Part shown: in pieces, positions 1-64,000 of the stretch | Layout of the letters: each line of letters begins with the position of its first letter | Numbering within the stretch: the first letter of the stretch is position 1 | Origin: an uncultured Candidatus Poseidoniales archaeon | GTDB lineage: Archaea > Thermoplasmatota > Poseidoniia > Poseidoniales > Poseidoniaceae | Assembly (NCBI GenBank): GCA_905182635.1 | Contig: CAJJCM010000026.1 | Span: 3,568 to 67,567, forward strand | DNA length: 64,000 nt | Direction: 5' to 3' | Notes under the pieces: generated by a model | Seen by the model: only the letters and a program-made list of their open reading frames with translations | The model's database searches: none | What the model was told of the DNA's origin: nothing | Position numbers and translations under genes: made by a program

Positions 1-677
1 TCGATGAAGGAAATGAACCCTATTTCCCTCCTGATGAAAATGCACAGAAGTGGGGGGTTCGTGCTCGATTTTTCCTCGGGTCATTGTTCCTCGTTCCTGT
101 AGCGTATCTTGCGATTCTACAATACCGCACAAAAAAGGTGGCGAATAATCTATTTTTGAAATCAGAGCAACTTGCATGGTTCAAACAGCAAATGGACTCA
201 GGCGAAAAAACGCCTGAACAATCACGTAAGAATCTGGCCAAGGCACTGCAAGCAATTTCTCTACTCAACTGGGAACAAGCAAACAAAGCATGGGGCAAGA
301 CATATCTTGATTATCGAACCGAAAACGTGGCACTTGCCGTATGGAAATTAGACAGGCGCATGGCGAAAAATGAAGGAGGTATTCCGTTGATGGTTGGCGT
401 CCATATCCTCGAAGGGCATTGGGACCTCGCTGCCTTGCGCTTCGATGCTCCTGTCGGCCAAGCATGGAAGGTCGAACATGTTGAGCCTCGTTTCCTTCAT
501 CGGGGTGAAGAAGTGTTCCTTGACACCATGGCCGTAGGAAACCGTACCTTCATTATGGCTGAATTAAGCGGTAATGCTGGTGTTGTGGATATTGAACTTA
601 ATGGTCGAATGGATGGTGTTGCAAGTGCTGCTCGAATCCCAACAACCTTGACACTCTATTCAAATGAAGAAGAGTGA
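1..677 (+). CDS. Hypothetical protein, 5'-truncated by the window edge. The reading frame is open from nt 3; the ORF track starts it at TTG nt 84.
   Basis: Frame 3 has no stop codon from the window start up to the stop at 675-677. Coding-like composition. No motif recognised. Confidence 0.4.
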   Translation, partial: DEGNEPYFPPDENAQKWGVRARFFLGSLFLVPVAYLAILQYRTKKVANNLFLKSEQLAWFKQQMDSGEKTPEQSRKNLAKALQAISLLNWEQANKAWGKTYLDYRTENVALAVWKLDRRMAKNEGGIPLMVGVHILEGHWDLAALRFDAPVGQAWKVEHVEPRFLHRGEEVFLDTMAVGNRTFIMAELSGNAGVVDIELNGRMDGVASAARIPTTLTLYSNEEE

Positions 678-778
678 TACCGTGGGTAGGCAGTGCACTA
701 GCCGACTGAACACCCATTGTACTCCTCCATAGTCTCTTGAGAGGTTTAAAAGAACCCTCATTGCAAAGATGATGGAAA

Positions 779-1654
779 TCAAAGGTATTTCATAAAGAAC
801 GCTCTGCACCGAACGAAGGAATCTGCACGAGCAGTGGGATTACCTTCCACGTGAGCGCCTCTATTCCGCAAGATTCGGATAACCCATCGTCGTTGCCAAC
901 GCTCGTTCAAAGGCAATCGGATACCTAGGAATAATTCCCCAGACATGTTTCCATTCTTGTCGATACGAGCAGTCCTCTTTTTCAAACGAACAGCCTTTGG
1001 AAGCCACTCGAATTCTCTCTCGCTGTCGAAGGAGTGGTGCGCTCCAGGATAGACATGCAGGGTCGCATTTGGCAGTTGAGGCATGAGGTCTTGAACCAAA
1101 TGAACTGGGGTCCAATCGTCAGCATCTCCGTGAAGAATGAAGATGGGTGATTCGGACCAAGTTTGGATTTCGGGGCGAATATGTGCTGCTGGATAGAATG
1201 GTAAATGAGCGTCAAAGGGAGTCCCAAGAATCTCGATAATTGGAGACCATGCAGAATACAGTGCTACGGTTCCACCAAGGCTCCATCCAGCGATTCCAAT
1301 CTTTCCGATACGAGAATCCTGTTCTAACACAGAACGAGTTCTGAAAGCATCAACGAGCATCATTGCATGGGTCACTGAGAGTTGGTCATCAACCGTGGAA
1401 TCAATCGTTCTTGAGGAGAATGAATTCACCTTACAAACTGCAAGCCCAGCATCGAGCCAACCATTGATATGGTCCTGATGATGTGATGCCCAACCTATGC
1501 TTCCGTGAAGGGCAAGTACACATCCGAATGGCCCTTCACCTTCGGGCAGATACAGTTCAGAATCAACGGTTGTTTCTGGAGTTTTTTCCAAACCGGTCAG
1601 TATGTGGTGTATCTCAAATGGAGAGCGAGATTGAACTTGGAATCGCTCGACCAT
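779..1654 (-). CDS. Alpha/beta-fold hydrolase (dienelactone-hydrolase-like esterase)
   Basis: Nucleophile elbow GWSLGG. Upstream HG motif (ALHGSIGW). C-terminal HGDADDWTP and a His (PGAHHSF) typical of the DLH/esterase catalytic triad arrangement. Confidence 0.65.
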   Translation of the reverse strand: MVERFQVQSRSPFEIHHILTGLEKTPETTVDSELYLPEGEGPFGCVLALHGSIGWASHHQDHINGWLDAGLAVCKVNSFSSRTIDSTVDDQLSVTHAMMLVDAFRTRSVLEQDSRIGKIGIAGWSLGGTVALYSAWSPIIEILGTPFDAHLPFYPAAHIRPEIQTWSESPIFILHGDADDWTPVHLVQDLMPQLPNATLHVYPGAHHSFDSEREFEWLPKAVRLKKRTARIDKNGNMSGELFLGIRLPLNERWQRRWVIRILRNRGAHVEGNPTARADSFVRCRAFFMKYL

Positions 1655-1759
1655 GCGTATTGGGATGGCTTACATCATTTCAAATGTGGTTTTTCACAAT
1701 GGAAGAAATCAACGCCTTCTACCACCACTGGAACTGCGCAAGCAATCTCACACACAGGC

Positions 1760-2902
1760 TCAATTCCGACGCTCTTTTGCATCATCTTTGATTCGTTCAA
1801 GAATATCTTTTGGGCCAAGTACAGGCTTCAAATCTTGAAGGACTTTCTTCGACTTCTTGTCGACCTTTTTCGGCATATGTAATTTGAGAAGAACAATCAC
1901 ATCGCCTCGACCACTGCCTCTGCTTCGTGGCAAGCCTCGTTTCTTAATTTCAATCGTATCGCCAGAATTCGAATACGGTGGGATTTTGATGACTAATTCC
2001 TTTCCATCAATGTGCTGTAAAGTAACACTGGTGCCCAATACAAGGTCGGAATAGCCAAGTGGAAGAGACATGATTAAATCTGAAGTTGAACGTTCATACC
2101 AAAGGTGCTGGTCAATGTCAATCTCGATGAATAAATCACCATCTTGACCTTTTCCTTGAGGTGCTGGCTCTCCTTTTCCACGCATGCGTAGACGAGTTCC
2201 TGCTTCAGCACCGGCAGGGATATTGAAGCGAAGTGTTGTCGATTTGATCTCCTTGCCGTTTCCACGACAAGGGCCACAATTTTCATCAATTTGATGGCCT
2301 GCACCCTTGCATCGAGGACAATCACGAACAACATCTTGGACAAAGGGTCCAACTTGCTGACGCATTCGAACGCGACCTTGGCCACTGCAATCGCTGCAAT
2401 CAGAGATGTTTCCATCTTTGGCTCCAGTTCCAGCACACTTGGTACAAGCGACAGGCAGTTCAACTTCGACTTCTTCTGTGCTTCCGGCATAGATTTTTTC
2501 TAAATCAACGGTATGAAACATGCGAATATCGCTGCCACGACGTCGTGAACTTTGACCGCCACCACCGCCACCACCGCCACCAAAGATGTTGGAAAAGAAA
2601 TCGCCACCCATTATATCTTCTAAATTGATGTTAAATCCGCCACCACCAAATCCACCAAACGGTGAACCGCCAGCACTGCCATGACCAAATCGGTCAAATT
2701 GAGCACGCTTTTCATTATCAGAAAGGACTGCATACGCCTCCTGTATTTCTTTGAACATGTTTTCAGCGTCTTCTTCTTCACTACGGTCAGGATGATACTT
2801 TCGTGCAAGACTCCGGAATGCATTTTTGAGGTCGGCAGAAGAGGCATCTTTTGCCACGCCTAAGACTTCATAATAATCCCGCTTCTCCGACATAGCACTC
2901 AC
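1760..2902 (-). CDS. dnaJ: Molecular chaperone DnaJ (Hsp40)
   Basis: N-terminal J domain (DYYEVLGV...KYHPDR). Gly/Phe-rich linker (GGGGGGGGQ, FGGFGGGGF). Four CxxCxGxG zinc-finger repeats (CTKCAGTG, CSDCSGQG, CPRCKGAG, CGPCRGNG). C-terminal substrate-binding region. Confidence 0.95.
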   Translation of the reverse strand: MSAMSEKRDYYEVLGVAKDASSADLKNAFRSLARKYHPDRSEEEDAENMFKEIQEAYAVLSDNEKRAQFDRFGHGSAGGSPFGGFGGGGFNINLEDIMGGDFFSNIFGGGGGGGGGQSSRRRGSDIRMFHTVDLEKIYAGSTEEVEVELPVACTKCAGTGAKDGNISDCSDCSGQGRVRMRQQVGPFVQDVVRDCPRCKGAGHQIDENCGPCRGNGKEIKSTTLRFNIPAGAEAGTRLRMRGKGEPAPQGKGQDGDLFIEIDIDQHLWYERSTSDLIMSLPLGYSDLVLGTSVTLQHIDGKELVIKIPPYSNSGDTIEIKKRGLPRSRGSGRGDVIVLLKLHMPKKVDKKSKKVLQDLKPVLGPKDILERIKDDAKERRN

Positions 2903-2960
2903 CCAACAAAACGAGGGGCATCAAGGACCTCTTTCAACATCTCGCTTGAGAAGGCTCTTT

Positions 2961-3995
2961 TCAAGCGTCAAGACCACAATGTAGACAAAACTGTTCTGAA
3001 ACCGGAATGGTTGCATTACAACCCCTGCACAATGAGCCAGTTGGAGAGACAATGACTTCGGTTGGTTGGGACGTTTCGTATTGAGGAATAGACAGCATGG
3101 CCATTGATTCGATACTTTCGGTCGATTGTTCAGCCGGCGCATTGGAGTCGAAACCATAGACCTTCTCAGTTTGAGGTTTGGTTTGAAACTGGGCTTGATT
3201 TTGAACGGCATCCACAAGCGTATTTCCTGTTTCGGACATGACCGATTCCACTTCACCATCATCAGTCATCGAGGTGAGTGTCAGTTCAGAATCATTCGAA
3301 GATGTGACGCTACGTATAGGAGCAACTGGACGTTGTGCAGTGACCGGTGCTGCTGAAGCCGCAGCACGGAGGGTTTGCTGCCTCTTTTCTTCACGCCGTT
3401 GGTCGGCATCACCTCGGCCAAACATCCGACTCAACATATCAAGAAATGAATCCATAGGGGAATTCTTACGGGTCGCACCAATGGTCGAATCCACAACTTC
3501 GTCATCAAAAGTTTCAGTACCAGTCATTCTTCGATTCGCTTTCCGAATCCGTTCGGATTCAAGCAAAAGGTCGACTTCAACTCGTTCGTCTTCACCTATT
3601 TCGAGTTCCGGAAGTTCATTATCGATACTGGAAACCGGCTGTAGAAGTACTCTTTCTCCTTCTGGACTGAGGTTGCTGTCGAGTTGTACATCGGTTTGCC
3701 AAACACCAGCTTCTTCCGCCTCGTAGACTTTTTTCATCGATTTCATAGTTTTTGAACGATGGAATTCATAATCATGGACCGTACGAGTTTTGCGAAACAA
3801 AAGTAGACCAAGAACGATGCCGATTCCATACCACCCGTACATGAGGTTCGGTTCAACTTCAAACATTTCTTTGAGAGGAGTAACTGTAAAGTGAGTCACA
3901 CCCATGAGAAGCAATGGCAACACTGCAACTCCACGGGCTGTTGCAGTTCGCTCAGACACCATTGTACTCATCCCTCGCTTCAATCGTTCACTCAA
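2961..3995 (-). CDS. Membrane protein with an N-terminal pair of transmembrane helices, an acidic/Ser-rich disordered region and a C-terminal zinc-ribbon (CxxC-x11-CxxC)
   Basis: Hydrophobic segments GVAVLPLLLMGVTHF and YGWYGIGIVLGLLLF. C-terminal CRGCNATIPVSEQFCLHCG. Lies immediately upstream of dnaJ and is co-directional with it. Confidence 0.5.
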   Translation of the reverse strand: MSERLKRGMSTMVSERTATARGVAVLPLLLMGVTHFTVTPLKEMFEVEPNLMYGWYGIGIVLGLLLFRKTRTVHDYEFHRSKTMKSMKKVYEAEEAGVWQTDVQLDSNLSPEGERVLLQPVSSIDNELPELEIGEDERVEVDLLLESERIRKANRRMTGTETFDDEVVDSTIGATRKNSPMDSFLDMLSRMFGRGDADQRREEKRQQTLRAAASAAPVTAQRPVAPIRSVTSSNDSELTLTSMTDDGEVESVMSETGNTLVDAVQNQAQFQTKPQTEKVYGFDSNAPAEQSTESIESMAMLSIPQYETSQPTEVIVSPTGSLCRGCNATIPVSEQFCLHCGLDA

Positions 3996-4025
3996 GTATG
4001 TTGCCGTCTCTTGTATGGCCCTGCA

Positions 4026-5057
4026 TCATCGGTCAGTGGATGCTCGACCTTTACGAAGGAGACCATCAAGCAGTCCAACCGAAAAACTCGAATGAAGCAT
4101 AAGCAAGCAGAATGGAACACCGAAGAGTGTTGAAATACGCTTTGAAATGAAACTGCTGCGAATACCTTCAATCACGAGTACGGCGAAATAACAGCCAGGG
4201 AGAATAAAAGCCAATTCAGTTTGAAAAAAGCAGAGTGCAAGTGTTGTCAACAATCCAAACCAAGGTAAAAACTCCCGAGCACTCACTCGCTTCGGATGCT
4301 TTCGTAAAACTTTCATCCGCCAAAAGCCATACCGATGGCCCATTTTCCACCACTTCAGCAAACCCGAACGTTTCACCATATGGACACTGGTTGCTGGTGT
4401 TCGGTGAATGCTAAAACCTGCTTCAAGAAGACGCATTGAAAGGTCACTGTCTTGACTTGTGATGTAGGATGTATCCCAACCACCAATCTGTTTCAATGCC
4501 AAGCGTGAATGCATGGCGAAGGCAGGAGTATTCGTTGGACCTGAAGTGGAAAAATTATCGAATTGTCCACTGCCACTTCCGAGTGGAGAAGCAAGCGTCG
4601 CTTCAATCCAAGCCTCGACCACTCCATGTTCACCGATGCTTGGTTTCACTCGAATACCAACTGCAGCCAAAGGTCCTGTCGTTGTTGATTCAATACGTCT
4701 CCATTCTTGTAAGCGGATTTCGAGATGATCGGGTTCAACCGTAGAATGTCCAATCATTTCAACGGTGTATTCAATGGAATCAGGAAGCAGGGTAAGGGCG
4801 AGGTTACGTGCTTCAGCAACATGCTTTTTAGGATTGGAATGTAATTCAATTGACGGGCCATTGACCTTTTTACTTCGTTCAATTGCTTTGGACACTTCAT
4901 CGCAGGTCGAATCTTCAGAACCGCCATCAAGTACCAAAATTATATGGCGTTCTGCAGGCAGAGTTTGAGCAATCAGTGAATCCAAACAGGCGCCAATGTA
5001 TGCTGACTCATTCAAGACTGGAATGACAGATGCAATCAACGGTTCTGCATCACTCAT
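4026..5057 (-). CDS. Family-2 glycosyltransferase with C-terminal transmembrane helices (AglJ/AglD or Dol-P-sugar-synthase-like)
   Basis: N-terminal GT-A signature VIPVLNES...LDSLIAQT and DxD-like DGGSED. Motif QDSDL. Several C-terminal hydrophobic helices (LPWFGLLTTLALCFF, ILPGCYFAVLVIEGI, FGVPFCLLMLHSSFSVGLL). Confidence 0.75.
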   Translation of the reverse strand: MSDAEPLIASVIPVLNESAYIGACLDSLIAQTLPAERHIILVLDGGSEDSTCDEVSKAIERSKKVNGPSIELHSNPKKHVAEARNLALTLLPDSIEYTVEMIGHSTVEPDHLEIRLQEWRRIESTTTGPLAAVGIRVKPSIGEHGVVEAWIEATLASPLGSGSGQFDNFSTSGPTNTPAFAMHSRLALKQIGGWDTSYITSQDSDLSMRLLEAGFSIHRTPATSVHMVKRSGLLKWWKMGHRYGFWRMKVLRKHPKRVSAREFLPWFGLLTTLALCFFQTELAFILPGCYFAVLVIEGIRSSFISKRISTLFGVPFCLLMLHSSFSVGLLDGLLRKGRASTDR

Positions 5058-5137
5058 ACCATTGCCAACATGGCTTTGACTTTCACCTCTTCGCCCTTTT
5101 TCGCAACGAAAGGCATGTTCATGTGCAAGCGATGGTT

Positions 5138-5662
5138 GGCGAGTTCATGCAAGACCCAATGCTTCGCCTCAACGGCGTCAATGAAAACTTGCGTATCCTC
5201 ATTGAAACTGAGTTGCGGGGTGCAGACTCTCCTCAAAAGGTAGAACAGGCAGTCTTGGCAATATTCCCAGAATTCCCAAGAGACAATCAATCCGATGAAC
5301 CAACTCTTGGAAAGGCGAGTAATGTGACATGGAGTGCCGAACAAATATCGCTTGAAACATTTCTCAAATTACTCCATGACTACCGAATACTCGATACTGC
5401 ATTGGATGCAATGACCGTTGATTTCGATGGACAGAAAACCAAATTCCGTTTGCTACGCCAGGCAGCAATCGTTGGAAAAGTAGCCTTTCCTTTGCCGAAT
5501 GAGCAGCCACTTGGAGGAGTCATCTCCGTCACACTCGAAGGAGAACATCTTGGTGATTGGCTCGAAGCAGCGACTTGGCATAAAGGTCGAGACATTACTC
5601 CACGTTCGATCAAAGATGACAATGCCATGGGTGAAGATGGTGAAGCGGTTACTTGGTTGTAG
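5138..5662 (+). CDS. Hypothetical cytoplasmic protein. The true start is probably the internal ATG (MVGEFMQ...), because the ORF-track start at 5030 overlaps the divergent GT2 gene.
   Basis: Long ORF with coding-like amino-acid composition. A divergent overlap of 28 nt with the GT2 gene start argues for a downstream start. No recognisable motif. Confidence 0.4.
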   Translation, partial: GEFMQDPMLRLNGVNENLRILIETELRGADSPQKVEQAVLAIFPEFPRDNQSDEPTLGKASNVTWSAEQISLETFLKLLHDYRILDTALDAMTVDFDGQKTKFRLLRQAAIVGKVAFPLPNEQPLGGVISVTLEGEHLGDWLEAATWHKGRDITPRSIKDDNAMGEDGEAVTWL

Positions 5663-6695
5663 GCAAGTACGAAGTTTGTATCATCCAATCGACAACAGCC
5701 TCATCGTTCCCCAGCCAATCAAGAGGCGTGGTATCTGCCAGTGACCTCAAAGCAATTGCATCGTGCGCAGTCCACAATTCCTTATCCTCGAAATGAGGCG
5801 CATCGCCATGAAAAGAGGTCGGTAAGACATGCAAAGCGATGTCGACATCTTTGAGCGAATGATACCAGGTGCCGACTGGGTTCTCACATGCCACATACCA
5901 GCCAAACTCTTCCTGGATTTCTCGTTCTAACGCCTCAGTCAACGTTTCATTTGGCTCGACCTTCCCCCCAGGAAACTCCCATGCCCCCGCATGACTTTCG
6001 GATGGTGAGCGACGAGCGACGAGATATTGGTCGTCGTGAGAAATTAAAGCTGCAACTACCGATAGTACTGGTCGATACATCATGCGTTGAAGGAGTTCTT
6101 GAACCAGTTCGAGAGCGGATGCCAGTGAACAATTTTCGTGTGAAGGAAGATGGAGAAATAAGCATGGTATGACTGATTCATCGACGCTTGATGTGGATTC
6201 GAGAGCAGAAAGGGTTCGGTACAGTGTCTCGTTACAGAGATACGACCCGGCATCCACTGAGAGTTCGCACTCCATCGACCAGTCACGGTTCATCCACGAT
6301 TGCGCCGGCACTGTGACGTAGAGGTCACCTTGCCCTGTGATGGGTTGTTCCATTATTTGACGACCCTTATTGTCGGGTATCCGCATGTCGATTCGGTCTT
6401 GTGCGAGCGTTTCCAAACGAGGAATTCGACATGATTCACATAGCCCAATATGAAGAATAGCATCCCAATTCTGGCCTTGGTGGAGAGCAGATGCAATTTC
6501 GGTCGACCCTGCTTCATCTACGGAGAGTACTCGCGTTTCAATCGAGATGTCGAGCGATTTGGCAGGTTTTTGACGCAAATCTGCCCAAGGGTCGTTCATT
6601 CGAATGTTGGAAGGTAATTCCCTCACCACTTCGCTCGAAATATTACGCCGGTGAGTTCCAAATGGCTCAAAACCAGTCACCAATACCCGAGCCAT
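5649..6695 (-). CDS. Fusion protein of an N-terminal pyroglutamyl-peptidase I (Pcp, peptidase C15) domain and a C-terminal NUDIX hydrolase domain
   Basis: Pcp hallmarks: VLVTGFEPFG N-terminus, ILHIGL segment, catalytic Cys context GSYLCNETLY, His in CLFLHLPSHE. NUDIX box is a perfect match to Gx5Ex7REUxEExGU (GGKVEPNETLTEALEREIQEEFGW), encoded around 5880-5965. Confidence 0.8.
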   Translation of the reverse strand: MARVLVTGFEPFGTHRRNISSEVVRELPSNIRMNDPWADLRQKPAKSLDISIETRVLSVDEAGSTEIASALHQGQNWDAILHIGLCESCRIPRLETLAQDRIDMRIPDNKGRQIMEQPITGQGDLYVTVPAQSWMNRDWSMECELSVDAGSYLCNETLYRTLSALESTSSVDESVIPCLFLHLPSHENCSLASALELVQELLQRMMYRPVLSVVAALISHDDQYLVARRSPSESHAGAWEFPGGKVEPNETLTEALEREIQEEFGWYVACENPVGTWYHSLKDVDIALHVLPTSFHGDAPHFEDKELWTAHDAIALRSLADTTPLDWLGNDEAVVDWMIQTSYLPTTK

Positions 6696-6739
6696 GCCAT
6701 TGCCTTGTCATGGGGGTTTTTGATACTCGTGCCGATTAA

Positions 6740-7132
6740 ATGTCCGTCATCTTGACAAATAAGAACCAACACGACGATACAGTGGGGAGTATGGAGGCAC
6801 ATTCAGAAATGACGCTTATTCTCCCTGAAGAAGAGAAAAAAGGGTTTCTCGAATGGCGCCCTATTCGATTATTGCGTGAAATCTGGAGAGAAATCACATT
6901 TGGAGTCGGTGCATGGGGAACTTTGCGGCCTCTGGTAACTGCGCTTCTTGCCACAATTCCGTTCCTTTTCCTAGGTCAGCATTTCAATCGACAACATCGT
7001 AAGGCTTTCGATTGGATGATGCTCCAAGTTCCACTTGCATTGACCATCGTACTTTGGGTCGGATTGTGGTTTTATTCGATCTTTGATGCATGGCGAGAGG
7101 CGACGAAGCGAATTGCAGCCAAATCGGATTAA
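6740..7132 (+). CDS. Small membrane protein with 2 predicted transmembrane helices. The start may be the internal ATG at about 6788.
   Basis: Hydrophobic segments LVTALLATIPFLFLG and VPLALTIVLWVGLWFYSIF. Convergent with the metallopeptidase gene. Confidence 0.35.
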   Translation: MSVILTNKNQHDDTVGSMEAHSEMTLILPEEEKKGFLEWRPIRLLREIWREITFGVGAWGTLRPLVTALLATIPFLFLGQHFNRQHRKAFDWMMLQVPLALTIVLWVGLWFYSIFDAWREATKRIAAKSD

Positions 7133-7920
7133 GGCTTCCATAATTGGTCAGTGCATGTGATTGTGCCATCGGCTAACCCTTGCAAATCTTTTTTGTCATC
7201 GATGTCGAATTCGGTGGGTAACTCATTATCAAAGAAATTCGCAATGCTCGAAGATTCAATTGCCCAATACATCACTGAATCTTCGTTGTTCGAATGGCCA
7301 GGGTGCTCACTGTCTTCATGATCTTCTGGTGAGGTATAGACTGTGTTAACCAAGCCTAACAGATGACCGAATTCGTGAATAAGAACACTGTTTTCGATTT
7401 TTTCAGCAGAAGGCCTGCGAAGAAAGTTTTCAGCATCATCAATTGAATCCTTGAAGATGGAAATGGTCGATGCATCGACTGCAACTCCAAGTACACTGTC
7501 ATCCTCATAGACGCCAGCAGGGAAGATGACTTGCCAATAAAGGGTTGAACCATCTCTTGGGTCGTGACTCTTCTCCTCCCAGCCTGTTGCGCGAACATCA
7601 TTTGCATCCCAAATATCTTCGTTCACAAAGTCAGTCTCGGTGAATATGAGTTCAATGCCTTGAGGCTTCTTACACACCGAGTCGAGACGTTCTTTCAACA
7701 AATCAGTGGATGATGATTCCGGTTGGTAGCCTGGTTCATAATCAATTTCGATTACCATTGAAGTGTAGGTTGAATCATCAAGACAAGCCAGTGTCAATCC
7801 ACCAGGGATTCCATGTCTCAAACCCAAATCCGTAAAACTATCCGTGCCAATGCAGCCTGAAAGCATTGGAGAGATGAGAACGATGAGCATCCCCAAACTG
7901 ATGCGAACCCCCTTCTCCAT
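7129..7920 (-). CDS. Lipoprotein zinc metallopeptidase (HExxH motif)
   Basis: Signal peptide with lipobox-like LSGC (MLIVLISPMLSGCIGT). Zinc-binding HEFGHLLGL, followed by an acidic His/Glu-rich stretch (EDHEDSEHPGH). Confidence 0.55.
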   Translation of the reverse strand: MEKGVRISLGMLIVLISPMLSGCIGTDSFTDLGLRHGIPGGLTLACLDDSTYTSMVIEIDYEPGYQPESSSTDLLKERLDSVCKKPQGIELIFTETDFVNEDIWDANDVRATGWEEKSHDPRDGSTLYWQVIFPAGVYEDDSVLGVAVDASTISIFKDSIDDAENFLRRPSAEKIENSVLIHEFGHLLGLVNTVYTSPEDHEDSEHPGHSNNEDSVMYWAIESSSIANFFDNELPTEFDIDDKKDLQGLADGTITCTDQLWKP

Positions 7921-7957
7921 GGTGTGCGGTGCAGGTCGCTATTTTCAAACCCATTGC

Positions 7958-8410
7958 TCACCAGTCTTCCGGTATTTCGAGCGGAGAGAACAGTTGCCCG
8001 GGGCCTTTTGCCTTGGCCAGTTGGGTGCGTGAAAGGGCTTCCCAAGGGCGCAGTGCCAGTAATCCTTCTGCCAAAGAAGCATCAATTTCGACAAGTGTGA
8101 CACGAACAAGTGTTGCGAGAATATCCATTCGGTCTTCATCAATGATTTTGAATATTTTTTCAAGTTCAAAACTAAATTCAGGGTCATTACCTTCCGGTGT
8201 TTCAATTGGCCATGGATGGGTCACCGTTTCAGGGAACGTTTGTTGAGTTGCACTAATATGTTCATCTAAAGAACGTGAAAGGCCAGCAATATGCTTGCTC
8301 AAGACAAGACTCACTTCAATCAAGGGCATACTCAATTGATTGATGAGATTGACCATGCGTTCTTGCATAGTCACCATGCCATCAACGGCCGAAGCCTTTT
8401 CTTCAGTCAT
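7958..8410 (-). CDS. Hypothetical acidic cytoplasmic protein lying between the giant surface-protein gene and the metallopeptidase gene on the same strand
   Basis: 150-aa ORF in the same orientation as both flanking genes, 10 nt downstream of the giant gene. No recognisable motif. Confidence 0.4.
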   Translation of the reverse strand: MTEEKASAVDGMVTMQERMVNLINQLSMPLIEVSLVLSKHIAGLSRSLDEHISATQQTFPETVTHPWPIETPEGNDPEFSFELEKIFKIIDEDRMDILATLVRVTLVEIDASLAEGLLALRPWEALSRTQLAKAKGPGQLFSPLEIPEDW

Positions 8411-8419
8411 AGCGACAAC

Positions 8420-11400
8420 TCACTTTTTCATCGCATCGACGTATTGCCATCCGAAATGGCTCCATTGATCAAGGGTCCATCCCTGAGGTAAGCCAGTAGG
8501 TGGAATTGGTGGTGGGTCACGTGCAGTTTCAAGGGCCGGAGGTGCTGCAACTGGCTCTGCAACTGATTGCGGTGGAGGAAGAACCAATCCAATTGGTGGA
8601 GGGATATTTATATCAATTTGAGGAAGCGTCTTTGAAAGATTTAACTCTTCGAGAACATCCTCAGTTTGGTCTTCTACACCGGGTTCTAATTCACCCGAAC
8701 GAATCCGACGATTCACCACTAACAACCACATCGCAAGGCTGAGCGAGACCAGTGCAATGAGGTAGAGCACTATACTGAAAGTTCCTTCCTGTGCCTGAAG
8801 GGCAAGGGCTTCACCATCTCGAATAGTTTCTTCTTTGATGAGCAGTGGGTCGAGCGTTTTACGGTCCATTTCAACTTCATCAACCAAGACAAGAAGACGG
8901 AATTCGATATTTTCACCTGCTTTGACATTGGCGACTGTCGGGAGGGTTCCCGTGATTACAGCACCCGCAGTGGCCACAAGGTCGACACGAGCGGTATCTT
9001 GCCAGAAACCTCCATCAACTGCTCGTTGCAATACAAATGCCACATCACCTTTGCCTCCAAGGTTGCGCACTTCGAAGCCAAGTTCTACAGCTTGTTCCGA
9101 AATTGGACTTGGGTCATCCCATGAAAAGAAACTGGTTGCTGCATCAAGGTCAATACTCGGCCCGAGCAAAGCCAGGGACCAAGAGGCGATTGGTTGACTC
9201 ATTGAATTACCAAGAGTATTGAACGGATTACCCGCTGAATCAGAACCTGAAACCCAGATATCGACCATATACGATGGTAGAAGTGTCGTTGAACCAGAGT
9301 CGGTGAGGTCGAGATTCCCTGTCCAGAAAAATTGCTCGCCGAAAGGAGTCGTATCAGGCAAAGGTACACTACCTCGTGAAATCGATGCTTCACCTGCACG
9401 AACTCGATAATGCAAGACGACTGGCTTATAGAGGTCAAATCCATGGTCGTCGACTGTTTCAAGCATGACGAGTAAATCGCCACAAGCGCCAATCGAAAGG
9501 TCGGAACCAGCTGAAACTTCATTCAAAGAAATAGCAGCAATATTCGGTCGTGAACTGTCTACAGCTAATCGAACCCGCTGAACCGACGGAGTTTCATCCA
9601 TAGCCAAACCAGGTAAATCACTGAGTTCAAGACGTAAGTCAAGGTGACCAGAAGGTACCGACGGAATCAACAGATCGAGGCTAAACTCTCCATCAGAACG
9701 AGTTGATGTTTTCCATGTGTTATCGTAATCTCCAAAAACAACATCAAACGCACCGGGTGGTGCAGGTGTTTCATCCTCTGAAAAGAGCACTCGACCATTG
9801 ACACGTAATGCTTGGCCAGCACCGATGAGCGTTTCTTTGAAATCAGAATTATAGTGGTTGGTTCCATCTCGTAATTCAACAGCACGAATATGACCTTCCG
9901 TGGTATCAAACCTAAAGTCATTATCAAGGCTCCATGCATCGTTCCCTAAGCCAGCAGTTGCTTCGAAGCAGGGGGTTTCTTCCCCCACATTACAAGGTAA
10001 ATCAGTGACCATTACCTTTGGAATAATTTGACTTAGCCCATTTGTATCAAATGATTCAGGAAACGTCCAGGTCAATTGGAATCGTGCAAGGATTTTGATA
10101 ATACTGTTATTATTTTCATCAATATCAACGCTTGAGTAGAGGTTCGAGACTGCAATGTTTGCAGACCCGGATTCGATAACTGCAATCGGGTCTCCATCTG
10201 CGCCTTTGGTCAAAGTGATGAACATGGATGTTTCATCATCATTAAAATCGCCACCAAGTGCGAGTTGAATATATTGAATGTCTTGCCAACCGTTGCGGTC
10301 AGACAGAAGAATTTGTGCAGTATATGGGATACCTGGATGGAGTGGTGTTTGATCATCGTGACCGAGAATGGTTGAGTTGTCAAGGTCGAGTTCAGGTTCG
10401 AATTCGACTCGAATCCGATAGGTCGCCAAATCATTGTCCCAATTTGGAACGACTTCTCCAGGAACATATCCGCATGCGATGTTACTGACGGGGCAGACTG
10501 GCCCACCGCCCATGGCAATGTCATTGTCTTGTGCATCCTTGCCCGAAATGAAGTAAGATACGCTTTGACCATGCTGAAGCATTGAATCATCAATAAGACC
10601 GTCAAAAATATTTAATCCTCCAGTTTGGGTATCAGGTGAAGTAAGTGTTTTCATTTCATATTCATCAGCATTTGGCAAACCATCAAAGTTGTAATCACTG
10701 CAACCAATTGATACGCCGGCTTTACATCCAATCCAATAATTGAGGGTCGCTTGATTCGGAGGGTCAACTGAATCTTGAATCACGATGCTGACTGCTTGAC
10801 CACCTGGTGAAGGAGGCCCTGCGTGGCGTTCACTTCCATCATTAGGAGTCGATAAGAGTACAAGTGGTGAGTTTCCATCCAACACAAGTCGAATGGTATT
10901 GTATCCCGGGTTTGCATATACCGAACCGTTTTGCATCTGGATTGCCTCGACGTAGAAGACCATGCCACCTGGAGCAGATTCAAGTGGTGATTGGAACGTA
11001 AGATTGTATTCACCAAACGCAGGGTTTTGTTCTTGAGCCAAGAGAGTAGGTTCTCCAATTGGGTCTCCATCATAGGTGACATTTTGCCCTAACACACGTA
11101 AAGCAAACTGGCCTGCCAACGGAGTGAGTTGTGAATTTTGGAAATGGATACTGCCTGTGAACGAGAGGTTGAAACCACCACGAACCCAGTCTTGCGAGTA
11201 GAGTTCTCTGCCGGTTTCTTCAAAGACACGCAATCCATCCAACTGAATATCGTTTTCGACAATGATGTCTAAATCTTCAGTTTCCCAACCGGTGACTGCT
11301 TGACCTAAATCATCATCAACAGAAATGAGGGCTTGCAACTTGCTTTCATCATCCCAGGTCCAATTCACTGAAACTGGCATCCGGATGGATACCATTCCGA

Positions 11401-13870
11401 GAGAATCCATCGTCGATGTGCAGTTGGCTACATCAAATTGAACGATACCTCCTGCATCACTGACTACCGAGCAAGTATCTCCCCGTTGCCAATCGAATGC
11501 AGGGTTTTCACCGTAAGAATTGTTCAGAGCGATGAGTGATTCTGTAACACGGTCGACTTCGTCACCTGGAGCGATACGAACCTGAAGGTTTCTGAACACA
11601 CCATCTGGTGAAAGAAGACCCCCTTCTAACGAGGCGTCAACCGCCCGAGTTTGCATCTGGTAAGCAATATCAATATTCGATATTTTTACTCGCCCAGAAG
11701 TTGCTGCTTTCACTGCAATAGGGATTAATACATTTCCATCACCATTCTGAGGTATGATGGAGTTAAAGGCTTGAACAAGCGTTGGTTGGTACTTCACATC
11801 TACGTTGACCACAGATTCGTCGCTCGCAATTACAGCGGACTCATTCAAGAAGAGAAGAGATTCCCAATCCCAAATCAGATCGTTGCCAATATCCAATTTC
11901 GGACGGTCAGGATAACCTTCCTCATATTCAAGTGTGATCAAATCAATAAGAGGTGAGAAGGAAATGTCTGAGGTCGTTAAACTCACTGCATATCGAATGG
12001 TATCTCCTGCCTCAGTTGATGGGAAACTAACCTCCTGATTATTTAATGCAGGAAGCCATGTTGAACCGTTATCATTTGAAACCTGAACCTCAATAGAGGT
12101 TCCCGGAGGTACGTCAGCAATCCAATTCGGCTTCACTTTGCCCACTTTCGTACCTGTGGTATGAGGTGGAGATGTCCAAGTGCCTGCGGGGGCATATTCC
12201 GTTGAATATTCAACATCAACCCACCAAGAAACTGCTGTTGAGCCAATTAATTGTGCTTTCCATAACAATTCTGTGCCCGGGTAAGAAAAGTGAATGGTTG
12301 AATTGGATTCAACGGATTCCCAATGGGTGCCATTATCTGCAGATACCCAATAATCAACACGGTCACCGATCGAAGCTGCGGACCAATATGTTTGCACATT
12401 GACGCTTAAAATGGGATCTCCAGATTCGGTCACAGGGCCCAACCATGTGGTGGTCCCAGGAGCGGGTGTAGTTTTGTATTGCCATCCAGTACCGTATTCA
12501 CGGTAATACAAAGTTGCTGAAGACCAAGAGGAATATCCACAGTCAACCGTTACGAATCGTGAACCGTCAAATTGGAGACCATATCCAAGTGCTGACAACA
12601 GGCGTATTCCAGTTTGAGGAACTAAAGAAGTGGAACTTCCTGAAATGGTCCAAGCTTCAAGTTGGTCCTTATCTTGGCCTGAAGAACCTTTCTGGCAACG
12701 CATGAAGAAGGTTGTTTCATTCACTTCTAATCCGCGAACTTGTTGTCCAGACTTTCCACATTCCCAAGAACTACCTGAAGATGAAGAATAAGAATACATG
12801 TCTTGTCCTCGTGTATATTGACCATCGGCTTGGTCTCCAAAGGTATAAGGTACAATTCTGCGTTGTGCGTTGTGGACAATCCAAACATCTTCGGTCACTC
12901 GGTCATAAGCAATTGCAGTGTAGTCGGAATACTGTGGTGAGACATCGTATGAATCGATGCACTTCCAGATATCATCTCGTGAGATATCCATCTCGAGAAC
13001 ACGATGGTATTGCGTCGGTGCCGATGAGGAGTAATGATAACGATAGCCGGAGAGAATTGCAAACATTCGCTCATCATCAGTAATGGTCCAATCTCGGAAA
13101 CCGTAACTTCCGTAATATGAACTGGGATGAAGCGAAGGAAGGGTGCATTGACCCTGGTCTAATGTAATAACTGACTCCCTCGTTCCATTATTCGGGTAAA
13201 GGCGATGGACAATGTTCTGGAAAGTCGAAGTACTCCAAGTCGACATGAAGAGCCAATCATGATGCTTTAGAATGGCGCCTTGGCTTTGTTTCGTAAGAGT
13301 GGATGAAGTCCTGAGAACTTGTTGCGAGAATCTGCTTTCGGTAGAATTCGAAGTATGCGGTTGTCGAACAGCGTACGAGCCGTTGTCAAGCCATGCATCG
13401 GACGCAGGGTTTTCAAGTTCATCATAGCCGTGTGGGAAAAAAGAAGTTGAACGATTGGAGAAGGCAAGACTTAATTCTCCACTCCGAGCATCTGTAGCGG
13501 AAGATGTTCCTTCAATCCAATCATCGCGGTCATCGGTAACCGTCTGGCTCCATCCAGTCGCAGATGCACCTGAAAGTGTCATGGAAACTTCGGTAACCAA
13601 GGCACCTTTTGGTAGAGAAACAATCGCCCCAGCATCCGGGTTTGCACCTTGATATAAGGCGACGTATTCACTTGAACCATCATGGAGGGAGTAAATATGT
13701 CGAGATACACCTGCAGCATCAGCAGAGCCAACAACAACATCTGCCATTGGTCCCATCGGTGAAAGAACCATGATAAAAAAAAGCACGAACATTATTCCGC
13801 GGCCATTCGATAAATCACTCTGCATGTCTGCCCCTCGATACATCCTTAGAGCCTTTAGCCTTTGAATCAT
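8420..13870 (-). CDS. Giant (about 1800 aa) secreted type-I membrane surface protein with an N-terminal signal peptide, a C-terminal transmembrane anchor and a Pro-rich, Trp-containing cytoplasmic tail
   Basis: Signal-peptide-like MFVLFFIMVLSPMGPMA. Long hydrophilic Thr/Ser/Asn-rich ectodomain. Transmembrane segment FSIVLYLIALVSLSLAMWLLVV followed by NRRIR. Tail PPPIGLVLPPPQ...LPQGWTLDQWSHFGWQYVDAMKK. Confidence 0.8.
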   Translation of the reverse strand: MIQRLKALRMYRGADMQSDLSNGRGIMFVLFFIMVLSPMGPMADVVVGSADAAGVSRHIYSLHDGSSEYVALYQGANPDAGAIVSLPKGALVTEVSMTLSGASATGWSQTVTDDRDDWIEGTSSATDARSGELSLAFSNRSTSFFPHGYDELENPASDAWLDNGSYAVRQPHTSNSTESRFSQQVLRTSSTLTKQSQGAILKHHDWLFMSTWSTSTFQNIVHRLYPNNGTRESVITLDQGQCTLPSLHPSSYYGSYGFRDWTITDDERMFAILSGYRYHYSSSAPTQYHRVLEMDISRDDIWKCIDSYDVSPQYSDYTAIAYDRVTEDVWIVHNAQRRIVPYTFGDQADGQYTRGQDMYSYSSSSGSSWECGKSGQQVRGLEVNETTFFMRCQKGSSGQDKDQLEAWTISGSSTSLVPQTGIRLLSALGYGLQFDGSRFVTVDCGYSSWSSATLYYREYGTGWQYKTTPAPGTTTWLGPVTESGDPILSVNVQTYWSAASIGDRVDYWVSADNGTHWESVESNSTIHFSYPGTELLWKAQLIGSTAVSWWVDVEYSTEYAPAGTWTSPPHTTGTKVGKVKPNWIADVPPGTSIEVQVSNDNGSTWLPALNNQEVSFPSTEAGDTIRYAVSLTTSDISFSPLIDLITLEYEEGYPDRPKLDIGNDLIWDWESLLFLNESAVIASDESVVNVDVKYQPTLVQAFNSIIPQNGDGNVLIPIAVKAATSGRVKISNIDIAYQMQTRAVDASLEGGLLSPDGVFRNLQVRIAPGDEVDRVTESLIALNNSYGENPAFDWQRGDTCSVVSDAGGIVQFDVANCTSTMDSLGMVSIRMPVSVNWTWDDESKLQALISVDDDLGQAVTGWETEDLDIIVENDIQLDGLRVFEETGRELYSQDWVRGGFNLSFTGSIHFQNSQLTPLAGQFALRVLGQNVTYDGDPIGEPTLLAQEQNPAFGEYNLTFQSPLESAPGGMVFYVEAIQMQNGSVYANPGYNTIRLVLDGNSPLVLLSTPNDGSERHAGPPSPGGQAVSIVIQDSVDPPNQATLNYWIGCKAGVSIGCSDYNFDGLPNADEYEMKTLTSPDTQTGGLNIFDGLIDDSMLQHGQSVSYFISGKDAQDNDIAMGGGPVCPVSNIACGYVPGEVVPNWDNDLATYRIRVEFEPELDLDNSTILGHDDQTPLHPGIPYTAQILLSDRNGWQDIQYIQLALGGDFNDDETSMFITLTKGADGDPIAVIESGSANIAVSNLYSSVDIDENNNSIIKILARFQLTWTFPESFDTNGLSQIIPKVMVTDLPCNVGEETPCFEATAGLGNDAWSLDNDFRFDTTEGHIRAVELRDGTNHYNSDFKETLIGAGQALRVNGRVLFSEDETPAPPGAFDVVFGDYDNTWKTSTRSDGEFSLDLLIPSVPSGHLDLRLELSDLPGLAMDETPSVQRVRLAVDSSRPNIAAISLNEVSAGSDLSIGACGDLLVMLETVDDHGFDLYKPVVLHYRVRAGEASISRGSVPLPDTTPFGEQFFWTGNLDLTDSGSTTLLPSYMVDIWVSGSDSAGNPFNTLGNSMSQPIASWSLALLGPSIDLDAATSFFSWDDPSPISEQAVELGFEVRNLGGKGDVAFVLQRAVDGGFWQDTARVDLVATAGAVITGTLPTVANVKAGENIEFRLLVLVDEVEMDRKTLDPLLIKEETIRDGEALALQAQEGTFSIVLYLIALVSLSLAMWLLVVNRRIRSGELEPGVEDQTEDVLEELNLSKTLPQIDINIPPPIGLVLPPPQSVAEPVAAPPALETARDPPPIPPTGLPQGWTLDQWSHFGWQYVDAMKK

Positions 13871-13892
13871 ACGCCCACCGGTTATTGAAACA

Positions 13893-16800
13893 TCAGTCTA
13901 TCTGACGTGAATCATACCGTATTGGAGAGGAGTCGCCACGAATGCCATCGTCCTCATCATCATGGACTTCAAACCAATCGACCATCCAATCACCATCCGT
14001 ATCCCAATTCATCGGATCTGAGCCTTCTGCAATGTGGTCATTATCCAAATCGAGTAAATACCAGCCGAATTCATGTTCACCAACTGCTCGAACAGGCGCA
14101 GTGTTTGGAGAACCAACATAGTAAATCTCCCAAGCATCTGTTCGGTTTCCAGCCAAATATATTTCATCATCACTTGAATCAAGAGAGAGGAAATTGATAT
14201 CTTTATCATCGACTAAGTATGCAAAACGGAAATCATTTCCATTGGATTTATCCATTTTCAAATAATTTTCAGCGCTTGAGCCATTCGAATCTAATTTCAA
14301 CAACGCGGCTCGCAATTGCCACCATTCAAGTACAATCTCTCCGTCATAAATCATGCCACTAAGGCGAACTGCATTCGGGGACGAGAGGTCGGAATCAGTG
14401 ATTGCATAGAATTCTTGGAAATTCGTATAGGGTTCATAGACACATCCAGCGCCTGTGCAATCCCAATTGCCATCTTGGTCAGGGTCATAATTCGCATCGA
14501 CTGGGTCAGCAGGATTCAAAGTAAACCATGTTGAAGATAAGTCTGGACGAGAGAGGACTCCTCCTGAGCCTTGCTGAGATAATGGCAAACAAGAATTTGT
14601 ATCGGTCGAACAAGTACCGCCAGTAGCAGCATCAATCCAAACGACTTGTATTTGCAAAAACGAACTGAAATTGTCGTTTAATTCATTCCATCCTTTGGAA
14701 TATTCAAACCAGTCCGGTAACATATCCCCATCGGTATCGTTATCACTTGGATTGATTCCATACTTGAACACTTCACGCCCATCTGAGAGGTTGAAGTCTT
14801 GTTGATGATAGACGACAACACCATTGGAAACAACCGTCGAATAGGAGACACTGTCTCCATCAGAATCGTTCAAATCAGGACGGGTCGAATTATCCCATTC
14901 CATTTTATTTGTAAATGGTAAGTCCCCAGTGCCGGATTGAATTATTGCTGTGCCAGGTGTGAACACTCGACCCGACCAAGAGCCTTGCTGAGCGGGTTGA
15001 TCGAAGGCAGAACGGTCATACCAGCCATCATGATCTCCATCATAATTGACATCCCAAGGATTCAATGGATTCGAGGCCCAATGGTTGATGGTTGAGGTAT
15101 CTTCCATTCCATACAAAGCATAACAGTATTCCCATCCATCCTCAATCCCGTCAGAATCGGAATCGGTACTCGTTGGGTCTGCAACTCCAAGCAGTGTTCG
15201 ATTGAAGTTATCGTTATCAAATTCGTTAATCATATCCATGCGGTCAGTACTTGATTGGCTCTTTGATACGAAATCAGTGTAAAGCGCTTGTTGAGCCTGT
15301 GCAAAAGTTATTCCAAGTTCTTCCATATACGCTTGCATAGCGTCATTTGCAAAATTTATAACTCCATCAGCAGCAGGAACCGAAAAGCGTGAGAGGTATT
15401 TCCCATAGGTCCGAGATTCCCATTCACGTAAATTCGAGAATCTCTCATCCATTGAAATATTACCATCACCGTCGCAATCGAAACTATCCCCATCAGTGTC
15501 AAGATTGACATCGTTATCGATGAGTGGATTCATACTCCAACGGTTCTCCTCCAAGTTCCATTCAGTAAACCAGTATTCAAATCCATCATACATGCCATCA
15601 TCATCCGTATCCGGATTGGTCGGGTCAGTCATGCCGAGGAGTGTTGAAAGAATAGCATTCGGTGGGACACCTGTCTGCCAATCATTGTAATCATTCAACA
15701 AACGCTTTCCACGAGTTTCTTTGGTGATGAGGATGTTGAAGACTCGCTGAGCTTTTTCTGTTGGTTGTTGTATATCTCCATCGAGGTGCAGGAGTGGGGC
15801 ATCAGAAGGATGTTCTAATCCATTCACTGGATTCTCAATGGCAACGGCAAATTCCTGACGGTCAATAAGGCCATCTCCATCACCATCAAATCCACCATCA
15901 CCAGGCACCAGCGGATTAAGAGTCCAAGTCTGAGCCGATACATTCCAAGAAGTAAACAGTTGTTCAATTCCGTCGATCATCCCGTCTCCGTCTGTGTCGA
16001 CGTTGTTCGGGTCAGAAGTCCAACCGGTCAAGTTCACTTGGTCAGAGGTGATAAAGGAGCCAAAGGAGTATTCTACAGAGTATCCTGGCCATTGTTGTAA
16101 GGCAAAAGCAGAACCAATAGTCGTAACAAACCATTGAGGTGCTGAGCGGTTTTGGTCAGTTTCAGTGAATTCAGGAGATATTGCATTGTATTCTTCCCAA
16201 TTCGCCATACCGTCGTCATCGGCATCTTCCCACCGGTCTGAAGAATCCAATGGATTCAAAGTCCACGCATCGTCAAGAACATTCCAACGAGCGAACCAAA
16301 TTTCCCAGCCATCAGGCATTCCATCGGAATCAGAATCCGCATCGAACGGGTCTGCAGAGCCCCTGTCAGTTAGTGTTTGAAGGGCAGTAACCGAGCCTGA
16401 TGCTCGGTCTCCGAAATTCGCTTCAGGTATTCCTAATGCCGCAACATTCGTGAATAAATCGGTCGAGAAGCCATTTGGAATTGGCTCACCATCAAACGTT
16501 TGGTTTCCTGTGAACAAATTTGAACGGATATGGAATTCCAAATAATTGACAAAGGCTTCAGAATCGTCTAACACTCCATCGTGGTTGATATCATATCCAT
16601 CCCCGTCAGGATTTTTAAAGAGGTCGGAAGCGTTGAGTGGGTTCACTCCTTTCCGAGAAGGGTCCCATGTGCAGGCACCACCTGATTCCCAGCCGTCTGG
16701 CAAAGAATCACCGTCAGAATCAATGTTATTTGGGTCCGCCTCAAACCATTCCAAGGTCGAGTTCACAGACTCACCATGCGATTCAAATAACAATCCTTCA

Positions 16801-19646
16801 AGACCAGCACCACGAACAAGTGACCACTGGTATTCGCAAAGGTTGGCCAGACCATCACGGTCGGCATCCCAATTCGCGTCTTCAGCTCGATTTGGGTCAA
16901 GTGTCCAATTATTGCCTCCATTAAACGAAGAGCCAACCCAACGTCGATGATGAATTTCCCACCCATCTGGCATGCCGTCCCCATCACTGTCAAAATTGGT
17001 TGGGTCCGTACCTCTATCGCTACTTGAAAGGCCGAGGTAAGTCGCATTGGCTGCTTGACCAGCCGCGTCATCACAAATGTACTCCATTTGAACCGAATAA
17101 TGGCACCAAAGTGTAGAGTCTTCATAGAAGAAACCGAAATACTCGCTGCCATCACCCAATCCATCACCATCGGTGTCGCCAACTGCGGGATTGGTCGAAT
17201 TGTACCCGTTTGGAGATTGAGTTTCATAACGGTATTCGTCCAGATTCGTCCAGAGACGTTCCAAGAATCCATCGCCTGCTTGGTCAAGATCAATTCCATC
17301 GCTATCGGTATCGAAAATCGAATCCCAAGGGTCGGTCGGGTCCAATCCATTGGCAACCTCCCATCCATCAGGCATTCCATCGTTATCAGAATCATTCGCA
17401 CCAGGGTTCATCAATTCCAAATTGGCATATCGCCCAGGCGATGAACCGGTGAAGATGGTAGTATTATCACCGATAGTAATTGTTTGAAGAGTGACTATTT
17501 CTCCAAAAACATCCTCCTGATTTTGGAATCCATAGACGGCAGAATAGTCACCGGAAATCGCCCAGAGGCCTTTGTCAGAACCAACTAAGATCTCGTCACC
17601 TGTGGAAATGAGCGAGTGGATGTTGTTGTAATTTCGAGTATATCTTCCTTCGATACCCGGATGTTCAAGCAACCCGCTGTGTGAGATTTTTGTGTCAACA
17701 AGGTTCATCATATGAACTCCCGAAGGAGTGCCGAACCACAGAACCTGTGAATTGGTTGGATTCGGGCCATCGAGTGCCATGGTTCGCACTTCAGCAGGAT
17801 TAGCAACCAGGCCGAGAGAAAGTGACCGTAATTCATCAATTGCTGTTGGATAAGGTGTGACTTCTGGCGTATAATAAAACCTCCACACCGCCTCAAAATC
17901 ACCACGTGCTGTTGTCGTTTCTCCGAACAACAATCCTCGGTCAGTCCCCACATACAGAGTATTATTCCCTCCACCTGCGGCGCCGTGAGCAATTCCTGTC
18001 ACCATGGCATTCGATAGAGTCAGTGCAGTTTCGAGTCCCGTTGCAATGTCGTATTGTTGTGCGATTTGCGAGGAAGTTGTAACCTCGAACACAGCGCCTT
18101 CACCCGATTGACCTAAGCCAATGATATGTTGATTTTGACCATCGAGATTCAAGAGAGAGAGTGCATAGAGTTCGTCAGAAAGTGACCAATCCCAAGTGGT
18201 CAGTGGGCCAATATTTCCATCAGCTTGAAGTGGGGCAATTGCCAAACCAATATTTGTTGCAATCGCTAAAGCAAAGGATGAGTCTTGAGCAGTGAGAAGT
18301 AATGATTCATGCAACTCAACCCCTTGAGGCATCCAGTGGTCGAAACTGACCATTTGGTCATAGTTAAAGACCGTTAATCCATAACGAGTCGTCGCATATA
18401 AAATCGCACCATCTTCATCAAGGTCCCGAATATCATGGTGTATGAGGCTCATTTCATCCGCTGGTGCGATAAAACTCAACGGAACAAACTGATGGCTGTC
18501 GAGTTGATTCCCGAGTAAAACAGATTTCATCCCAGGTAGAACCGAATTACCATCATCAGCATATACAAAGTATTCTTCCAAGGTAGAAAGTGATTCGCCT
18601 AAAGAAAGCGCAGTGAGAGTACGGCTCACATCGGGTGAAATTCCACCATCACGGTTCGCATCCCATCCGTCCGCATCGGGGTCGAGTAAAGCATTGGTTC
18701 GGTTCAAAGGTTCAAGACCGAAATGCACTTCCCATCCGTCAGGGATTCCATCTCCAAAAGAAGGAAACAGTCGGCGAATAGAAAATCCATCCCAATGATA
18801 GCGGTCCGAATCTGCAAGCAGAGGGTCGGTCCCGAGCCAAAGGTCTTCATCGATAACCATCGATGCGTTTTCAGTACAAGCGGAGAGTAAATGTTTGAAT
18901 GTTGCATTTTGGCCTGCGGGGATAAATGGCCAACTTTTGAAGATTGAACCTTCTGGCAAAGTAGCCGAACACCACATCCCATCCAACTCAGTGGTATGAT
19001 TCAATGGTGCACCTTGAATGTATTCTTCCGGTGATGAAAAACGTTCTGTCGTCGACAATACTCCGTCGCGATTAACATCAAATCCATCTTCATCTGGGTC
19101 GTCATACAGATCAGAGCTGTTCAAAGGGTCAAAACTCTGGCATTCATACTTCTGAGTAAAGATGTTGTAACCACCTACGCGCTCACACATGTATGCTTCG
19201 TATCCATCCGGCATTCCATCGCCATCCGTATCGGACATACGAGGGTCAAGATAACTTCGCTCACCCTCGCCATCGACTGTACCAGTCAGTCCACGAGGAA
19301 ATCCTGGGGAGGTACAATTTGCTGGATACGGCCAGCAAAATTCTTCGGTAGCATTCAAACCATCGTGGTCTTGGTCGATAAAAGCATCCGAGGCATTGTT
19401 GCTGTCCATTCCCTGCATGATGACTGCACGGCCATCGACCGTGCTCCAATTCAGCCATTCATCAAACAAATTTTCATGGACATCGGGTATTTTGTCTCCA
19501 TCACTGTCAGTTGTCGGAGGCTTGGAGCCATCCGTCGTATCTGGATGCAGATTCGAAACTGACGAAACTGCAGGAAATTGGGACATGAACATTAAACTCG
19601 CGACAACGGCAAGAGTGGTTAGAAGAGTGGTTAAACTACGACGCAT
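13893..19646 (-). CDS. Giant (1917 aa) secreted calcium-binding repeat protein carrying more than 20 thrombospondin-type-3-like DxDxDG repeats
   Basis: N-terminal signal peptide (LTTLLTTLAVVASLMFMSQFPAVSS). Repeated DTDGDGMPDGWE, DSDGDSLPDGWE, DTDDDGMYDGFE and DTDGDWMVDWFE type loops along the whole length. Central beta-propeller-like region. No C-terminal transmembrane segment. Confidence 0.85.
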   Translation of the reverse strand: MRRSLTTLLTTLAVVASLMFMSQFPAVSSVSNLHPDTTDGSKPPTTDSDGDKIPDVHENLFDEWLNWSTVDGRAVIMQGMDSNNASDAFIDQDHDGLNATEEFCWPYPANCTSPGFPRGLTGTVDGEGERSYLDPRMSDTDGDGMPDGYEAYMCERVGGYNIFTQKYECQSFDPLNSSDLYDDPDEDGFDVNRDGVLSTTERFSSPEEYIQGAPLNHTTELDGMWCSATLPEGSIFKSWPFIPAGQNATFKHLLSACTENASMVIDEDLWLGTDPLLADSDRYHWDGFSIRRLFPSFGDGIPDGWEVHFGLEPLNRTNALLDPDADGWDANRDGGISPDVSRTLTALSLGESLSTLEEYFVYADDGNSVLPGMKSVLLGNQLDSHQFVPLSFIAPADEMSLIHHDIRDLDEDGAILYATTRYGLTVFNYDQMVSFDHWMPQGVELHESLLLTAQDSSFALAIATNIGLAIAPLQADGNIGPLTTWDWSLSDELYALSLLNLDGQNQHIIGLGQSGEGAVFEVTTSSQIAQQYDIATGLETALTLSNAMVTGIAHGAAGGGNNTLYVGTDRGLLFGETTTARGDFEAVWRFYYTPEVTPYPTAIDELRSLSLGLVANPAEVRTMALDGPNPTNSQVLWFGTPSGVHMMNLVDTKISHSGLLEHPGIEGRYTRNYNNIHSLISTGDEILVGSDKGLWAISGDYSAVYGFQNQEDVFGEIVTLQTITIGDNTTIFTGSSPGRYANLELMNPGANDSDNDGMPDGWEVANGLDPTDPWDSIFDTDSDGIDLDQAGDGFLERLWTNLDEYRYETQSPNGYNSTNPAVGDTDGDGLGDGSEYFGFFYEDSTLWCHYSVQMEYICDDAAGQAANATYLGLSSSDRGTDPTNFDSDGDGMPDGWEIHHRRWVGSSFNGGNNWTLDPNRAEDANWDADRDGLANLCEYQWSLVRGAGLEGLLFESHGESVNSTLEWFEADPNNIDSDGDSLPDGWESGGACTWDPSRKGVNPLNASDLFKNPDGDGYDINHDGVLDDSEAFVNYLEFHIRSNLFTGNQTFDGEPIPNGFSTDLFTNVAALGIPEANFGDRASGSVTALQTLTDRGSADPFDADSDSDGMPDGWEIWFARWNVLDDAWTLNPLDSSDRWEDADDDGMANWEEYNAISPEFTETDQNRSAPQWFVTTIGSAFALQQWPGYSVEYSFGSFITSDQVNLTGWTSDPNNVDTDGDGMIDGIEQLFTSWNVSAQTWTLNPLVPGDGGFDGDGDGLIDRQEFAVAIENPVNGLEHPSDAPLLHLDGDIQQPTEKAQRVFNILITKETRGKRLLNDYNDWQTGVPPNAILSTLLGMTDPTNPDTDDDGMYDGFEYWFTEWNLEENRWSMNPLIDNDVNLDTDGDSFDCDGDGNISMDERFSNLREWESRTYGKYLSRFSVPAADGVINFANDAMQAYMEELGITFAQAQQALYTDFVSKSQSSTDRMDMINEFDNDNFNRTLLGVADPTSTDSDSDGIEDGWEYCYALYGMEDTSTINHWASNPLNPWDVNYDGDHDGWYDRSAFDQPAQQGSWSGRVFTPGTAIIQSGTGDLPFTNKMEWDNSTRPDLNDSDGDSVSYSTVVSNGVVVYHQQDFNLSDGREVFKYGINPSDNDTDGDMLPDWFEYSKGWNELNDNFSSFLQIQVVWIDAATGGTCSTDTNSCLPLSQQGSGGVLSRPDLSSTWFTLNPADPVDANYDPDQDGNWDCTGAGCVYEPYTNFQEFYAITDSDLSSPNAVRLSGMIYDGEIVLEWWQLRAALLKLDSNGSSAENYLKMDKSNGNDFRFAYLVDDKDINFLSLDSSDDEIYLAGNRTDAWEIYYVGSPNTAPVRAVGEHEFGWYLLDLDNDHIAEGSDPMNWDTDGDWMVDWFEVHDDEDDGIRGDSSPIRYDSRQID

Positions 19647-19817
19647 TTTGAGACCAGCCTACAAAGCATACGCTTCGCAGGTGTGTATCGCTCTCAAGAC
19701 ACTTATGAGGATGATGGAGCGATGTTCGGACAATTTCGGATTTATTGCCCCCATAATATATATCACGGGGAAAGAATCTGTATGTGCCATGTGTGAGGAG
19801 GGAGGATAAAGTAGTCA

Positions 19818-20696
19818 TTGCATCCTAACTATGCGGTTTCTTCAAAGGCCGCTCGCGCTCGGTGCATATTGATTCAGATGGTCATGACTCTTACGCATCT
19901 TGGTACAGGGAGTCGCGGGAACGCGACTTTGCTCGAAACTGAGCAGGCAAAAGTATTGATTGACCAAGGATTCAGCGGAGCACAACTGGAAAAAAGACTG
20001 GGGCGATTGAATATTCACCCGACTGAACTTGATTTTATTTTCATCAGCCACCACCATGGAGACCACGGCGGAGGTGCGGCAGTAGCGCAAAAACGTTGGG
20101 GAATTAAGATTCAAGCAAATCATCGAACCGCTGATGAACTCGGCCTACTTCCGGAACTCACGCACTATTTCGAATCGTTAGACATGATTCATGTCAGTCA
20201 AGATTTAGCAATTCTCCCCGTCCCAGTACCTCATTCTGGTGCTGATAATGTCGCCTTCATCGCCAGCCATAATGGTGGCCGAGCAGCAGTGATTACAGAT
20301 CTTGGTTCTTGGACAGATGAATTGGTCACTCACGTTCGAGGCTGTGAACACATCGCCATTGAAGCAAATTATGACCATAATCGCTTGATGAACGGACCTT
20401 ACCCCTACTCACTGAAAGACCGAATTAGTGGCCGTGGAGGGCACTTATCCAATGACCAAACAGGACAATTTCTTGCCCAGGTTTGCACCCCTGCTACGAA
20501 GAGCATTTCTCTTACACATTTATCTGAGAAAAATAATCAGCCACACCTCGCTGAATCGACGGTCTTGTATCATATCGATGAAGTATTTACTGGAGATATT
20601 TCAATATCGCTTCAAGATGGCCCTGAATGCTCCCACTATATCGGCAAGAGTGAGCAAGTCGAGCCATCCAACGCACTCAATCCGACGCATCGGTAA
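19818..20696 (+). CDS. MBL-fold metallo-hydrolase (metallo-beta-lactamase superfamily)
   Basis: HxHxDH motif (SHHHGDHGGG), LGTGS N-terminal motif, and downstream His/Asp ligands. The start may be the internal ATG (MVMTLTHLGTGS) near 19881. Confidence 0.8.
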   Translation: MHPNYAVSSKAARARCILIQMVMTLTHLGTGSRGNATLLETEQAKVLIDQGFSGAQLEKRLGRLNIHPTELDFIFISHHHGDHGGGAAVAQKRWGIKIQANHRTADELGLLPELTHYFESLDMIHVSQDLAILPVPVPHSGADNVAFIASHNGGRAAVITDLGSWTDELVTHVRGCEHIAIEANYDHNRLMNGPYPYSLKDRISGRGGHLSNDQTGQFLAQVCTPATKSISLTHLSEKNNQPHLAESTVLYHIDEVFTGDISISLQDGPECSHYIGKSEQVEPSNALNPTHR

Positions 20697-20706
20697 TCTC
20701 TCGAAT

Positions 20707-20726
20707 CACCCCCCTAAGGGGGGGTG
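20707..20726 (+). terminator. GC-rich hairpin (8-bp stem CACCCCCC/GGGGGGTG, 4-nt loop) 11 nt after the MBL stop codon and upstream of the pilin-like operon. A transcript-processing or attenuation element is possible.
   Basis: Palindrome cacccccc-taag-ggggggtg read directly from the sequence. No T-tract follows. Confidence 0.3.
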
Positions 20727-20743
20727 TGAAGGTCAATGGCTAA

Positions 20744-21829
20744 ATGATGCCAAAGGGTGTGCCAACTGTGAACGCACATTCAAGCACCGTTTTGCGCCCG
20801 TCCCTTCGCCGGGAACAAAGGGCTGTGAGCGAAGTGCTTGGCGTGGTCATGATGCTCGCTATGGTGATTACAATCATGGGTGGTGTCTGGGTCTTTTTGA
20901 ATCCATACATCTCTGACTTTGAGGATAACACAAATTGGAACAGTGCAAATGGTATTGCTGAACGATTCCAGGATCGTATCGACGTTGCTGGAAGCGCCCC
21001 TGAAGGCACGGGTATTCGCCATACACTTGCGTTGCAATCAACCATGATTCAGCCGATTGAAAAAGTCGAAACGTGGACGATTGCTGCTGATTTGACTCCA
21101 TACGATGCAGTGACTGTTCGGGATGCAAACAGTTCAACTCTTGGGATTTTAGCGATGAATGAAACCGCTCGGAGTATCTCTGTTGAGACTGAAACGGGTA
21201 CTGAACATTATTTCTTCAACTCTTCACGCCAAGAGGTATTGATAACGCACACATCATCTCGACAACATTGGATGTCAGTGACTGTTTTTAATGCCGATGG
21301 AATTGCCCTCCACCGGAGTGTATCATACATCGTTTCGGGTATTCAAATCTCGACTTCTTTAGGACTCGGAGAGCATCAGATTGCTTTGATGAATGAAGCA
21401 CGAGTTGAGCGGTTCCCGAATGAGCCATGGCGGGTCACGCGATTCCCAAACCTCGAAATCGATACGTTGGTCAACGGTGAGTTCCGACTTTCATTGGTTC
21501 TCAATGATGTTACGATTAATGGCACACTCGGTTCGGGAAACAAAGTTGGTATGACTATGATTTCACTCGGACCGATGATGCTGTTCACTGGACATGCCTA
21601 TAATGTCAAATTTACAGTCATCAATGCCCTCAATGATTTAGTCACTCCCCAATACCATGACCGAATGCTTGACGAATACACTTTGAATCGAGCATCGGGA
21701 ACATTGGACACTTACATCGGATATGCCCCCTTTATGCGTGCAAGTGGCGCTGATGGATTTACCGTTGAAACTCAAGGCGCACAATTATTCTTAGAAGTTG
21801 ATGTCAAACGTGTGGAGGTTTCCAGATGA
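20744..21829 (+). CDS. Archaeal type-IV-pilin-like protein (class-III signal peptide) 1
   Basis: N-terminus RREQRAVSEVLGVVMMLAMVITIMGG matches the archaeal pilin N-terminal domain pattern: [KR]-[AG] followed by a hydrophobic helix, as in RAVSPVIGVILMVAI. The alternative GTG/TTG starts would give a short leader. The stop overlaps the next gene's start (ATGA). Confidence 0.65.
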   Translation: MMPKGVPTVNAHSSTVLRPSLRREQRAVSEVLGVVMMLAMVITIMGGVWVFLNPYISDFEDNTNWNSANGIAERFQDRIDVAGSAPEGTGIRHTLALQSTMIQPIEKVETWTIAADLTPYDAVTVRDANSSTLGILAMNETARSISVETETGTEHYFFNSSRQEVLITHTSSRQHWMSVTVFNADGIALHRSVSYIVSGIQISTSLGLGEHQIALMNEARVERFPNEPWRVTRFPNLEIDTLVNGEFRLSLVLNDVTINGTLGSGNKVGMTMISLGPMMLFTGHAYNVKFTVINALNDLVTPQYHDRMLDEYTLNRASGTLDTYIGYAPFMRASGADGFTVETQGAQLFLEVDVKRVEVSR

Positions 21830-24036
21830 GATCGAGTATGCAGCGAAATGAAGAGGCAGTTTCAGCAGCGGTTGCAACCGTATTGTTATTCGGTGGAGTC
21901 GTGTCAATTATTGCGATGATGATGGTCTCAATGATCCCAGTCATCGAAGAACTTGAGGGGTCAATCGAACGGCATGATATGTCATCTCAAATGACGCTCT
22001 TAGCACATCAAACTGCAGCACTTAGTGAAACGGGGATGCCTGGTGACTCAACTGAAATTGAATTGGTTCCTGTCGATGGGACGCTCAATTGGAACATGAT
22101 GCAGAGCAGCATGTGGTATTCTGCTACATGGGTCGATGATACAAGCTTCCGAGTACAAGGGGCCCTTGACTACGATGATGAATTCAGTGTCCGTCACCCG
22201 GAATCAATGAATACGGCAGTTTGTGTTGATGACCTACGACTTGGTCCTGCAAATCCGTACATGTTCACCATCCCTGAATGGGCGGAAAGTGTCTCGATGA
22301 CTGCATCACCCGGACTTGCACTCCCCCTTGGCCCCATTGAAATTGAAATTTGGAATCAGTCTGTCAAAGAATCTGAACGTGAACTCATGGTTGATGGGAT
22401 GTATACACTTGATGCCAGTTCATACGGTGAAATCGTCATCCACTCATCTCACCAACTTCATCTTCTGATTTCCAGGGGAGATGGTGGCACTGCACTCATG
22501 CAGGCAAATGACCCAAGTCCTGTTGATTCTACCGGGACCTCCTGGTCACTCCCATTACCGAGTGGCACCAGCAAAATTCATGTTGTGAGCGAAGTGGCCA
22601 ATCAAATCATCGTGACAAACCAAACTTCAACTTCCTATTACGCATTACCATCGAATCAGAATCGTGTTGGTGTGACATTCAATCATCAATTCTCTCTTGA
22701 TTCTGCCGAAGTGATACACATCACGACAAGTGCACCTTCACGGTTAGTCGTTCAGACGAATATTGAGTCTGATGTAGGGCAAATTGCTTGGCCAAGTGTC
22801 GATGGGCAATTCCTTGGGCATTCCTTTGTTACTCCTTCTCTCGAGGGCGAGTTCGTCTTCACCAACCCAGGTTTAAACAGCGTAACCGTCACTTGGAGAG
22901 GTGGGGGTCTTTCTGTCGCACCAAATCAGAGTGTGATATTCGATTGGCCACCAGCAGAAATTGATGGGGCGCCGATGCTCGATGCCAATGGTGATCTGTT
23001 CGTTTCATGGCGACGAGATACCAACGGTTCCGGATTACAAGTTATTCCGGCTGATGATACGGGTGCGTTATCTGGCCAATTTCACACACTCCATGTTGAT
23101 GGCACCAACGTCAACAAAATTCATCTTGCGCGAGCAGGAATTGATGCGAAATGGAACTTGACGGGAAGCACGACCTCGAATGGTACTCTTTACGATGAAG
23201 TAACCCAGGCGACTTTGAATCTCAATCAAGGCCTCAACCAAATGGAAATAGAGGATGGTCATGCGCTTCGGCTGTATCATTTACGGGGTCAAGATGGACT
23301 CATACAAGTTCGTCATGATGGTGCTCAACGCTGCCTATCCATCAATGTCCAGGCAAGTGGTTGGATCTCATCCCAACTACCGTGGCAATCGATGAGTGGA
23401 AGAAGTCAAGTCGACCTAAAAAATGCTTGGAGAGCAGGAACGCACCCTGCAAGTATGCAAATCACCTTGATCGGTGTAGATGGTGCCTCAACACATGCGA
23501 ACTTGGGTACCGTTTGGGGATTCCATCTCTCACGTCTTAGTTATGAGTTTAGGTCCTCAATAGTGGGGATGGAAGTGGCATATGTAGGAGGTGCTGTCGT
23601 GACCAACCATCCCGAATTTGAGCCTTATATCATCGTCCCACCTTCCGATCGAGGTGGCCCCGGTCCGAGATTTGCTGCAACCATCCCTTCACTTCATCCA
23701 ACACAATACAGTGTAAGTGGATCAGGGAGTATGAATTTGGATATCGAACTCGCTGACCGTTCATCACTTGCATCCGCAACGGCCTTTGAGGTGCGCAGGG
23801 GGTGGTCAAACCCCTATGGTGTAGCGATTGCTGATGCTTCTGCAGACGGTCTAGAATCAAGTGAAGACTGGACGATTTACCCCGGGAGGATTGACTTGCT
23901 TACCGATTATGTAGGATGGGTCCCTGACCCCTCTTACGCTACTTCGGAAGCAATTTGGCACACCAATGGTCAACCAATTCAATTTACCTTACAAATAGCT
24001 TCACTGAATGCACACATGACCGAGGTGATTTCATGA
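21826..24036 (+). CDS. Large (736 aa) archaeal pilin-like or pilus-associated protein with a class-III signal peptide
   Basis: N-terminus MQRNEEAVSAAVATVLLFGGVVSIIAMMMV. ATGA overlaps with both neighbouring genes indicate translational coupling. Confidence 0.65.
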   Translation: MRSSMQRNEEAVSAAVATVLLFGGVVSIIAMMMVSMIPVIEELEGSIERHDMSSQMTLLAHQTAALSETGMPGDSTEIELVPVDGTLNWNMMQSSMWYSATWVDDTSFRVQGALDYDDEFSVRHPESMNTAVCVDDLRLGPANPYMFTIPEWAESVSMTASPGLALPLGPIEIEIWNQSVKESERELMVDGMYTLDASSYGEIVIHSSHQLHLLISRGDGGTALMQANDPSPVDSTGTSWSLPLPSGTSKIHVVSEVANQIIVTNQTSTSYYALPSNQNRVGVTFNHQFSLDSAEVIHITTSAPSRLVVQTNIESDVGQIAWPSVDGQFLGHSFVTPSLEGEFVFTNPGLNSVTVTWRGGGLSVAPNQSVIFDWPPAEIDGAPMLDANGDLFVSWRRDTNGSGLQVIPADDTGALSGQFHTLHVDGTNVNKIHLARAGIDAKWNLTGSTTSNGTLYDEVTQATLNLNQGLNQMEIEDGHALRLYHLRGQDGLIQVRHDGAQRCLSINVQASGWISSQLPWQSMSGRSQVDLKNAWRAGTHPASMQITLIGVDGASTHANLGTVWGFHLSRLSYEFRSSIVGMEVAYVGGAVVTNHPEFEPYIIVPPSDRGGPGPRFAATIPSLHPTQYSVSGSGSMNLDIELADRSSLASATAFEVRRGWSNPYGVAIADASADGLESSEDWTIYPGRIDLLTDYVGWVPDPSYATSEAIWHTNGQPIQFTLQIASLNAHMTEVIS

Positions 24037-24509
24037 ATAAAGTTTCATTGAAGCATGACGAACGTGCAGCGGCAACTGAGTTGGGATATATTTTTACTTT
24101 CCTTCTTGGAGTATTACTTCTTACCATGTTCAGTTTATGGGCGTATGATATCGAAACTGCGACACGGGAACGATGGAATGAAAATGCTATCCGTTCAAAT
24201 TTAGATGACATCGCTGCAGCGGTGGAAAGAGCAGATGAAGCAAGTCGGATGGGTTCGGTGGAGTACGCAGAGAAAGTGACGTGGCGATTAACTGAAGCAG
24301 ATGAATATCGAATGACACTTATTTTGACTGACACATCAATTGAGTTGATTGATGATGGAGGTACTTTGGATACAAATGTTTCAATTTCAGGTACGGGTAC
24401 TGGAATCCACCACGGCACAGTTGTTCTTGCCGGAGTCACATCTGTATGGATTGTTCACTCGGATGGTATTACATCTTTGCAATACGATAGACCTCAATCA
24501 AATGATTGA
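24033..24509 (+). CDS. Small pilin-like protein (putative class-III signal peptide), third gene of the operon
   Basis: Start MNKVSLKHDERAAATELGYIFTFLLGVLLLTMF: a charged residue, then small residues, then a hydrophobic helix. ATGA overlap with the upstream gene. Confidence 0.5.
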   Translation: MNKVSLKHDERAAATELGYIFTFLLGVLLLTMFSLWAYDIETATRERWNENAIRSNLDDIAAAVERADEASRMGSVEYAEKVTWRLTEADEYRMTLILTDTSIELIDDGGTLDTNVSISGTGTGIHHGTVVLAGVTSVWIVHSDGITSLQYDRPQSND

Positions 24510-24510
24510 T

Positions 24511-27036
24511 TCATCGACCCATGACTGCGGAATGAACTTGAGCTTGAACTTCTCGCATTCTCGATTTTGCACCGAGTTCTCTGAACACTGACAATGCCCT
24601 CTGCAAGTATTCCATTCGACGAGGTTTGTCAGTCGCAACTCCGCCAAGGCGTGAAAGTAATTCTCCGATTTGCATACGGAGATCATTTGCCTCAGCAATA
24701 ACCAATGCTTCCCGATAATGTTCCATTGCTTCTTCTGCCCGACCTGAATCCTGCAAAACTTCACCGAGCAGAATTGTGATTTCAACCAACGATAATAAGT
24801 CACCTGATTGACTCATAGTTTCGAGTGCTATCGAGTAATGATGGGAGGCTACATCCCCATCCCCGACTTTAGCATAGTATCGACCAAGTACAGCTTGGGC
24901 ACGAGCATGCAACAAGACATCATCTCCGCCATCGGTATTTTCGAATGCTTGGAGTGCATGGCTTCTGGCTCGGTCTATTTCGCCGAGTTCAATGAATGCC
25001 CGGGCAAGAGTAAGTTGAGTCCCAATGAGTTCTGTATCATTTGAGCCTTGTAAAATAGTCTCGACTTCACCGTAGGCTTCCAATGCTTTGGGGATGTCAT
25101 TCTTCCGACGGAGTAAATATCCCATATTATTGTAGGAACGTGCTGCACCTTTTGCATCTCCGAACTGAATAAACTTCTCAAGTGCATCATGATGCATAAC
25201 GAGTGCTTTGTCCGTATCACCTTGTTTGAGAGCGATGTCAGCCAAAGCGGAGAGGACTTCAGCATCAAGGCGTGTCACCTTGGAGGTTGATCCGAGCGAT
25301 TGTATTGAGAGGAATGCTTCTTCCGCTTCCAAAAATCGACCAAGCAGGACCAGGATTTCACCCTGGAGTTGTAAAACACGCATTTGAACCTGTGAATCAA
25401 GTGATTCAAGAGAAAGACCTTCCATCAGCCCAAGTAATTCCATGTGGCCTTGAGCAACGAGGTCTCTCCCTTCATCGGCGATGAGTAATGCTGCATCTCC
25501 ACCCTCTCCTGAGCGAATGAGATGAAAAATGCGCTCTATTACAATACCTGCAGAAGGGTTTTGTTTTTCATACCATATGCAACATTTTGCGTGAAATTCT
25601 TTCTTTGTATTTTCATCAAGGCTACGCAAGAGAAACTCTCGAATTAAATCGTGAACATCGTAAAAATCTACATCGCCTTGTCGTGCAAGGCCTTGTTCAA
25701 CCAATGCATCGAGTTCATCGGTATCCAAACCTTGCTCAGCGAGTGCACTCAAAACTACAGGTTCTCGATAAATTGCAAGTGCAGAGAGTACACGCTTTTG
25801 TTCAGCACTCAATTTTGAAAAGATTTCAACAGCGACATAATTTTCCAATGTCTCATGGAATGCGCCTGCCGAAGCACCTCGGTTGATGAGTTCCAATACA
25901 AGTGGGTGTCCTCGGGATAAACCGTGAATATGCAGCCATTGCTCGTCATCGAGGTCTACGAAACTGCTCAAAAGCTGCCGCCCAGCATCAGAATCGAGGC
26001 CATCGAGTGGAAGAACTAAACTTGCAATTCGTCCTTCTGCATCTTTGGTGGGGACAACTGGTTTGAAGGAACGTGAAAAGATGACAAGGCCAATTTCTTC
26101 TTCACTCCCCAGCAAAGCGAGCGACATCGCTTGGAATGTTTGATGGAGTGTTGTATCTGCGACTTTATGAAAGTCATCAATGACGATCAAGGTTGGAGTT
26201 CCCTCTAGAGAGTCAACCAGTAAACGTGCAGCATCAGCGGGTTGAGGTACCGGTGTTGCAGCCAAATAATCTGCAAAAGTCGAATCACCGATGTTCGCTA
26301 ACCAATCAGCAACTGCCTCAAAAAAGGAACGTGAACCTTCCCAATCTTGACATCGATGATATAAGAGATTTCGTCGATGCATAAACCGCTCGATTAATTT
26401 TGATGCAATCGTAGTTTTACCAATTCCAGCAATTCCTGGCACCAATAAAGTGGTAGCTCGTGCATCGATAAGGCTCGCCATATTGTCCATCTCTTTTTCC
26501 CGGCCATAGAAATGTCGCAGCCGTGGCAAATCTCCAAGCGATGTTACTAGTTGTTTTTCAACGTGTTTTGAAAGATCTCTCTCGACCAAGTCAGCAGACA
26601 AGATACGGGTATCCAATACACAATTATCATCCATGTAGCGGATGATATCAACAGGTCGCATTGAGAAGTCAAGATGGTCATTGATTTCACCCAAAGTAGA
26701 ATTAATAATTACCCCATCTTCCATGATGCTACGTAATTGGAAACTCCGTAACCGTACCCAAGTCTCCTCTGAAACATTGATTCCTGGGTCTGTCAAAAAG
26801 TACGCCTTCCGTTTTCGAGAAACGCCTGAAACATGGGCTTGGCGTTCAATCAAGAGGCCTTGGTCTTTCAATCCCGCAATTGCACGAGGAACATTTGACC
26901 GAGCGATTGCCACAGCATTGGCAATCCCCATCTGTGAAAGGGCAAATGGCACCTCGACGCTACTCTTGAAGTCGGAGTAATCAAGCAAATGCAAGAGTAT
27001 TCTCTCTTGCACTCCAGGTTTCGGTTGAAGAGCCAT
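24511..27036 (-). CDS. STAND-like regulator with an N-terminal winged-helix DNA-binding domain, a P-loop NTPase domain and C-terminal TPR repeats
   Basis: Winged-helix-like N-terminus (GIANAVAIARSNVPRAIAGLKDQGLLIE). Walker A GIAGIGKTT. Walker B LIVIDDFH. C-terminal half made of TPR-like repeats (ALEAYGEV..., ARSHALQAFE..., AMEHYREAL...). Confidence 0.8.
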   Translation of the reverse strand: MALQPKPGVQERILLHLLDYSDFKSSVEVPFALSQMGIANAVAIARSNVPRAIAGLKDQGLLIERQAHVSGVSRKRKAYFLTDPGINVSEETWVRLRSFQLRSIMEDGVIINSTLGEINDHLDFSMRPVDIIRYMDDNCVLDTRILSADLVERDLSKHVEKQLVTSLGDLPRLRHFYGREKEMDNMASLIDARATTLLVPGIAGIGKTTIASKLIERFMHRRNLLYHRCQDWEGSRSFFEAVADWLANIGDSTFADYLAATPVPQPADAARLLVDSLEGTPTLIVIDDFHKVADTTLHQTFQAMSLALLGSEEEIGLVIFSRSFKPVVPTKDAEGRIASLVLPLDGLDSDAGRQLLSSFVDLDDEQWLHIHGLSRGHPLVLELINRGASAGAFHETLENYVAVEIFSKLSAEQKRVLSALAIYREPVVLSALAEQGLDTDELDALVEQGLARQGDVDFYDVHDLIREFLLRSLDENTKKEFHAKCCIWYEKQNPSAGIVIERIFHLIRSGEGGDAALLIADEGRDLVAQGHMELLGLMEGLSLESLDSQVQMRVLQLQGEILVLLGRFLEAEEAFLSIQSLGSTSKVTRLDAEVLSALADIALKQGDTDKALVMHHDALEKFIQFGDAKGAARSYNNMGYLLRRKNDIPKALEAYGEVETILQGSNDTELIGTQLTLARAFIELGEIDRARSHALQAFENTDGGDDVLLHARAQAVLGRYYAKVGDGDVASHHYSIALETMSQSGDLLSLVEITILLGEVLQDSGRAEEAMEHYREALVIAEANDLRMQIGELLSRLGGVATDKPRRMEYLQRALSVFRELGAKSRMREVQAQVHSAVMGR

Positions 27037-27095
27037 ATTCTTTACTCCCTCTTATCTCCTCTTCAATACTTCCGGTTCAATGAACCATAGATGCG

Positions 27096-30000
27096 TCACT
27101 GTTCAGGAATATAATTTGGGTCTGGAACCCAGTTATTCGAATCTGCATCCCATATCCATCCCGGATGTTGGGCAACATGTGGTGTAGCAGAAACTTGTTG
27201 CTGAACCACCGCAGGAGTCGTTGGAACCTGTGCCGGAGGAATGCTAACGAGCTCTTTACGGGCTTTTGCCCAAGCATACGGGTCTGCAGTCACCTGTTCT
27301 TCAGCAGCCATCAACTCTGCCTCTTCATCAAGGTCGTCGTATTCGACTTGGAAGAAGAACATTCCAGCACCCAAGAGAATGATCACTCCGACAATAATTG
27401 CCAAAATCCATCCGAAGTTTGAACTCGAGGCCTCTCCATCTCCAACACTGAGTTGAAACATAGCTTCGGAATTTTCACCGGGCAATCTAAAGACTTGGTC
27501 ATCCATTTCGAAAATGATGTTACGCGACCCTTCATTTCCAGCGAGTTGATTACTTGAGATTTCCATACTCCAAGTAGCATCAGCATTGACACGTGTTGAG
27601 TTAAGTCTCAGACCGCTCAAACTATCGTAGCGTGCTTCAATGACGCTGTTTGGTAATCCTTGACCGCTGAAATAGGCTGGCGAACCAGGGCCTAATGGGC
27701 CGTCTCCATCTCGTGTGACGGTGAATGACACTTCAACGACAATTATGTTTACTTTGGCAGAAAATGCTACCGAATCATAGGAATCTCTGGCTTCAAACAT
27801 CAAACCTATAAGCGACCATTCTGAAATATCGTCAGGAAGACCTGTTACAAATGCAGGATTATATTTCACAACTCCATTCGCGTCAAATGTTAGATAATTC
27901 ACGTAATCGTCATCTTCAAAGTTTCCTGGATCGTCATAGACATCGAAGGTGAGTCCATTTGTACTACTACTCACAGGGCCATCAGGGTCAGAAAAGTGAT
28001 CAGTCAAATCGATGCTAATTCCACTATTACAGCGATCTTGTTTTTGTGTATTTGAATCACAGAAAAGAGTAATTGTACTTACCCAATTTGAGTAGTTGAA
28101 CTCCGGGATGAGGTTGTCTGCATCACTCGGATTGTCGATGGTGATTCGGATACTGGATTCCACCGAGTAACTCTTCCCATCCCATGATTTGATGAACAAT
28201 TCATATTGTTGGTCGTGTATAAGATTAGAAGTGTCCCAGGTCGTCTGCCATCCGCCGTTTGGGGCGAAAGTAGTGACTGGGTCCGGGCCGTTATTGATTT
28301 TGGCCCCACTGGCTAAATCATAGATTGTTATTTCAACTCGGGTTACCAAACCATCGTTGTCAAAAGCCCAACCCTCAATCAATTGAGTTTCATTGGCGCG
28401 AAGAATATCGTTGAGTACAGGAGAATTCACTGTGACAAATGGAATTGCGTTTTCAGTGTTCACGCTAATTGTGCGGCTTTCATAGGCACAATCCATCCAA
28501 CTGCTCTTAAGATTACAGAAATCACTGTCAGATGCCCAAATACGGAAAGTATAATCTCCAGTTTGTAATTCTTGGAACATCCAGTCATATGCCCAGGCAG
28601 TTGAACCAGGGATATCAAAATTAGCAGTGTAATCATTTGGCCCGTTAATATCAAACCAAATTGAATTGATGTCACTGCCCCAAGTACCTGAATAGGGGTC
28701 GCTCGCAGTGCCCGTGAATGTCACTTTGGCATTGTCGTGGAAAGTTCCATCATTTGGAGTATTAACCAAAATGCTTGGAGCAACGAGATTGAGTTTGTAC
28801 TTCCGGACTTCCACTGGAGAGTAATCCAATCCGTCATATGAACGAACGCGGAATGTCACATCGCCTTCACCTTCTGGGTGAGCAGACATCTCCCAATCAA
28901 AGTTCCAGGTCTTGAAAGGATGATTCGATTTTGTAATCATGCCGGCAGCACCTGATACATCAATTGCAGAATACCAATCACTTGAACCAGGAGGTTTAAC
29001 TTCAACTCGCTTGATAATACCAAATTGATTTTGATACGCAACGAAGTCAGAATTGCCGTAAGGTCCGGAGATGCCGTCCCATGAAGTACCTGTTAACGTA
29101 ACAGTTGTCGCAAATGAGAATCCATCGTTTTGTGTGACGGTTACGCTCGGTTTGAGGTTATCAAGATTGATCACATCATCAATTGAGCCACTGAGAACAA
29201 AGTCGAATTCCTTTTGCCCTTTACCAAACATGTAAGCTTCTACAAAGTAAAACGGCAATTCGCGGCCATTGGTACAATCGGCATCTTCAGAATCCACTTT
29301 TGTATCGCCGTCATTGTCATAGCCGTCTGCACAAGAATTCTCATCGAGCCAGACAGCAGGAATGGTATTATCATCCTGAACTCGGACATTAAGTTCACCG
29401 ACCAAATGATTCCAATCCCGGTCAAGTAAGAAATCTGAAGGAAGGGATACTTCAGGTGTAAATCCAAAGGCGTCTGTTGTAAGGGTGTAGAGCGGCAAAC
29501 CTGTTGCATCACGAATGATCACTGTTGCATCGACAACGTTGCTGTTCTTTGCTTTGACTTGGTAACGCACCAGTTCACCTTCTCGAACTTGACTTCCCCA
29601 AGCCGAGTTTTGATTTTGCACATGGATTTTAGATGAATCAAAATTCTGTAAATTCGCATATGAGAACACAGTGGAATTCTCTATGACTTCAAGGGCCATT
29701 GGCATAAAAGCCGGAGGCATAAGGGAAGTCGATGGAACCAATAGACATTCTGCGAGGATTAACGGGCATTCTGGACTGAGCCAACTCAGTTGAACTGGAT
29801 ACAATTCATTGCCACCAGCATCCGGAATAAATTCCGATTGAACAATAACTCGTGATTCAGTAATATTGTAGACTTGGGAGGCATTTGTATACGTATTACC
29901 GGAGAAGTACGCAATAGAGCCATACTTGCTGCCAGCGTTATCATCATAATGAGAAATATTTACCGCAAATCCTGTAACTTCGATTGTATTTCTCTGAGCA

Positions 30001-31529
30001 TTGACGATACCACCTTTGATTCGCATTCCATCGCCACCATTGTTGGTCACCGTATTATCATAGAGTGTAGCGGATGACATGAATACATGTATTGCTGGAC
30101 AGGCAAACTCTCCACCATACAATTGGGAATTACAAACACCTGTGTTGTTTGAGATTTGGTTGTTGGCGAAATATAATCGAGCCGCTGTTGGAGTTGGGAT
30201 GCCTTGCCAACTGGAGTCTCCAAAGTGGTATTCTCCAATCAAGACTGCTTCAGCACCAGTGTCTTGGATTGTATTATTTTCTGCACTCACATCCGAAGTA
30301 CCATAAATCCACAATCCATTGTAGCCGGTAATTGGGCCAATCACGTTATTATTTGCAACGACAAAGGAATCACGAATACCGAATCCAGAACCTTTATCAG
30401 CACCAGAAATTGTGTTTCCAGTTGCTTCAACAATTGCACCATCGTAGGCGGTAATTCCTGCACCCTCTACGGTTGTAATGATGTTGTCGCTAAGATAGAG
30501 AGTATGGTTGATTGTCCCAGTGACTTTGTGAGAATTGGTGTCAATCCCGTTGCATTTGACAATGAGGGTCGAGTCGGTTAATGAACCGGAACTTTGTTTC
30601 AAATACACACCTTGTGCATTCTCGTTGATGTCAAGCCGTGAAAAATCAATGTACGAACTTTCTATGTGAATCATACTTCGTCCGTCGTCGCATGATGGTT
30701 CTGTAGTTCCAGTAAAGACTGAATCACGAACCTTCATTGTGGCTAGAATTCCTGCACCTGCACCATAAGCACGGATTGCTGCTGCATCATATCCACTTCC
30801 ATCAATTCCGAGTGTAAATGTGGAATCAGTAATCGTCGGGGATGCTAAATCAAGAGCAAGGATGTTTGAAGTATTGATGTCTTTGAAAGAGAGCCCAGTA
30901 GCGGTTGTTGACGAGCCATCAAACACCAAGACTCCGTATTGCTTACCACTCACTTGGCTGGCGTCAAAAGGAAAACCGTATGCATTTTCAAAGTGAGCAA
31001 ACTTGATCGAAGTGATTGCCTGGTCAATTGTCGACCGAATAATCATCCCCGAACCACAGCCTGTGTCATCGTTCCAATTTGGATTATTACTATTGTTTGA
31101 ATAACATCGTCCAGTGATGGTATAATCAGTAGGTGTCGACCAAACGAATCGTGCTTGGTTACCAGCAGAACCGGAACTTGCGCCACATGAATTATCTGCG
31201 ATACAAATCGCACCTTCGACATCGATATAGGCTCCATATGGAAGGTTGATTGTCGTTCCAGCATTGACAATGAGTTGTGCACCTTCGGCAACGGTAACAT
31301 CACCGTCAAGGTTCATAGTGCCAGTCCAAGTTTCAGTACCGGAGATTATACCCGACTTCGTTTCGTTCACCGCAGATGCGGCTGGTATGGTAATCAATCC
31401 AGTTAAGATGGAAAGCAACAGGAGTGCAACCAACGATATGCTTTTGCGTGATGTTGTGTTCTTCAAAATAGACACCTCTTCATTCCCCCCACTTTCCTCT
31501 CGAATATAAGACTGCGCCTCTATTGCCAC
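27096..31529 (-). CDS. Giant (1477 aa) surface protein with right-handed parallel beta-helix (PbH1/NosD-like) repeats, Ig-like domains, a C-terminal transmembrane anchor and a Trp-containing cytoplasmic tail
   Basis: Signal peptide (LVALLLLSILTGLITIPAASA). Repeated GxxxNNxI/T beta-helix rungs (NTISGADKGSGFGIRDSFVVANNNVIG...). Cys/Asp-rich CADGYDNDGDTKVDSEDADC motif. Transmembrane segment WILAIIVGVIILLGAGMFFF. Tail ends HPGWIWDADSNNWVPDPNYIPEQ. Confidence 0.8.
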   Translation of the reverse strand: MAIEAQSYIREESGGNEEVSILKNTTSRKSISLVALLLLSILTGLITIPAASAVNETKSGIISGTETWTGTMNLDGDVTVAEGAQLIVNAGTTINLPYGAYIDVEGAICIADNSCGASSGSAGNQARFVWSTPTDYTITGRCYSNNSNNPNWNDDTGCGSGMIIRSTIDQAITSIKFAHFENAYGFPFDASQVSGKQYGVLVFDGSSTTATGLSFKDINTSNILALDLASPTITDSTFTLGIDGSGYDAAAIRAYGAGAGILATMKVRDSVFTGTTEPSCDDGRSMIHIESSYIDFSRLDINENAQGVYLKQSSGSLTDSTLIVKCNGIDTNSHKVTGTINHTLYLSDNIITTVEGAGITAYDGAIVEATGNTISGADKGSGFGIRDSFVVANNNVIGPITGYNGLWIYGTSDVSAENNTIQDTGAEAVLIGEYHFGDSSWQGIPTPTAARLYFANNQISNNTGVCNSQLYGGEFACPAIHVFMSSATLYDNTVTNNGGDGMRIKGGIVNAQRNTIEVTGFAVNISHYDDNAGSKYGSIAYFSGNTYTNASQVYNITESRVIVQSEFIPDAGGNELYPVQLSWLSPECPLILAECLLVPSTSLMPPAFMPMALEVIENSTVFSYANLQNFDSSKIHVQNQNSAWGSQVREGELVRYQVKAKNSNVVDATVIIRDATGLPLYTLTTDAFGFTPEVSLPSDFLLDRDWNHLVGELNVRVQDDNTIPAVWLDENSCADGYDNDGDTKVDSEDADCTNGRELPFYFVEAYMFGKGQKEFDFVLSGSIDDVINLDNLKPSVTVTQNDGFSFATTVTLTGTSWDGISGPYGNSDFVAYQNQFGIIKRVEVKPPGSSDWYSAIDVSGAAGMITKSNHPFKTWNFDWEMSAHPEGEGDVTFRVRSYDGLDYSPVEVRKYKLNLVAPSILVNTPNDGTFHDNAKVTFTGTASDPYSGTWGSDINSIWFDINGPNDYTANFDIPGSTAWAYDWMFQELQTGDYTFRIWASDSDFCNLKSSWMDCAYESRTISVNTENAIPFVTVNSPVLNDILRANETQLIEGWAFDNDGLVTRVEITIYDLASGAKINNGPDPVTTFAPNGGWQTTWDTSNLIHDQQYELFIKSWDGKSYSVESSIRITIDNPSDADNLIPEFNYSNWVSTITLFCDSNTQKQDRCNSGISIDLTDHFSDPDGPVSSSTNGLTFDVYDDPGNFEDDDYVNYLTFDANGVVKYNPAFVTGLPDDISEWSLIGLMFEARDSYDSVAFSAKVNIIVVEVSFTVTRDGDGPLGPGSPAYFSGQGLPNSVIEARYDSLSGLRLNSTRVNADATWSMEISSNQLAGNEGSRNIIFEMDDQVFRLPGENSEAMFQLSVGDGEASSSNFGWILAIIVGVIILLGAGMFFFQVEYDDLDEEAELMAAEEQVTADPYAWAKARKELVSIPPAQVPTTPAVVQQQVSATPHVAQHPGWIWDADSNNWVPDPNYIPEQ

Positions 31530-31532
31530 TTT

Positions 31533-31562
31533 TATAATATCAATTCCAATCTATAATATCAC
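31533..31562. promoter_or_regulatory. AT-rich upstream region of the beta-helix protein gene containing a 10-bp direct repeat, tataatatca x2 spaced 20 bp, giving TATA-box-like elements
   Basis: tataatatca occurs at 31533-31542 and again at 31553-31562. It lies immediately 5' of the minus-strand gene start at 31529. Confidence 0.3.
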
Positions 31563-31687
31563 ACATTACCGCCTTATTGTATCAAATAGTTGTCAAAATA
31601 TCAATAGATTTGCTTGGGAAGTAGAGTGAAACAGTCTTAGATAATGCTTTCAGGGGTTTTGACTTCAATTTGAAGCACGTGTTAATT

Positions 31688-32911
31688 TCAACAAGAAGGA
31701 ATCTGAATCGCCAAGTCCTGATACCAATCCAAGGCTTGAAGTTGACCGTATCCCCAATGGTCGTCGTGGGCAACAGAATCATCATACTTGAGCGAGGAGT
31801 TCATCAATGAATATTTTACTTGATCAATGCATTCACCATTCGAGGATGATGTCGGTCTGTACTCTGGAAATGCTTCGAGAAGCAAAGATAATGCGCCAGT
31901 GACGAAGACTGTTGAATCTGAAGTGCCACTGCTCGAATACCAATTGTTACCCATGCCAGTACTGATAATATTCTCACCAGGCGCGATGATTTCAGGCTTC
32001 ATGTGTGGATTCTGTCGAAGAGTTCCATCGGAAAGAATTTGTGAGCCTGCAGAAGAATTCACCCATACTGTTTGTTCTTGAGTTGATGCCCCAACCGTAA
32101 TCACGCGTGGAACATTGCCTGGGACTGAAACTAAACCGTCGTCCGCATCACCACCATCGTTACCCGCAGCAGCGACAACAAATATGCCTGAATCAACCGC
32201 TCGGCGAACAGCAGATACGCTTGAGCCTTCGGTATGCATCTCGATGTTCTGCTCACCACCAAGTGAAAGTGAAATAATATCAGCCTTGAATTCATCTTGA
32301 CACCATGAGATTGCATTTGCCACTGTTTGTTCTGAACCACTGTTCATGTCATCCTCATCAGCAGCTAAAGCAGCAACCATTGCTAGAGTGATATTTGGGG
32401 CGATACCTAATTGATGGCTTCCCGATACAAGAATTCCCGCCATCAGGGTGCCGTGGGCGATAAATCCGTAATCAATCGGTGCATTCGAACTACCAATCAT
32501 ATCTTTGAACGTCACCTCGACTTCAGAAAAGGCAGGATTACTCAAATCCAAACCAGTATCGACCATACATACCTTGACCCCAGCACCCGTAAGACCAAGT
32601 TCGGAAAAATCATTGAATTGAGATTGTTCATTCGCCCATTCAGATTTTGGTGGTGACAGTTCAATAAACAGTAAACCGGAATTCCACACGACGAGTAGGA
32701 TAATGACAAGGACTGCAAAGATTACTCCATTGGTAGCCAGAATCCTCTTTCGTCGTAATTGAGGCATAGGTATGGCATCTAAGGGTGCCCATCCCGTCAC
32801 TTCAGCACGCCAACCATCTTGGAACCCAACTGCGGAAGGGTCAATGGCGGAAAGAATGCGTGAATCTTCGGGTTCAGGGAGATATTCAAAGCTCTCTAAT
32901 CCCTTCATCAT
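31688..32911 (-). CDS. Membrane-anchored subtilisin-like serine protease (peptidase S8)
   Basis: Catalytic Asp VKVCMVDTGLD, His HGTLMAGIL and Ser GTSDSTVFVTGALSLL. N-terminal transmembrane anchor RKRILATNGVIFAVLVIILLVVW. Confidence 0.85.
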   Translation of the reverse strand: MMKGLESFEYLPEPEDSRILSAIDPSAVGFQDGWRAEVTGWAPLDAIPMPQLRRKRILATNGVIFAVLVIILLVVWNSGLLFIELSPPKSEWANEQSQFNDFSELGLTGAGVKVCMVDTGLDLSNPAFSEVEVTFKDMIGSSNAPIDYGFIAHGTLMAGILVSGSHQLGIAPNITLAMVAALAADEDDMNSGSEQTVANAISWCQDEFKADIISLSLGGEQNIEMHTEGSSVSAVRRAVDSGIFVVAAAGNDGGDADDGLVSVPGNVPRVITVGASTQEQTVWVNSSAGSQILSDGTLRQNPHMKPEIIAPGENIISTGMGNNWYSSSGTSDSTVFVTGALSLLLEAFPEYRPTSSSNGECIDQVKYSLMNSSLKYDDSVAHDDHWGYGQLQALDWYQDLAIQIPSC

Positions 32912-32978
32912 TCCACCTCCATGGCACTACACCAACAAAGTTACTTGAGTAACTTTGGATATAATGTGTTGTCTGGTA

Positions 32979-35900
32979 TCAGAATCGAGATGGCGAAGAC
33001 TTAGCACGAGCAGCACGAACTCCACCGAAAATCACAAGAACACCAAGTATGAAAATCGCCACAGTAAGCCATATCGAATCTTCTGAATCTCCAGAGATGT
33101 AATAGTCGATCGAGAAGTCAATCGTTTGTTCTCCATCTTCAATTCCGATTTGTTGAGTTACTTGTGAACTGTCTTCGCCAACAACCTCGACTCGGATTTC
33201 GAATCGAACTGTACCCTTGGCATCATCAGCAAGCAAATCAAATTCAGCAATTGTCGTTCCATTTGGATTGAGGGTAATCGTCTGTTGACCGAGCGACTTA
33301 CCATCGACGATATTTGCAGATACAATTACATCAGAACTCCCTAAGAAACCAAGGTTTGTGACTGGAATCCGGAGTTTTCCTGCAGTGTCAGCATCGTTAT
33401 CGGAAAGTGTCACAATATCTCCTTGATCGATAAAGAGCACGATACTTGCCTTCGAAATAATAACATCAAAGGATTCGGTCTTGATACCGTTTTCACTGGT
33501 CACTTTAACCGTCACAGTCTTACTACCTGAAACAAAGTCATCAGGTGCATATGCAGTAAATAATTGAGAACGACTGTCGTCCTTTGTAATGTTTATGACT
33601 GAATTCATAGGAGTAACTTCCCAACCGTCCGGAATATTATCAAGGAGTTCAATTGTAAACGAATCATCACCATTTCCAGTATTTTCGAGCATGAATCCAA
33701 ATGTGCTACTACCGCCGGCACCAATTCCAATTTCAGTGGGTTTATCATTGGCTTCAAAGTCATAGATTTGCGGAACTTGAACAGTCAGCGCAATTTCACT
33801 GGAAGGTGTCGAATCGGTAATCAAACGCACCTTAAGCGTATGAGGGTCTTGCAAATGCCAGGCTTCGGATTGGTTGGCTGTAAGGATACGAACTCGGAGC
33901 ATTGTTGAAGATTCAACAGTGGTATCATTCGAGTTGTTTCCAATTCCGAGTGAAATCTCATGTGAATCGACAAATGCAGTGCCATTCCAGAATTCAATAC
34001 CCCAGTCCGCCTCGTCTGGTGAAATACCTACTTGTCCAAGAACATCAAACACTTGCACTGTTTCAGTTCCATTGTAGGTAATATTCAAATCAAATACAAT
34101 CACTTTGTAACCTTCATTTTCTTCGATTGCTAAGAATGCAAGTTCAGAACCCTCAACTGTGGTTGCGTTCACCATGCTATCTTCAACCATTGTAATCGTG
34201 GTGTCGGAATTGATAGTACGTGTGTATGAAAGGACAACCGGAGAACGACCTTCTGCAACTTGAGTCACAGCACCGGCGATGTATTTCATCTCGAGATTCA
34301 AATCATGTTGAAGGGTGGTGAAAGAAGAATCCATCTCAATTTCTTCAGCAGGCATGAGAATACTGATGCTGCCATCGGTCCCTACCGCCATATCCCATTC
34401 GATATCAGAACCGATAGCGAAAGTGACCAATGCTGTTTCATTGAGCATTGCAGAGCCATTACCTGAAGAACCAGCATGGTGTTCATCCAGTCCGATGTCT
34501 GTCCACGTTGTTGTCAAATCAATCCATCCGCCAAGAGACATCTCAAGGTCGAGGGTTGCTCCGTCGGAAATACTTGCATCGAGTAAGCCGACTGCAACAC
34601 CGCCACCATTTGTTCCAGCGTTCGCTTCTGTAACGACAACAATCCACTTACCGGGTGCAATAACTGCAGACCAAGTGAGTTGGTCATTCGCAAATTCAGG
34701 AGTGATTGTTTGTGATTCTCCTGCCATTCCTGTTGATGGGTAAAGAACAACAGATGAACCGTTCAATCGGCTCGCATCAATAATATCAGTTACATTACCA
34801 GAAACGCTAACATTTCCTGCTGTCATTTCAATATCGTAAGATTCGGGTTGTGAGTAAACAGGATAAGCGCTCAAATTCGAGACATTGTAGACTTCAGTAC
34901 TGAAACCTTCCTTGCTTACTGAAACTTGATATTCATCTTGAATTGGAACAAAGAGAGTCCAAACTCCGAATTCATCGGTTGTTACGTTGGTATCAATTTC
35001 GGTATTATTCATGCCAATAATGGACACCGTAGTGTTTGCAACACCCTCAGTTCCGTCAGGGATATTATCGTCATCAAGGTCCCAGAAGACCTTTCCACCG
35101 ATTTCAACTTCAAGTACAGCTGTGATGTTTTCAAGGACGATGATACCATCAACTGCCGATGCAGTCGAGAATGGTGACGAAGAGGTGTCAAGACTCCAGT
35201 GATGTTGAGGAGATGTTTCGTTGAGGAACAAACTCCAGTTCCCTGGCATCAATTGCTCACTGATGTTTCCATTTCCATCAGATTTGGAAAGCGTAATATT
35301 ACCAAATCCATCATGACTGACAAGGGTCACACGTATTCCAGACATGTTCGAGTCTGTGTTGAATTCTTGAAGTTGGAACTTCAATTCAATCACATCAAAG
35401 GAAGTTAAATTCAAGCCTGTTCGAACAGAAGAATTATTGCCGACAGTGAACGGGTAACGGAGTGTTTCAGTGCTTTCGTTATCGGCTAAGAATGGTGCAA
35501 AAATTGCGACCCAATCTCCTGCAGGAACATAGGAGGCGAAACTGCCGTTGACATCTGATGCCATATTAAACCACAAATCTTCGGCCTCATTTCTGAGCAA
35601 GAATTGCTTTTCAACAGCGCCGCCACTTAAGTTTGTGAATTCACCAGTGACCAAGTAGTCGTTACGTAGGGGGAACGCCAATGCTTCTTCATACACATCA
35701 AGTCCAACCATGATTGGGTCAAACGTACTTACTCCAGCGAGCATATAGTCCGATGCATTCTCATCTGCTGCCTCTGTTACGTTGAACAGGAGGCTGTAAA
35801 GTCCAGGCTCAAGAACGACGGTGATGTTACCAGCAGAGGAATAGTCAGCCGCAGTGTAATTGTGCTGTAGACCATGGTCATTGAGAGGCATGAGGGTGAA

Positions 35901-38900
35901 GGAAGGACTCATTGCAGTTCCATTTGCAAAGACCCCATCATCGCCAGCATCCATGAAGAGATTCAACTCAATGGTGAGATAATCTGGGTGAACAAACAAT
36001 TCAAGTGGATTCGGCTGTGCGTCCTCCTCATCGATAATGTTGTAATTCGTGATATTCGTAGAGTTCAATGCGTCATCATCAACAGCGAAGTCCCATTCAC
36101 CTGCTTGCAAGTTAAATGAGAACTCTCCAGCGTCAGAAATAGTAGTTCTCCATTCAAGACCATCGGCATTGGTAGCAACAACAGTTTGTACATTGTAACC
36201 CGGAACGAGTCCATCCCAAAGTGAAGAATTGTCGTAAAGGAACACAAATCCATTTGCATTCACCGTCGGCTCAAGATACATAAGACCAAGATCAAGTTCT
36301 GTATCACCGCTAAGTTCAACCAATTGACCTCCAGACATTTGTGAAGCAATGCTAAACAGCGTCATGTGGAAATCATTACCACTCGGTAGACGAATGCTGT
36401 AGTTTCCATCTGTTGCAACTGTGGTTGCGAAGGATAAGTCATTCGCAACAAAGTCAATCTCAAGGCCAGCAGCAGGCTGGCTTTGGTCGAACTTCAGATC
36501 GGCATCTTGTGCGTTCCAAAGAGAATAGGTAAAGTCGGAGTTCAAGAGTCCCCCATCGACGACACGGATACTACCATTGACCCATGTTCCGATTGCATAA
36601 GCACTCGTGGTTGAGATATCTTCTGTTTCAAGTTCGATGTGGTCAAACAAAATGTAATCATCTCCAGTTTCGTCAGAAATCGTATATGACCCCATTGGCA
36701 ACTCAATGTAAACAAGTCCATTCTCGTCTGAAGTTGAGTTGAGCGGTCCAAACAACGGGTCGCTGTTAGTGAAGATTACAACACGTCCAGCAATGTCAGT
36801 GTATGCTTCTTGCGTGAGTGGGTCCACTGGAGAAGTGAGTTGTAAAGAGATATCATGCATCTCAGGAACGCTCATCAGCAACGAAAAGTTTTCACTGGCA
36901 TCTCGAACTAAGATCGTTTCATTCAACTCATACCAGCCATCGCTGTCAACGTCCACTCGGTAATAGTACTCACCTGCTGCAAGAGGCCCGTAGGAAAAGT
37001 TACCATTTTCATCAGTGAGGATTTCCATCACTTTATCAAGACCCAAATCGACATCAACCAACTCAATCGTTTCGTTCGGGAAAGGTTGGTTAAAGAAATC
37101 ATCGAGTGTGTCTTCAAAGATTGAACCCGGCATAGTCATTGCCAAATTATACGAAGGTGAGATTTCAACATTCACTGGGTCCGGTAAAAGAACTTCCTTA
37201 CCGTTATCCAACTGAGCAATCATATTGTAAACACCTGGAATTAATCCTGTGATGTAGAATGAACCTGCCTGAACCATTGGTCCAGAGAAATCACCAGGAC
37301 CGACAAACAGTCCTGTACCATTGAGTGTTCCTGTTCCTTCGAAGGAACCTGTAGCTTCAAACGAGTCACCGACGTGTTCAGTGACCAATGTAGATACTCC
37401 GTCAGAAGTAAGACGGGCGTTCGCTTCTACTTCTCCATCGAGAAGGTAGACCATTGGGGAGGCCGAAGAATCTTGAATACAGAGTGTTTCATTCTCAGGC
37501 ATTGGGGCCGTTTCATTATCGAGACAAGAGTCGACACTTTGGTTCGAAACCCATGAGGCAACAAGTGTTCCCTTACCGCTCCAAGTTCCGTTACTCGTGT
37601 AGACTCGGTTATCCGAAATCAAACGTGTAAACGTTCCAGTAAAGTCATCTGCAAAAGCAACACCTTCACTTTCAAAGGTTCCATTTTCAGTGAAGGTAAC
37701 TTCACCAGTTCCTTGAAGGATACGGCTGTCGACTGACGAGAACGAACCATTGGTTGTTGTCAAGGTATAGTTATCAGTCATCGACCAAATATTACGCAAA
37801 ATGAAATCAGTACTGACCAGAGCATCACCATCAAAGGAATCGTGACCAGTCCATGTTACTTGACCCGAAACACCACTGCTTTCAACAGCAATATCGAATG
37901 GGGTTACGGCAGAAGCATCGTCTTTACGGTCTGCTTGGTCTGCGGTAACGTTCAGTTGAGATTCACCAAGCCAACTCATGTTTGCAACTTCACCAAGAAT
38001 AGCGGTGATGTCGTTGGTTTGACGGTCATCATTTGTCTCCGTTAGAATGTCTGTGAAACCGAGTTGTGAGAAACCACTTGAACGAATGTTATCTTGGGCA
38101 GTAATTGGGTTGTAGTCACCCGCATATGCACTGACGCGGATTCGACCGGCAGGAGCTTCAAATGACCAATCGCCATTTTCGTCAGCATCGGTGAAACCGA
38201 TTGGAACCCAATAGGTATCAGGATCAAGATCTTCGACACCTTCACCAGAGAAGGCGTCACGTTCAATCAGCAATCGAACACCAGGTAGGCCTTGGCCGTT
38301 GTCACTCATGGTAACTTGACCGGAAATCTCTGCACCGGAGTAATACTTGAGAATCTTGACAAGCGTATTTACTGTTGCCATACCTGTAGATTGCTGTCCA
38401 ATCGTCACTGAGCTGTTGGCTTCAGGTGAATACCAATTTGAGATGACAAAGTGATTTTGCATAGCACCAGGCAGTGGAGGGGCTTGGGTTAGAATACTGC
38501 CAGGGCTACCGGATTGACCAAAGTGTTGCGCTGGTTGAGGATTCGACGAACCTGAATCGAGACCAAGTGTTGAGGCGCCATATCCAATATAGGTTCGTGC
38601 AAGCATTGTATCAAAGAAGGCTGAGTTGTGATCGACTCGGACATCTTCAACTTGTAATGGGTCAATATCTGCACCCGATTGTTGGTTGAGGAAATCTTCG
38701 GTAATCGCTTGGTCAACTTCGGCACGGGTCATTTCATCAGGGAAATCGCCTCGCATAGTTTCGTACACTTCATTCATGTAAGTAGAAATATCCTGTCCAC
38801 TCAAAATAGTAGGTGCTCCGAAAATACCCATCGGTTGTCCTTGATTGTAATTCATGTCTTGAGTATAACGGCCAGCACGAGGGTACAATCTGTTGTCAAT

Positions 38901-41900
38901 TGCCAAGTATCGAATTTCATGGTCACGCTCAATGAGATCACCTGGGGCGCCGTTGTAATCTTGAACGGAATAATATCCTTCAAGGTTAATCAAGTCGTCA
39001 TACATGTCAATAATTTGCCCGTCATCAAGACTGAGTGTTAATAATTGAACGGTCAAAGAGAGACGGGTATTCGCACGATGGATGTTGGTCGCGACTGAAT
39101 CATATTCTACAATAAGGTCTGCAGTGTACCAGTATTCTCCAACTATGTAATGGGTAGTCTCATAGACATTGTCAGCACCTGTGCGGATGTTGTTTGTGAA
39201 AGTACGGTTCGCTTCGGACTGTTCAGACCAGTCTCCATCGACACATGTTGCCGACTGGGCCTCGGTACAGAGCATACGTTCTCCACCTTCGTAAATCCGC
39301 CAGTATTGAGTCGATGCGTCAAACACGCCATCGGTTTGATGGTGGCCGACTGCCAGCACGACATCGTCATTCGTTTGGAACGCTTCGAAACTGTTCAATT
39401 TAGCCAAAGTAATCATTTCGTCATGGTTATAATTGGTAGAAATGGTAGAAAAGAGGTCCATTTGGTCATCGGTGAGGTACGAATCAACGATGTTGCTGTA
39501 ACCTGAAGTGAAAGCGGTGTTATCAGTTCGAGCCTGATTGTATCCGATGTCGCCTTGGCCAAGTTGCCAGATGAACATCGAAACGAGGTCTTCTTGGCTG
39601 CGCGCCAGCAACATGTTACCGGTCGCAGGAATACCAGATTGGAAGTTATCGGAAACGGATGGGTGTTCACCCGTATCAAGTGCTTGGAATCCGTAGTCCC
39701 ACCAAGAAACGAAAGCTGGGCGCTGTGAATATGTCTCATCGGCATCTTGGGCAGCAAGCCATTGATATGCCTTGTTCCAACCTTGGTCATTGAATCCAGA
39801 ACCGAACGAGCCGAGATACCAGTTTCCATCATAACCGCTGTCGTCAAGAAGCGAAAATCCACCGACTTCCCAGCGGAATGCATCAGGGATAATGTTGTAA
39901 ATCACTTCATCAAGATCATCTTCAGCATTGTTGCTGCCAGGGATAGCAGCGTCAAGACCGTAGGTAAATTGCTGTCCCATGAGCATGACCATCACAAGCA
40001 TGATTGCAGAGAATGATGGTGTGCGCCATACTGCAATTCGAGCACCACGAATACGATCTTCAGGAGAACGGATTCCCAGTTTCTTCCAAGTCTTCACAAG
40101 GCCGTCCCAGTTTGCCCACTTCCATAGAGATACGATACCCCATGCGCCGAGAACGGCGATTGCAGGTGTGGCATTGAACATGAAACGAGCCGCTGTCCAA
40201 GCCATGAAAGAGGCTGCAAGAATCCAAACGCCGAACACGAGTTTTGTTTGTTTACGTTCACGAACAGCAGACCAAAGACAGAGGACGCCCATAATCAATG
40301 AGAGCACAAAGGTAATCGGTCCGAACTGAGCAAAGAGTTGGCCACGGTCTGGAGCGTTTGCTTCAGCAACTGTTCCGAAAATCTTAGTTTTGGTGAAATA
40401 GCCACTACCGGTAAACAAAACGTCCCATGCATTCGAGATGTTCGCTTGCTTGAGGAGCCACAATGCCAAGAAGAAAACAGCACCAGCACTGGCAAGAACG
40501 CCCAAGATAAGCAACCAAGGCTTGTCTCGGAATCCGGTTGTTACAAAGCTAATTGCCAAAGTAAACGCGAAGATGAACAAGAACGGTTGCAGACCTGTGC
40601 CATTGAGGATAAGGTTAATTTGAGGATGTCCGTAGAACGGAATTGCCATCAAGAAATTGACTGAAAGCATGGTCATGAATAAGACATTGAGTGTGGTTGA
40701 GTCACGGCGGCGGAACATGTTGAGAGCAACTTGTCCTGCATATGCAAGGAAGAGAATCGATGGTCCAACAACGAAACCTTTCCAACCAAGAGAAACAATA
40801 CCGAAACTGACACCTGCCAAAACTGCGGCGGCGAAAGCGGCTTTCCGTTGATTGATAACCGCTGAAATTGAAGCAACGAAAGCCATCGGTGTCGCTGAAG
40901 AAGTACGAATCAATCGCTCTGTTCCAGCATACTTAACCGCTCGCAACCAAAACATAAACCCGAGCGTGATGAACAGCATGATGAAAGCATCGTGGTCTGC
41001 AAGAGCCCATGTTGTGTGGCTCACGTGTGCAGGCATAAAGGCGAGAAGCCATGCTGCGATTACTGCTGCTTTTACACCGACGTGTTCGCGTGCAATAATA
41101 GCAACTGGCAAAATGGTAAGAGCGCCGTAGATAGCAGGGAGGGAAAGGATTGCCCACCAAACTGCATCGCCATTCGCAAAGAACGGTTCAAGCAACATTG
41201 CAACGACTGCAATCGACCATGTGAAAATCGGAGGTCGAGGGTTGATTCCACCGACGGGGTAGAAACGGTCAGCATCAACAATCATGTGAGCATTATTGGC
41301 AAGAATATAGTCAACAACTCGCTTCATGTACCATGGGTCAGAACCACCGGTCATGTCCCAGTTCCCAGTTCCGTATGCATTCATTGATGGCACAACATAC
41401 CATTGTGTGCGAATGACCAGACCAAAGAAGAAAGCAAGTCCAATCATGACGCCTGCCCAATGCTGATTCCAGAATAAACGAGCACCTGAATATTCATGCT
41501 CTTCACGGTTCACCCATCCGCCCCATGAATCATGGGTGGAAATTGAATAAATGGCCACGCCGATAAAGAAGGTGATTCCGAGCCAGATCAAACTGCCCCA
41601 GTTTCCGTTCAACATGTCCACAGAGAACATGCCTGAATCATACCATGATGAAACCAAATACAAAGTCCACATTGATCCGAGAGTCATTGCACGGGTATGC
41701 CAGCGCTCGGAGAACATCCCTGCGACAATCAGTGCAACCATACCGGTGAAGAAGGCTGGCCAGTAGCCAAAGTAGCCATGGTAGCCCTCAACGGTATTGA
41801 TTCCGAGTTGGTCGGCAACCGAGACACTGTCGAAATGCCAGAGACTTGCAATGTGAGCAAAAGACCAGACGGCAAGAGCAATTTGCAAGGGTAAGTTTTT

Positions 41901-42593
41901 CTTGTTGATGATTGAAGAACTCTCATTGTTCATGAAACTAAACCAACCGGTTTCGCTTACGGGTGTCAAAACTCCTCGTGCCATTGTAGCGACAAGAACA
42001 CCAAGAAGTGTGAAGAGTGTCACATAGGAAAAGAATTGGTATCCAACAGCCTGATATTTCAAATTCAATGTCCTGACCTCTTCAATCAACGGCAATCCAG
42101 TATTCGGATTTATCTCATCCGGACCTGCCATGTTGTAATACTCTGGGAGAAGCGCAAGAGCGTCTCCAGCAGCAACGATTCCAACGTTGATTCCAACCGC
42201 CATGAAGATGATGATGGTTGCAAGTTCGTGTCGCCCACGGCTGGTCATGAAATGAACGCCGAAGGTGACCAATGCGAACAGGAGGCCGGATAATGCTCCA
42301 TAACCCTGCATGTAGATGATTTCCGCACCAATAAGAGCAGAGGCCAGCATTAAGAGGGAAAGAGTGGCCTTTGAAAGTGAAACGGATTCAGATTGTTTGA
42401 GCATCGATGGGAGAAGTCCCAAGATACTTGCGACGACGATAAAAATCATCGGCGTCATGTTGTCTACATCGAGCTCGAAGGTGACTCCAGCGAGCTTGAT
42501 GGCTGCGATAGCGAGCAGGACTGCAAGGGGGGCAATAAGCCATCCAAGCGGTGCTGCTGGCGCAGTGCGGTTTGTGCCAGTTTTTTGTTCCAT
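32979..42593 (-). CDS. aglB: Giant (3204 aa) oligosaccharyltransferase AglB (STT3 family). It carries an extra N-terminal polytopic membrane domain and a roughly 2100-aa extracellular C-terminal extension ending in a transmembrane anchor.
   Basis: WWDYG catalytic motif encoded around 39702-39716. EL1-type motifs SDPWYMKR and VDADRFYPVGG, close to eukaryotic/archaeal STT3 DPYFNYR and DDRAWYPLGR. At least 13 transmembrane helices in the core. About 380 residues with roughly 10 additional transmembrane helices precede the STT3 core. Long Ig-like / carboxypeptidase-regulatory-like repeat region after the core. Final hydrophobic helix SIWLTVAIFILGVLVIFGG. Confidence 0.85.
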   Translation of the reverse strand: MEQKTGTNRTAPAAPLGWLIAPLAVLLAIAAIKLAGVTFELDVDNMTPMIFIVVASILGLLPSMLKQSESVSLSKATLSLLMLASALIGAEIIYMQGYGALSGLLFALVTFGVHFMTSRGRHELATIIIFMAVGINVGIVAAGDALALLPEYYNMAGPDEINPNTGLPLIEEVRTLNLKYQAVGYQFFSYVTLFTLLGVLVATMARGVLTPVSETGWFSFMNNESSSIINKKNLPLQIALAVWSFAHIASLWHFDSVSVADQLGINTVEGYHGYFGYWPAFFTGMVALIVAGMFSERWHTRAMTLGSMWTLYLVSSWYDSGMFSVDMLNGNWGSLIWLGITFFIGVAIYSISTHDSWGGWVNREEHEYSGARLFWNQHWAGVMIGLAFFFGLVIRTQWYVVPSMNAYGTGNWDMTGGSDPWYMKRVVDYILANNAHMIVDADRFYPVGGINPRPPIFTWSIAVVAMLLEPFFANGDAVWWAILSLPAIYGALTILPVAIIAREHVGVKAAVIAAWLLAFMPAHVSHTTWALADHDAFIMLFITLGFMFWLRAVKYAGTERLIRTSSATPMAFVASISAVINQRKAAFAAAVLAGVSFGIVSLGWKGFVVGPSILFLAYAGQVALNMFRRRDSTTLNVLFMTMLSVNFLMAIPFYGHPQINLILNGTGLQPFLFIFAFTLAISFVTTGFRDKPWLLILGVLASAGAVFFLALWLLKQANISNAWDVLFTGSGYFTKTKIFGTVAEANAPDRGQLFAQFGPITFVLSLIMGVLCLWSAVRERKQTKLVFGVWILAASFMAWTAARFMFNATPAIAVLGAWGIVSLWKWANWDGLVKTWKKLGIRSPEDRIRGARIAVWRTPSFSAIMLVMVMLMGQQFTYGLDAAIPGSNNAEDDLDEVIYNIIPDAFRWEVGGFSLLDDSGYDGNWYLGSFGSGFNDQGWNKAYQWLAAQDADETYSQRPAFVSWWDYGFQALDTGEHPSVSDNFQSGIPATGNMLLARSQEDLVSMFIWQLGQGDIGYNQARTDNTAFTSGYSNIVDSYLTDDQMDLFSTISTNYNHDEMITLAKLNSFEAFQTNDDVVLAVGHHQTDGVFDASTQYWRIYEGGERMLCTEAQSATCVDGDWSEQSEANRTFTNNIRTGADNVYETTHYIVGEYWYTADLIVEYDSVATNIHRANTRLSLTVQLLTLSLDDGQIIDMYDDLINLEGYYSVQDYNGAPGDLIERDHEIRYLAIDNRLYPRAGRYTQDMNYNQGQPMGIFGAPTILSGQDISTYMNEVYETMRGDFPDEMTRAEVDQAITEDFLNQQSGADIDPLQVEDVRVDHNSAFFDTMLARTYIGYGASTLGLDSGSSNPQPAQHFGQSGSPGSILTQAPPLPGAMQNHFVISNWYSPEANSSVTIGQQSTGMATVNTLVKILKYYSGAEISGQVTMSDNGQGLPGVRLLIERDAFSGEGVEDLDPDTYWVPIGFTDADENGDWSFEAPAGRIRVSAYAGDYNPITAQDNIRSSGFSQLGFTDILTETNDDRQTNDITAILGEVANMSWLGESQLNVTADQADRKDDASAVTPFDIAVESSGVSGQVTWTGHDSFDGDALVSTDFILRNIWSMTDNYTLTTTNGSFSSVDSRILQGTGEVTFTENGTFESEGVAFADDFTGTFTRLISDNRVYTSNGTWSGKGTLVASWVSNQSVDSCLDNETAPMPENETLCIQDSSASPMVYLLDGEVEANARLTSDGVSTLVTEHVGDSFEATGSFEGTGTLNGTGLFVGPGDFSGPMVQAGSFYITGLIPGVYNMIAQLDNGKEVLLPDPVNVEISPSYNLAMTMPGSIFEDTLDDFFNQPFPNETIELVDVDLGLDKVMEILTDENGNFSYGPLAAGEYYYRVDVDSDGWYELNETILVRDASENFSLLMSVPEMHDISLQLTSPVDPLTQEAYTDIAGRVVIFTNSDPLFGPLNSTSDENGLVYIELPMGSYTISDETGDDYILFDHIELETEDISTTSAYAIGTWVNGSIRVVDGGLLNSDFTYSLWNAQDADLKFDQSQPAAGLEIDFVANDLSFATTVATDGNYSIRLPSGNDFHMTLFSIASQMSGGQLVELSGDTELDLGLMYLEPTVNANGFVFLYDNSSLWDGLVPGYNVQTVVATNADGLEWRTTISDAGEFSFNLQAGEWDFAVDDDALNSTNITNYNIIDEEDAQPNPLELFVHPDYLTIELNLFMDAGDDGVFANGTAMSPSFTLMPLNDHGLQHNYTAADYSSAGNITVVLEPGLYSLLFNVTEAADENASDYMLAGVSTFDPIMVGLDVYEEALAFPLRNDYLVTGEFTNLSGGAVEKQFLLRNEAEDLWFNMASDVNGSFASYVPAGDWVAIFAPFLADNESTETLRYPFTVGNNSSVRTGLNLTSFDVIELKFQLQEFNTDSNMSGIRVTLVSHDGFGNITLSKSDGNGNISEQLMPGNWSLFLNETSPQHHWSLDTSSSPFSTASAVDGIIVLENITAVLEVEIGGKVFWDLDDDNIPDGTEGVANTTVSIIGMNNTEIDTNVTTDEFGVWTLFVPIQDEYQVSVSKEGFSTEVYNVSNLSAYPVYSQPESYDIEMTAGNVSVSGNVTDIIDASRLNGSSVVLYPSTGMAGESQTITPEFANDQLTWSAVIAPGKWIVVVTEANAGTNGGGVAVGLLDASISDGATLDLEMSLGGWIDLTTTWTDIGLDEHHAGSSGNGSAMLNETALVTFAIGSDIEWDMAVGTDGSISILMPAEEIEMDSSFTTLQHDLNLEMKYIAGAVTQVAEGRSPVVLSYTRTINSDTTITMVEDSMVNATTVEGSELAFLAIEENEGYKVIVFDLNITYNGTETVQVFDVLGQVGISPDEADWGIEFWNGTAFVDSHEISLGIGNNSNDTTVESSTMLRVRILTANQSEAWHLQDPHTLKVRLITDSTPSSEIALTVQVPQIYDFEANDKPTEIGIGAGGSSTFGFMLENTGNGDDSFTIELLDNIPDGWEVTPMNSVINITKDDSRSQLFTAYAPDDFVSGSKTVTVKVTSENGIKTESFDVIISKASIVLFIDQGDIVTLSDNDADTAGKLRIPVTNLGFLGSSDVIVSANIVDGKSLGQQTITLNPNGTTIAEFDLLADDAKGTVRFEIRVEVVGEDSSQVTQQIGIEDGEQTIDFSIDYYISGDSEDSIWLTVAIFILGVLVIFGGVRAARAKSSPSRF

Positions 42594-42770
42594 ATTTTAT
42601 CCCTCAAAGGTGTTTGTGCGACTGCAACAAGGCAGAAGCGACTTCGCCACTTGAAAGCCTCTTTTAATGATGACTATGCGAGAGCAACAGATTAAAGCCA
42701 CGCTGCGCCTCATTTCACCGGTGTAATCCGACCCGTGATTTTAGCCAGATTTGGACGGCTGAGTGCAGCG

Positions 42771-44045
42771 TTAAAGTGCTCTCGATGCAATATCTGTTCT
42801 GTAGTGAGAGCCTTCTAATTCGATGGTACGAATGAGCTCATATGCTAACTTCACAGACGCCTCAAGAGTAGGTCCAGAAGCACTGCAAGAGAGAACACGC
42901 CCCCCAGTCGAAACGAGATGGCCTTGCGCGTCGAAACTGGTGCCTGCATGATTTACCCAAGCCTTTGCCCCAGCTGATTGGATGGTGTTCTTGGAGAGGC
43001 CATGAATCAAACGACCTTTGACTGGAGTGTTTGGGTATCCCTCTGCGGCAAGGACAACGGTCGCAGCAAAGAGGTCATGGAACTCGATGTTGAGTTCTGC
43101 TAATCGGTCGGTCGAAGCGGCTTCAAGAACTTCGTAGACATCAGTTTTCAGCAGAGGGAGTGTGATTTGACATTCAGGGTCGCCGAATCGGACATTAAAT
43201 TCAACCACATTTGGTTCTCCCGATTCAGGAATCATCAACCCGACATAGAGGACGCCACGGTATGGAGTTCCAGATGAAGTGAGATACTTGTGCATCGGTT
43301 CAATGATCGATTCAATCGTTTTTTGACATACTGCATCTGTAACCAACGGTGCAGGGCAATAGGCGCCCATCCCACCAGTATTTGGCCCTTCATCGCCATC
43401 AAAAGCACGCTTGTGGTCTTGACTTGCAGGCAAGCAAACATAGCCGGAACCATCCATAATCACCAACATACTTGCTTCTTCGCCGGGTAAAAATTCTTCG
43501 AGCAGAACTTGCTCATCACTTTGAATTGAAGTGTTGATGAATGTTCGTGCTTCATTACGGTCTTCTGTTACAACGACGCCTTTGCCACCTGCTAAAACAT
43601 CACGTTTTACAACCCACGGATTTCCGGCGAAATCATCCAACGCCGCCTCGATATCACTTGTGTCTGAGAGAACATGAAAGGCCGCAGTAGGAACATTCGC
43701 TTTTTGCATAACTTGCTTTGCATGCAACTTTGAACCCTCGAGTTGAGCGAGGTGTGCTACAGGTCCAAAACATGGAATCCCAATGTCTTCTAAGCGGTCT
43801 GCGAGTGCTGCACACAAAGGTGCCTCCGGACCTACCACGACCAAATCAGCACCAAGTATTTCCGCTAAATTCAACAATCCCTCAACATCCGTTGCTGAAA
43901 TTGCATGATTCTTTGCCAAAAAAGAAGTTCCTGCATTCCCCGGGGCACAATGGAGTTCACCAACATGCTTGGATTGCTTCAATTCCATGCAAAGCGCATG
44001 TTCACGTCCACCTCCACCGACAACGAGGACCACCTTGTCTGCCAT
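42771..44045 (-). CDS. purD: Phosphoribosylamine--glycine ligase (GAR synthetase)
   Basis: N-terminus MADKVVLVVGGGGREHAL (the ORF track begins 9 codons upstream at 44072). ATP-grasp fold motifs. Collinear similarity to PurD throughout. Confidence 0.9.
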   Translation of the reverse strand: MADKVVLVVGGGGREHALCMELKQSKHVGELHCAPGNAGTSFLAKNHAISATDVEGLLNLAEILGADLVVVGPEAPLCAALADRLEDIGIPCFGPVAHLAQLEGSKLHAKQVMQKANVPTAAFHVLSDTSDIEAALDDFAGNPWVVKRDVLAGGKGVVVTEDRNEARTFINTSIQSDEQVLLEEFLPGEEASMLVIMDGSGYVCLPASQDHKRAFDGDEGPNTGGMGAYCPAPLVTDAVCQKTIESIIEPMHKYLTSSGTPYRGVLYVGLMIPESGEPNVVEFNVRFGDPECQITLPLLKTDVYEVLEAASTDRLAELNIEFHDLFAATVVLAAEGYPNTPVKGRLIHGLSKNTIQSAGAKAWVNHAGTSFDAQGHLVSTGGRVLSCSASGPTLEASVKLAYELIRTIELEGSHYRTDIASRAL

Positions 44046-44174
44046 GGTCTGCCTCGGTCGCCGCCATCCCATAATCCCATCGCGTCTACATGCAGACTGT
44101 TCGCTCTCTAAAGCCGTTTCAAAGGGGATGCTTCAAAGACCGTCCCTCAAGCCACCAAATAAGGGTGTGAACCT

Positions 44175-44840
44175 TTGGTGATTGAAATGAATTTTCTTGG
44201 ACTCTGTGCGTTGACGCTTTGGCTTTACTTACCTGGATTTTTGGCGAATACCTTCGCCATGATGTGGGGCAAATGGCTACCGAAAACAGGATATGGCCCT
44301 TGGCCAATTGATGGCGGCAGGACACTCAGCGATGGAAATCGAATTCTTGGCGACGGTAAAACTTGGAACGGACTCATTGGTGGTTCGTTGACATCTGGAC
44401 TCTTGTGCATGCTCATTGTAGCCTCATTCGGCGAAGTCCCTGCAACGGGTGCAGTCATCGGAGAAAATGGTGTTTTTGCCCATCCATTACAAGGGGCTGA
44501 GGATGCGTGGTTTTCAATTGGAGGAAACATGCTCACCGCATTCATATTAGGTTCATTCCTCGGCTTCTTTTGTCTCGTCGGTGACAGTACGGGGTCTTTC
44601 CTGAAACGTCGACGGGGCCTCAAGCGTGAAGGTGATATCTCTTCGAAAGCGCCTCTTCTCGACACTCTACCTTTTGCCATCATGGTCTTCTTAGCAGGGC
44701 AACTTATGCTTGGAACTTCAGTCCTAGCCGACTCGGAATTAAGACTCCCAATGTTGGCATTGATTGTATTCACACCTGTTTTACATCGGTCATTCAATCT
44801 CATTGGCTACAAGATTGGCTGGAAAGATGTACCCTATTGA
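44175..44840 (+). CDS. carS: CTP-transferase family membrane protein, probable CDP-archaeol synthase (CarS, DUF46)
   Basis: About 6 transmembrane helices. SFLKRRRGLKREG resembles the CdsA/CarS signature S-x-h-K-R-x4-K-[DR]-x-G. GDGKTWNG motif. Size is typical of CarS. Confidence 0.55.
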   Translation: MVIEMNFLGLCALTLWLYLPGFLANTFAMMWGKWLPKTGYGPWPIDGGRTLSDGNRILGDGKTWNGLIGGSLTSGLLCMLIVASFGEVPATGAVIGENGVFAHPLQGAEDAWFSIGGNMLTAFILGSFLGFFCLVGDSTGSFLKRRRGLKREGDISSKAPLLDTLPFAIMVFLAGQLMLGTSVLADSELRLPMLALIVFTPVLHRSFNLIGYKIGWKDVPY

Positions 44841-44884
44841 TTCCGGAGAGAAGCCTATAATGTGGCTTTGTTCTACCTCGGTAT

Positions 44885-46588
44885 ATGCGAACCGCCCTAT
44901 CCTTGACATTTCTCTTGATTGTCACCACATTAAGTACACTTGCTGGAGTTCATGCTGAAGTTCCAAGCGACGGTACAACTGTCATCATCAGTGCGGATGA
45001 AACATGGAATGGAACGAATACCATGAATGGAAACCTCATTGTGGAAAGCGGTGCAACATTGACGATTGAAGGTGATGTCACACTTGCAACGGGCAATTCA
45101 ATCACCGTCGAAGAAGGTGGAGCACTCATGCTGACCGGTGCGCTGCTTGGAGACCAATTGGATTCAGGACTTGCAATAATGAACGACACCCAATTACACA
45201 TGAATTTTGGAGATTTAGCAGAGTCAGGACAATTGAGAATCGATTTCAACCAAGTGATTCCTGAATCGGCCATGTTCAACGTGACCATTGGTGAACAAAC
45301 AAGTGATGCTGCAGGTTCAGACCACATTTTCATTGATGTATCACTTAATGGTAGTGATTTGCTCGCTGACTTTTACACATACTATGCATTTGAGATACAG
45401 GTCGTTTCTGTCCAAGCCCTACATTCGGGTAGCGGTGAAGCGGCAATCCTCTTGGCGAGTGAACTCAATCAGACCGGTGGAAGTTTAATTTGGAACAGTG
45501 CTTCATTTGCGCTCGACGTTCAAGGAACGTTGCACTTAGATGGAGCTACTTTGTATGGGGCTGAACTCACCTGTTCCGGCGTATGCGAGATGCATTCGAG
45601 CACCTTGATTGGTAGCGCCCCCATCAATGTCGATGACGGCACAAGTATCGTTGTCAACTCCAGTTCTATTCTCGGCAGTCGTACCGATGAAGACATTATT
45701 GTCCATGACCTTGCTGAGATCACCTACACCGATAATCAAGGAACCGGTGGCGTAACAGATGGATGGATTCGACTGTTGTCTCAACGACAAATTCAAACCA
45801 ATGCAGGAAACATAACGGTTCACCAAACTGGAATTGGGTATGGGGGTTCCACTCGTGACGATTTTACAAACTCAAATGGATTGATTGACATTGGAGGAAG
45901 TGAATGGCAACGAATCGTGGAATGGGTTGACCAGAACGGCGTCTATCATTCAGAAGACGCTGAACTTGTATTCACACTCAGCACTGGATGGGGTGACTTT
46001 TCTACGACTGTCGCTGCACCTCAAACACCAACTGCGATTATTGACGTACCCTTACCTTACATCGAAATCGTTTCAATCGATGCTGAAGACACAACCGCTG
46101 AAGTGGATAAGAAAATAGGTGCTATGATAACGGTCCGAAATACTGGCAATGCAACTGCTACTGTCAACATCTGGTGCTATGTTGATGAGAACCTTACTGA
46201 AACGACTGCCCTCACAACGACACTTACCCCTGGTGAAGAAAAGAAACTCCCTGTCTCTTGGTGGGCCAATACTGACGGGCCTCAAATTCTCAACTGCCGT
46301 ACGCTTATCCCTAATATTTTGAAAGCGATTGCAGAGGATGTCACCAACGTCGAGGGTGGAAACTCCCAAGAAGTCGGTTGGTATATTGGCGAAGAGACTG
46401 AAGACCAACCATTCATTGTCTATGGTATTCTCGTCGTCCTCATCGTCATTGGAAGTGCTTTGTTTGCACGAAAAGCAGGTGAGAAGATCTCAACGATAGA
46501 GTTCAATGAACCCTTGGAAGAGGAAGAACAAGAAGTGACTGAAGATAGAAAAGAAGTCGAAGAAACGAACGAAGATGACGAAGTTTGA
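44885..46588 (+). CDS. Secreted type-I membrane protein (567 aa) with a signal peptide, a C-terminal transmembrane anchor and an acidic cytoplasmic tail
   Basis: Signal peptide MRTALSLTFLLIVTTLSTLAGVHA. Transmembrane segment PFIVYGILVVLIVIGSALFA. Tail rich in Glu/Asp (EEEEQEVTEDRKEVEETNEDDEV). Confidence 0.6.
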   Translation: MRTALSLTFLLIVTTLSTLAGVHAEVPSDGTTVIISADETWNGTNTMNGNLIVESGATLTIEGDVTLATGNSITVEEGGALMLTGALLGDQLDSGLAIMNDTQLHMNFGDLAESGQLRIDFNQVIPESAMFNVTIGEQTSDAAGSDHIFIDVSLNGSDLLADFYTYYAFEIQVVSVQALHSGSGEAAILLASELNQTGGSLIWNSASFALDVQGTLHLDGATLYGAELTCSGVCEMHSSTLIGSAPINVDDGTSIVVNSSSILGSRTDEDIIVHDLAEITYTDNQGTGGVTDGWIRLLSQRQIQTNAGNITVHQTGIGYGGSTRDDFTNSNGLIDIGGSEWQRIVEWVDQNGVYHSEDAELVFTLSTGWGDFSTTVAAPQTPTAIIDVPLPYIEIVSIDAEDTTAEVDKKIGAMITVRNTGNATATVNIWCYVDENLTETTALTTTLTPGEEKKLPVSWWANTDGPQILNCRTLIPNILKAIAEDVTNVEGGNSQEVGWYIGEETEDQPFIVYGILVVLIVIGSALFARKAGEKISTIEFNEPLEEEEQEVTEDRKEVEETNEDDEV

Positions 46589-46600
46589 ATTCGTCTAAAC

Positions 46601-47836
46601 TTAAGGCGTGCAGGGTTTCATTTCGGAGTTCGACTCCCGGCTGTCAAAGTCGAGTTGCCAAGCATTTTCACTGATGAACACACCATTTCCCGGTGAGGCA
46701 TCATTCATTGTAGAGTGGAAGTCATTGGTGACGATGATTTGGAAATTATAACATCCATCATCTTCGAAAAATTCATCTCTCTCAATGAATTCATACAGTT
46801 TGTTTTCGTCCATAGCGTTTCCAGGCATCGAGAACCAACCGTTTGTACTACCAAAGTTAGCTAAATCCTCATCTGCCGATGCTGGTTCCCATGTAGCAGC
46901 AAGACCATCCACCTTTATTTCTGCTGATTCATACGTTTGTGTGCTACCTTGGAGAATCTTCAGTTGGATTGTATAGTCCGACGGAACCGGTAAACGCTTT
47001 TGAGAAGTGCTGGACATGTCATGTTCCCCACCAACACTTGCAGCAGCGGAACTGGAAAACATTCCAACCAATGCCAAAACGGTGACACCGGTAACGAGTT
47101 GATCCCCCTCCTCTGTGGTTTCAGTCCGAGTGATCAGTTTAGCTGCAGAGTTTTCCACTTCACGATTGAGAAGCGAAGGTGAAATTTCCACTGTTGATGT
47201 ATCCCCGGTATTGGCGACCACACGTATTGAATAGGTGTTTACCGTACTCAAGAGATGGTCTTGTGAATTACCCATGAAAATCGTTTCGAGAAGAACTGTG
47301 AATTTGCTTCGGTCGTTACTCATATCCTTTGATTCGGACCAAAGGGACTCATCGCCAAGGAGAATTTCAGAGGTTGCTGAAGAAAAGGAACCTCGGACAA
47401 CAAAAGAAAATTCATTCGTATCTTCATTTACACTTATCTCTGAAACACCAGGGCTGCTTCCGAGTTCGAGACCTGCAAGATACGGTAGACCTGTTAACAA
47501 TAAATAGCCAACAGCCAGAGTCAATGTTTTTTGTCGGTCAATTGAGTCCCAAACAAGATAAAAAGAACCTGCCATAATCAATACAACAACAAGACCAAAG
47601 GGAATTGGTCCAGTGATGTCTTCGAGGAAATAATTATTCAAAAACCACATTAGGACGAATCCAAGTGCACCTAATCCCAAGCCAATTGGATTTGCTGTTT
47701 GGAGAAAGGTTTCACCTTTTGGGGTTGAAGGTGCATCAACCACCTTAGCAACATTTACTGTCACTTTTTTAGTGACAACTTCAGCATCGACTGTCTCAGT
47801 TTTTGTAGCGTTGGCTTTGTCTAGTAATCCACCCAT
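46601..47836 (-). CDS. Membrane protein (411 aa) with N-terminal transmembrane helices and a C-terminal extracytoplasmic domain
   Basis: Hydrophobic helices IGLGLGALGFVLMWFL, FGLVVVLIMAGSFYLVW and LAVGYLLLTGLPYLAGL, followed by a hydrophilic Ser/Thr-rich domain. Confidence 0.5.
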   Translation of the reverse strand: MGGLLDKANATKTETVDAEVVTKKVTVNVAKVVDAPSTPKGETFLQTANPIGLGLGALGFVLMWFLNNYFLEDITGPIPFGLVVVLIMAGSFYLVWDSIDRQKTLTLAVGYLLLTGLPYLAGLELGSSPGVSEISVNEDTNEFSFVVRGSFSSATSEILLGDESLWSESKDMSNDRSKFTVLLETIFMGNSQDHLLSTVNTYSIRVVANTGDTSTVEISPSLLNREVENSAAKLITRTETTEEGDQLVTGVTVLALVGMFSSSAAASVGGEHDMSSTSQKRLPVPSDYTIQLKILQGSTQTYESAEIKVDGLAATWEPASADEDLANFGSTNGWFSMPGNAMDENKLYEFIERDEFFEDDGCYNFQIIVTNDFHSTMNDASPGNGVFISENAWQLDFDSRESNSEMKPCTP

Positions 47837-47936
47837 AGTAATCCCTGTTAAATGAGCGTTTAACGGAGGGGATTATCAAAGCAACCCCTGTGAGAGTCGA
47901 TTTCGACCCCTTTGTTGTAGGTTCGAGTAAAAGCCG

Positions 47937-48866
47937 TCACAGCCCGGGAGCCGAGTCATGCCAGACAAAGTCTTCTTCTTCGTCTCGGTTTTCTGTTAGT
48001 CGACGACCGGCTACTGCTGCAGCAAGGACGACCATTGAAAGAGCGGGAACGACTTCGAAGCCTGGCAGGTAAACACCACGGACATAGACTGTGATCATTT
48101 GTGATTCACGGATACATCCACCGTTATTACACTGGAATTCGGATTCTGCAAAGAAGTCAAGGACGTGGTAAGCATCGCTCCATCCCTGAGTTTTCGGTGT
48201 TCGTACCATGATTCGAACTTTCGTTGCGGTTGGTATTGCATCGATTTGAACCTTGACTGCTGGCAAGTTAATGGTGAAACCAGCTTCTTCAAGATTATCA
48301 CGACTGGTTTCAGTAATTCCGACCTTCATGAAGTCAATTTGGTTACCGAGGTTGTAAACTTTGAATTCGAAGTTCTTGTCTTTCTTTGGCATCAATTGAA
48401 CAAAAGGCTCGACTGCTTCAACTTGGACCAAAGAATATTGCATGATGTTGACAATCATGTTGTTCTGAGATGAAGCAGAGTTGACTGGAGGCAATGAGTT
48501 GATCTCTTGAACTGTAGCAGAGACCGAGAGTGTTCGACTTTGCATCACCATGTAAGGAGTCGCTCGAACCGAAATTTGGAAGTCGACTTCCGAGTTACCA
48601 CCAATATACATGTCACCAGGGGCTGCGGTTGCAAGACCATCACTGGTTACGAGAATACTAATTTTTTCTTGATAAGTGGTTGGGTTGTTTGCCGTGCAGG
48701 TTGTGAAACCGTTGTAGGTTGAACCAGGTTTGACTTCAATATTAATTGAAATCGGTGCACATGAAAGTGAGACCGCCGCAGTCGGGGCTTGTGCCGCAGC
48801 AGGAACGGCGACAATCATGACTGAGCAAAGGTAGAGGGCAAGCAAGAACATAGCACGCTTCATCAT
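47937..48866 (-). CDS. Secreted surface protein (309 aa) with a signal peptide and a PGF-CTERM-like archaeosortase sorting motif. The motif is followed by an unusual tail of about 20 aa.
   Basis: Signal peptide MMKRAMFLLALYLCSVMIVAVPAAAQA. C-terminal LPGFEVVPALSMVVLAAAVAGRRL matches the PGF-transmembrane-RR architecture, then TENRDEEEDFVWHDSAPGL. Confidence 0.55.
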   Translation of the reverse strand: MMKRAMFLLALYLCSVMIVAVPAAAQAPTAAVSLSCAPISINIEVKPGSTYNGFTTCTANNPTTYQEKISILVTSDGLATAAPGDMYIGGNSEVDFQISVRATPYMVMQSRTLSVSATVQEINSLPPVNSASSQNNMIVNIMQYSLVQVEAVEPFVQLMPKKDKNFEFKVYNLGNQIDFMKVGITETSRDNLEEAGFTINLPAVKVQIDAIPTATKVRIMVRTPKTQGWSDAYHVLDFFAESEFQCNNGGCIRESQMITVYVRGVYLPGFEVVPALSMVVLAAAVAGRRLTENRDEEEDFVWHDSAPGL

Positions 48867-48965
48867 AGAGGTTTCACCTATTAGTCAACCCCAGCAATGA
48901 GACCCTCATAACCGTTACGCCAAGATGGTTCCAAAAATAGCCTACGCTGACCTCAAATGATTAAG

Positions 48966-49039
48966 TGGGCCCGAAGGGACTTGAACCCTTGACCCCCCGG
49001 TTATGAGCCGGGTGCTCCAACCAACTAAGCTACGGGCCC
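48966..49039 (-). tRNA. tRNA-Met (anticodon CAT; elongator-type G1-C72 acceptor; could alternatively be a CAU tRNA-Ile2)
   Basis: Reverse complement GGGCCCGTAGCTTAGTTGGTTGGAGCACCCGGCTCATAACCGGGGGGTCAAGGGTTCAAGTCCCTTCGGGCCCA. 7-bp acceptor stem, anticodon loop CUCAUAA, T-arm GGGTTCAAGTCCC. No encoded CCA. Confidence 0.85.
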
Positions 49040-49082
49040 CTATGCCGAGGGAATAGGCGCAAGACAAGAACTTACCTCTACG

Positions 49083-50426
49083 TCATTCAAACTGAGTAAG
49101 CGAAGACTGCGAGGGTTTAATCCATTCACGGACATTGATTTCGAGTTCATCTCGAATCGCATCAGGGACGAAAATAAGCACTCGCTCGTTTGGCTGGCTG
49201 AGTGAACGGACCAGCGGCGAGTGATCGGCTGCATCTCGGCCATCTTCAAGGATAATTCCTTGTTCATAAGGCATGTAGCCACGTTTTGAGATGCGAGCTG
49301 TGATGACATCGATTGAGGGATTGTATCCAGCAGCTTCAACCAGAGGCTTGAGTCTTGGTAAGACCACATCAACCATTTCAGCAGAGAGGCCTTCAATCCG
49401 CAACGATTTATGGAAATCTCTACGTGAGAGCAAACGCATTGCATAATGGGCCAAAATTGTGTCCTGGTGCTCTGCCCACTCGGGTAAAGCCACGCGTATG
49501 TGTGCATCATTCAATGCAGCATATCCTTTGGCATCAAGTGCGGGATTCAACAACATATTCTCGAGTGGTGGTGAGAGTTGGAGTGAACCTTCTTTGGCAA
49601 GATTACGAGCACGTGAAAGCATTCTGACAAGATAATTTTGAGTCAACATATTGACTTTATGGAAATAGACTTGATGATACATATGGTAACGAGTAACAAG
49701 ATAGGCTTCGATTGCAGGCAAGCCCCACGATTTCACATAGAAATGACCCTCTTTGTTGACACGCAGCGCACGAATAACCCGAGCAATGTCAAAACCGCCG
49801 ATTTGTGCACCTGTATTTGCTTGGTCTCGAACCATGTAATCCATACGGTCAACATCCAGTTGACTGGAGACTATTTCTTTCATGTAAGGTGGAATCGTAA
49901 TCCCTTCGTGTTCAGATGCTCCATCCATGAGTGCGAATAAACGATCTCGGCGTTGTTGGCCGAGTACCTCGAGGAGTGCCATTCCGATTTCAGTATCTTC
50001 GGATTCCAGTAAGACTCGGCCCCAGTGTTCATGTGAATGATAGGTCGCAAACACTTCTGGAGTTTCCAACACGTGTGAAAATGGTGGGTGGCCAATATCG
50101 TGAAGCAATGCAGCTAATCGGATCAGTTCACTGTCTTCACCTGAAACAAGGTTGGGCTGAACTTCATTGAGCGAAGAGATCAATGTTCCTGCCAAGTGGT
50201 AGGCGCCGAGTGAATGTGAAAAACGATTATGGTTGGCGGCGGGGAATACATACTCACAGGTAGAGAGTTGTTGGATTGAACGAAGACGTTGAAACTCACG
50301 TGTATCGATTATTTTTGCATGGCTCGCAGGAACGAGAATATCTTTGTGAATCTCATCACGAATCACACGGTCACGCATAGCCATCCCCATGAAGCGGTCT
50401 GCTTTTCCATTAAAAAGGCCCCGCAC
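49083..50426 (-). CDS. HD-domain dNTP triphosphohydrolase-like protein (dGTPase / SAMHD1-like family)
   Basis: RDRVIRDEIH...IIDTREFQRLRSIQQL...RFSHSLGAYHLAG and LHDIGHPPFSH (HD motif). Typical dGTPase-family N-terminal architecture. The start may be an internal Met. Confidence 0.8.
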   Translation of the reverse strand: MRGLFNGKADRFMGMAMRDRVIRDEIHKDILVPASHAKIIDTREFQRLRSIQQLSTCEYVFPAANHNRFSHSLGAYHLAGTLISSLNEVQPNLVSGEDSELIRLAALLHDIGHPPFSHVLETPEVFATYHSHEHWGRVLLESEDTEIGMALLEVLGQQRRDRLFALMDGASEHEGITIPPYMKEIVSSQLDVDRMDYMVRDQANTGAQIGGFDIARVIRALRVNKEGHFYVKSWGLPAIEAYLVTRYHMYHQVYFHKVNMLTQNYLVRMLSRARNLAKEGSLQLSPPLENMLLNPALDAKGYAALNDAHIRVALPEWAEHQDTILAHYAMRLLSRRDFHKSLRIEGLSAEMVDVVLPRLKPLVEAAGYNPSIDVITARISKRGYMPYEQGIILEDGRDAADHSPLVRSLSQPNERVLIFVPDAIRDELEINVREWIKPSQSSLTQFE

Positions 50427-50475
50427 GCAAAAAAACTTGGTGATTTGCGAAATAACAACTGAATGCTAAGGGACA

Positions 50476-52257
50476 ATGCCTAAGCACGGGGGGTATGTGA
50501 ACACCAACATGGCAGATCCTCTGAAGGACATTATGCTAAAAATAACGGATGATAATCCTGCGACTCGTGGGCAAAAATTGTGGGTTATGTTTGCACTTTC
50601 TCTCTTCTTAGTTGCCACTTTGAATTGGTATGCAATGGTTCGAGAACCTCAAGTTGTCGAGATTGACGATTTAATTCAGCACAAAAATGAAGTTGTATTA
50701 GTCGAAGGAAAAGTCATTTCGTGGATTGAAGACCGATATGGCAATGGGGAAGACCGAGTCGATTTAGTTATTGAAGATGATACTGGCGTCATACAAGTAC
50801 GTTGGTTTTCAACCGGAACGATCCCTCCAATCGGTACCAATGTTACGGTGATGGGTGATGTTGTCGATTATAATGGCAGATTTTACATGCAAGCAACTGG
50901 TTCAGGTGCGTTGGATTGGGAGCCAGAAGATTTACCTGTTCTCGAACGAGTTTCTCTTTCAGATCTTGCCGTAGCTCCCGAAACCTACGTAGGGGAGATT
51001 TTGACTGTGACCGGATACATCAGTGAAGCTGTAAATCCAGATGCAACATTTACCTCTGCTTACCTCACAGATGCCTCGCACCAAATGCAACTCCTTGTTC
51101 AATCTGCTACAGGAGTTTGGATTGAATCCGATTCTAAAATTGAAGTGACTGGTATGCTCGCTTACCAAGAAATGAGTTTGCGATGGGCACTGATGACTCA
51201 AGGTCCGACCATCCTCGTCGTCACAAGCTATTCACCTCCAATCAATAATCTCGAATGGTCGGGTGAATCCACATGGAGTTACGAATCAGGAAGCATGGTC
51301 TCTATGGCAGGTACCGTATTGATTTCTAACGGCCAATGGACGCTGTCTGGGCCAAACGGCAACGTGATGTGTATTCTCCCAACCGATGAAGACATCACAA
51401 GCGCTGCTACGCAGGGTTACAACGGCTCTACTTACGAAGCCTCAGGCCGCTTAATGTGGAATGACGTTCGCAGCATGTGGTGTATTGATGCCAACAATGG
51501 TAATGGCACCAATCTCATTGACCCAATGTCCGCAATGTCGATGCAAGCCATGCTCTCCGCTAGCCCGGCATCAATGTTGCAAACACCTAGCAAACAATAC
51601 ACGCTCAGCACATTCATGCAATACTCCTTCGAACCACTCGATACGGAAGGCTATTTTGTTGATAGTCAGGGCTACACCTTTGGACAAACACGTGTGGCCA
51701 TGTCGTTCCCTTCAACACGAACCGAATGGATCGAAGCTGGTCAGGGCATCATTGCCAACGTCACTGTATCGTGGGACGACGAAAAAATGATGATGCGAAT
51801 CATGGTTGACACCTACCAGTTGGTTGGAAACCCTCCGGAACCTCAGACCATACTTTGGGACGCTGGAGCAACCCAATGGGGCTATACCAAGAACCAGTTA
51901 GTGTTAATCGATGGAAAAGCAGCCCTCCATGATGATGGCTGGTATCTCGAACGCCCAGGTTCAGAACAATCCATCAAACTAAATGTCCGACTCAATGCAA
52001 TTGGTACTGATACGTTGCACGAAAATCAATCCCTTACATGGAATGGAAGACTACGGCAAATCGAACATCCCAGTGATTTGGCTCTGGTCTTTTCTCTTGA
52101 TAATGCAGATGCTTTGGATGAGGATGGCGACCGTCTGGCAGATAGTTTTGAAGATGCCACCGGCTTCAATTCAAACACCATCGATTCGGATGGGGATGGA
52201 ATCAATGACCGCGAAGAAATGGAGAATGGAACCGGTCCAAACAACCAAAACTCCTGA
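50476..52257 (+). CDS. N-terminally anchored extracytoplasmic protein (593 aa) with a C-terminal TSP3-like calcium-binding repeat
   Basis: Single N-terminal transmembrane segment LWVMFALSLFLVATLNWYAMV. C-terminus DEDGDRLADSFEDATGFNSNTIDSDGDGINDREE. Confidence 0.5.
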   Translation: MPKHGGYVNTNMADPLKDIMLKITDDNPATRGQKLWVMFALSLFLVATLNWYAMVREPQVVEIDDLIQHKNEVVLVEGKVISWIEDRYGNGEDRVDLVIEDDTGVIQVRWFSTGTIPPIGTNVTVMGDVVDYNGRFYMQATGSGALDWEPEDLPVLERVSLSDLAVAPETYVGEILTVTGYISEAVNPDATFTSAYLTDASHQMQLLVQSATGVWIESDSKIEVTGMLAYQEMSLRWALMTQGPTILVVTSYSPPINNLEWSGESTWSYESGSMVSMAGTVLISNGQWTLSGPNGNVMCILPTDEDITSAATQGYNGSTYEASGRLMWNDVRSMWCIDANNGNGTNLIDPMSAMSMQAMLSASPASMLQTPSKQYTLSTFMQYSFEPLDTEGYFVDSQGYTFGQTRVAMSFPSTRTEWIEAGQGIIANVTVSWDDEKMMMRIMVDTYQLVGNPPEPQTILWDAGATQWGYTKNQLVLIDGKAALHDDGWYLERPGSEQSIKLNVRLNAIGTDTLHENQSLTWNGRLRQIEHPSDLALVFSLDNADALDEDGDRLADSFEDATGFNSNTIDSDGDGINDREEMENGTGPNNQNS

Positions 52258-52266
52258 GGTATTCAC

Positions 52267-53778
52267 ATGCTTGAGGCCTATTTATATGAATTGAGTTGGA
52301 TGTTAGCAGCCTTGTTCATGGGTGTTGCAATGGGGACACTTACTGGAATCATTCCAGGTTTTCACGTCAACAATGTCGCACTGATTTTACTTGCTTTAGC
52401 ACCTGCATTGTTAAGTTTAGGAATTCCTCTTTCGGCAGTGGCTGGCATCATTGTTTCAACGGGAACAGTACATACATTTCTCAATTACATACCTTCGGCC
52501 TTGATGGGTGCGCCGGATGCTGACCAAGCGTTGTCACTCTTACCCGGTCACAGGATGTTACTCTCTGGAAATGCTGCACGTGGAGTTGCTTGGTCAGCTC
52601 GAGGCTCACAACTCGGTTTGTTCCTTTCACTCCCACTGATTATTGTGGCTCGTATTGCCTTTGGTCCCGAATTGGGCTGGTATACTCAATTACGTGCCTT
52701 TTTACCATTCATTTTACTGACGATTTCATTATTATTATTGGCGACTGAAACCACACGTCTCGATTGGCCAAAATGGTTGAAAATGGTAACGCGCGGAAAA
52801 CTCGGTAACGATTCTCGATTGGCAGGTTTCTTTTCCGCAACAGCCTTTTTCTTGCTCACCGGACTGTTTGGCTGGACCATCCTTGGCCCGCATTCACTCC
52901 CAGCACGTTCACCACTTGACATGCCTGGAGCGAGTCTTTTACTTCCGAGTTTAGCCGGATTATTTGGTATAGCCAATCTCCTCGATATTTATGCAACAAC
53001 ATCCCATCTTCCTCCACAGAAAGAAAACTGGGATTTGCCTCCTGTTAAGCCATTATTGGTTCCATGCTTTTGGTCAGGCGTCGCAGGAGCATCGATGGGT
53101 GTCCTCCCTGGAATGACGGCATCTCAAGCGACTGTCCTTGTCATGGGTGGACGAAACGTCGCTGCTAAAATGCAAGGCAAACAAGGCTTTGGAATGGATT
53201 GGGAAACTCGGCGACTCACTGAATTAACCGATGACGAATTACTCGAAATTGCAAAAGCCGAATCCGAAGAGGGCGTCGAAGGACCTCAAACGAAGCAAGA
53301 TTTGGAAATTATTGCGATTCTATCAGCGGTGAACACTGCTGTTACAGTATGTGTCCTTGGATTCCTCTACATCATCGGCCGTTCACGATCTGGTGCAACC
53401 TTGGCACTCAAAGCGATGTACCCTGTCGACACGTGGAGTAGTCTTGAACCAACTGCGGATTTCATTCGTTTGCTAGCCATCACTCTTGCTGCTGGCCTCA
53501 TGGCTATGCCCATTATGCGATTCGTCGGAAAAGGTATGTTGCGACTTCACGCAGCAATTCCATTACAACAGATGATTATGAGTGTCATTGTTTTCGTCGC
53601 TGCTCTGGTGTTCGTCAGTACTGGTTTCATCGGATTAGCAGTCCTCATTGTCGGAACCATGCTGGGGCTCTTACCTCCTCGATTAGGTATTCGCCGTAGT
53701 CACGCAATGGGTGTTATTTTAGTACCAATTACGTATCTCTTATTCGAGAACTTGGTCGATAACGCAGGATTCCTTTGA
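52267..53778 (+). CDS. Polytopic membrane protein resembling the TctA family (DUF112) of tripartite tricarboxylate transporter large subunits
   Basis: 503 aa, at least 10 transmembrane helices. N-terminal G-x3-G-x2-PG motif (GTLTGIIPGF). Gly/Ala/Pro-rich repeats typical of TctA. Confidence 0.55.
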   Translation: MLEAYLYELSWMLAALFMGVAMGTLTGIIPGFHVNNVALILLALAPALLSLGIPLSAVAGIIVSTGTVHTFLNYIPSALMGAPDADQALSLLPGHRMLLSGNAARGVAWSARGSQLGLFLSLPLIIVARIAFGPELGWYTQLRAFLPFILLTISLLLLATETTRLDWPKWLKMVTRGKLGNDSRLAGFFSATAFFLLTGLFGWTILGPHSLPARSPLDMPGASLLLPSLAGLFGIANLLDIYATTSHLPPQKENWDLPPVKPLLVPCFWSGVAGASMGVLPGMTASQATVLVMGGRNVAAKMQGKQGFGMDWETRRLTELTDDELLEIAKAESEEGVEGPQTKQDLEIIAILSAVNTAVTVCVLGFLYIIGRSRSGATLALKAMYPVDTWSSLEPTADFIRLLAITLAAGLMAMPIMRFVGKGMLRLHAAIPLQQMIMSVIVFVAALVFVSTGFIGLAVLIVGTMLGLLPPRLGIRRSHAMGVILVPITYLLFENLVDNAGFL

Positions 53779-53858
53779 ACAGGATTAAGTTATTCTTCGG
53801 AAAGGCTTAGGGAAAGTGATATGCCCTTAGACCGAATCCATGGCATGTTGGTGATACC

Positions 53859-56800
53859 ATGAATGCCGTCGTTCGCTCCCTCTGCCTCGCAACCCTCATG
53901 GTGATTTCAATAATTGCCCCCTTTGGTATTTCATCTCTTGAAGAGGTACCTGATGTGCCTGCAACTTCCAGTCGTTCACTGGCTTGTACAGGTGATATCT
54001 GCCTTAACGAAGCACTTCCAAATCCAAACGGCTACGATAATGCAAGTTGGTCAGGTGGCGAATGGATGGAGATTCATAACTCGGGAAACACAACCGTTGA
54101 TGTTCGAGATTGGTATTTAACCAATAAGGCTTCCAAAACTCTGTACTTCAATTCGACCTCGATTGTTGATTACGATACTATGGATTCTACCAGTTGGGAA
54201 ATTGAACCGGATGAATACATGGTCATCGCTCGAAATGGATTGCCAAGCTCGATTTTTTATCTGGCGAATACAAATGACATCATCTCGTTGTTCAATTCTT
54301 CCGGTGTTCAACTTGACCAAGCGACATGGACCTTTTCATCCTCTGCTCCTTCAGGCTCAAGCCTTGAAGAAGACAGTTTCAGTGCAACTGGTGACTGGGT
54401 TGCTACAAACGGTCCAACACCTGGCGCCATCAACTCTGGAGGCTCAACGGGTGGCCCAACTGTATACCCTTCTGATCTTGTCATCAATGAAGTCATGTCC
54501 AACCCTTGGCCTTCTTTCGATAACGCAACATGGCCAGGAGGCGAATGGGTTGAAATCTTCAACTCCGGAATGACCGCTATGAACTTGACAGGATGGTCCC
54601 TTCAAGATACTGCAGGCAATATTCTTGCCTTTGACGAAAACCATCTCGTCGGATATACGAACGATTCCAATTCGACCATCATCGCTCCGGGTGATACAAG
54701 AATCATTGCCGTTAACGGTTCTGGGAATTCTGGTGTATTGAACAATGGTGTCGAAACATTATCCTTGTTTTGGCCAAATGGAACCAAAGCACAACAAATC
54801 TCTTGGACTGATACTGAAGCTGGATTCGCACTTGTCGAGAGTTCATCATCCCAATACTGGACCTATGCTGCCTACCCAACTCCAAATGCAAGTAACCCTC
54901 TTGATTTTTCTATAATTGCCTCTACTCCCTCACCAATTGAATTTGCTGAATTATTATCAAACAGCAGTTCAGATGGTTCTACTTTCCCAGATGGGGAGTG
55001 GATTGAATTGCTCAATACTGGAAACACAACGGTGGATTTGTCAGGTTGGTCAGTCATTGATGGAATGGGTAATGTCACGTATCTAGACCCTGGTTCACTT
55101 GTCTTCAACCAAACTCAAGGTGCTACTTCAATTGATGCTGAAGAGCGACGACTGATTCAATTTAATGCTGATACTGAACTATGGGATTATTACAATCAAC
55201 TCATGCTTCGTGATTCAACTGGATTGATTGTTGATTCTGCTTGGTATACAACTGATTACGGTGAAAACATTTCGCTGATTCCTGCGGAAATGGATGCAGA
55301 CCCATGGGTCCCATCAACCTGGATGACACCCGGTCAACCAGACCCTGGTGAAACACCTTCAACAGGCCTCGCGATTTTCACCGAAGTATTTCCGGATGCT
55401 GTTGGCAATGATAATCAACAATGGCCCCTTGGAGAATGGCTTGAAATATACAACAATGGGACCGCTGCGCTTGACGTAGGTGGGTGGAAATTACAGTCCT
55501 CCAATAGTCGTTCACTGACTCTGCATCAATTCAACATGCCGCTCCAAGCAACCTCGATTATTCAACCGGGAGATGTCGCATTAATTGCTTTGAATGGTAC
55601 CACAAGTTTTTACCTAAAACACACGACTCCAGACTCTATTATCTTGATTGATGGAAACGGGAACATGGTTGATTCTATCTCTTGGGTTTCTACGACTGAA
55701 GGTGAATCTTTGATTGCTCCAAACAGCACGCACGCAGGTGCTGGACCTCTTGGAACAGGTGCATCAAACGGCAGTGATTGGATTCAATCCGCTTGGGCAA
55801 CTCCAGGCGAGGGGAATCCAGTTTGGCCAATGTATGCAGGCACCCATGACCTGGTTCTCACTGAAATTTTGGCGTATTGCAATGATGATTCAATCGACCC
55901 ACTGGAAGATTGGGTCGAAGTCATGAACGTTGGCACTCTTGATCTCAATTTGAGCCGATGGAGAGTTGATTCAAGTGATGGAGACCGACGCTTTTTCAGA
56001 ACAACTTCAATGTGGAATCAAACTGATGATTCGATGCTCCTCGCCCCACAAGAGCGCGCTGTCCTGCTGATGGAAAACAATGTAATTTCAGGTTTAGGAG
56101 ACCAATTACAACTCTCGGATCCTGATGGGAATTCGGTTCAAATGGCACAATGGAACATCGTCAGTGATTGCCAAACGATGGGGCCTGGCGAGACTGAACT
56201 CGACGGTTGGGAATTACTCCTTTGGCCAACTCCTGGCTACGAAGAGCCAGATGCGACCCTTTTTGCTGAGGCACAAGATATTGTCTTCAGCCGCTTTATG
56301 CCCGAAGGTTCAACCTCCATTTCAAGTAATACAGAATTCATTGAAATTACGAACATCGGTGATAGCCTTGCTTACATGGAGGGATGGACCTTCACACTCA
56401 TCAATTCAGCAAATGAAGCCACGGATTATTCCTTTGGTGAAGTCGCGATTCCTTCCAACGGTTCGGTGATTCTTGCTTCAGACCCAAGCGGTCTTTCTGT
56501 CTACGAAGATGGCACAATCATTGGATTTGATTCTGCCATGTCCATCTCGGGATTGACACTTCCTGATTCAGGGGCTGCTCTTCAGATATCAACGCCTTCG
56601 GGTGTCCTTGCAGATACAGTGGTCTACGGTAACGGTCCAGTTGAATCCGCAGGTTGGAGTGGTATTAGTTTGGTCGAACCTGTCACCAGTCTTTCTCTTC
56701 TTGTTTATCATCGCGGCGATGGATGTGGCAATTTACCAGATACTGATGTCGCCTTGGATTGGCAACATCGTTGGGGACGTTTAGGTGCAAGCACCTTCTG

Positions 56801-58775
56801 TGGTCCAACACTGTTCTCAGGCATAAGTACCATCACGCCATTGATTGGTCCTCAAGAAGGCCTCGTTGACTTGGTCGCCTGGATTGACAATGCTACTGAA
56901 TCGTTACATGTTCACCTTTATCAGATCGAACAGCCAAATTTGGTTCAAGCACTCATTGAAGCACATAACCGAGGTGTTGATGTTACCGTAGTTCTTAACG
57001 CTGCGGAATACTGGTGGAATAATTACGATAAGAACAACCAACTCGGCACGGCAAACATACTTGCAACTGCTGGAATCAATACGTTCTGGTTTGGTGGACA
57101 AAATGATGACCCTTATTCCTATATTCACAGCAAAGTAGCCGTAAAAGACAATGGAAGTGTATGGATTGGTTCAGGTAATTGGAAGAGTTCCTCACAACCT
57201 GCACCTGGTGAACGCGGAAACTCTGAATGGGGAGTCTTAATCGATAACGCAGACCTTGCTCAAAAGGTCATGAATCAACTTGCCTATGATGAATCTTCGA
57301 GTCGCACCTACATCACACAAGTCTACCCAGGTTCAGCACCATCCGATTGGTCGATGGATGCACTCAAACCCCTTGTCAATGGAACGATGGCGGAACCGAT
57401 TACAACCAATGTGTCTGGCCGTCTCATCACGTGCCCAGACACTTGTATTGACGGCTTGGTCTGGATGATTGAACAAGCAGATGAAGAAATTCTATTGTCG
57501 TTGCAATATCTCGATGTGGATTGGAGCTGGGGTTGGGGAGAGAATCCAATTGTCACCGCTTTGGAAAACGCTGCACAAAGTGGCATTCGTATTCGTTTGA
57601 TTTTGAACGGTGCTTATCTCGATAAGGATATTCAAGATGTCGTTGATACCTTCAATGAAGAATGGAACTCGACCCTTGGATACGACATCAATGCGATCAT
57701 CATGAGTGAAGATGATGAAGTTTCGAAATTGCATAACAAGGGTGTTATTGTTGATGCTGAGCACGTACTGATTTCATCAATTAATTGGGGTGATTCTGCC
57801 ACAACACGGAACCGTGAAATGGGCCTCATTCTCAGTAGCGCAGAAGTCACTGCTCCTTTCCTTGCTGGATGGTATCGGGATTGGGTCCGTACTGACAATG
57901 TGACGGATACCGATAACGATGGTCTGCCGGATTATTGGGAAGTGGCCAATGGACTCAACCGTACAACACGCACTCTTGCCATGCTCAATATTCTTGAGGG
58001 AGCGTATGATGCGGATGGAGATGGATTACTGAATGAAGTGGAATACATTTTCGGTAGTCATGCAACCAATCCTGATACCGATGGAGATTGTATTCCAGAT
58101 GCAATCGAAGTTTCGTGGGCACAAGCAACTGCTCAAGATTCTACGATTCCTGATGTCTCTCCAACCGCAGCATTGACACTTGCTGATGCTGATGGCGATG
58201 GTGTCAATGAATCAGAACTTCTTGGCTGTGACCTTGGTGGAATTCTGACTGATGGAAATCAAACTCTCATTGACAACAGCACATTAGATGATGACGCTGA
58301 TATGGTCATCAATCGGGATGACATCTGCCCGAATACCGGTGCAAATATTCCAGTTAACGTCGATGGTTGCTCGACTGAACAGAGAAATGCTAATGCTGCA
58401 CCGAGTGCCGATACAAGTTCTAATTTCGCCTCTGGAATGATGCTTACGTTCATGCTTGCAGGAATCGGATTGGCTGCTGGAGCATTCCTCATCTTGAGGA
58501 ACATCGAAACTGAGGGTGAAGAAATCAAGGATTTGATTACCATCGAGAGTGAAAACCTCGACGCACTTGCTGAAACGAATATTGATGCTGACAATTGGAA
58601 TATGCCGGTTCTTGACGGGAGTGGAGAAGCACCAATGCCTTCGGGACTTTCATCCGAAGATCTCGCACGTTGTCCAGGGTGGCCAGAAGCAACGATTCAA
58701 TCCTATCTTGACCAGGGATGGTCGATTGACCAACTGGCGGAGTACTATCAAGAACAGGTCAATGAACACGCTTGA
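53859..58775 (+). CDS. Giant (1638 aa) surface-anchored protein with six lamin-tail-like domains, a phospholipase-D / Nuc-type two-HKD domain, TSP3 repeats, a C-terminal transmembrane anchor and a Trp-containing tail
   Basis: Signal peptide MNAVVRSLCLATLMVISIIAPFGISS. Six LTD-like repeats (for example LVINEVMSNPWPSF...GEWVEIFNSGMTAMNLTGWSLQD). HKD motifs YIHSKVAVKDNGSVWIGSGNW (about 57122-57180) and LHNKGVIVDAEHVLISSINWG (about 57729-57790). DTDNDGLPDYWE and DTDGDCIPDAIE loops. Transmembrane segment MMLTFMLAGIGLAAGAFLIL. Tail ends CPGWPEATIQSYLDQGWSIDQLAEYYQEQVNEHA. Confidence 0.8.
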   Translation: MNAVVRSLCLATLMVISIIAPFGISSLEEVPDVPATSSRSLACTGDICLNEALPNPNGYDNASWSGGEWMEIHNSGNTTVDVRDWYLTNKASKTLYFNSTSIVDYDTMDSTSWEIEPDEYMVIARNGLPSSIFYLANTNDIISLFNSSGVQLDQATWTFSSSAPSGSSLEEDSFSATGDWVATNGPTPGAINSGGSTGGPTVYPSDLVINEVMSNPWPSFDNATWPGGEWVEIFNSGMTAMNLTGWSLQDTAGNILAFDENHLVGYTNDSNSTIIAPGDTRIIAVNGSGNSGVLNNGVETLSLFWPNGTKAQQISWTDTEAGFALVESSSSQYWTYAAYPTPNASNPLDFSIIASTPSPIEFAELLSNSSSDGSTFPDGEWIELLNTGNTTVDLSGWSVIDGMGNVTYLDPGSLVFNQTQGATSIDAEERRLIQFNADTELWDYYNQLMLRDSTGLIVDSAWYTTDYGENISLIPAEMDADPWVPSTWMTPGQPDPGETPSTGLAIFTEVFPDAVGNDNQQWPLGEWLEIYNNGTAALDVGGWKLQSSNSRSLTLHQFNMPLQATSIIQPGDVALIALNGTTSFYLKHTTPDSIILIDGNGNMVDSISWVSTTEGESLIAPNSTHAGAGPLGTGASNGSDWIQSAWATPGEGNPVWPMYAGTHDLVLTEILAYCNDDSIDPLEDWVEVMNVGTLDLNLSRWRVDSSDGDRRFFRTTSMWNQTDDSMLLAPQERAVLLMENNVISGLGDQLQLSDPDGNSVQMAQWNIVSDCQTMGPGETELDGWELLLWPTPGYEEPDATLFAEAQDIVFSRFMPEGSTSISSNTEFIEITNIGDSLAYMEGWTFTLINSANEATDYSFGEVAIPSNGSVILASDPSGLSVYEDGTIIGFDSAMSISGLTLPDSGAALQISTPSGVLADTVVYGNGPVESAGWSGISLVEPVTSLSLLVYHRGDGCGNLPDTDVALDWQHRWGRLGASTFCGPTLFSGISTITPLIGPQEGLVDLVAWIDNATESLHVHLYQIEQPNLVQALIEAHNRGVDVTVVLNAAEYWWNNYDKNNQLGTANILATAGINTFWFGGQNDDPYSYIHSKVAVKDNGSVWIGSGNWKSSSQPAPGERGNSEWGVLIDNADLAQKVMNQLAYDESSSRTYITQVYPGSAPSDWSMDALKPLVNGTMAEPITTNVSGRLITCPDTCIDGLVWMIEQADEEILLSLQYLDVDWSWGWGENPIVTALENAAQSGIRIRLILNGAYLDKDIQDVVDTFNEEWNSTLGYDINAIIMSEDDEVSKLHNKGVIVDAEHVLISSINWGDSATTRNREMGLILSSAEVTAPFLAGWYRDWVRTDNVTDTDNDGLPDYWEVANGLNRTTRTLAMLNILEGAYDADGDGLLNEVEYIFGSHATNPDTDGDCIPDAIEVSWAQATAQDSTIPDVSPTAALTLADADGDGVNESELLGCDLGGILTDGNQTLIDNSTLDDDADMVINRDDICPNTGANIPVNVDGCSTEQRNANAAPSADTSSNFASGMMLTFMLAGIGLAAGAFLILRNIETEGEEIKDLITIESENLDALAETNIDADNWNMPVLDGSGEAPMPSGLSSEDLARCPGWPEATIQSYLDQGWSIDQLAEYYQEQVNEHA

Positions 58776-59572
58776 ACATCACAAGATTGACAAAGGACCT
58801 CGATGTCCAAAGATTGATTGCTATGGCCTACAACACAAGTAACCCTGTTCTTTCAAACAAGTTTTGGAGTAATATCGAAGGACATGAGTCCATGTCCTAT
58901 GAAGGGACAATGCAAAAAATTGGCATCATGTTCGGCACCACGGTCTTGTTTGCCGCATTAACTGCTTATGCTGCAATTGCGATTAACATGAATCTCGCCA
59001 TGGCCGCAATGATTATCGGTGGGATTACCGGTTTCATCCTTGTTCTCATTCTGGTTTTTTCTCGACCAAAGAATCCAGTGCCGTTAATGCTCTCCTATGC
59101 TGTATTCGAGGGCCTTTTTGTTGGAGGAGTTTCCCTGATCTTCGAACAGATGTATTCTGGAATTGTATTCCAAGCAGCAGTTGGAACAATGTGCATTGTT
59201 GGCGCCATGTATGGGCTGTATGCGACTCGGATTATCAAAGCCACTCCGATGTTTCAAAAGGTAGTCATGAGCCTCGTAATGGGTATTATGTTGTTGTATG
59301 TGGTCTCGTTTATCCTTTCCTTCATCCCAGGCTCTTTTCAAGTTCCATTCCTTCATTCATCAGGACCAATCGGAATTCTACTCACATTGTTTATTCTTGG
59401 TGTGGCTTCCTTGTGTTTAATTCTCGATTTTAATTTCATTGAAACTGGAATTCAACAACAAACACCGAAAGTGGGTGAATGGTGGGGGGCCTTTGGACTC
59501 CTTGTAACAGTCATTTGGATTTATATCGAAATGCTACGACTTCTCTCGAAAGTGCGTAGTAATCTCGACTGA
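58772..59572 (+). CDS. Bax-inhibitor-1 / YccA (TMBIM) family membrane protein. The start is uncertain: the ORF track uses TTG, and the true start may be an internal ATG up to about 58910.
   Basis: Seven predicted transmembrane helices. C-terminal EWWGAFGLLVTVIWIYIEMLRLL resembles the BI-1 family C-terminal signature. Confidence 0.6.
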   Translation: MNITRLTKDLDVQRLIAMAYNTSNPVLSNKFWSNIEGHESMSYEGTMQKIGIMFGTTVLFAALTAYAAIAINMNLAMAAMIIGGITGFILVLILVFSRPKNPVPLMLSYAVFEGLFVGGVSLIFEQMYSGIVFQAAVGTMCIVGAMYGLYATRIIKATPMFQKVVMSLVMGIMLLYVVSFILSFIPGSFQVPFLHSSGPIGILLTLFILGVASLCLILDFNFIETGIQQQTPKVGEWWGAFGLLVTVIWIYIEMLRLLSKVRSNLD

Positions 59573-59582
59573 TGAAGGTGGA

Positions 59583-60542
59583 ATGATGCGAAGCATCCCT
59601 GTCATAGACTTCTCGGATTACACCAGCGGTGACCTTCAACGACAACAGACATTCATACAAGCAGTGGGTGACTCCCTCAAGGAAATCGGATTCTTTGCAT
59701 TAAAGAACCATGAGATTCCTTTGAAAGCAATCGAACAAGCATATGAACAAGGGGATGCTTTTTTCTCGCTTCGTCAAGTTACCAAGAACGCCTACCTTCA
59801 ACCTCAAATTGACCATCAACGTGGCTATACCGCTTTTGGAATTGAGCATGCCAAGAACAACCCTGCACCCGATTTGAAGGAGTTTTGGCAAAGTGGGCGT
59901 AGCCATCCAACCACGGGTGAAAAGCCGACCTATGTAGCAAATGTATGGCCTGAGCAAGATGTTCCTGAATTCAAACCAGTCATTGAGGGATTATTTGCAC
60001 GGATGGAAGCAGTATCGCAAAGTCTCTTGCATTCATGCAGCCTTTATCTTGGAAAAGAAGAAAATTGGCTCAGTTCAATGGCAGCAGATGGCAATACCAT
60101 CATGCGAATCATTCACTATCCTCCACTTGGTGAAGAAGTACCTGAAGGTGCAGTCCGTTCAGCAGCCCATGAAGATATCAATTTCATCACCTTACTGGTT
60201 ACTGCGACAGCAGATGGTCTTGAAGTGAAGGACAATGATGGAAGTTGGATTAAGGTCAAAGGCGATGCAAGCCACATCATTGTCGACTCTGGAGATATGC
60301 TACAGAATCTTACCAATGGATTATTCAAATCGACAACGCATCGTGTCGTAAATCCGAGTAACTCGAATGCTCGGCGATTTTCAATGCCGATGTTTGTCCA
60401 TCCACGTAATGATATCGATTTGACACCACGAGAGGAGTTTATTCGGCTCACTGGGGGAGTATCGTTGTTTCAATCGATTACTGCAGGTCAATATCTCCAT
60501 CAGCGTTTGGTCGAAATAGGTCTTACAGAAGACGGTGTGTGA
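59583..60542 (+). CDS. 2-oxoglutarate/Fe(II)-dependent dioxygenase (isopenicillin-N-synthase-like family)
   Basis: N-terminal DIOX_N-like region (IPVIDFSDY). Facial triad H-x-D...H (HEDINFITLL...THRVVNP). RxS 2OG-binding motif (RFSMPMF). Confidence 0.85.
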   Translation: MMRSIPVIDFSDYTSGDLQRQQTFIQAVGDSLKEIGFFALKNHEIPLKAIEQAYEQGDAFFSLRQVTKNAYLQPQIDHQRGYTAFGIEHAKNNPAPDLKEFWQSGRSHPTTGEKPTYVANVWPEQDVPEFKPVIEGLFARMEAVSQSLLHSCSLYLGKEENWLSSMAADGNTIMRIIHYPPLGEEVPEGAVRSAAHEDINFITLLVTATADGLEVKDNDGSWIKVKGDASHIIVDSGDMLQNLTNGLFKSTTHRVVNPSNSNARRFSMPMFVHPRNDIDLTPREEFIRLTGGVSLFQSITAGQYLHQRLVEIGLTEDGV

Positions 60543-61869
60543 GCCAATGGGTGAAGACCTCATTGAACGCTTATGTGCTTCGATTCAGTTGAAGGAATCA
60601 ATGGTGATGGCGGATTTGACGATGTTCATTGATGGTGTTGCCCAACGCCAATTTCAAGTTGAAGACATTGAAAAATGGCTTCGGTGTGTCCATACCAATG
60701 GTATTTCAGTTGATGATACAACTGCACTCACGCGTGGTATGATGAATTCAGGTGCTGTATTAGAATGGCAGGGACTGACCAATGTTGCAGACAAACACAG
60801 CACTGGAGGAGTTGGTGATAAGATGTCATTGATTCTCGCTCCGGCTCTTGCTGCATGTGGTCTTCGAGTTCCAATGTTAGCAGGTAGAGGATTAGGTCAC
60901 ACTGGAGGCACGATTGACAAGCTCGAATCGATTCCTGGTTTCAATTGCAATCTCACCCCCTACCAGATGCAAGAAGCCGTTGAAAAAGTTGGGTGTTGTA
61001 TCGCAGCCCAAAACGATGCGATTGCGCCTGCTGATGGCTTACTCTATGCGATACGTGATGTCACAAATACCGTCGATAGCATCCCTCTCATTACGGCTTC
61101 TATCATTTCGAAAAAAGCGGCAGAAGGATTGAATGCACTTGTGCTTGATGTCAAATGCGGTCGTGCTGCCTTCATGAAAACTGAGCACGACGCCCTTGCT
61201 TTAGCCGAATCAATGGTCAGTGCAGCCAAGGGCTTAGGAATCAATACGGTTGCTCAAATTACGGATATGAATGAACCGATTGGCACTCATATTGGTAATG
61301 CACTCGAAGTCCTTGGTAGTGTTCACGTGCTTCAGGGAAAGGGCTCCGCTGATACACGAAACTTAGTCGCCCTCCAAGGTGGACAATTACTTGCACTTAC
61401 TGGAATATCTCCATCTCTAGAGCAGGGTATCCAGATGATTTTGGAAGTACTGGATAACGGCGAAGCATTACGTTTCTTTGTCGAGATGTGTGTACAACAA
61501 GGAACAGAGCGAAAGATGGCTGAACTACTTGTAAACGAGCCGGAGCATGTTCTTCCGAAGTCAAAGCATGTGACTTCGGTTGTAGCTGCCGAATCGGGAT
61601 ACGTTCAATCGATCGATGCAATGGCACTGGCCGAAGTGGCAAGAGAACTTGGTGCTGGTCGGTTTTCCATGGAAGATTCAATCAATCATGGGGTTGGCTA
61701 CGTCATTGAAGCCACAAGAAATATGACTCTTTCCAAAAACCAGCCTTGGATTTCGATTCACCATGACCATCCGCTTAGCTCTCAGCACCTCACTCAAATC
61801 GGAGATGCCTTGCAAATTGGAAATGTACCAACGGCAGAGTTTCAACGACTCATCCGCATCATACACTAG
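60535..61869 (+). CDS. deoA: Thymidine / pyrimidine-nucleoside phosphorylase (bacterial DeoA-like)
   Basis: DKHSTGGVGDK phosphate-binding motif. GRGLGHTGGTIDKLESIPGF and TVDSIPLITASIISKKAAEG, nearly collinear with E. coli thymidine phosphorylase. 8-nt overlap with the upstream dioxygenase gene. Confidence 0.9.
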   Translation: MCEPMGEDLIERLCASIQLKESMVMADLTMFIDGVAQRQFQVEDIEKWLRCVHTNGISVDDTTALTRGMMNSGAVLEWQGLTNVADKHSTGGVGDKMSLILAPALAACGLRVPMLAGRGLGHTGGTIDKLESIPGFNCNLTPYQMQEAVEKVGCCIAAQNDAIAPADGLLYAIRDVTNTVDSIPLITASIISKKAAEGLNALVLDVKCGRAAFMKTEHDALALAESMVSAAKGLGINTVAQITDMNEPIGTHIGNALEVLGSVHVLQGKGSADTRNLVALQGGQLLALTGISPSLEQGIQMILEVLDNGEALRFFVEMCVQQGTERKMAELLVNEPEHVLPKSKHVTSVVAAESGYVQSIDAMALAEVARELGAGRFSMEDSINHGVGYVIEATRNMTLSKNQPWISIHHDHPLSSQHLTQIGDALQIGNVPTAEFQRLIRIIH

Positions 61870-61916
61870 CCGAGTGAATAGAAGTCGTCATAAAGGGGAG
61901 GCTATTCGCCCAAGTT

Positions 61917-61989
61917 GCCGATTTAGCTTAGCTGGTGGAGCGTGGGACTGTTAATCCCAAGGTCGAGGGTTCGAACCCCTCAATCGGCG
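61917..61989 (+). tRNA. tRNA-Asn (anticodon GTT)
   Basis: GCCGATTTAGCTTAGCTGGTGGAGCGTGGGACTGTTAATCCCAAGGTCGAGGGTTCGAACCCCTCAATCGGCG. 7-bp acceptor stem, anticodon loop CUGUUAA, T-arm GAGGGTTCGAACCCCTC. No encoded CCA. Confidence 0.85.
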
Positions 61990-62016
61990 TTTACTCAAGA
62001 ATGTTGTACTGAAGGC

Positions 62017-62024
62017 TTTTTTTT
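62017..62024 (+). terminator. Oligo-T tract (8 T) about 28 nt downstream of tRNA-Asn, a candidate archaeal transcription terminator
   Basis: gaaggctttttttt read directly. Archaeal RNA polymerase terminates at T-runs. Confidence 0.35.
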
Positions 62025-62155
62025 AGATTTGAAATCAAACTTTCCGCATGAAAATATTCTCGTGTCAAAACCCGATTTTAGTTCAAGAAGAGGGTAGAAA
62101 TATGCCATCAAAGAGTAGGGATTGAAAGCCAAATGTAGTACTCAGAAGTACCTGA

Positions 62156-63130
62156 TTATTCCCATTCAATTGTGCCTGGTGGTTTGTGTGTAATGTCATA
62201 GACAACACGATTTGCAGCACCCTTGACTGTATTTGTGATACGGGTACTGATTTTCTGTAAGATCGAATGAGGAATCTCTGAATATCGGGCCGACATTCCA
62301 TCGATGGACTGAACCGCACGAACGACAATCGTCTCACCGTAAGCACGCACGTCACCGTGAACACCAACGCTACGGACTGGAAGTAAGGCAGCAAAGTATT
62401 GCCATGGAATTTCCATCTTCCCTTCTGCGGCTGCTAATTCAAATTCTTCTTCAACAATAGCACAAGCTTCTCGGACTACTGCGACACGCTCAGGCGTTAA
62501 GTCACCCAAGGTGCGAACTGCAAGTCCAGGACCAGGGAATGGTTGGCGCTCAGCCACATTGATCTCAAGAGTTCGAGCAAGTTGACGAACTTCATCTTTG
62601 TACAAATCACGAAGAGGTTCGACCACCGTGAGAGTCATGTCCTCTGGTAGTCCACCAACATTGTGATGAGACTTGATGGTATCACGAACGCCGCCACCAG
62701 ATTCAATCCAATCTGGAGCAATCGTTCCTTGAATCAAATATTTAGCACCGCATTTCTTTTGTTCATCTTCAAAAATACGGATGAATAATTCGCCAATCAC
62801 CTTACGCTTTTGTTCAGGCTCTGTAATTCCTTCAAGTGCTTCAAAATAACGGTCTGCCGCTTTGACAGTTACCAAATTCTTGATACCTTGTTCAGCCAAG
62901 AGTGCCTCGATTTCTTCAGTTTCGCCTTTGCGCATAAAACCAGTGTCAACATAGACGCAATGCAAGAGTTCACCAACTGCTTGATTAGCGATCACTGCTG
63001 CTACTGTTGAATCAACACCGCCAGAACAAGCAATGATAGCGATGTCATCAATGGTTGCTTTGAGGGTTACAATTGATTCTTGAATGAATTCATTTGAATC
63101 AAACATTTCACTGGCCCCCGTTGACATCAC
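62156..63130 (-). CDS. guaAB: GMP synthase (glutamine-hydrolysing) subunit B, the ATP-pyrophosphatase subunit of the split archaeal enzyme
   Basis: PP-loop SGGVDSTV and a GMP synthase C-terminal dimerisation domain. Only about 320 aa, with no GATase domain. The likely true start is MFDSNEF at 63106, one nt after the purE stop codon. Confidence 0.9.
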   Translation of the reverse strand: MMSTGASEMFDSNEFIQESIVTLKATIDDIAIIACSGGVDSTVAAVIANQAVGELLHCVYVDTGFMRKGETEEIEALLAEQGIKNLVTVKAADRYFEALEGITEPEQKRKVIGELFIRIFEDEQKKCGAKYLIQGTIAPDWIESGGGVRDTIKSHHNVGGLPEDMTLTVVEPLRDLYKDEVRQLARTLEINVAERQPFPGPGLAVRTLGDLTPERVAVVREACAIVEEEFELAAAEGKMEIPWQYFAALLPVRSVGVHGDVRAYGETIVVRAVQSIDGMSARYSEIPHSILQKISTRITNTVKGAANRVVYDITHKPPGTIEWE

Positions 63131-63587
63131 GGTCTTGGGCTTTTACTCGTTCGATTTGATCGAGTTTATTCTGTTTTAATGCAGCCTCAAAGAGAGGATT
63201 TTTGAGTGCTAGGATTTGGGTTGCTAGGTAGCCAGCATTGTCTCCACGGTCTACACCAACCGTGGCCGCAGGAACTCCCGGTGGAAGTTGAACGATTGAA
63301 AGAAGCGAATCGAATGGGACTTTACCTCCGCATGGGACCCCGATGACCGGCTTGGTCGTTAGCGCAGCAACCGCACCAGGTAGAGCAGCAGCTAATCCGG
63401 CCATAGCAACAAAGACTTGGCAACCATCTGCTTCAGCCTGTTGAACAATATCTTCCATGAATTTTGGGGAACGATGAGCGCTTGCTACCCTTAATTGGTA
63501 ACTGACGTTGAAGAGTTCGAGAATTTTGGTACACTTTTCAGCGACCGGCAAATCGGAGGAAGAGCCCAGCAGTATGGTGACATCCAT
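63108..63587 (-). CDS. purE: N5-carboxyaminoimidazole ribonucleotide mutase
   Basis: MDVTILLGSSSDLPV...SAHRSPKFM...GLAAALPGAVAALTTKPVIGVPC matches PurE throughout. The ORF track begins 10 codons upstream at 63617. Confidence 0.9.
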   Translation of the reverse strand: MDVTILLGSSSDLPVAEKCTKILELFNVSYQLRVASAHRSPKFMEDIVQQAEADGCQVFVAMAGLAAALPGAVAALTTKPVIGVPCGGKVPFDSLLSIVQLPPGVPAATVGVDRGDNAGYLATQILALKNPLFEAALKQNKLDQIERVKAQDRDVNGGQ

Positions 63588-63654
63588 GTTACTACGCCGG
63601 CGCGGGTGGTTCATCAAGATGTCTCTTGATTATGGCGGAATTCACAAGCGAATC

Positions 63655-64000
63655 TCACTCTTCTTGAGTTAATTCGTTGATCTGGAATTCCGGCCAATCA
63701 ACACCAAAATTGAGATTTTTGAACTGTTCACGCGTTTGGCAACCAAATAAATCAAATCTCAAAAAAGTAGATTCACCTTTAACAGCACCATAGATTTGGA
63801 CGTATTGATTTGCATCGAATCGCTTGATAGCCATGCATGTTTGGGAGAATCGCGTAGTTTTAACATCCCAATCGCTCAACGCATCAATTGGCAACTTTTC
63901 CTTGACATCCCAATCCATCTCGAATACATAGCCGGCATCTTTGAAAATGAAATCTAATGCTTTAACGAGAAGATAAATCGATGCAGATGAATACAACAGG
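63655..64000 (-). CDS. Hypothetical protein, probably N-terminally truncated by the window end
   Basis: ORF of at least 113 aa on the minus strand running to the window edge. No recognisable motif. Confidence 0.35.
   Translation of the reverse strand, partial: LLYSSASIYLLVKALDFIFKDAGYVFEMDWDVKEKLPIDALSDWDVKTTRFSQTCMAIKRFDANQYVQIYGAVKGESTFLRFDLFGCQTREQFKNLNFGVDWPEFQINELTQEE

What the first reader, a model, noticed from the sequence alone, without database searches (positions are those of the whole stretch)
32979..42593. AglB/STT3 oligosaccharyltransferase embedded in a 3204-aa protein with a giant extracellular C-terminal extension and a second membrane anchor
The catalytic core is unmistakable: WWDYG, SDPWYMKR and VDADRFYPVGG loop motifs plus 13 transmembrane helices. 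Characterised AglB/STT3 proteins are about 600-1000 aa. Here the core is followed by roughly 2100 residues of repeated beta-rich (Ig-like / CarboxypepD_reg-like) domains and a terminal hydrophobic helix. The catalytic subunit would then carry its own very large surface module tethered at both ends. That could be a substrate-recruiting scaffold, an S-layer-like structural role for the OST itself, or a moonlighting adhesin.
Basis: partly seen in the sequence, partly recalled or inferred. Interest (0 to 1): 0.8.

Follow-up and report, generated by a model that had tools for sequence, protein, structure and literature searches.

The report
Giant doubly anchored archaeal oligosaccharyltransferase
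This gene encodes the N-glycosylation enzyme (AglB/STT3) of a Marine Group II archaeon as one conserved 3,204-residue chain that also carries an extra membrane module and a ~1,800-residue stalk of Ig-like domains, rich in glycosylation sites, that re-enters the membrane; the architecture is real and I found no description of it, but what the added parts do is unknown.

Summary

The long form is not an assembly artefact:
- More than 120 protein clusters, and 78 of 80 species-representative Ca. Poseidoniales (Marine Group II) loci, keep the same uninterrupted ORF.
- dN/dS is 0.04-0.20 along the whole length.

- An extra MGII-specific membrane module of 8-10 helices precedes the 13-helix core.
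- The catalytic soluble domain runs to about aa 1410, so the true extension is about 1,760 aa. It holds about 11 transthyretin-like (CarboxypepD_reg) beta-sandwiches, a 245-aa MGII-specific insert, CARDB-like terminal domains and a C-terminal helix.

The extension carries 56 N-x-S/T sequons against about 20 expected, the highest enrichment in the window.

Giant AglBs of 2,000-2,800 aa with the same colinear layout, but without the N-terminal module, are widespread in other Thermoplasmatota. They are only auto-annotated, and I found no paper describing them.

The function of the extension is inferred, not shown. It is most likely a heavily glycosylated, doubly anchored envelope strut or spacer built into the enzyme.

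The parts
32979..42593 (-). Whole ORF: 3,204-aa giant AglB/STT3 (stop codon included)
   Evidence: An identical protein, P0001, is present in public metagenomes under the JGI name 'asparagine N-glycosylation enzyme membrane subunit Stt3'.
41499..42593 (-). N-terminal membrane module, aa 1-365, 8-10 TM helices, specific to MGII
   Evidence: Hydropathy. AF2 helices with pLDDT 70-88. A 10-helix topology fits the positive-inside rule. No Pfam, NCBIfam or PDB match. hhalign finds no similarity to the STT3 core. Present in every 3,146-3,228-aa representative and absent from the 2,000-2,800-aa Thermoplasmatota forms. No paralogue in the window or in the flanks of fetched loci.
39981..41498 (-). STT3/AglB 13-TM GT-C catalytic membrane domain, aa 366-871
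41319..41348 (-). EL1 motif GGSDPWYMKR; D419 aligns with the catalytic D47 of AfAglB-L
   Evidence: Residue-level alignment. Invariant in the 41-sequence alignment. Coordinates checked.
40989..40997 (-). Second acidic motif D533-H-D535, aligning with D161-H-H163 of AfAglB-L
40362..40373 (-). TVAE, aa 741-744: TIXE-type motif in external loop 5
   Evidence: T741, A743 and E744 are invariant. AfAglB has TIAE in the same loop, but the HMMER alignment is about 8 columns off register there, so the assignment is by eye.
38364..39980 (-). External catalytic soluble domain, aa 872-1410, including WWDYG
   Evidence: The WWDYG region matches the C-terminal domains of AfAglB-S (3VU0, 3VGP). aa 1200-1400 show 0.77-0.80 identity across the family and align to P0137 residues 748-960. 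AF2 confidence is low because I cut the domain at aa 1200.
39690..39704 (-). WWDYG motif, aa 964-968
38109..38363 (-). First transthyretin-like (CarboxypepD_reg-type) beta-sandwich, aa 1411-1495
   Evidence: AF2 strands at pLDDT about 75-82. Carries the signature ...DENGDWSFEAPAGRIRV. Homologous to 'FMLKYYDGA...' in P0137.
37374..38108 (-). MGII-specific conserved insert, aa 1496-1740: G-T-F-rich, long beta strands, invariant C1690 and C1705
   Evidence: Identity 0.63-0.69. All-beta in AF2. No Pfam hit. Not aligned in P0137. Matches only itself in tblastn.
34494..37373 (-). Array of about 10 tandem CarboxypepD_reg/NOMO-like beta-sandwiches, aa 1741-2700
   Evidence: Pfam hits at about aa 1835-1881, 2038-2073, 2137-2186 and 2516-2571. 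The signature D-x-x-G-x-[FW]...[PA]-G-x-[WY] recurs every 87-99 aa. AF2 pLDDT 75-93 up to aa 2400. Foldseek hits to BaTIE, Gram-positive pilins, adhesin extender repeats, A2M MG domains and the H. volcanii S-layer protein. Highest sequon density of the protein.
33084..34493 (-). Distal beta domains, aa 2701-3170 (CARDB / choice-of-anchor-T / cadherin-like); not modelled
   Evidence: NCBIfam choice_anch_T at aa 2930-3043, E 1.4e-8, below the cut-off. CARDB or NPCBM_assoc hits in other family members. A TNTGNGDD motif is present. Aligns to P0137 residues 2151-2435.
32982..33083 (-). C-terminal TM helix (aa 3174-3192) plus basic cytoplasmic tail ending in RF
   Evidence: Mean hydropathy 2.67. Conserved ...YGG..R....RF in MGII. 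Thermoplasmatota homologues also end in a TM helix and a basic tail.
31688..32911 (-). Membrane-anchored S8 subtilase, 67 bp downstream on the same strand (conserved neighbour; a functional link is not shown)
   Evidence: Pfam Peptidase_S8. TM helix at about aa 57-80. Found downstream of the giant gene in 65 of 80 MGII loci.
27096..31529 (-). 1,477-aa beta-helix/Big_7 surface protein with N- and C-terminal hydrophobic segments (conserved neighbour)
   Evidence: Present in 62 of 80 loci.

Best explanation
SHOWN. This is the AglB (STT3-family, GT-C fold) oligosaccharyltransferase of a Marine Group II (Ca. Poseidoniales) archaeon, made as one 3,204-aa polypeptide under purifying selection along its whole length. 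Its parts, in order:
1. An MGII-specific membrane module of 8-10 helices.
2. The canonical 13-helix catalytic domain, with all acidic and metal-binding motifs intact.
3. The external WWDYG domain.
4. An acidic external chain of about 1,760 aa holding about 17-19 beta-sandwich domains, mostly transthyretin/CarboxypepD_reg-like, with a 2.9-fold excess of N-x-S/T sequons.
5. A final TM helix with a basic tail.

INFERRED.
- The core transfers lipid-linked glycan to Asn of exported proteins, as other AglBs do.
- The extension lies outside the cell, tethered to the membrane at both ends, and is itself the enzyme's most densely glycosylated substrate.
- It acts as a built-in structural element of the envelope: a glycoprotein arch or strut with a contour of roughly 80 nm, taking about 4.75 nm per domain from BaTIE.
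- This strut would contribute to the glycocalyx, or set the spacing of the space outside the membrane around the glycosylation site. It would be the in-cis counterpart of lumenal beta-sandwich, single-TM partners such as NOMO or the non-catalytic OST subunits of eukaryotes.

The layout (core, beta-sandwich array, TM helix) is ancestral in Thermoplasmatota. MGII added the N-terminal module and a 245-aa insert.
For: - Identity and activity. Catalytic residues are invariant.
- Reality of the long form: >120 clusters at 99-100% query coverage; 283 species genomes; the best 80 are nearly all labelled Poseidoniales/MGII or generic Euryarchaeota/Methanobacteriota, with one labelled Verrucomicrobiales; 78 of 80 uninterrupted; omega 0.04-0.20 in every segment.
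- Beta-sandwich rod. The top Foldseek hit, BaTIE 6FWV, is also the protein that PMC8327139 names as the closest structural relative of the NOMO rod.
- External and glycosylated: 13+1 TM topology; acidic composition; 56 sequons against 19.5 +/- 3.8 expected (z 9.5); enriched in all 21 homologues, with 8 sites conserved in 21 of 21; the highest z of any ORF in the window.
- Ancestral layout.
- aglB transcripts are reported in a field MGII MAG (PMC9723583 supplement).
Against: - Nothing here shows the protein stays in one piece, where it sits, that it is glycosylated, or how abundant it is.
- A structural coat protein would need far higher copy number than an enzyme usually has.
- The last 800 aa and the junction aa 872-1420 were not modelled as units. 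No contact between the C-terminal helix and the membrane domains was tested.
- The DK/MI motif could not be assigned.
- Whether MGII genomes hold a second, short AglB was not tested.
Confidence: 0.55

Rival explanations
1. Precursor (polyprotein) model. The ORF is translated as one chain. The extension is then cut off outside the cell, for example by the conserved neighbouring membrane-anchored S8 subtilase. The result would be a normal-sized AglB plus a separate, C-terminally anchored, heavily glycosylated surface (S-layer-like) protein. The fusion would guarantee that the coat protein is glycosylated in cis before release.
For: - An S8 subtilase lies 67 bp downstream on the same strand in 65 of 80 MGII loci. 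An S8 gene is also two genes away in the Methanomassiliicoccales-labelled genome CP070739.1.
- A variable, gap-rich stretch of about 20 aa (aa 1389-1408) separates the conserved catalytic domain from the first beta-sandwich.
- The extension resembles S-layer or pilin-type tandem Ig proteins and is sequon-rich.
Against: - No cleavage motif or experimental evidence exists.
- The fusion has been kept across phylum-level divergence, including a locus with no S8 gene within 10 kb.
- Subtilases are common MGII exoproteases for protein degradation, so the synteny may be incidental.
Confidence: 0.15
2. Substrate-handling scaffold. The beta-sandwich array binds or shields nascent exported polypeptides, or the lipid-linked glycan, next to the catalytic site. 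It would act as the ribophorin, OST48 or malectin-like lumenal parts of the eukaryotic OST do, and would widen or time the choice of substrates.
For: - The extension is fused in cis and its far end returns to the membrane, so it would cage the space above the active site.
- Conservation is strongest next to the catalytic domain, at aa 1411-1900.
- Eukaryotic OST accessory subunits are lumenal beta-sandwich domains with a single TM helix (own knowledge of structures 6EZN and 6S7O, which appear as hits).
Against: - No similarity to ribophorin, OST48, malectin or thioredoxin-like OST3/6 families was detected.
- About 18 domains is far more than a local chaperone platform needs.
- Extreme sequon enrichment fits a glycan-displaying product better than a binding surface.
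Confidence: 0.15
3. Adhesin. The extension is a surface adhesin for particles, algae or other cells that happens to be fused to AglB.
For: - Foldseek matches include bacterial adhesin extender repeats, pilins and SdrD.
- MGII literature emphasises adhesion traits (PMC6461757).
Against: - The chain is tethered at both ends and shows no recognisable distal ligand-binding head.
- It is under uniform strong purifying selection with no hypervariable tip.
- The same layout occurs in MAGs labelled Thermoplasmata, Methanomassiliicoccales, Ca. Thermoplasmatota and Euryarchaeota RBG_13_57_23, not only in planktonic MGII.
Confidence: 0.07
4. Artefact. Two or more genes (an STT3 and a downstream surface protein) were joined by a mis-assembly or a missed stop or frameshift.
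For: Two of the 80 related loci (L060, L065) show frameshifts inside the gene.
Against: - 78 of 80 independent species-level assemblies, including single-cell genomes, keep one frame.
- More than 120 clusters show 99-100% query coverage.
- Omega is well below 1 across the supposed junction.
- Thermoplasmatota homologues are colinear.
Confidence: 0.01

Closest known systems
Characterised single-subunit archaeal AglB (A. fulgidus AglB-L, PDB 3WAJ/7E9S; P. furiosus and H. volcanii AglB)
   Same: - GT-C fold with 13 TM helices.
- D47-equivalent D419, the second acidic motif, a TIXE-like TVAE, and WWDYG followed by NFQxG.
- An external C-terminal domain.
   Different: - Characterised AglBs are about 600-1,050 aa (own knowledge). 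They have at most one or two peripheral beta domains and end outside the cell.
- This protein adds 365 aa of extra TM helices in front.
- It adds about 1,760 aa (about 18 beta domains) plus a second membrane anchor behind.
Uncharacterised 2,000-2,800-aa STT3-CarboxypepD_reg proteins of other Thermoplasmatota (MAGs labelled Thermoplasmata, Methanomassiliicoccales, Marine Group III, Ca. Poseidoniia); e.g. P0137 = MFA5772382.1, P0272 = MCL4356568.1
   Same: - Colinear layout: STT3 core, soluble domain, CarboxypepD_reg array, CARDB-like domains, TM helix and basic tail.
- 28-37% identity in the core.
   Different: - They lack the N-terminal membrane module; their core starts at about aa 20-150.
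- They lack the 245-aa insert.
- They lack the conserved YGG...RF C-terminus.
- They carry only automatic names such as 'carboxypeptidase regulatory-like domain-containing protein' or 'GT39 family protein'.
Eukaryotic NOMO (BOS complex subunit)
   Same: - A string of transthyretin/CarboxypepD_reg-type Ig-like domains ending in a single TM helix and a short tail.
- Pfam NOMO1-like models hit 8 of 9 family members.
- Same best structural relative, BaTIE 6FWV (PMC8327139).
- NOMO acts as a rod that sets membrane spacing.
   Different: - NOMO is a separate protein, about 12 domains and about 27 nm long, not fused to an enzyme, and anchored at one end only.
- Sequence similarity here is weak and below the gathering scores. 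Homology is not established.
Non-catalytic subunits of the eukaryotic OST (ribophorin I/Ost1, OST48/Wbp1, ribophorin II/Swp1)
   Same: Lumenal beta-sandwich domains anchored by C-terminal TM helices that accompany STT3. This is a functional analogy from own knowledge of structures 6EZN, 6C26 and 6S7O.
   Different: - They are separate polypeptides.
- No sequence or profile similarity was detected here.
- Docking of the C-terminal helix onto the core was not tested.
Archaeal S-layer glycoproteins (e.g. H. volcanii csg, PDB 7PTP)
   Same: Tandem Ig-like domains, acidic composition, heavy N-glycosylation and a C-terminal membrane anchor. 7PTP is among the Foldseek hits.
   Different: - S-layer proteins are separate, highly abundant and lattice-forming. 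Their anchor is often a lipid added by archaeosortase.
- No PGF-CTERM or other sorting signal was detected here.

Membership tests
STT3/AglB/PglB oligosaccharyltransferase (GT66, GT-C fold) | N-terminal membrane domain of 13 TM helices with the GT-C fold | tested here: met
   - Hydropathy gives 13 segments between aa 382 and 871.
- Pfam STT3 is above the gathering score.
- Foldseek E 1e-7 to AglB and STT3.
STT3/AglB/PglB oligosaccharyltransferase (GT66, GT-C fold) | Catalytic acidic residue in external loop 1 (D47 of AfAglB-L; D56 of PglB) | tested here: met
   GGSDPWY aligns with GGNDPWY, placing D419 on D47. Invariant in 41 sequences.
STT3/AglB/PglB oligosaccharyltransferase (GT66, GT-C fold) | Second metal-binding motif (DxD / DxH / DxE; D161 and H163 of AfAglB-L) | tested here: met
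   ADHDAF aligns with NDHHIW, placing D533 and D535 on D161 and H163. Invariant.
STT3/AglB/PglB oligosaccharyltransferase (GT66, GT-C fold) | TIXE/SVSE motif in external loop 5 | tested here: inconclusive
   TVAE (aa 741-744) is invariant and lies in the right loop. The HMMER alignment to AfAglB TIAE is about 8 columns out of register, and the loop has low pLDDT.
STT3/AglB/PglB oligosaccharyltransferase (GT66, GT-C fold) | WWDYG motif in the external C-terminal domain | tested here: met
   aa 964-968 align with WWDYG 550-554 of AfAglB-L and with the AfAglB-S domains 3VU0 and 3VGP.
STT3/AglB/PglB oligosaccharyltransferase (GT66, GT-C fold) | DK or MI motif forming the +2 Ser/Thr pocket | tested here: inconclusive
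   An invariant WQLxxGD1015xxY sits on the helix after WWDYG. No D-x-x-K or M-x-x-I could be assigned, and this region of the model is low confidence.
STT3/AglB/PglB oligosaccharyltransferase (GT66, GT-C fold) | Transfers lipid-linked oligosaccharide to Asn in N-x-S/T | not testable with these tools
   Needs an enzyme assay or genetics. Sequon enrichment in the extension is indirect support only.
TIGR04154 archaeo_STT3 (archaeosortase A system-associated OST subfamily) | Score at or above the curated cut-off of 450 bits | tested here: not met
   157.3 bits over aa 383-1001. The protein is related to this subfamily but is not a member of it. No PGF-CTERM-type signal was detected.
CarboxypepD_reg / transthyretin-like beta-sandwich repeats (PF13620) | Pfam match above the gathering score; 7-strand beta-sandwich | tested here: met
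   - 65 bits against a 32.3 cut-off.
- Matched in 9 of 9 family members.
- Further copies score below the cut-off but are supported by the recurring signature and by AF2 beta-sandwiches.
NOMO-type rod (BOS complex subunit) | Orthology to NOMO; association with NCLN and TMEM147 | tested here: not met
   Only sub-threshold hits to NOMO1-like domain models (22.8 bits against a cut-off of 27). This is a resemblance in domain type and layout only.

The most novel reading that the evidence does not exclude
The giant AglB is a single-chain 'holo-OST'. Its beta-sandwich chain and returning TM helix would play the part of the separate non-catalytic subunits or NOMO-like spacers of eukaryotes. In Marine Group II, and more widely in Thermoplasmatota that lack an S-layer, the glycosylation enzyme would itself be a major glycosylated building block of the cell envelope. 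Envelope assembly and N-glycosylation would then be physically one machine.
Probability: 0.15. Interest if true: 0.85.

Novelty: new variant of a known kind. Interest (0 to 1): 0.6.

Why it matters
Marine Group II archaea are among the most abundant archaea in the surface ocean. They remain uncultured, and their cell envelope is essentially unknown.

Their only detected AglB-type enzyme is three times the size of any characterised oligosaccharyltransferase. It is conserved order-wide and carries its own membrane-to-membrane glycoprotein stalk. That gives a concrete candidate for an envelope component, and a natural experiment in how an OST can acquire accessory modules in cis.

The trait extends across Thermoplasmatota as 2,000-2,800-aa forms. 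Current pictures of archaeal N-glycosylation rest on AglBs of 600-1,050 aa, so they miss a large, common class. The MGII-specific membrane module has no detectable relative and is a further unknown.

Tried and rejected
1. Frameshift or assembly join near 39.3 kb: rejected.
2. N-terminal module as a duplicated half of STT3: rejected; hhalign probability about 0.1% (reported as 0.05-0.1).
3. N-terminal module as a separate upstream gene in non-MGII giants: not seen in L081-L083.
4. Near-identical tandem repeats: rejected. An HMM of the best repeat finds only one other weak copy. The repeats are ancient and divergent.
5. Pfam, NCBIfam and PDB searches gave nothing for the N-terminal module, for aa 1001-1660, or for most of aa 2580-3170.
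6. My split of the structure prediction at aa 1200 cut the catalytic soluble domain in two. Both halves (aa 873-996 and 1201-1420) came out at pLDDT below 50, so the domain boundary rests on conservation and colinearity, not on a model.
8. Literature: no paper in the searchable library combines STT3/AglB with MGII/Poseidoniales, or describes giant Thermoplasmatota AglBs. This is absence in an incomplete library, not proof.
9. The apparent 'short' relatives (700-1,000 aa) in the representative search are mostly contig-end fragments whose cluster mates are 2,040-2,176 aa long.
Full report
**1. Observation**

The window holds one uninterrupted ORF on the minus strand, 32979-42593, ATG start, 3,204 aa. 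I re-translated their coordinates. Pfam STT3 hits aa 416-678 above its gathering score, and CarboxypepD_reg hits aa 2516-2571. NCBIfam archaeo_STT3 covers aa 383-1001 with E 5.5e-46 but stays below that subfamily's cut-off.

**2. Is the long form real?**

- An identical protein (P0001) exists in public metagenomes. More than 120 clusters (at 90% identity) of 3,125-3,227 aa align at 49-88% identity over 99-100% of the query.
- A scan of one genome per species found 283 genomes with a relative. The best 80 are nearly all labelled Ca. Poseidoniales, Poseidoniaceae or Poseidonia (Marine Group II) or generic Euryarchaeota/Methanobacteriota, and include single-cell genomes; one (L080) is labelled Verrucomicrobiales. 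Identity goes down to 41%.
- In 78 of these 80 loci the matched region is one open frame. L060 and L065 carry frameshifts.
- Pairwise dN/dS against three relatives (L029, L004, L009) is 0.11-0.20 for the N-terminal module, 0.04-0.06 for the TM core, 0.04-0.08 for the soluble domain and 0.05-0.16 for the extension.

The gene is therefore a conserved single ORF, and the suspected join near 39.3 kb does not exist.

**3. The core is an AglB**

- A family profile hits only A. fulgidus AglB-L (3WAJ, 5GMY), the AfAglB-S C-terminal domains (3VU0, 3VGP) and yeast STT3 (6C26) in the PDB.
- The residue-level alignment puts D419 on catalytic D47, D533-H-D535 on D161-H-H163, and WWDYG on residues 550-554. 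A conserved NFQxG follows. These residues are invariant in a 41-sequence alignment.
- TVAE (aa 741-744) looks like the TIXE motif of external loop 5, but the alignment is out of register there. A DK or MI motif could not be assigned.

**4.

The STT3 core starts only at about aa 366-380. Ahead of it lie 8 strongly hydrophobic segments, or 10 helices in the AF2 model at pLDDT 70-88.

A 10-helix topology fits the positive-inside rule, with RGR 119-121 and ERWHTR 296-301 on the inside. It also delivers STT3 TM1 in the correct orientation. The protein would then have about 24 TM helices.

This module has no Pfam, NCBIfam or PDB relative and is not a duplicate of the core. It matches nothing else in the window or in the fetched loci. 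It is present in every representative of 3,146-3,228 aa and absent from all more distant giants.

**5. Anatomy of the C-terminal part**

- Conservation stays at 0.77-0.80 identity through aa 1200-1400 (0.76 for aa 1401-1500). aa 1214-1422 align colinearly to other giant AglBs. The catalytic soluble domain therefore extends to about aa 1410.
- My cut at aa 1200 left both halves of that domain at low confidence.
- From about aa 1420 to 2400 the AF2 model is all-beta with pLDDT 75-93.
- The CarboxypepD_reg signature D-x-x-G-x-[FW]-x(n)-[PA]-G-x-[WY] occurs at about aa 1481 and then every 87-99 aa from 1786 to 2647. Sub-threshold Pfam hits fall at the same places. This gives about 11 transthyretin-like domains.
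- Between the first of these domains and the array lies a conserved 245-aa G-T-F-rich beta module with two invariant cysteines. P0137, the one non-MGII homologue that aligns beyond the core, lacks it.
- The last 470 aa before the anchor give weak choice-of-anchor-T, CARDB, NPCBM_assoc and cadherin-like signals.
- Foldseek matches for aa 1201-2400 are tandem Ig-type surface proteins: BaTIE, Gram-positive pilins, adhesin extender repeats, alpha-2-macroglobulin MG domains and the H. volcanii S-layer protein.
- The chain ends in a TM helix (aa 3174-3192) and a basic tail, with a conserved YGG...RF in MGII.

**6. Sequons**

The extension carries 56 N-x-S/T sequons against 19.5 +/- 3.8 expected from composition (z 9.5). 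All 21 homologues examined are enriched (z 4-10). Eight sites are conserved in 21 of 21 sequences and many in at least 14 of 21.

The catalytic soluble domain has only 2 sequons. No other ORF in the window comes close: other large putative surface proteins score z -1.2 to 3.4. With D+E at 13-20% and K+R at 2-3% and the 13+1 TM topology, this argues that the extension is external and is a prime N-glycosylation substrate.

**7. Wider distribution**

An exhaustive HMMER search with the core (aa 380-1100) found 669 relatives.

- Hits at 44-66% identity are the MGII class.
- The next tier, at 28-37% identity, is dominated by proteins of 2,000-2,775 aa whose core starts at aa 20-150.
- Apparent short hits are mostly fragments whose cluster mates are 2,040-2,176 aa long.
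- Source names are Thermoplasmata, Methanomassiliicoccales, Ca. Thermoplasmatota, Marine Group III, Ca. Poseidoniia and Methanomethylophilaceae. Product names are automatic.
- These proteins also end in a TM helix and a basic tail. P0137 aligns colinearly with the MGII family HMM from the core through the beta-sandwich array to the C-terminus.

The STT3, beta-sandwich array and TM layout is therefore old within Thermoplasmatota. MGII added the N-terminal module and the insert.

**8. Context**

The gene order purD, giant AglB, membrane-anchored S8 subtilase, 1,477-aa beta-helix/Big_7 protein, HTH-AAA-TPR regulator, pilin-like DUF7289 is conserved in 56-70 of the 80 loci. That includes the most divergent ones.

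**9. Mechanism**

Shown: an intact, conserved AglB catalytic core joined in one chain to an external, sequon-dense rod of beta-sandwiches and a second anchor.

Inferred: the enzyme glycosylates exported proteins and its own extension. The extension would be a structural, glycan-bearing arch or spacer of the envelope. Its contour would be about 80 nm if each domain spans about 4.75 nm, as in BaTIE (19 nm for four domains, per PMC8327139).

The closest analogy is NOMO, a rod of the same domain type with a C-terminal TM helix that sets ER membrane spacing. A second analogy is the single-TM lumenal subunits of the eukaryotic OST (own knowledge).

Rivals are cleavage into enzyme plus coat protein (possibly by the neighbouring subtilase), a substrate-handling scaffold, and an adhesin. 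None is excluded, and the data here cannot rank the first two decisively.

**10. Novelty**

The sequences are public and auto-annotated. I found no paper that links STT3 or AglB with MGII, or that describes giant Thermoplasmatota AglBs. One metatranscriptome study lists aglB among transcripts enriched when an MGIIb genus is active, without comment on its size.

I class this as a new variant of a known kind: a bona fide AglB with two unprecedented fused modules. Interest is moderate to high. The anatomy is solid and surprising for a specialist, but the function of the added parts is still open.

Noticed in passing
window 53859-58775 (+): 1,638-aa protein with six Lamin Tail Domains (PF00932, E 2.7e-71) and two PLD-like domains (PF13091). 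This is an unusual, probably extracellular, nuclease- or phospholipase-type architecture. It is also sequon-enriched (33 against 19 expected, z 3.4).
   Followed up: no
window 8420-13870 (-) and 13893-19646 (-): Two adjacent giant ORFs of 1,816 and 1,917 aa. Neither has a Pfam family, apart from one TSP3 repeat in the second. They have no tblastn match in the 10-kb flanks of the 80 MGII loci, though those flanks would not reach this far.
   Followed up: no
window 31688-32911 (-): Type-II membrane-anchored S8 subtilase, 67 bp downstream of the giant AglB on the same strand. It occupies that position in 65 of 80 MGII loci. An S8 gene also sits near the giant AglB of the Methanomassiliicoccales-labelled genome CP070739.1. 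It could process the extension; this is untested.
   Followed up: partly
window 27096-31529 (-): 1,477-aa right-handed beta-helix plus Big_7 protein with an N-terminal signal/TM segment, a C-terminal TM helix and a cytoplasmic tail of about 70 aa. It is syntenic with the AglB in 62 of 80 loci and, unlike the AglB extension, is not sequon-enriched (z -1.2).
   Followed up: partly
window 24511-27036 (-): 841-aa HTH (Crp-like) + AAA_16/STAND + TPR protein, conserved downstream of the cluster in 58 of 80 loci. It may be a regulator of the surface-protein cluster.
   Followed up: no
window 20744-24036 (+): Two archaeal type IV pilin-like DUF7289 proteins (361 and 736 aa), convergent with the AglB cluster. 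The larger one is conserved in 56 of 80 loci.
   Followed up: no
L060 (about 746-1800) and L065 (after codon about 2001 of the gene): Frameshifts inside the giant AglB gene in two MAG assemblies (FRAM_WSC20_S10_BML_bin_60_1 and FRAM18_bin100). These are either assembly errors or local pseudogenes.
   Followed up: no
L081 1-9762 (locus of P0137, Thermoplasmata MAG): The 2,449-aa giant AglB there is preceded by an ORF of at least 8,356 aa and by a 1,077-aa Ig/PKD-like protein. A 76-aa ORF overlaps the AglB start. This is another cluster of giant surface proteins next to a giant AglB.
   Followed up: no
window 4026-5057 (-) and 44175-44840 (+): A GT2 glycosyltransferase and CDP-archaeol synthase (CarS) lie in the same 64-kb window. 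No other recognisable agl pathway genes are adjacent to aglB.
   Followed up: no

Follow-up and report, generated by a model that had tools for sequence, protein, structure and literature searches.

Here, we describe a protein of marine Group II (MGII) archaea, which, judged by its sequence, is most likely an extracellular phosphodiesterase. It is encoded at positions 53859–58775 (+) of the analysed window, a stretch of 64,000 nucleotides from an uncultured Candidatus Poseidoniales archaeon, and combines six lamin-tail domains (LTDs) with a phospholipase D (PLD) unit. Every residue required for PLD-type catalysis is invariant, which leaves the catalytic unit intact at sequence level. The leading reading, for which the chances appear evenly balanced, is that this enzyme is a nuclease, by which nucleotides, phosphorus and nitrogen would be scavenged from extracellular nucleic acid.

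Architecture and surface location of the LTD-PLD protein

The ORF is the sole long one at this locus and is complete, encoding 1638 amino acids. A Shine-Dalgarno-like GGTGA box is located 5 nt 5' of the ATG at 53859 and the N-terminus of the protein aligns with the orthologues. Over 120 full-length orthologues were found, as was a protein of 100% identity. The gene is real and strongly conserved in the MGII (Poseidoniales) archaea, and its host belongs to the Poseidoniaceae (MGIIa). The protein has a pI of 4.05 with a K+R content of 3.1%. From the N- to the C-terminus it displays a signal peptide, six LTDs, a Cys-containing linker, two PLDc_2 halves, five TSP3-type Ca loops, a transmembrane (TM) helix and a tail, all encoded on the + strand. 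The initial annotation had described an ORF with six LTDs and a two-HKD PLD domain, which is borne out by the ORF, Pfam and motif scans.

The signal peptide or hydrophobic leader (aa 1–28, 53859–53942) exceeds 1.6 in a Kyte-Doolittle window, is preceded by R6 and is kept in the orthologues. The LTDs follow as six stretches matching PF00932 (Pfam; E 2.7e-71, 237 bits). Their cores span nt 53988–56630, which agrees with the 53.98–56.7 kb originally proposed, and are LTD1 (aa 44–158, 53988–54332; 50.9 bits, E 2.2e-13), LTD2 (aa 204–317, 54468–54809; 62.9 bits, E 4.2e-17), LTD3 (aa 355–463, 54921–55247; 44.6 bits, E 2e-11), LTD4 (aa 501–610, 55359–55688; 58.6 bits, E 9.1e-16), LTD5 (aa 662–765, 55842–56153) and LTD6 (aa 805–924, 56271–56630). 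The repeats do score as LTD in the HMM scan: as single segments, LTD1–4 lie clearly above the PF00932 cut-off of 34.3 bits, and LTD5 and LTD6 lie at it (34.2 bits, E 3.5e-8 each). The LTD1 unit reaches to about aa 203 and ends with the motif W..TPG..N. LTD5 is divergent, with Cys674 and Cys771 invariant in the orthologue alignment. The position of LTD6 directly before the PLD unit recurs across the wider family, as seen in the consensus of distant relatives, and its AlphaFold (AF2) model is a nine-stranded beta-sandwich with pLDDT values mostly between 83 and 95. A sequence search with the LTD detected no solved structure. Since each LTD contains just 1–6 K/R residues, simple electrostatic binding of DNA is unlikely unless Ca or Mg bridges are involved.

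The LTDs are connected to the PLD unit by a linker (aa 925–1000, 56631–56858) with the invariant columns GW.G...R.GDGCG..DTD...DW..RWGRLG.STFC, including Cys956 and Cys981, which are invariant in the orthologue alignment. Its motif GWxG..R..DTxxxxDW..G.S.F persists in relatives of about 30% identity.

C-terminal of the PLD unit, an acidic, predicted Ca-binding stalk is present (57894–58418), with five TSP3-type loops at aa 1350, 1384, 1406, 1443 and 1477. The TSP3 Ca-loops of the initial annotation were recovered by TSP3_bac (PF18884; 34.7 bits, cut-off 25). The loops at aa 1350, 1384 and 1443 are of the DxDxDG type (regex), and the other two, at aa 1406 and 1477, were assigned by eye as looser, Asp-rich loops. 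Within the stalk, which has a net charge of -32, the D columns and two Cys pairs are invariant. It is followed by a single TM helix (aa 1526–1548, 58434–58502; hydropathy up to 2.25), and nearly all relatives contain a TM helix at the equivalent relative position.

The ectodomain contains 12 invariant cysteines in six sequence-adjacent pairs, and 33 N-glycosylation sequons in comparison to 18.5 +/- 3.7 in shuffled sequences, with none in the tail. Together with the signal peptide and the C-terminal TM helix, the Cys pairs and the sequon excess support a type I anchoring at the surface, and the idea of a cell-bound protein with a transmembrane anchor holds. The protein is therefore probably a type I membrane-anchored, N-glycosylated and disulfide-bonded ecto-enzyme.

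An extra feature, which had been absent from the initial annotation, is a conserved, acidic and predicted cytoplasmic tail of 90 aa after the TM helix (aa 1549–1638, 58503–58772). It is present in 77 of 80 species loci and shows conserved columns, especially in the final 61 aa (PVLDGS...DLARxPGWxExMIQxYLDQGWTxDQLAEYYQEQV), with W1608, Y1616, G1620, W1621, L1626, Y1629 and Y1630 being invariant. The tail matched no family in Pfam. The same window carries other giant acidic surface proteins, and the tail was considered as a module common to them; here just a short GW(T/S)xDQ likeness to the ORF at 8420–13870 was seen, which is not significant (E 0.71).

Two thirds of the chain consist of non-catalytic beta-sandwich and Ca-binding repeats, and one may ask if the protein is mainly an adhesin or structural protein, whose LTD array and TSP3 loops attach to particles or cells and whose PLD unit is a binding module. 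The other giant acidic surface proteins would fit to this, as would the MGII literature, in which surface adhesion proteins including thrombospondin genes are described and thrombospondin-repeat genes are read as adhesion factors (PMC6461757). However, the catalytic residues of both HKD motifs are invariant across the orthologues and relatives of about 30% identity, which is unexpected for non-catalytic PLD folds such as FAM83 or TrmB-type domains. A mainly adhesive or structural role is therefore regarded as very improbable.

The PLD catalytic unit

PLDc_2 is assigned by Pfam to two stretches of the protein (E 4.4e-36), and the expression H.K....D......[GS][GS].N matches exactly twice, at aa 1090 and 1292. 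Half A (aa 1006–1141, 56874–57281; PF13091 70.6 bits, E 1.5e-19) matches Nuc (1byr, E 2.3e-8) and contains HKD motif 1, HSKVAVKDNGSVWIGSGN (aa 1090–1107, 57126–57179), of which H1090, K1092, D1097, S1105 and N1107 are invariant in 23 orthologues. Half B (aa 1203–1337, 57465–57869; PF13091 64 bits, E 1.6e-17; PF00614 24.7 bits) matches Zucchini/MitoPLD (4ggj, E 1.4e-6). It contains HKD motif 2, HNKGVIVDAEHVLISSIN (aa 1292–1309, 57732–57785), which is seen in the regex as well as in the alignments of orthologues and distant relatives and is followed by an invariant RNRE (aa 1317–1320). Both motifs are complete and come after the LTD repeats, as had been proposed. The catalytic His, Lys, Asp and Asn are invariant in all 23 orthologues, down to 46% identity, and also in two sets of distant relatives (66 and 57 sequences, about 30% identity), so that the conservation of His and Lys extends to close and distant homologues.

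The AF2 model of LTD6 and the PLD unit displays a bilobed PLD fold (pLDDT 89.1, pTM 0.82), and the HKD motifs lie inside this confidently predicted fold. A Foldseek search with this model yielded 154 PDB matches at E<=0.001, of which the best 50 all belong to the PLD superfamily. A PLD pseudo-dimer had been expected at about residues 1050–1260; the predicted fold agrees with this, and the unit is wider, comprising about aa 1001–1345. On all three points at which the initial annotation had been open to failure, namely the LTD score, the PLD fold and the conservation of His and Lys, the outcome was in its favor. By its motifs, predicted fold and residue conservation, the protein can be assigned to the PLD (HKD) superfamily.

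Within this superfamily, sequence comparisons place the PLD module nearer to the nucleases NucT, Zucchini, Nuc and PLD3 than to lipid PLDs. As a single sequence it matches Nuc with 2e-8, Zucchini with 1e-6 and NucT with 6e-6, in comparison to 0.0095 for PLD2. The family profile searched against the PDB reaches 5e-25 for 7e0m, 6e-21 for NucT, 3e-18 for Zucchini, 1e-16 for Nuc and 7e-16 for PLD3 on the nuclease-like side, and 1e-6 for the Streptomyces PLD and 9e-4 for PLD1 among the lipid PLDs. The best NCBIfam models for the protein are DrmC and NucT. Furthermore, a Ser is present in both G/S-S-x-N motifs, which is nuclease-like (PMC8004604 for nucleases). In the Foldseek search, the gap between nucleases and lipid PLDs is only 2–3 orders of magnitude.

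Judged by sequence composition, the PLD unit is strongly acidic, its 14–20 K+R residues facing 41–57 D+E residues (net charge about -28 to -41). Nine basic residues are invariant, and all of them adjoin the HKD motifs. Since the basic residues are confined to the active site of an acidic unit, a long electropositive groove as in Nuc and NucT appears unlikely, and for this reason our estimate for a nuclease does not go beyond an even balance. Canonical DNA-binding domains (HhH, SNase or an OB-fold in the same chain) were found in none of 84 relatives scanned. This and the very acidic surface keep alive the readings as a lipase or as an enzyme for other phosphodiesters, and the alternative of nuclease or phospholipase in the initial annotation still stands.

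In one such reading, a surface phospholipase D would attack foreign ester phospholipids from algal or bacterial membranes, vesicles or detritus, either to gain head groups or phosphatidic acid as nutrients or to damage neighbouring cells; the archaeon's own membrane, made of ether lipids, would serve poorly as a substrate. A small positive pocket within an acidic surface, as the composition suggests, would suit the singly charged phosphodiester of a head group. The two-HKD single-chain fold is in line with this, lipid PLDs are also strong Foldseek matches (E 1e-17 to 1e-16), the 'PLD active site motif' PF00614 matches half B, and MGII archaea are thought to use lipids. On the contrary, in profile similarity the genuine lipid PLDs trail the nuclease-like clade by more than 10 orders of magnitude, the module is compact (about 345 aa), and a membrane-proximal unit behind six LTDs is awkwardly placed to reach the bilayer of another cell. 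Also, lipase or fatty-acid genes are absent from the conserved gene cluster. Overall, a phospholipase is rather unlikely.

Wider family, gene neighbourhood and proposed role

The LTD-PLD core recurs in ANME, Asgard and Thermoplasmata archaea as well as in some Firmicutes, and comprises about a thousand clusters at 50% identity (E<1e-10). The combination of LTD and PLD thus represents an already large, though uncharacterised, family, and neither this combination nor a mention of the LTD-PLD protein in MGII papers turned up in a literature search. In almost all relatives the domain order is signal, LTD, PLD and C-terminal TM, which places the catalytic unit proximal to the membrane and the LTDs distal to it. 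Partner domains in the relatives are LTD, PKD, CARDB, Big, cohesin/dockerin and NosD/beta-helix, of which PKD, CARDB and cohesin/dockerin are surface modules of a generic kind. Database labels for the family are generic or, wrongly, "cardiolipin synthase", which is an automatic label without an experiment behind it. The UniRef name 'Competence protein ComEA' of a Tumebacillus relative was likewise discarded, as no ComEA/HhH domain stands behind it.

Each of the 80 Poseidoniales species genomes retrieved contains the LTD-PLD gene, and the same neighbourhood is found in every one with enough flank, in the order TM/OB-like protein, TctA, LTD-PLD gene, BaxI, 2OG oxygenase and thymidine phosphorylase. 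It is a fixed, single-copy and syntenic core gene of the Poseidoniales lineage; the synteny was seen in just one archaeal family, in which gene order is generally conserved. The archaeal host, the core-gene status and the size of the family had not been part of the initial annotation. In the distant relatives Tumebacillus avium and a Methanomicrobia MAG, the gene context is unrelated to the Poseidoniales cluster.

Upstream, on the + strand like the other neighbours described here, lies the gene for an acidic TM-anchored protein, which has OB-like beta-barrels and, at its C-terminus, a TSP3 repeat (50476–52257, likely true start 50509). Its matches to DUF4131 (in 15 of 27 orthologues) and to the OB-fold PF01336 (in 13 of 27) are sub-threshold, and PDB sequence and profile searches with this 593-aa protein were empty. 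Its AF2 model is poor (pLDDT 56, pTM 0.34). It is syntenic in 68 of the 80 loci, all misses being truncated contigs. It is followed by a TctA-family permease (52267–53778; PF01970 150 bits), which is likewise syntenic. Downstream, and equally syntenic, are a Bax-inhibitor-1-like (BI-1-like) membrane protein (58772–59572; PF12811 223 bits), for which two starts come into question (TTG 58772, which overlaps the stop codon, or ATG 58823), and a bacterial-type thymidine/pyrimidine-nucleoside phosphorylase (60535–61869; NF004490 429 bits, cut-off 269). Genes for a dNTPase-like HD protein, PurD, GuaA and PurE border the cluster. This context, invariant across the Poseidoniaceae, counts among the points in favor of a nuclease. 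No defence genes are located near the LTD-PLD gene, the neighbours being housekeeping or transport genes.

A fixed single-copy syntenic core gene would also fit to envelope housekeeping. In this reading, a phosphodiesterase or transphosphatidylase activity would be directed at the cell's own envelope or at further phosphodiester polymers, for instance by remodelling the head groups of outer-leaflet archaeal lipids, by a cardiolipin-synthase-like reaction, or by turnover of phosphoglycans or teichoic-acid-like polymers, with glycerophosphodiesters as another candidate substrate. The PLD unit is tethered near the own membrane, several databases name relatives 'cardiolipin synthase', and phosphatidylserine synthase is a detectable relative (family profile, E 1e-8). 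This contrasts with the cardiolipin synthase models, which reach just 14.4 bits versus a cut-off of 290 (TIGR04265) and 16.8 versus 281 (NF008427), and with established biochemistry, since CDP-activated donors are out of reach for a PLD unit that is extracellular by its position between signal peptide and TM. In addition, a distal array of six LTDs has no obvious role in remodelling the own membrane. Activity on the own envelope or on such other phosphodiesters is consequently judged unlikely.

For the nuclease, a mechanism can be outlined from the established chemistry of the PLD superfamily. One HKD His would attack the phosphodiester and form a covalent phospho-histidine, and the second would protonate the leaving group and subsequently activate water, a catalytic step for which a metal should not be required. 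The substrate would be extracellular DNA or RNA, probably single-stranded or screened by cations. The catalytic unit would be located about 175 residues from the membrane, with the six LTDs projecting beyond it as a distal capture array, which may hold polymeric or particle-bound substrate. Products freed at the cell surface would be dephosphorylated and taken up, and imported nucleosides could enter salvage enzymes such as the thymidine phosphorylase encoded three genes downstream. In physiological terms, the enzyme would serve to scavenge nucleotides, phosphorus and nitrogen from dissolved or particle-bound nucleic acids. It is more speculative, and doubtful at present, that the whole Poseidoniaceae cluster forms a dedicated surface system for capture, degradation and import of extracellular DNA/RNA (eDNA/RNA), in which an extracellular OB-fold (ComEC-N/DUF4131-like) protein, the TctA-type permease, the LTD-PLD enzyme, the BI-1-like protein as a channel and the thymidine phosphorylase would act together.

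Surface and secreted proteins are the main basis on which MGII ecology has been inferred, and dissolved DNA and RNA are a major marine pool of phosphorus and nitrogen. If nucleic acid is the substrate, the LTD-PLD enzyme would offer the Poseidoniales a concrete route to tap this pool; if phospholipid is the substrate, it would be a route to algal and bacterial membrane lipids. Either activity would give a family of about a thousand clusters a first function and would make the PLD fold a further entry among the few phosphoesterase folds paired with prokaryotic LTDs. If the proposal for the cluster is true, the most abundant surface-ocean archaea would have a first candidate apparatus for DNA uptake or for scavenging eDNA/RNA, which would rely on a metal-independent PLD-fold nuclease with a 'fishing line' of six LTDs instead of the bacterial and haloarchaeal EEP, SNase or metallo-beta-lactamase nucleases.

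Comparison with known PLD and LTD systems

The top NCBIfam match is DrmC of the DISARM system (NF038319; 86.3 bits, E 2e-24), which has PLDc_2-type halves. The cut-off of 133 is not reached and the surrounding genes do not form a DISARM operon, so that an assignment to DrmC was rejected. DrmC is cytoplasmic and encoded in a drmA/B/methylase operon, whereas the LTD-PLD protein is predicted to be extracellular.

The characterised enzymes closest in sequence are Nuc (pKM101), NucT (H. pylori) and Zucchini, whose catalytic step is EDTA-resistant and metal-independent. These are single-HKD subunits of 155–200 aa that form homodimers, in contrast to the LTD-PLD protein, in which both HKD halves are fused in one chain, so that a Nuc-like single-HKD homodimer was discarded. 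They are basic with an elongated positive groove, long and electropositive in Nuc and NucT (PMC5714352), whereas the LTD-PLD module carries the strong negative net charge given above. The NucT equivalogs NF010490–NF010493 were rejected as well, with 34–51 bits versus cut-offs of 211–351 (best 51 versus 297). NucT is membrane-associated in the periplasm (PMC5714352) and, according to a title cited in the same paper, is an outer-membrane-associated enzyme for purine salvage from extracellular host-cell DNA, which is the same role as proposed for the LTD-PLD enzyme.

SpPLD from Serratia plymuthica (7e0m) is the top match of the family profile against the PDB (E 5e-25) and the second in Foldseek among the matches listed. 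It is likewise a compact single chain with two HKD motifs (391 aa) and nuclease-like loops, but contains no LTD, TSP3 or TM. The depositors describe these loops and ask whether SpPLD is a nuclease (PMC8004604), so that this match does not decide the function of the LTD-PLD protein.

The top Foldseek matches listed are PLD3 and PLD4 (E about 1e-19 to 4e-19, TM(target) 0.6–0.67), with an identity to the LTD-PLD protein of just 13–18%. Both are likewise single chains with two HKD motifs in a bilobed pseudo-dimer, and both are likewise membrane-anchored, N-glycosylated and extracytoplasmic (luminal). In contrast to the C-terminal anchor of the LTD-PLD protein, their anchor is an N-terminal type II TM helix, and the LTD array, the TSP3 stalk and the conserved tail are missing. 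PLD3 and PLD4 are mammalian lysosomal 5'-3' ssDNA/RNA exonucleases with acidic pH optima, whereas the host here is archaeal.

With respect to the LTDs, the habit of these domains to occur on extracellular nucleases and phosphatases, to which the initial annotation had pointed, has clear precedents, since prokaryotic LTDs accompany extracellular nucleases and phosphoesterases such as ExeM, Hvo_1477, the haloarchaeal ComA and an Izemoplasma nuclease (PMC6085458, PMC5118699, PMC8289736). ExeM (Shewanella), Hvo_1477 (Haloferax) and ComA/Hlac_1867 are secreted or membrane-tethered phosphoesterases with an N-terminal LTD, implicated in the degradation or use of eDNA; for ExeM, DNA degradation in vitro was slower if the LTD was missing (PMC6085458, PMC5118699). 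ExeM is likewise associated with the cell envelope and has a C-terminal hydrophobic region. An ExeM-type protein itself (NF033680; LTD, OB, EEP and GlyGly-CTERM) was rejected, with 14.3 bits versus 1300 and no EEP domain. The catalytic domains of ExeM, Hvo_1477 and ComA are of the EEP, SNase (thermonuclease) or metallo-beta-lactamase type and metal-dependent, and each protein contains one LTD, in contrast to the predicted PLD fold and the six LTDs of the protein described here.

Domain anatomy and predicted fold

The LTD-PLD protein, named after its lamin tail domains (LTDs) and its phospholipase-D unit, is encoded by one long ORF (53859-58775 (+)) with a product of 1638 amino acids. A ribosome-binding-like GGTGA box lies 5 nt 5' of the ATG, and the N-terminus can be aligned with those of the orthologues. 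Pfam searches with the whole protein found the LTD family PF00932 in six stretches (E 2.7e-71) and PLDc_2 (PF13091) in two (E 4.4e-36). When the protein was split into ten pieces, each scanned separately, LTD1-6 reached 50.9, 62.9, 44.6, 58.6, 34.2 and 34.2 bits (cut-off 34.3), the PLDc_2 halves A and B 70.6 and 64 bits, and a bacterial TSP3 repeat 34.7 bits (cut-off 25). All six LTDs claimed in the initial annotation were thus recovered, LTD5 and LTD6 at the very edge of the cut-off. With a strict regular expression (HxKx4Dx6[GS][GS]xN), precisely two matches were found, HSKVAVKDNGSVWIGSGN at aa 1090 and HNKGVIVDAEHVLISSIN at aa 1292. These ORF, Pfam and motif checks bear out the initial coordinates and motif descriptions; the two-HKD region itself stands as well, its span being ~aa 1001-1345 instead of the proposed aa 1050-1260.

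The chain starts with a hydrophobic leader (aa 1-28), followed by the six LTD units (aa 44-924), of which LTD1-5 comprise 143-161 aa each and end with a W..TPG..N motif. Since the units share only 22-40% pairwise identity, they are not recent duplicates. A conserved linker (aa 925-1000), which includes Cys956/Cys981, leads to PLD halves A (aa 1001-1165) and B (aa 1166-1345), an Asp-rich stalk with five TSP3-type loops (aa 1346-1520), a TM helix (aa 1526-1548) and an acidic tail of 90 aa (aa 1549-1638). Within the tail, the final 61 residues (PVLDGS...PGW...YLDQGW..DQLAEYYQEQV) show conservation and matched no Pfam family. Two GW-x4-[IL]-x2-Y-like elements, PGWPEATIQSYL and GWSIDQLAEYY, are present there (58590-58772 (+)). 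The post-TM end (8420-8500 (-)) of an 1816-aa surface protein (ORF 8420-13870), for which no Pfam match whatever was obtained, reads LPQGWTLDQWSHFGWQY and resembles this tail, a likeness that is statistically non-significant (E 0.71).

An AlphaFold2 model of LTD6, linker and PLD unit (aa 798-1345, with 39 orthologues) displays a sandwich of nine strands and, after it, two alpha/beta lobes (mean pLDDT 89.1, pTM 0.82). A Foldseek search of the PDB gave 154 matches at E<=0.001, of which the 50 listed belong without exception to the PLD superfamily: the 5'-exonucleases PLD3/PLD4 and SpPLD of Serratia plymuthica (7e0m) at E about 1e-19 to 1e-18, and poxvirus F13, phosphatidylserine synthase and the Streptomyces and human PLDs at 1e-17 to 1e-16. 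Because the model is confident and the listed matches belong to this superfamily only, the PLD fold expected from the motifs is upheld. Motif, predicted fold and conservation place the protein in the PLD superfamily, and it is predicted to work like a phosphodiesterase of this group.

Surface location and genomic neighborhood

The ectodomain contains 12 invariant cysteines arranged as six sequence-adjacent pairs, and 33 N-x-S/T sequons compared to 18.5 +/- 3.7 in 2000 shuffled sequences; the tail has none. The protein as a whole has an extremely acidic composition with few K/R (pI 4.05, K+R 3.1%), which it shares with the other predicted surface proteins of the window and not with the cytoplasmic enzymes encoded there. 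Owing to cysteine pairs, sequon excess and composition, the region from leader to TM helix is predicted to be extracellular, which would leave the catalytic unit membrane-proximal and the LTD array distal.

Further giant and mid-size proteins (8420-19646, 27096-31529 and 44885-46588) have leaders and/or C-terminal TM helices and show uniformly low K/R (3.4-5.7%) and pI 4.05-4.3, with the cytoplasmic enzymes at pI 4.9-7.7; this archaeon thus has a systematically acidic exoproteome. An 841-aa AAA_16 ATPase and TPR protein (STAND/MalT-like regulator; 24511-27036 (-)) lies between surface-protein genes. In a 3204-aa ORF (32979-42593 (-)), the N-terminal domain of an STT3/AglB oligosaccharyltransferase (46.9 bits, aa 416-678) is joined to a beta-sandwich region of great length that resembles CarboxypepD_reg/SdrD, and a TM helix is present at the C-terminus. 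This ORF would be an unusually large oligosaccharyltransferase fusion and bears on the abundance of sequons in the surface proteins.

The LTD-PLD gene sits within a co-directional, tightly spaced run. This begins with a 593-aa TM-anchored acidic protein (50476-52257 (+)), followed 9 nt downstream by a TctA-family permease and, after another 80 nt, by the LTD-PLD gene. A BI-1-like membrane protein (-4 to +47 nt, according to which start codon is used), a 2OG-Fe(II) oxygenase and a bacterial-type thymidine phosphorylase (429 bits, cut-off 269) come next. A dNTPase-like HD protein and PurD, GuaA-C and PurE flank the run; tRNA-Met(CAT) (48965-49039 (-)) and tRNA-Asn(GTT) (61916-61990 (+)) border the conserved cluster. 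Gene order is unchanged at orthologous loci of 47-53% identity and in all those of the 80 species loci that have sufficient flank, each 'missing' neighbor falling on a truncated contig. As the genomes compared all come from a single family, general collinearity may account for the synteny. In Tumebacillus and in a Methanomicrobia MAG, distant relatives lie among unrelated genes.

The 593-aa protein, whose likely true start is M12 (position 50509), has a TM at the N-terminus, a TSP3 repeat at the C-terminus and several small beta-barrels. Pfam matches among the orthologues of this protein are consistent and sub-threshold: DUF4131, which is the ComEC N-terminal OB fold (PMC5031224), in 15/27, and the PF01336 OB fold in 13/27. 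Because the AlphaFold2 model is poor (pLDDT 56), this assignment should be taken only as a lead.

Conservation and the wider LTD-PLD family

Besides one 100% identical database entry, more than 120 full-length orthologues (1615-1654 aa, 47-86% identity) were found, the named sources being Poseidoniaceae, Poseidoniales or 'Euryarchaeota' MAGs. With each GTDB species represented by one genome, relatives are encoded in 285 genomes; among the best 80, which include the original MG-II assembly CM001443.1, all but one contig carry Poseidoniales-type labels. One contig under the label of a Salipiger bermudensis MAG (CAXQWT010000029.1) has a Poseidoniales-type LTD-PLD gene (54% identity) together with the downstream neighbors BaxI, 2OG oxygenase and thymidine phosphorylase, and is probably mis-binned. 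Throughout 23 orthologues, down to 46% identity, motif 1 (H1090, K1092, D1097, S1105, N1107), motif 2 (H1292, K1294, D1299, S1306, S1307, N1309) and the RNRE following motif 2 are invariant. In MGIIa archaea, the protein is a predicted surface enzyme that belongs to the core of the whole lineage.

An exhaustive HMMER search placed relatives of the PLD unit in 3453 clusters at 50% identity (E<=1e-3), or 985 at E<=1e-10. Most relatives at ~30% identity share the layout signal, LTD, two-HKD unit and C-terminal TM, and an LTD is present in 40/57 distant and 26/27 nearer relatives. It immediately precedes the PLD unit, joined by the same conserved linker (GWxG...R...DTxxxxDW...G.S.F), and the catalytic H/K/D/N are invariant in the distant-relative sets too, in line with the catalytic role initially assigned to the His/Lys pair. 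In some relatives (P0138-P0149, 1150-2300 aa), a single chain contains two complete PLD units and several LTDs, with four HKD motifs and as many as four or five HxKx4D matches. The named archaeal members belong to Methanophagales/ANME-1, Syntrophoarchaeum, Argoarchaeum, Methanosarcinales, Thermoplasmata and Asgard archaea; an LTD-PLD-LTD order is seen in a few Firmicutes (Tumebacillus, Paenibacillus, Croceifilum). Every database name is either generic ('PLD-like domain-containing', 'lamin tail domain-containing') or assigned automatically ('cardiolipin synthase'), and our literature search found no paper on any member. The family is large and visible in databases, and the protein described here is an elaborated member of it, with six LTDs, TSP3 stalk, TM and conserved tail.

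Candidate substrates and comparison with known systems

Compared with enzymes of known structure, the sequence alone matched Nuc (2e-8), Zucchini (1e-6) and NucT (6e-6), and PLD2 only at 0.0095. A profile of the 57 distant relatives matched 7e0m (5e-25), NucT (6e-21), Zucchini (3e-18), Nuc (1e-16) and PLD3 (7e-16), compared to 1e-6 for Streptomyces PLD and 9e-4 for PLD1. The depositors of 7e0m noted loops like those of nucleases, as well as a positive loop into which acyl chains would fit poorly, and raised the question whether it is a nuclease (PMC8004604). The best NCBIfam models were DrmC and NucT, all under cut-off, and cardiolipin synthase models reached merely 14-17 bits. Furthermore, prokaryotic LTDs partner extracellular nucleases such as ExeM, Hvo_1477, haloarchaeal ComA and an Izemoplasma protein (PMC6085458, PMC5118699, PMC8289736), and ExeM is slower in vitro once its LTD is removed. 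A membrane-proximal catalytic unit behind a long distal array would also suit a threadable polymer better than the bilayer of another cell.

On the other hand, D+E (41-57) outnumber K+R (14-20) in the PLD unit of every orthologue. Nine basic residues of the unit are invariant (K1092, K/R1096, K1109, R1246, K1290, K1294, R1317, R1319, R1344) and nearly all adjoin the HKD motifs, so that the elongated positive groove defining the endonuclease subfamily (PMC5714352) is unlikely here. Each LTD has only 1-6 basic residues, and a canonical DNA-binding domain was found in none of the 84 relatives scanned. As a conjecture, bridging by seawater cations could compensate for the acidic surface. Taking the evidence for and against a nuclease together, we give a nucleic acid substrate about an even chance; foreign phospholipid is considered unlikely, phosphodiesters of the own envelope or of other kinds slightly more so, and a mainly adhesive role, set beside the invariant catalytic residues, very improbable. 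The hedged initial prediction of an extracellular nuclease or phospholipase holds, as does the architecture. For a specialist this is no surprise, and the protein is a good testable candidate for the use of eDNA or phospholipid by uncultured marine archaea.

Among known systems, the single-HKD homodimer that characterizes the Nuc subfamily differs from the two-HKD chain described here. Membership of the NucT, DrmC, ExeM and cardiolipin synthase families was rejected, since the scores are far below their cut-offs. The protein resembles PLD3/PLD4 as a predicted single-chain, glycosylated, membrane-anchored, extracytoplasmic two-HKD enzyme, NucT in its proposed role as a surface nuclease for salvage, and ExeM and Hvo_1477 in the pairing of an LTD with an extracellular phosphoesterase.
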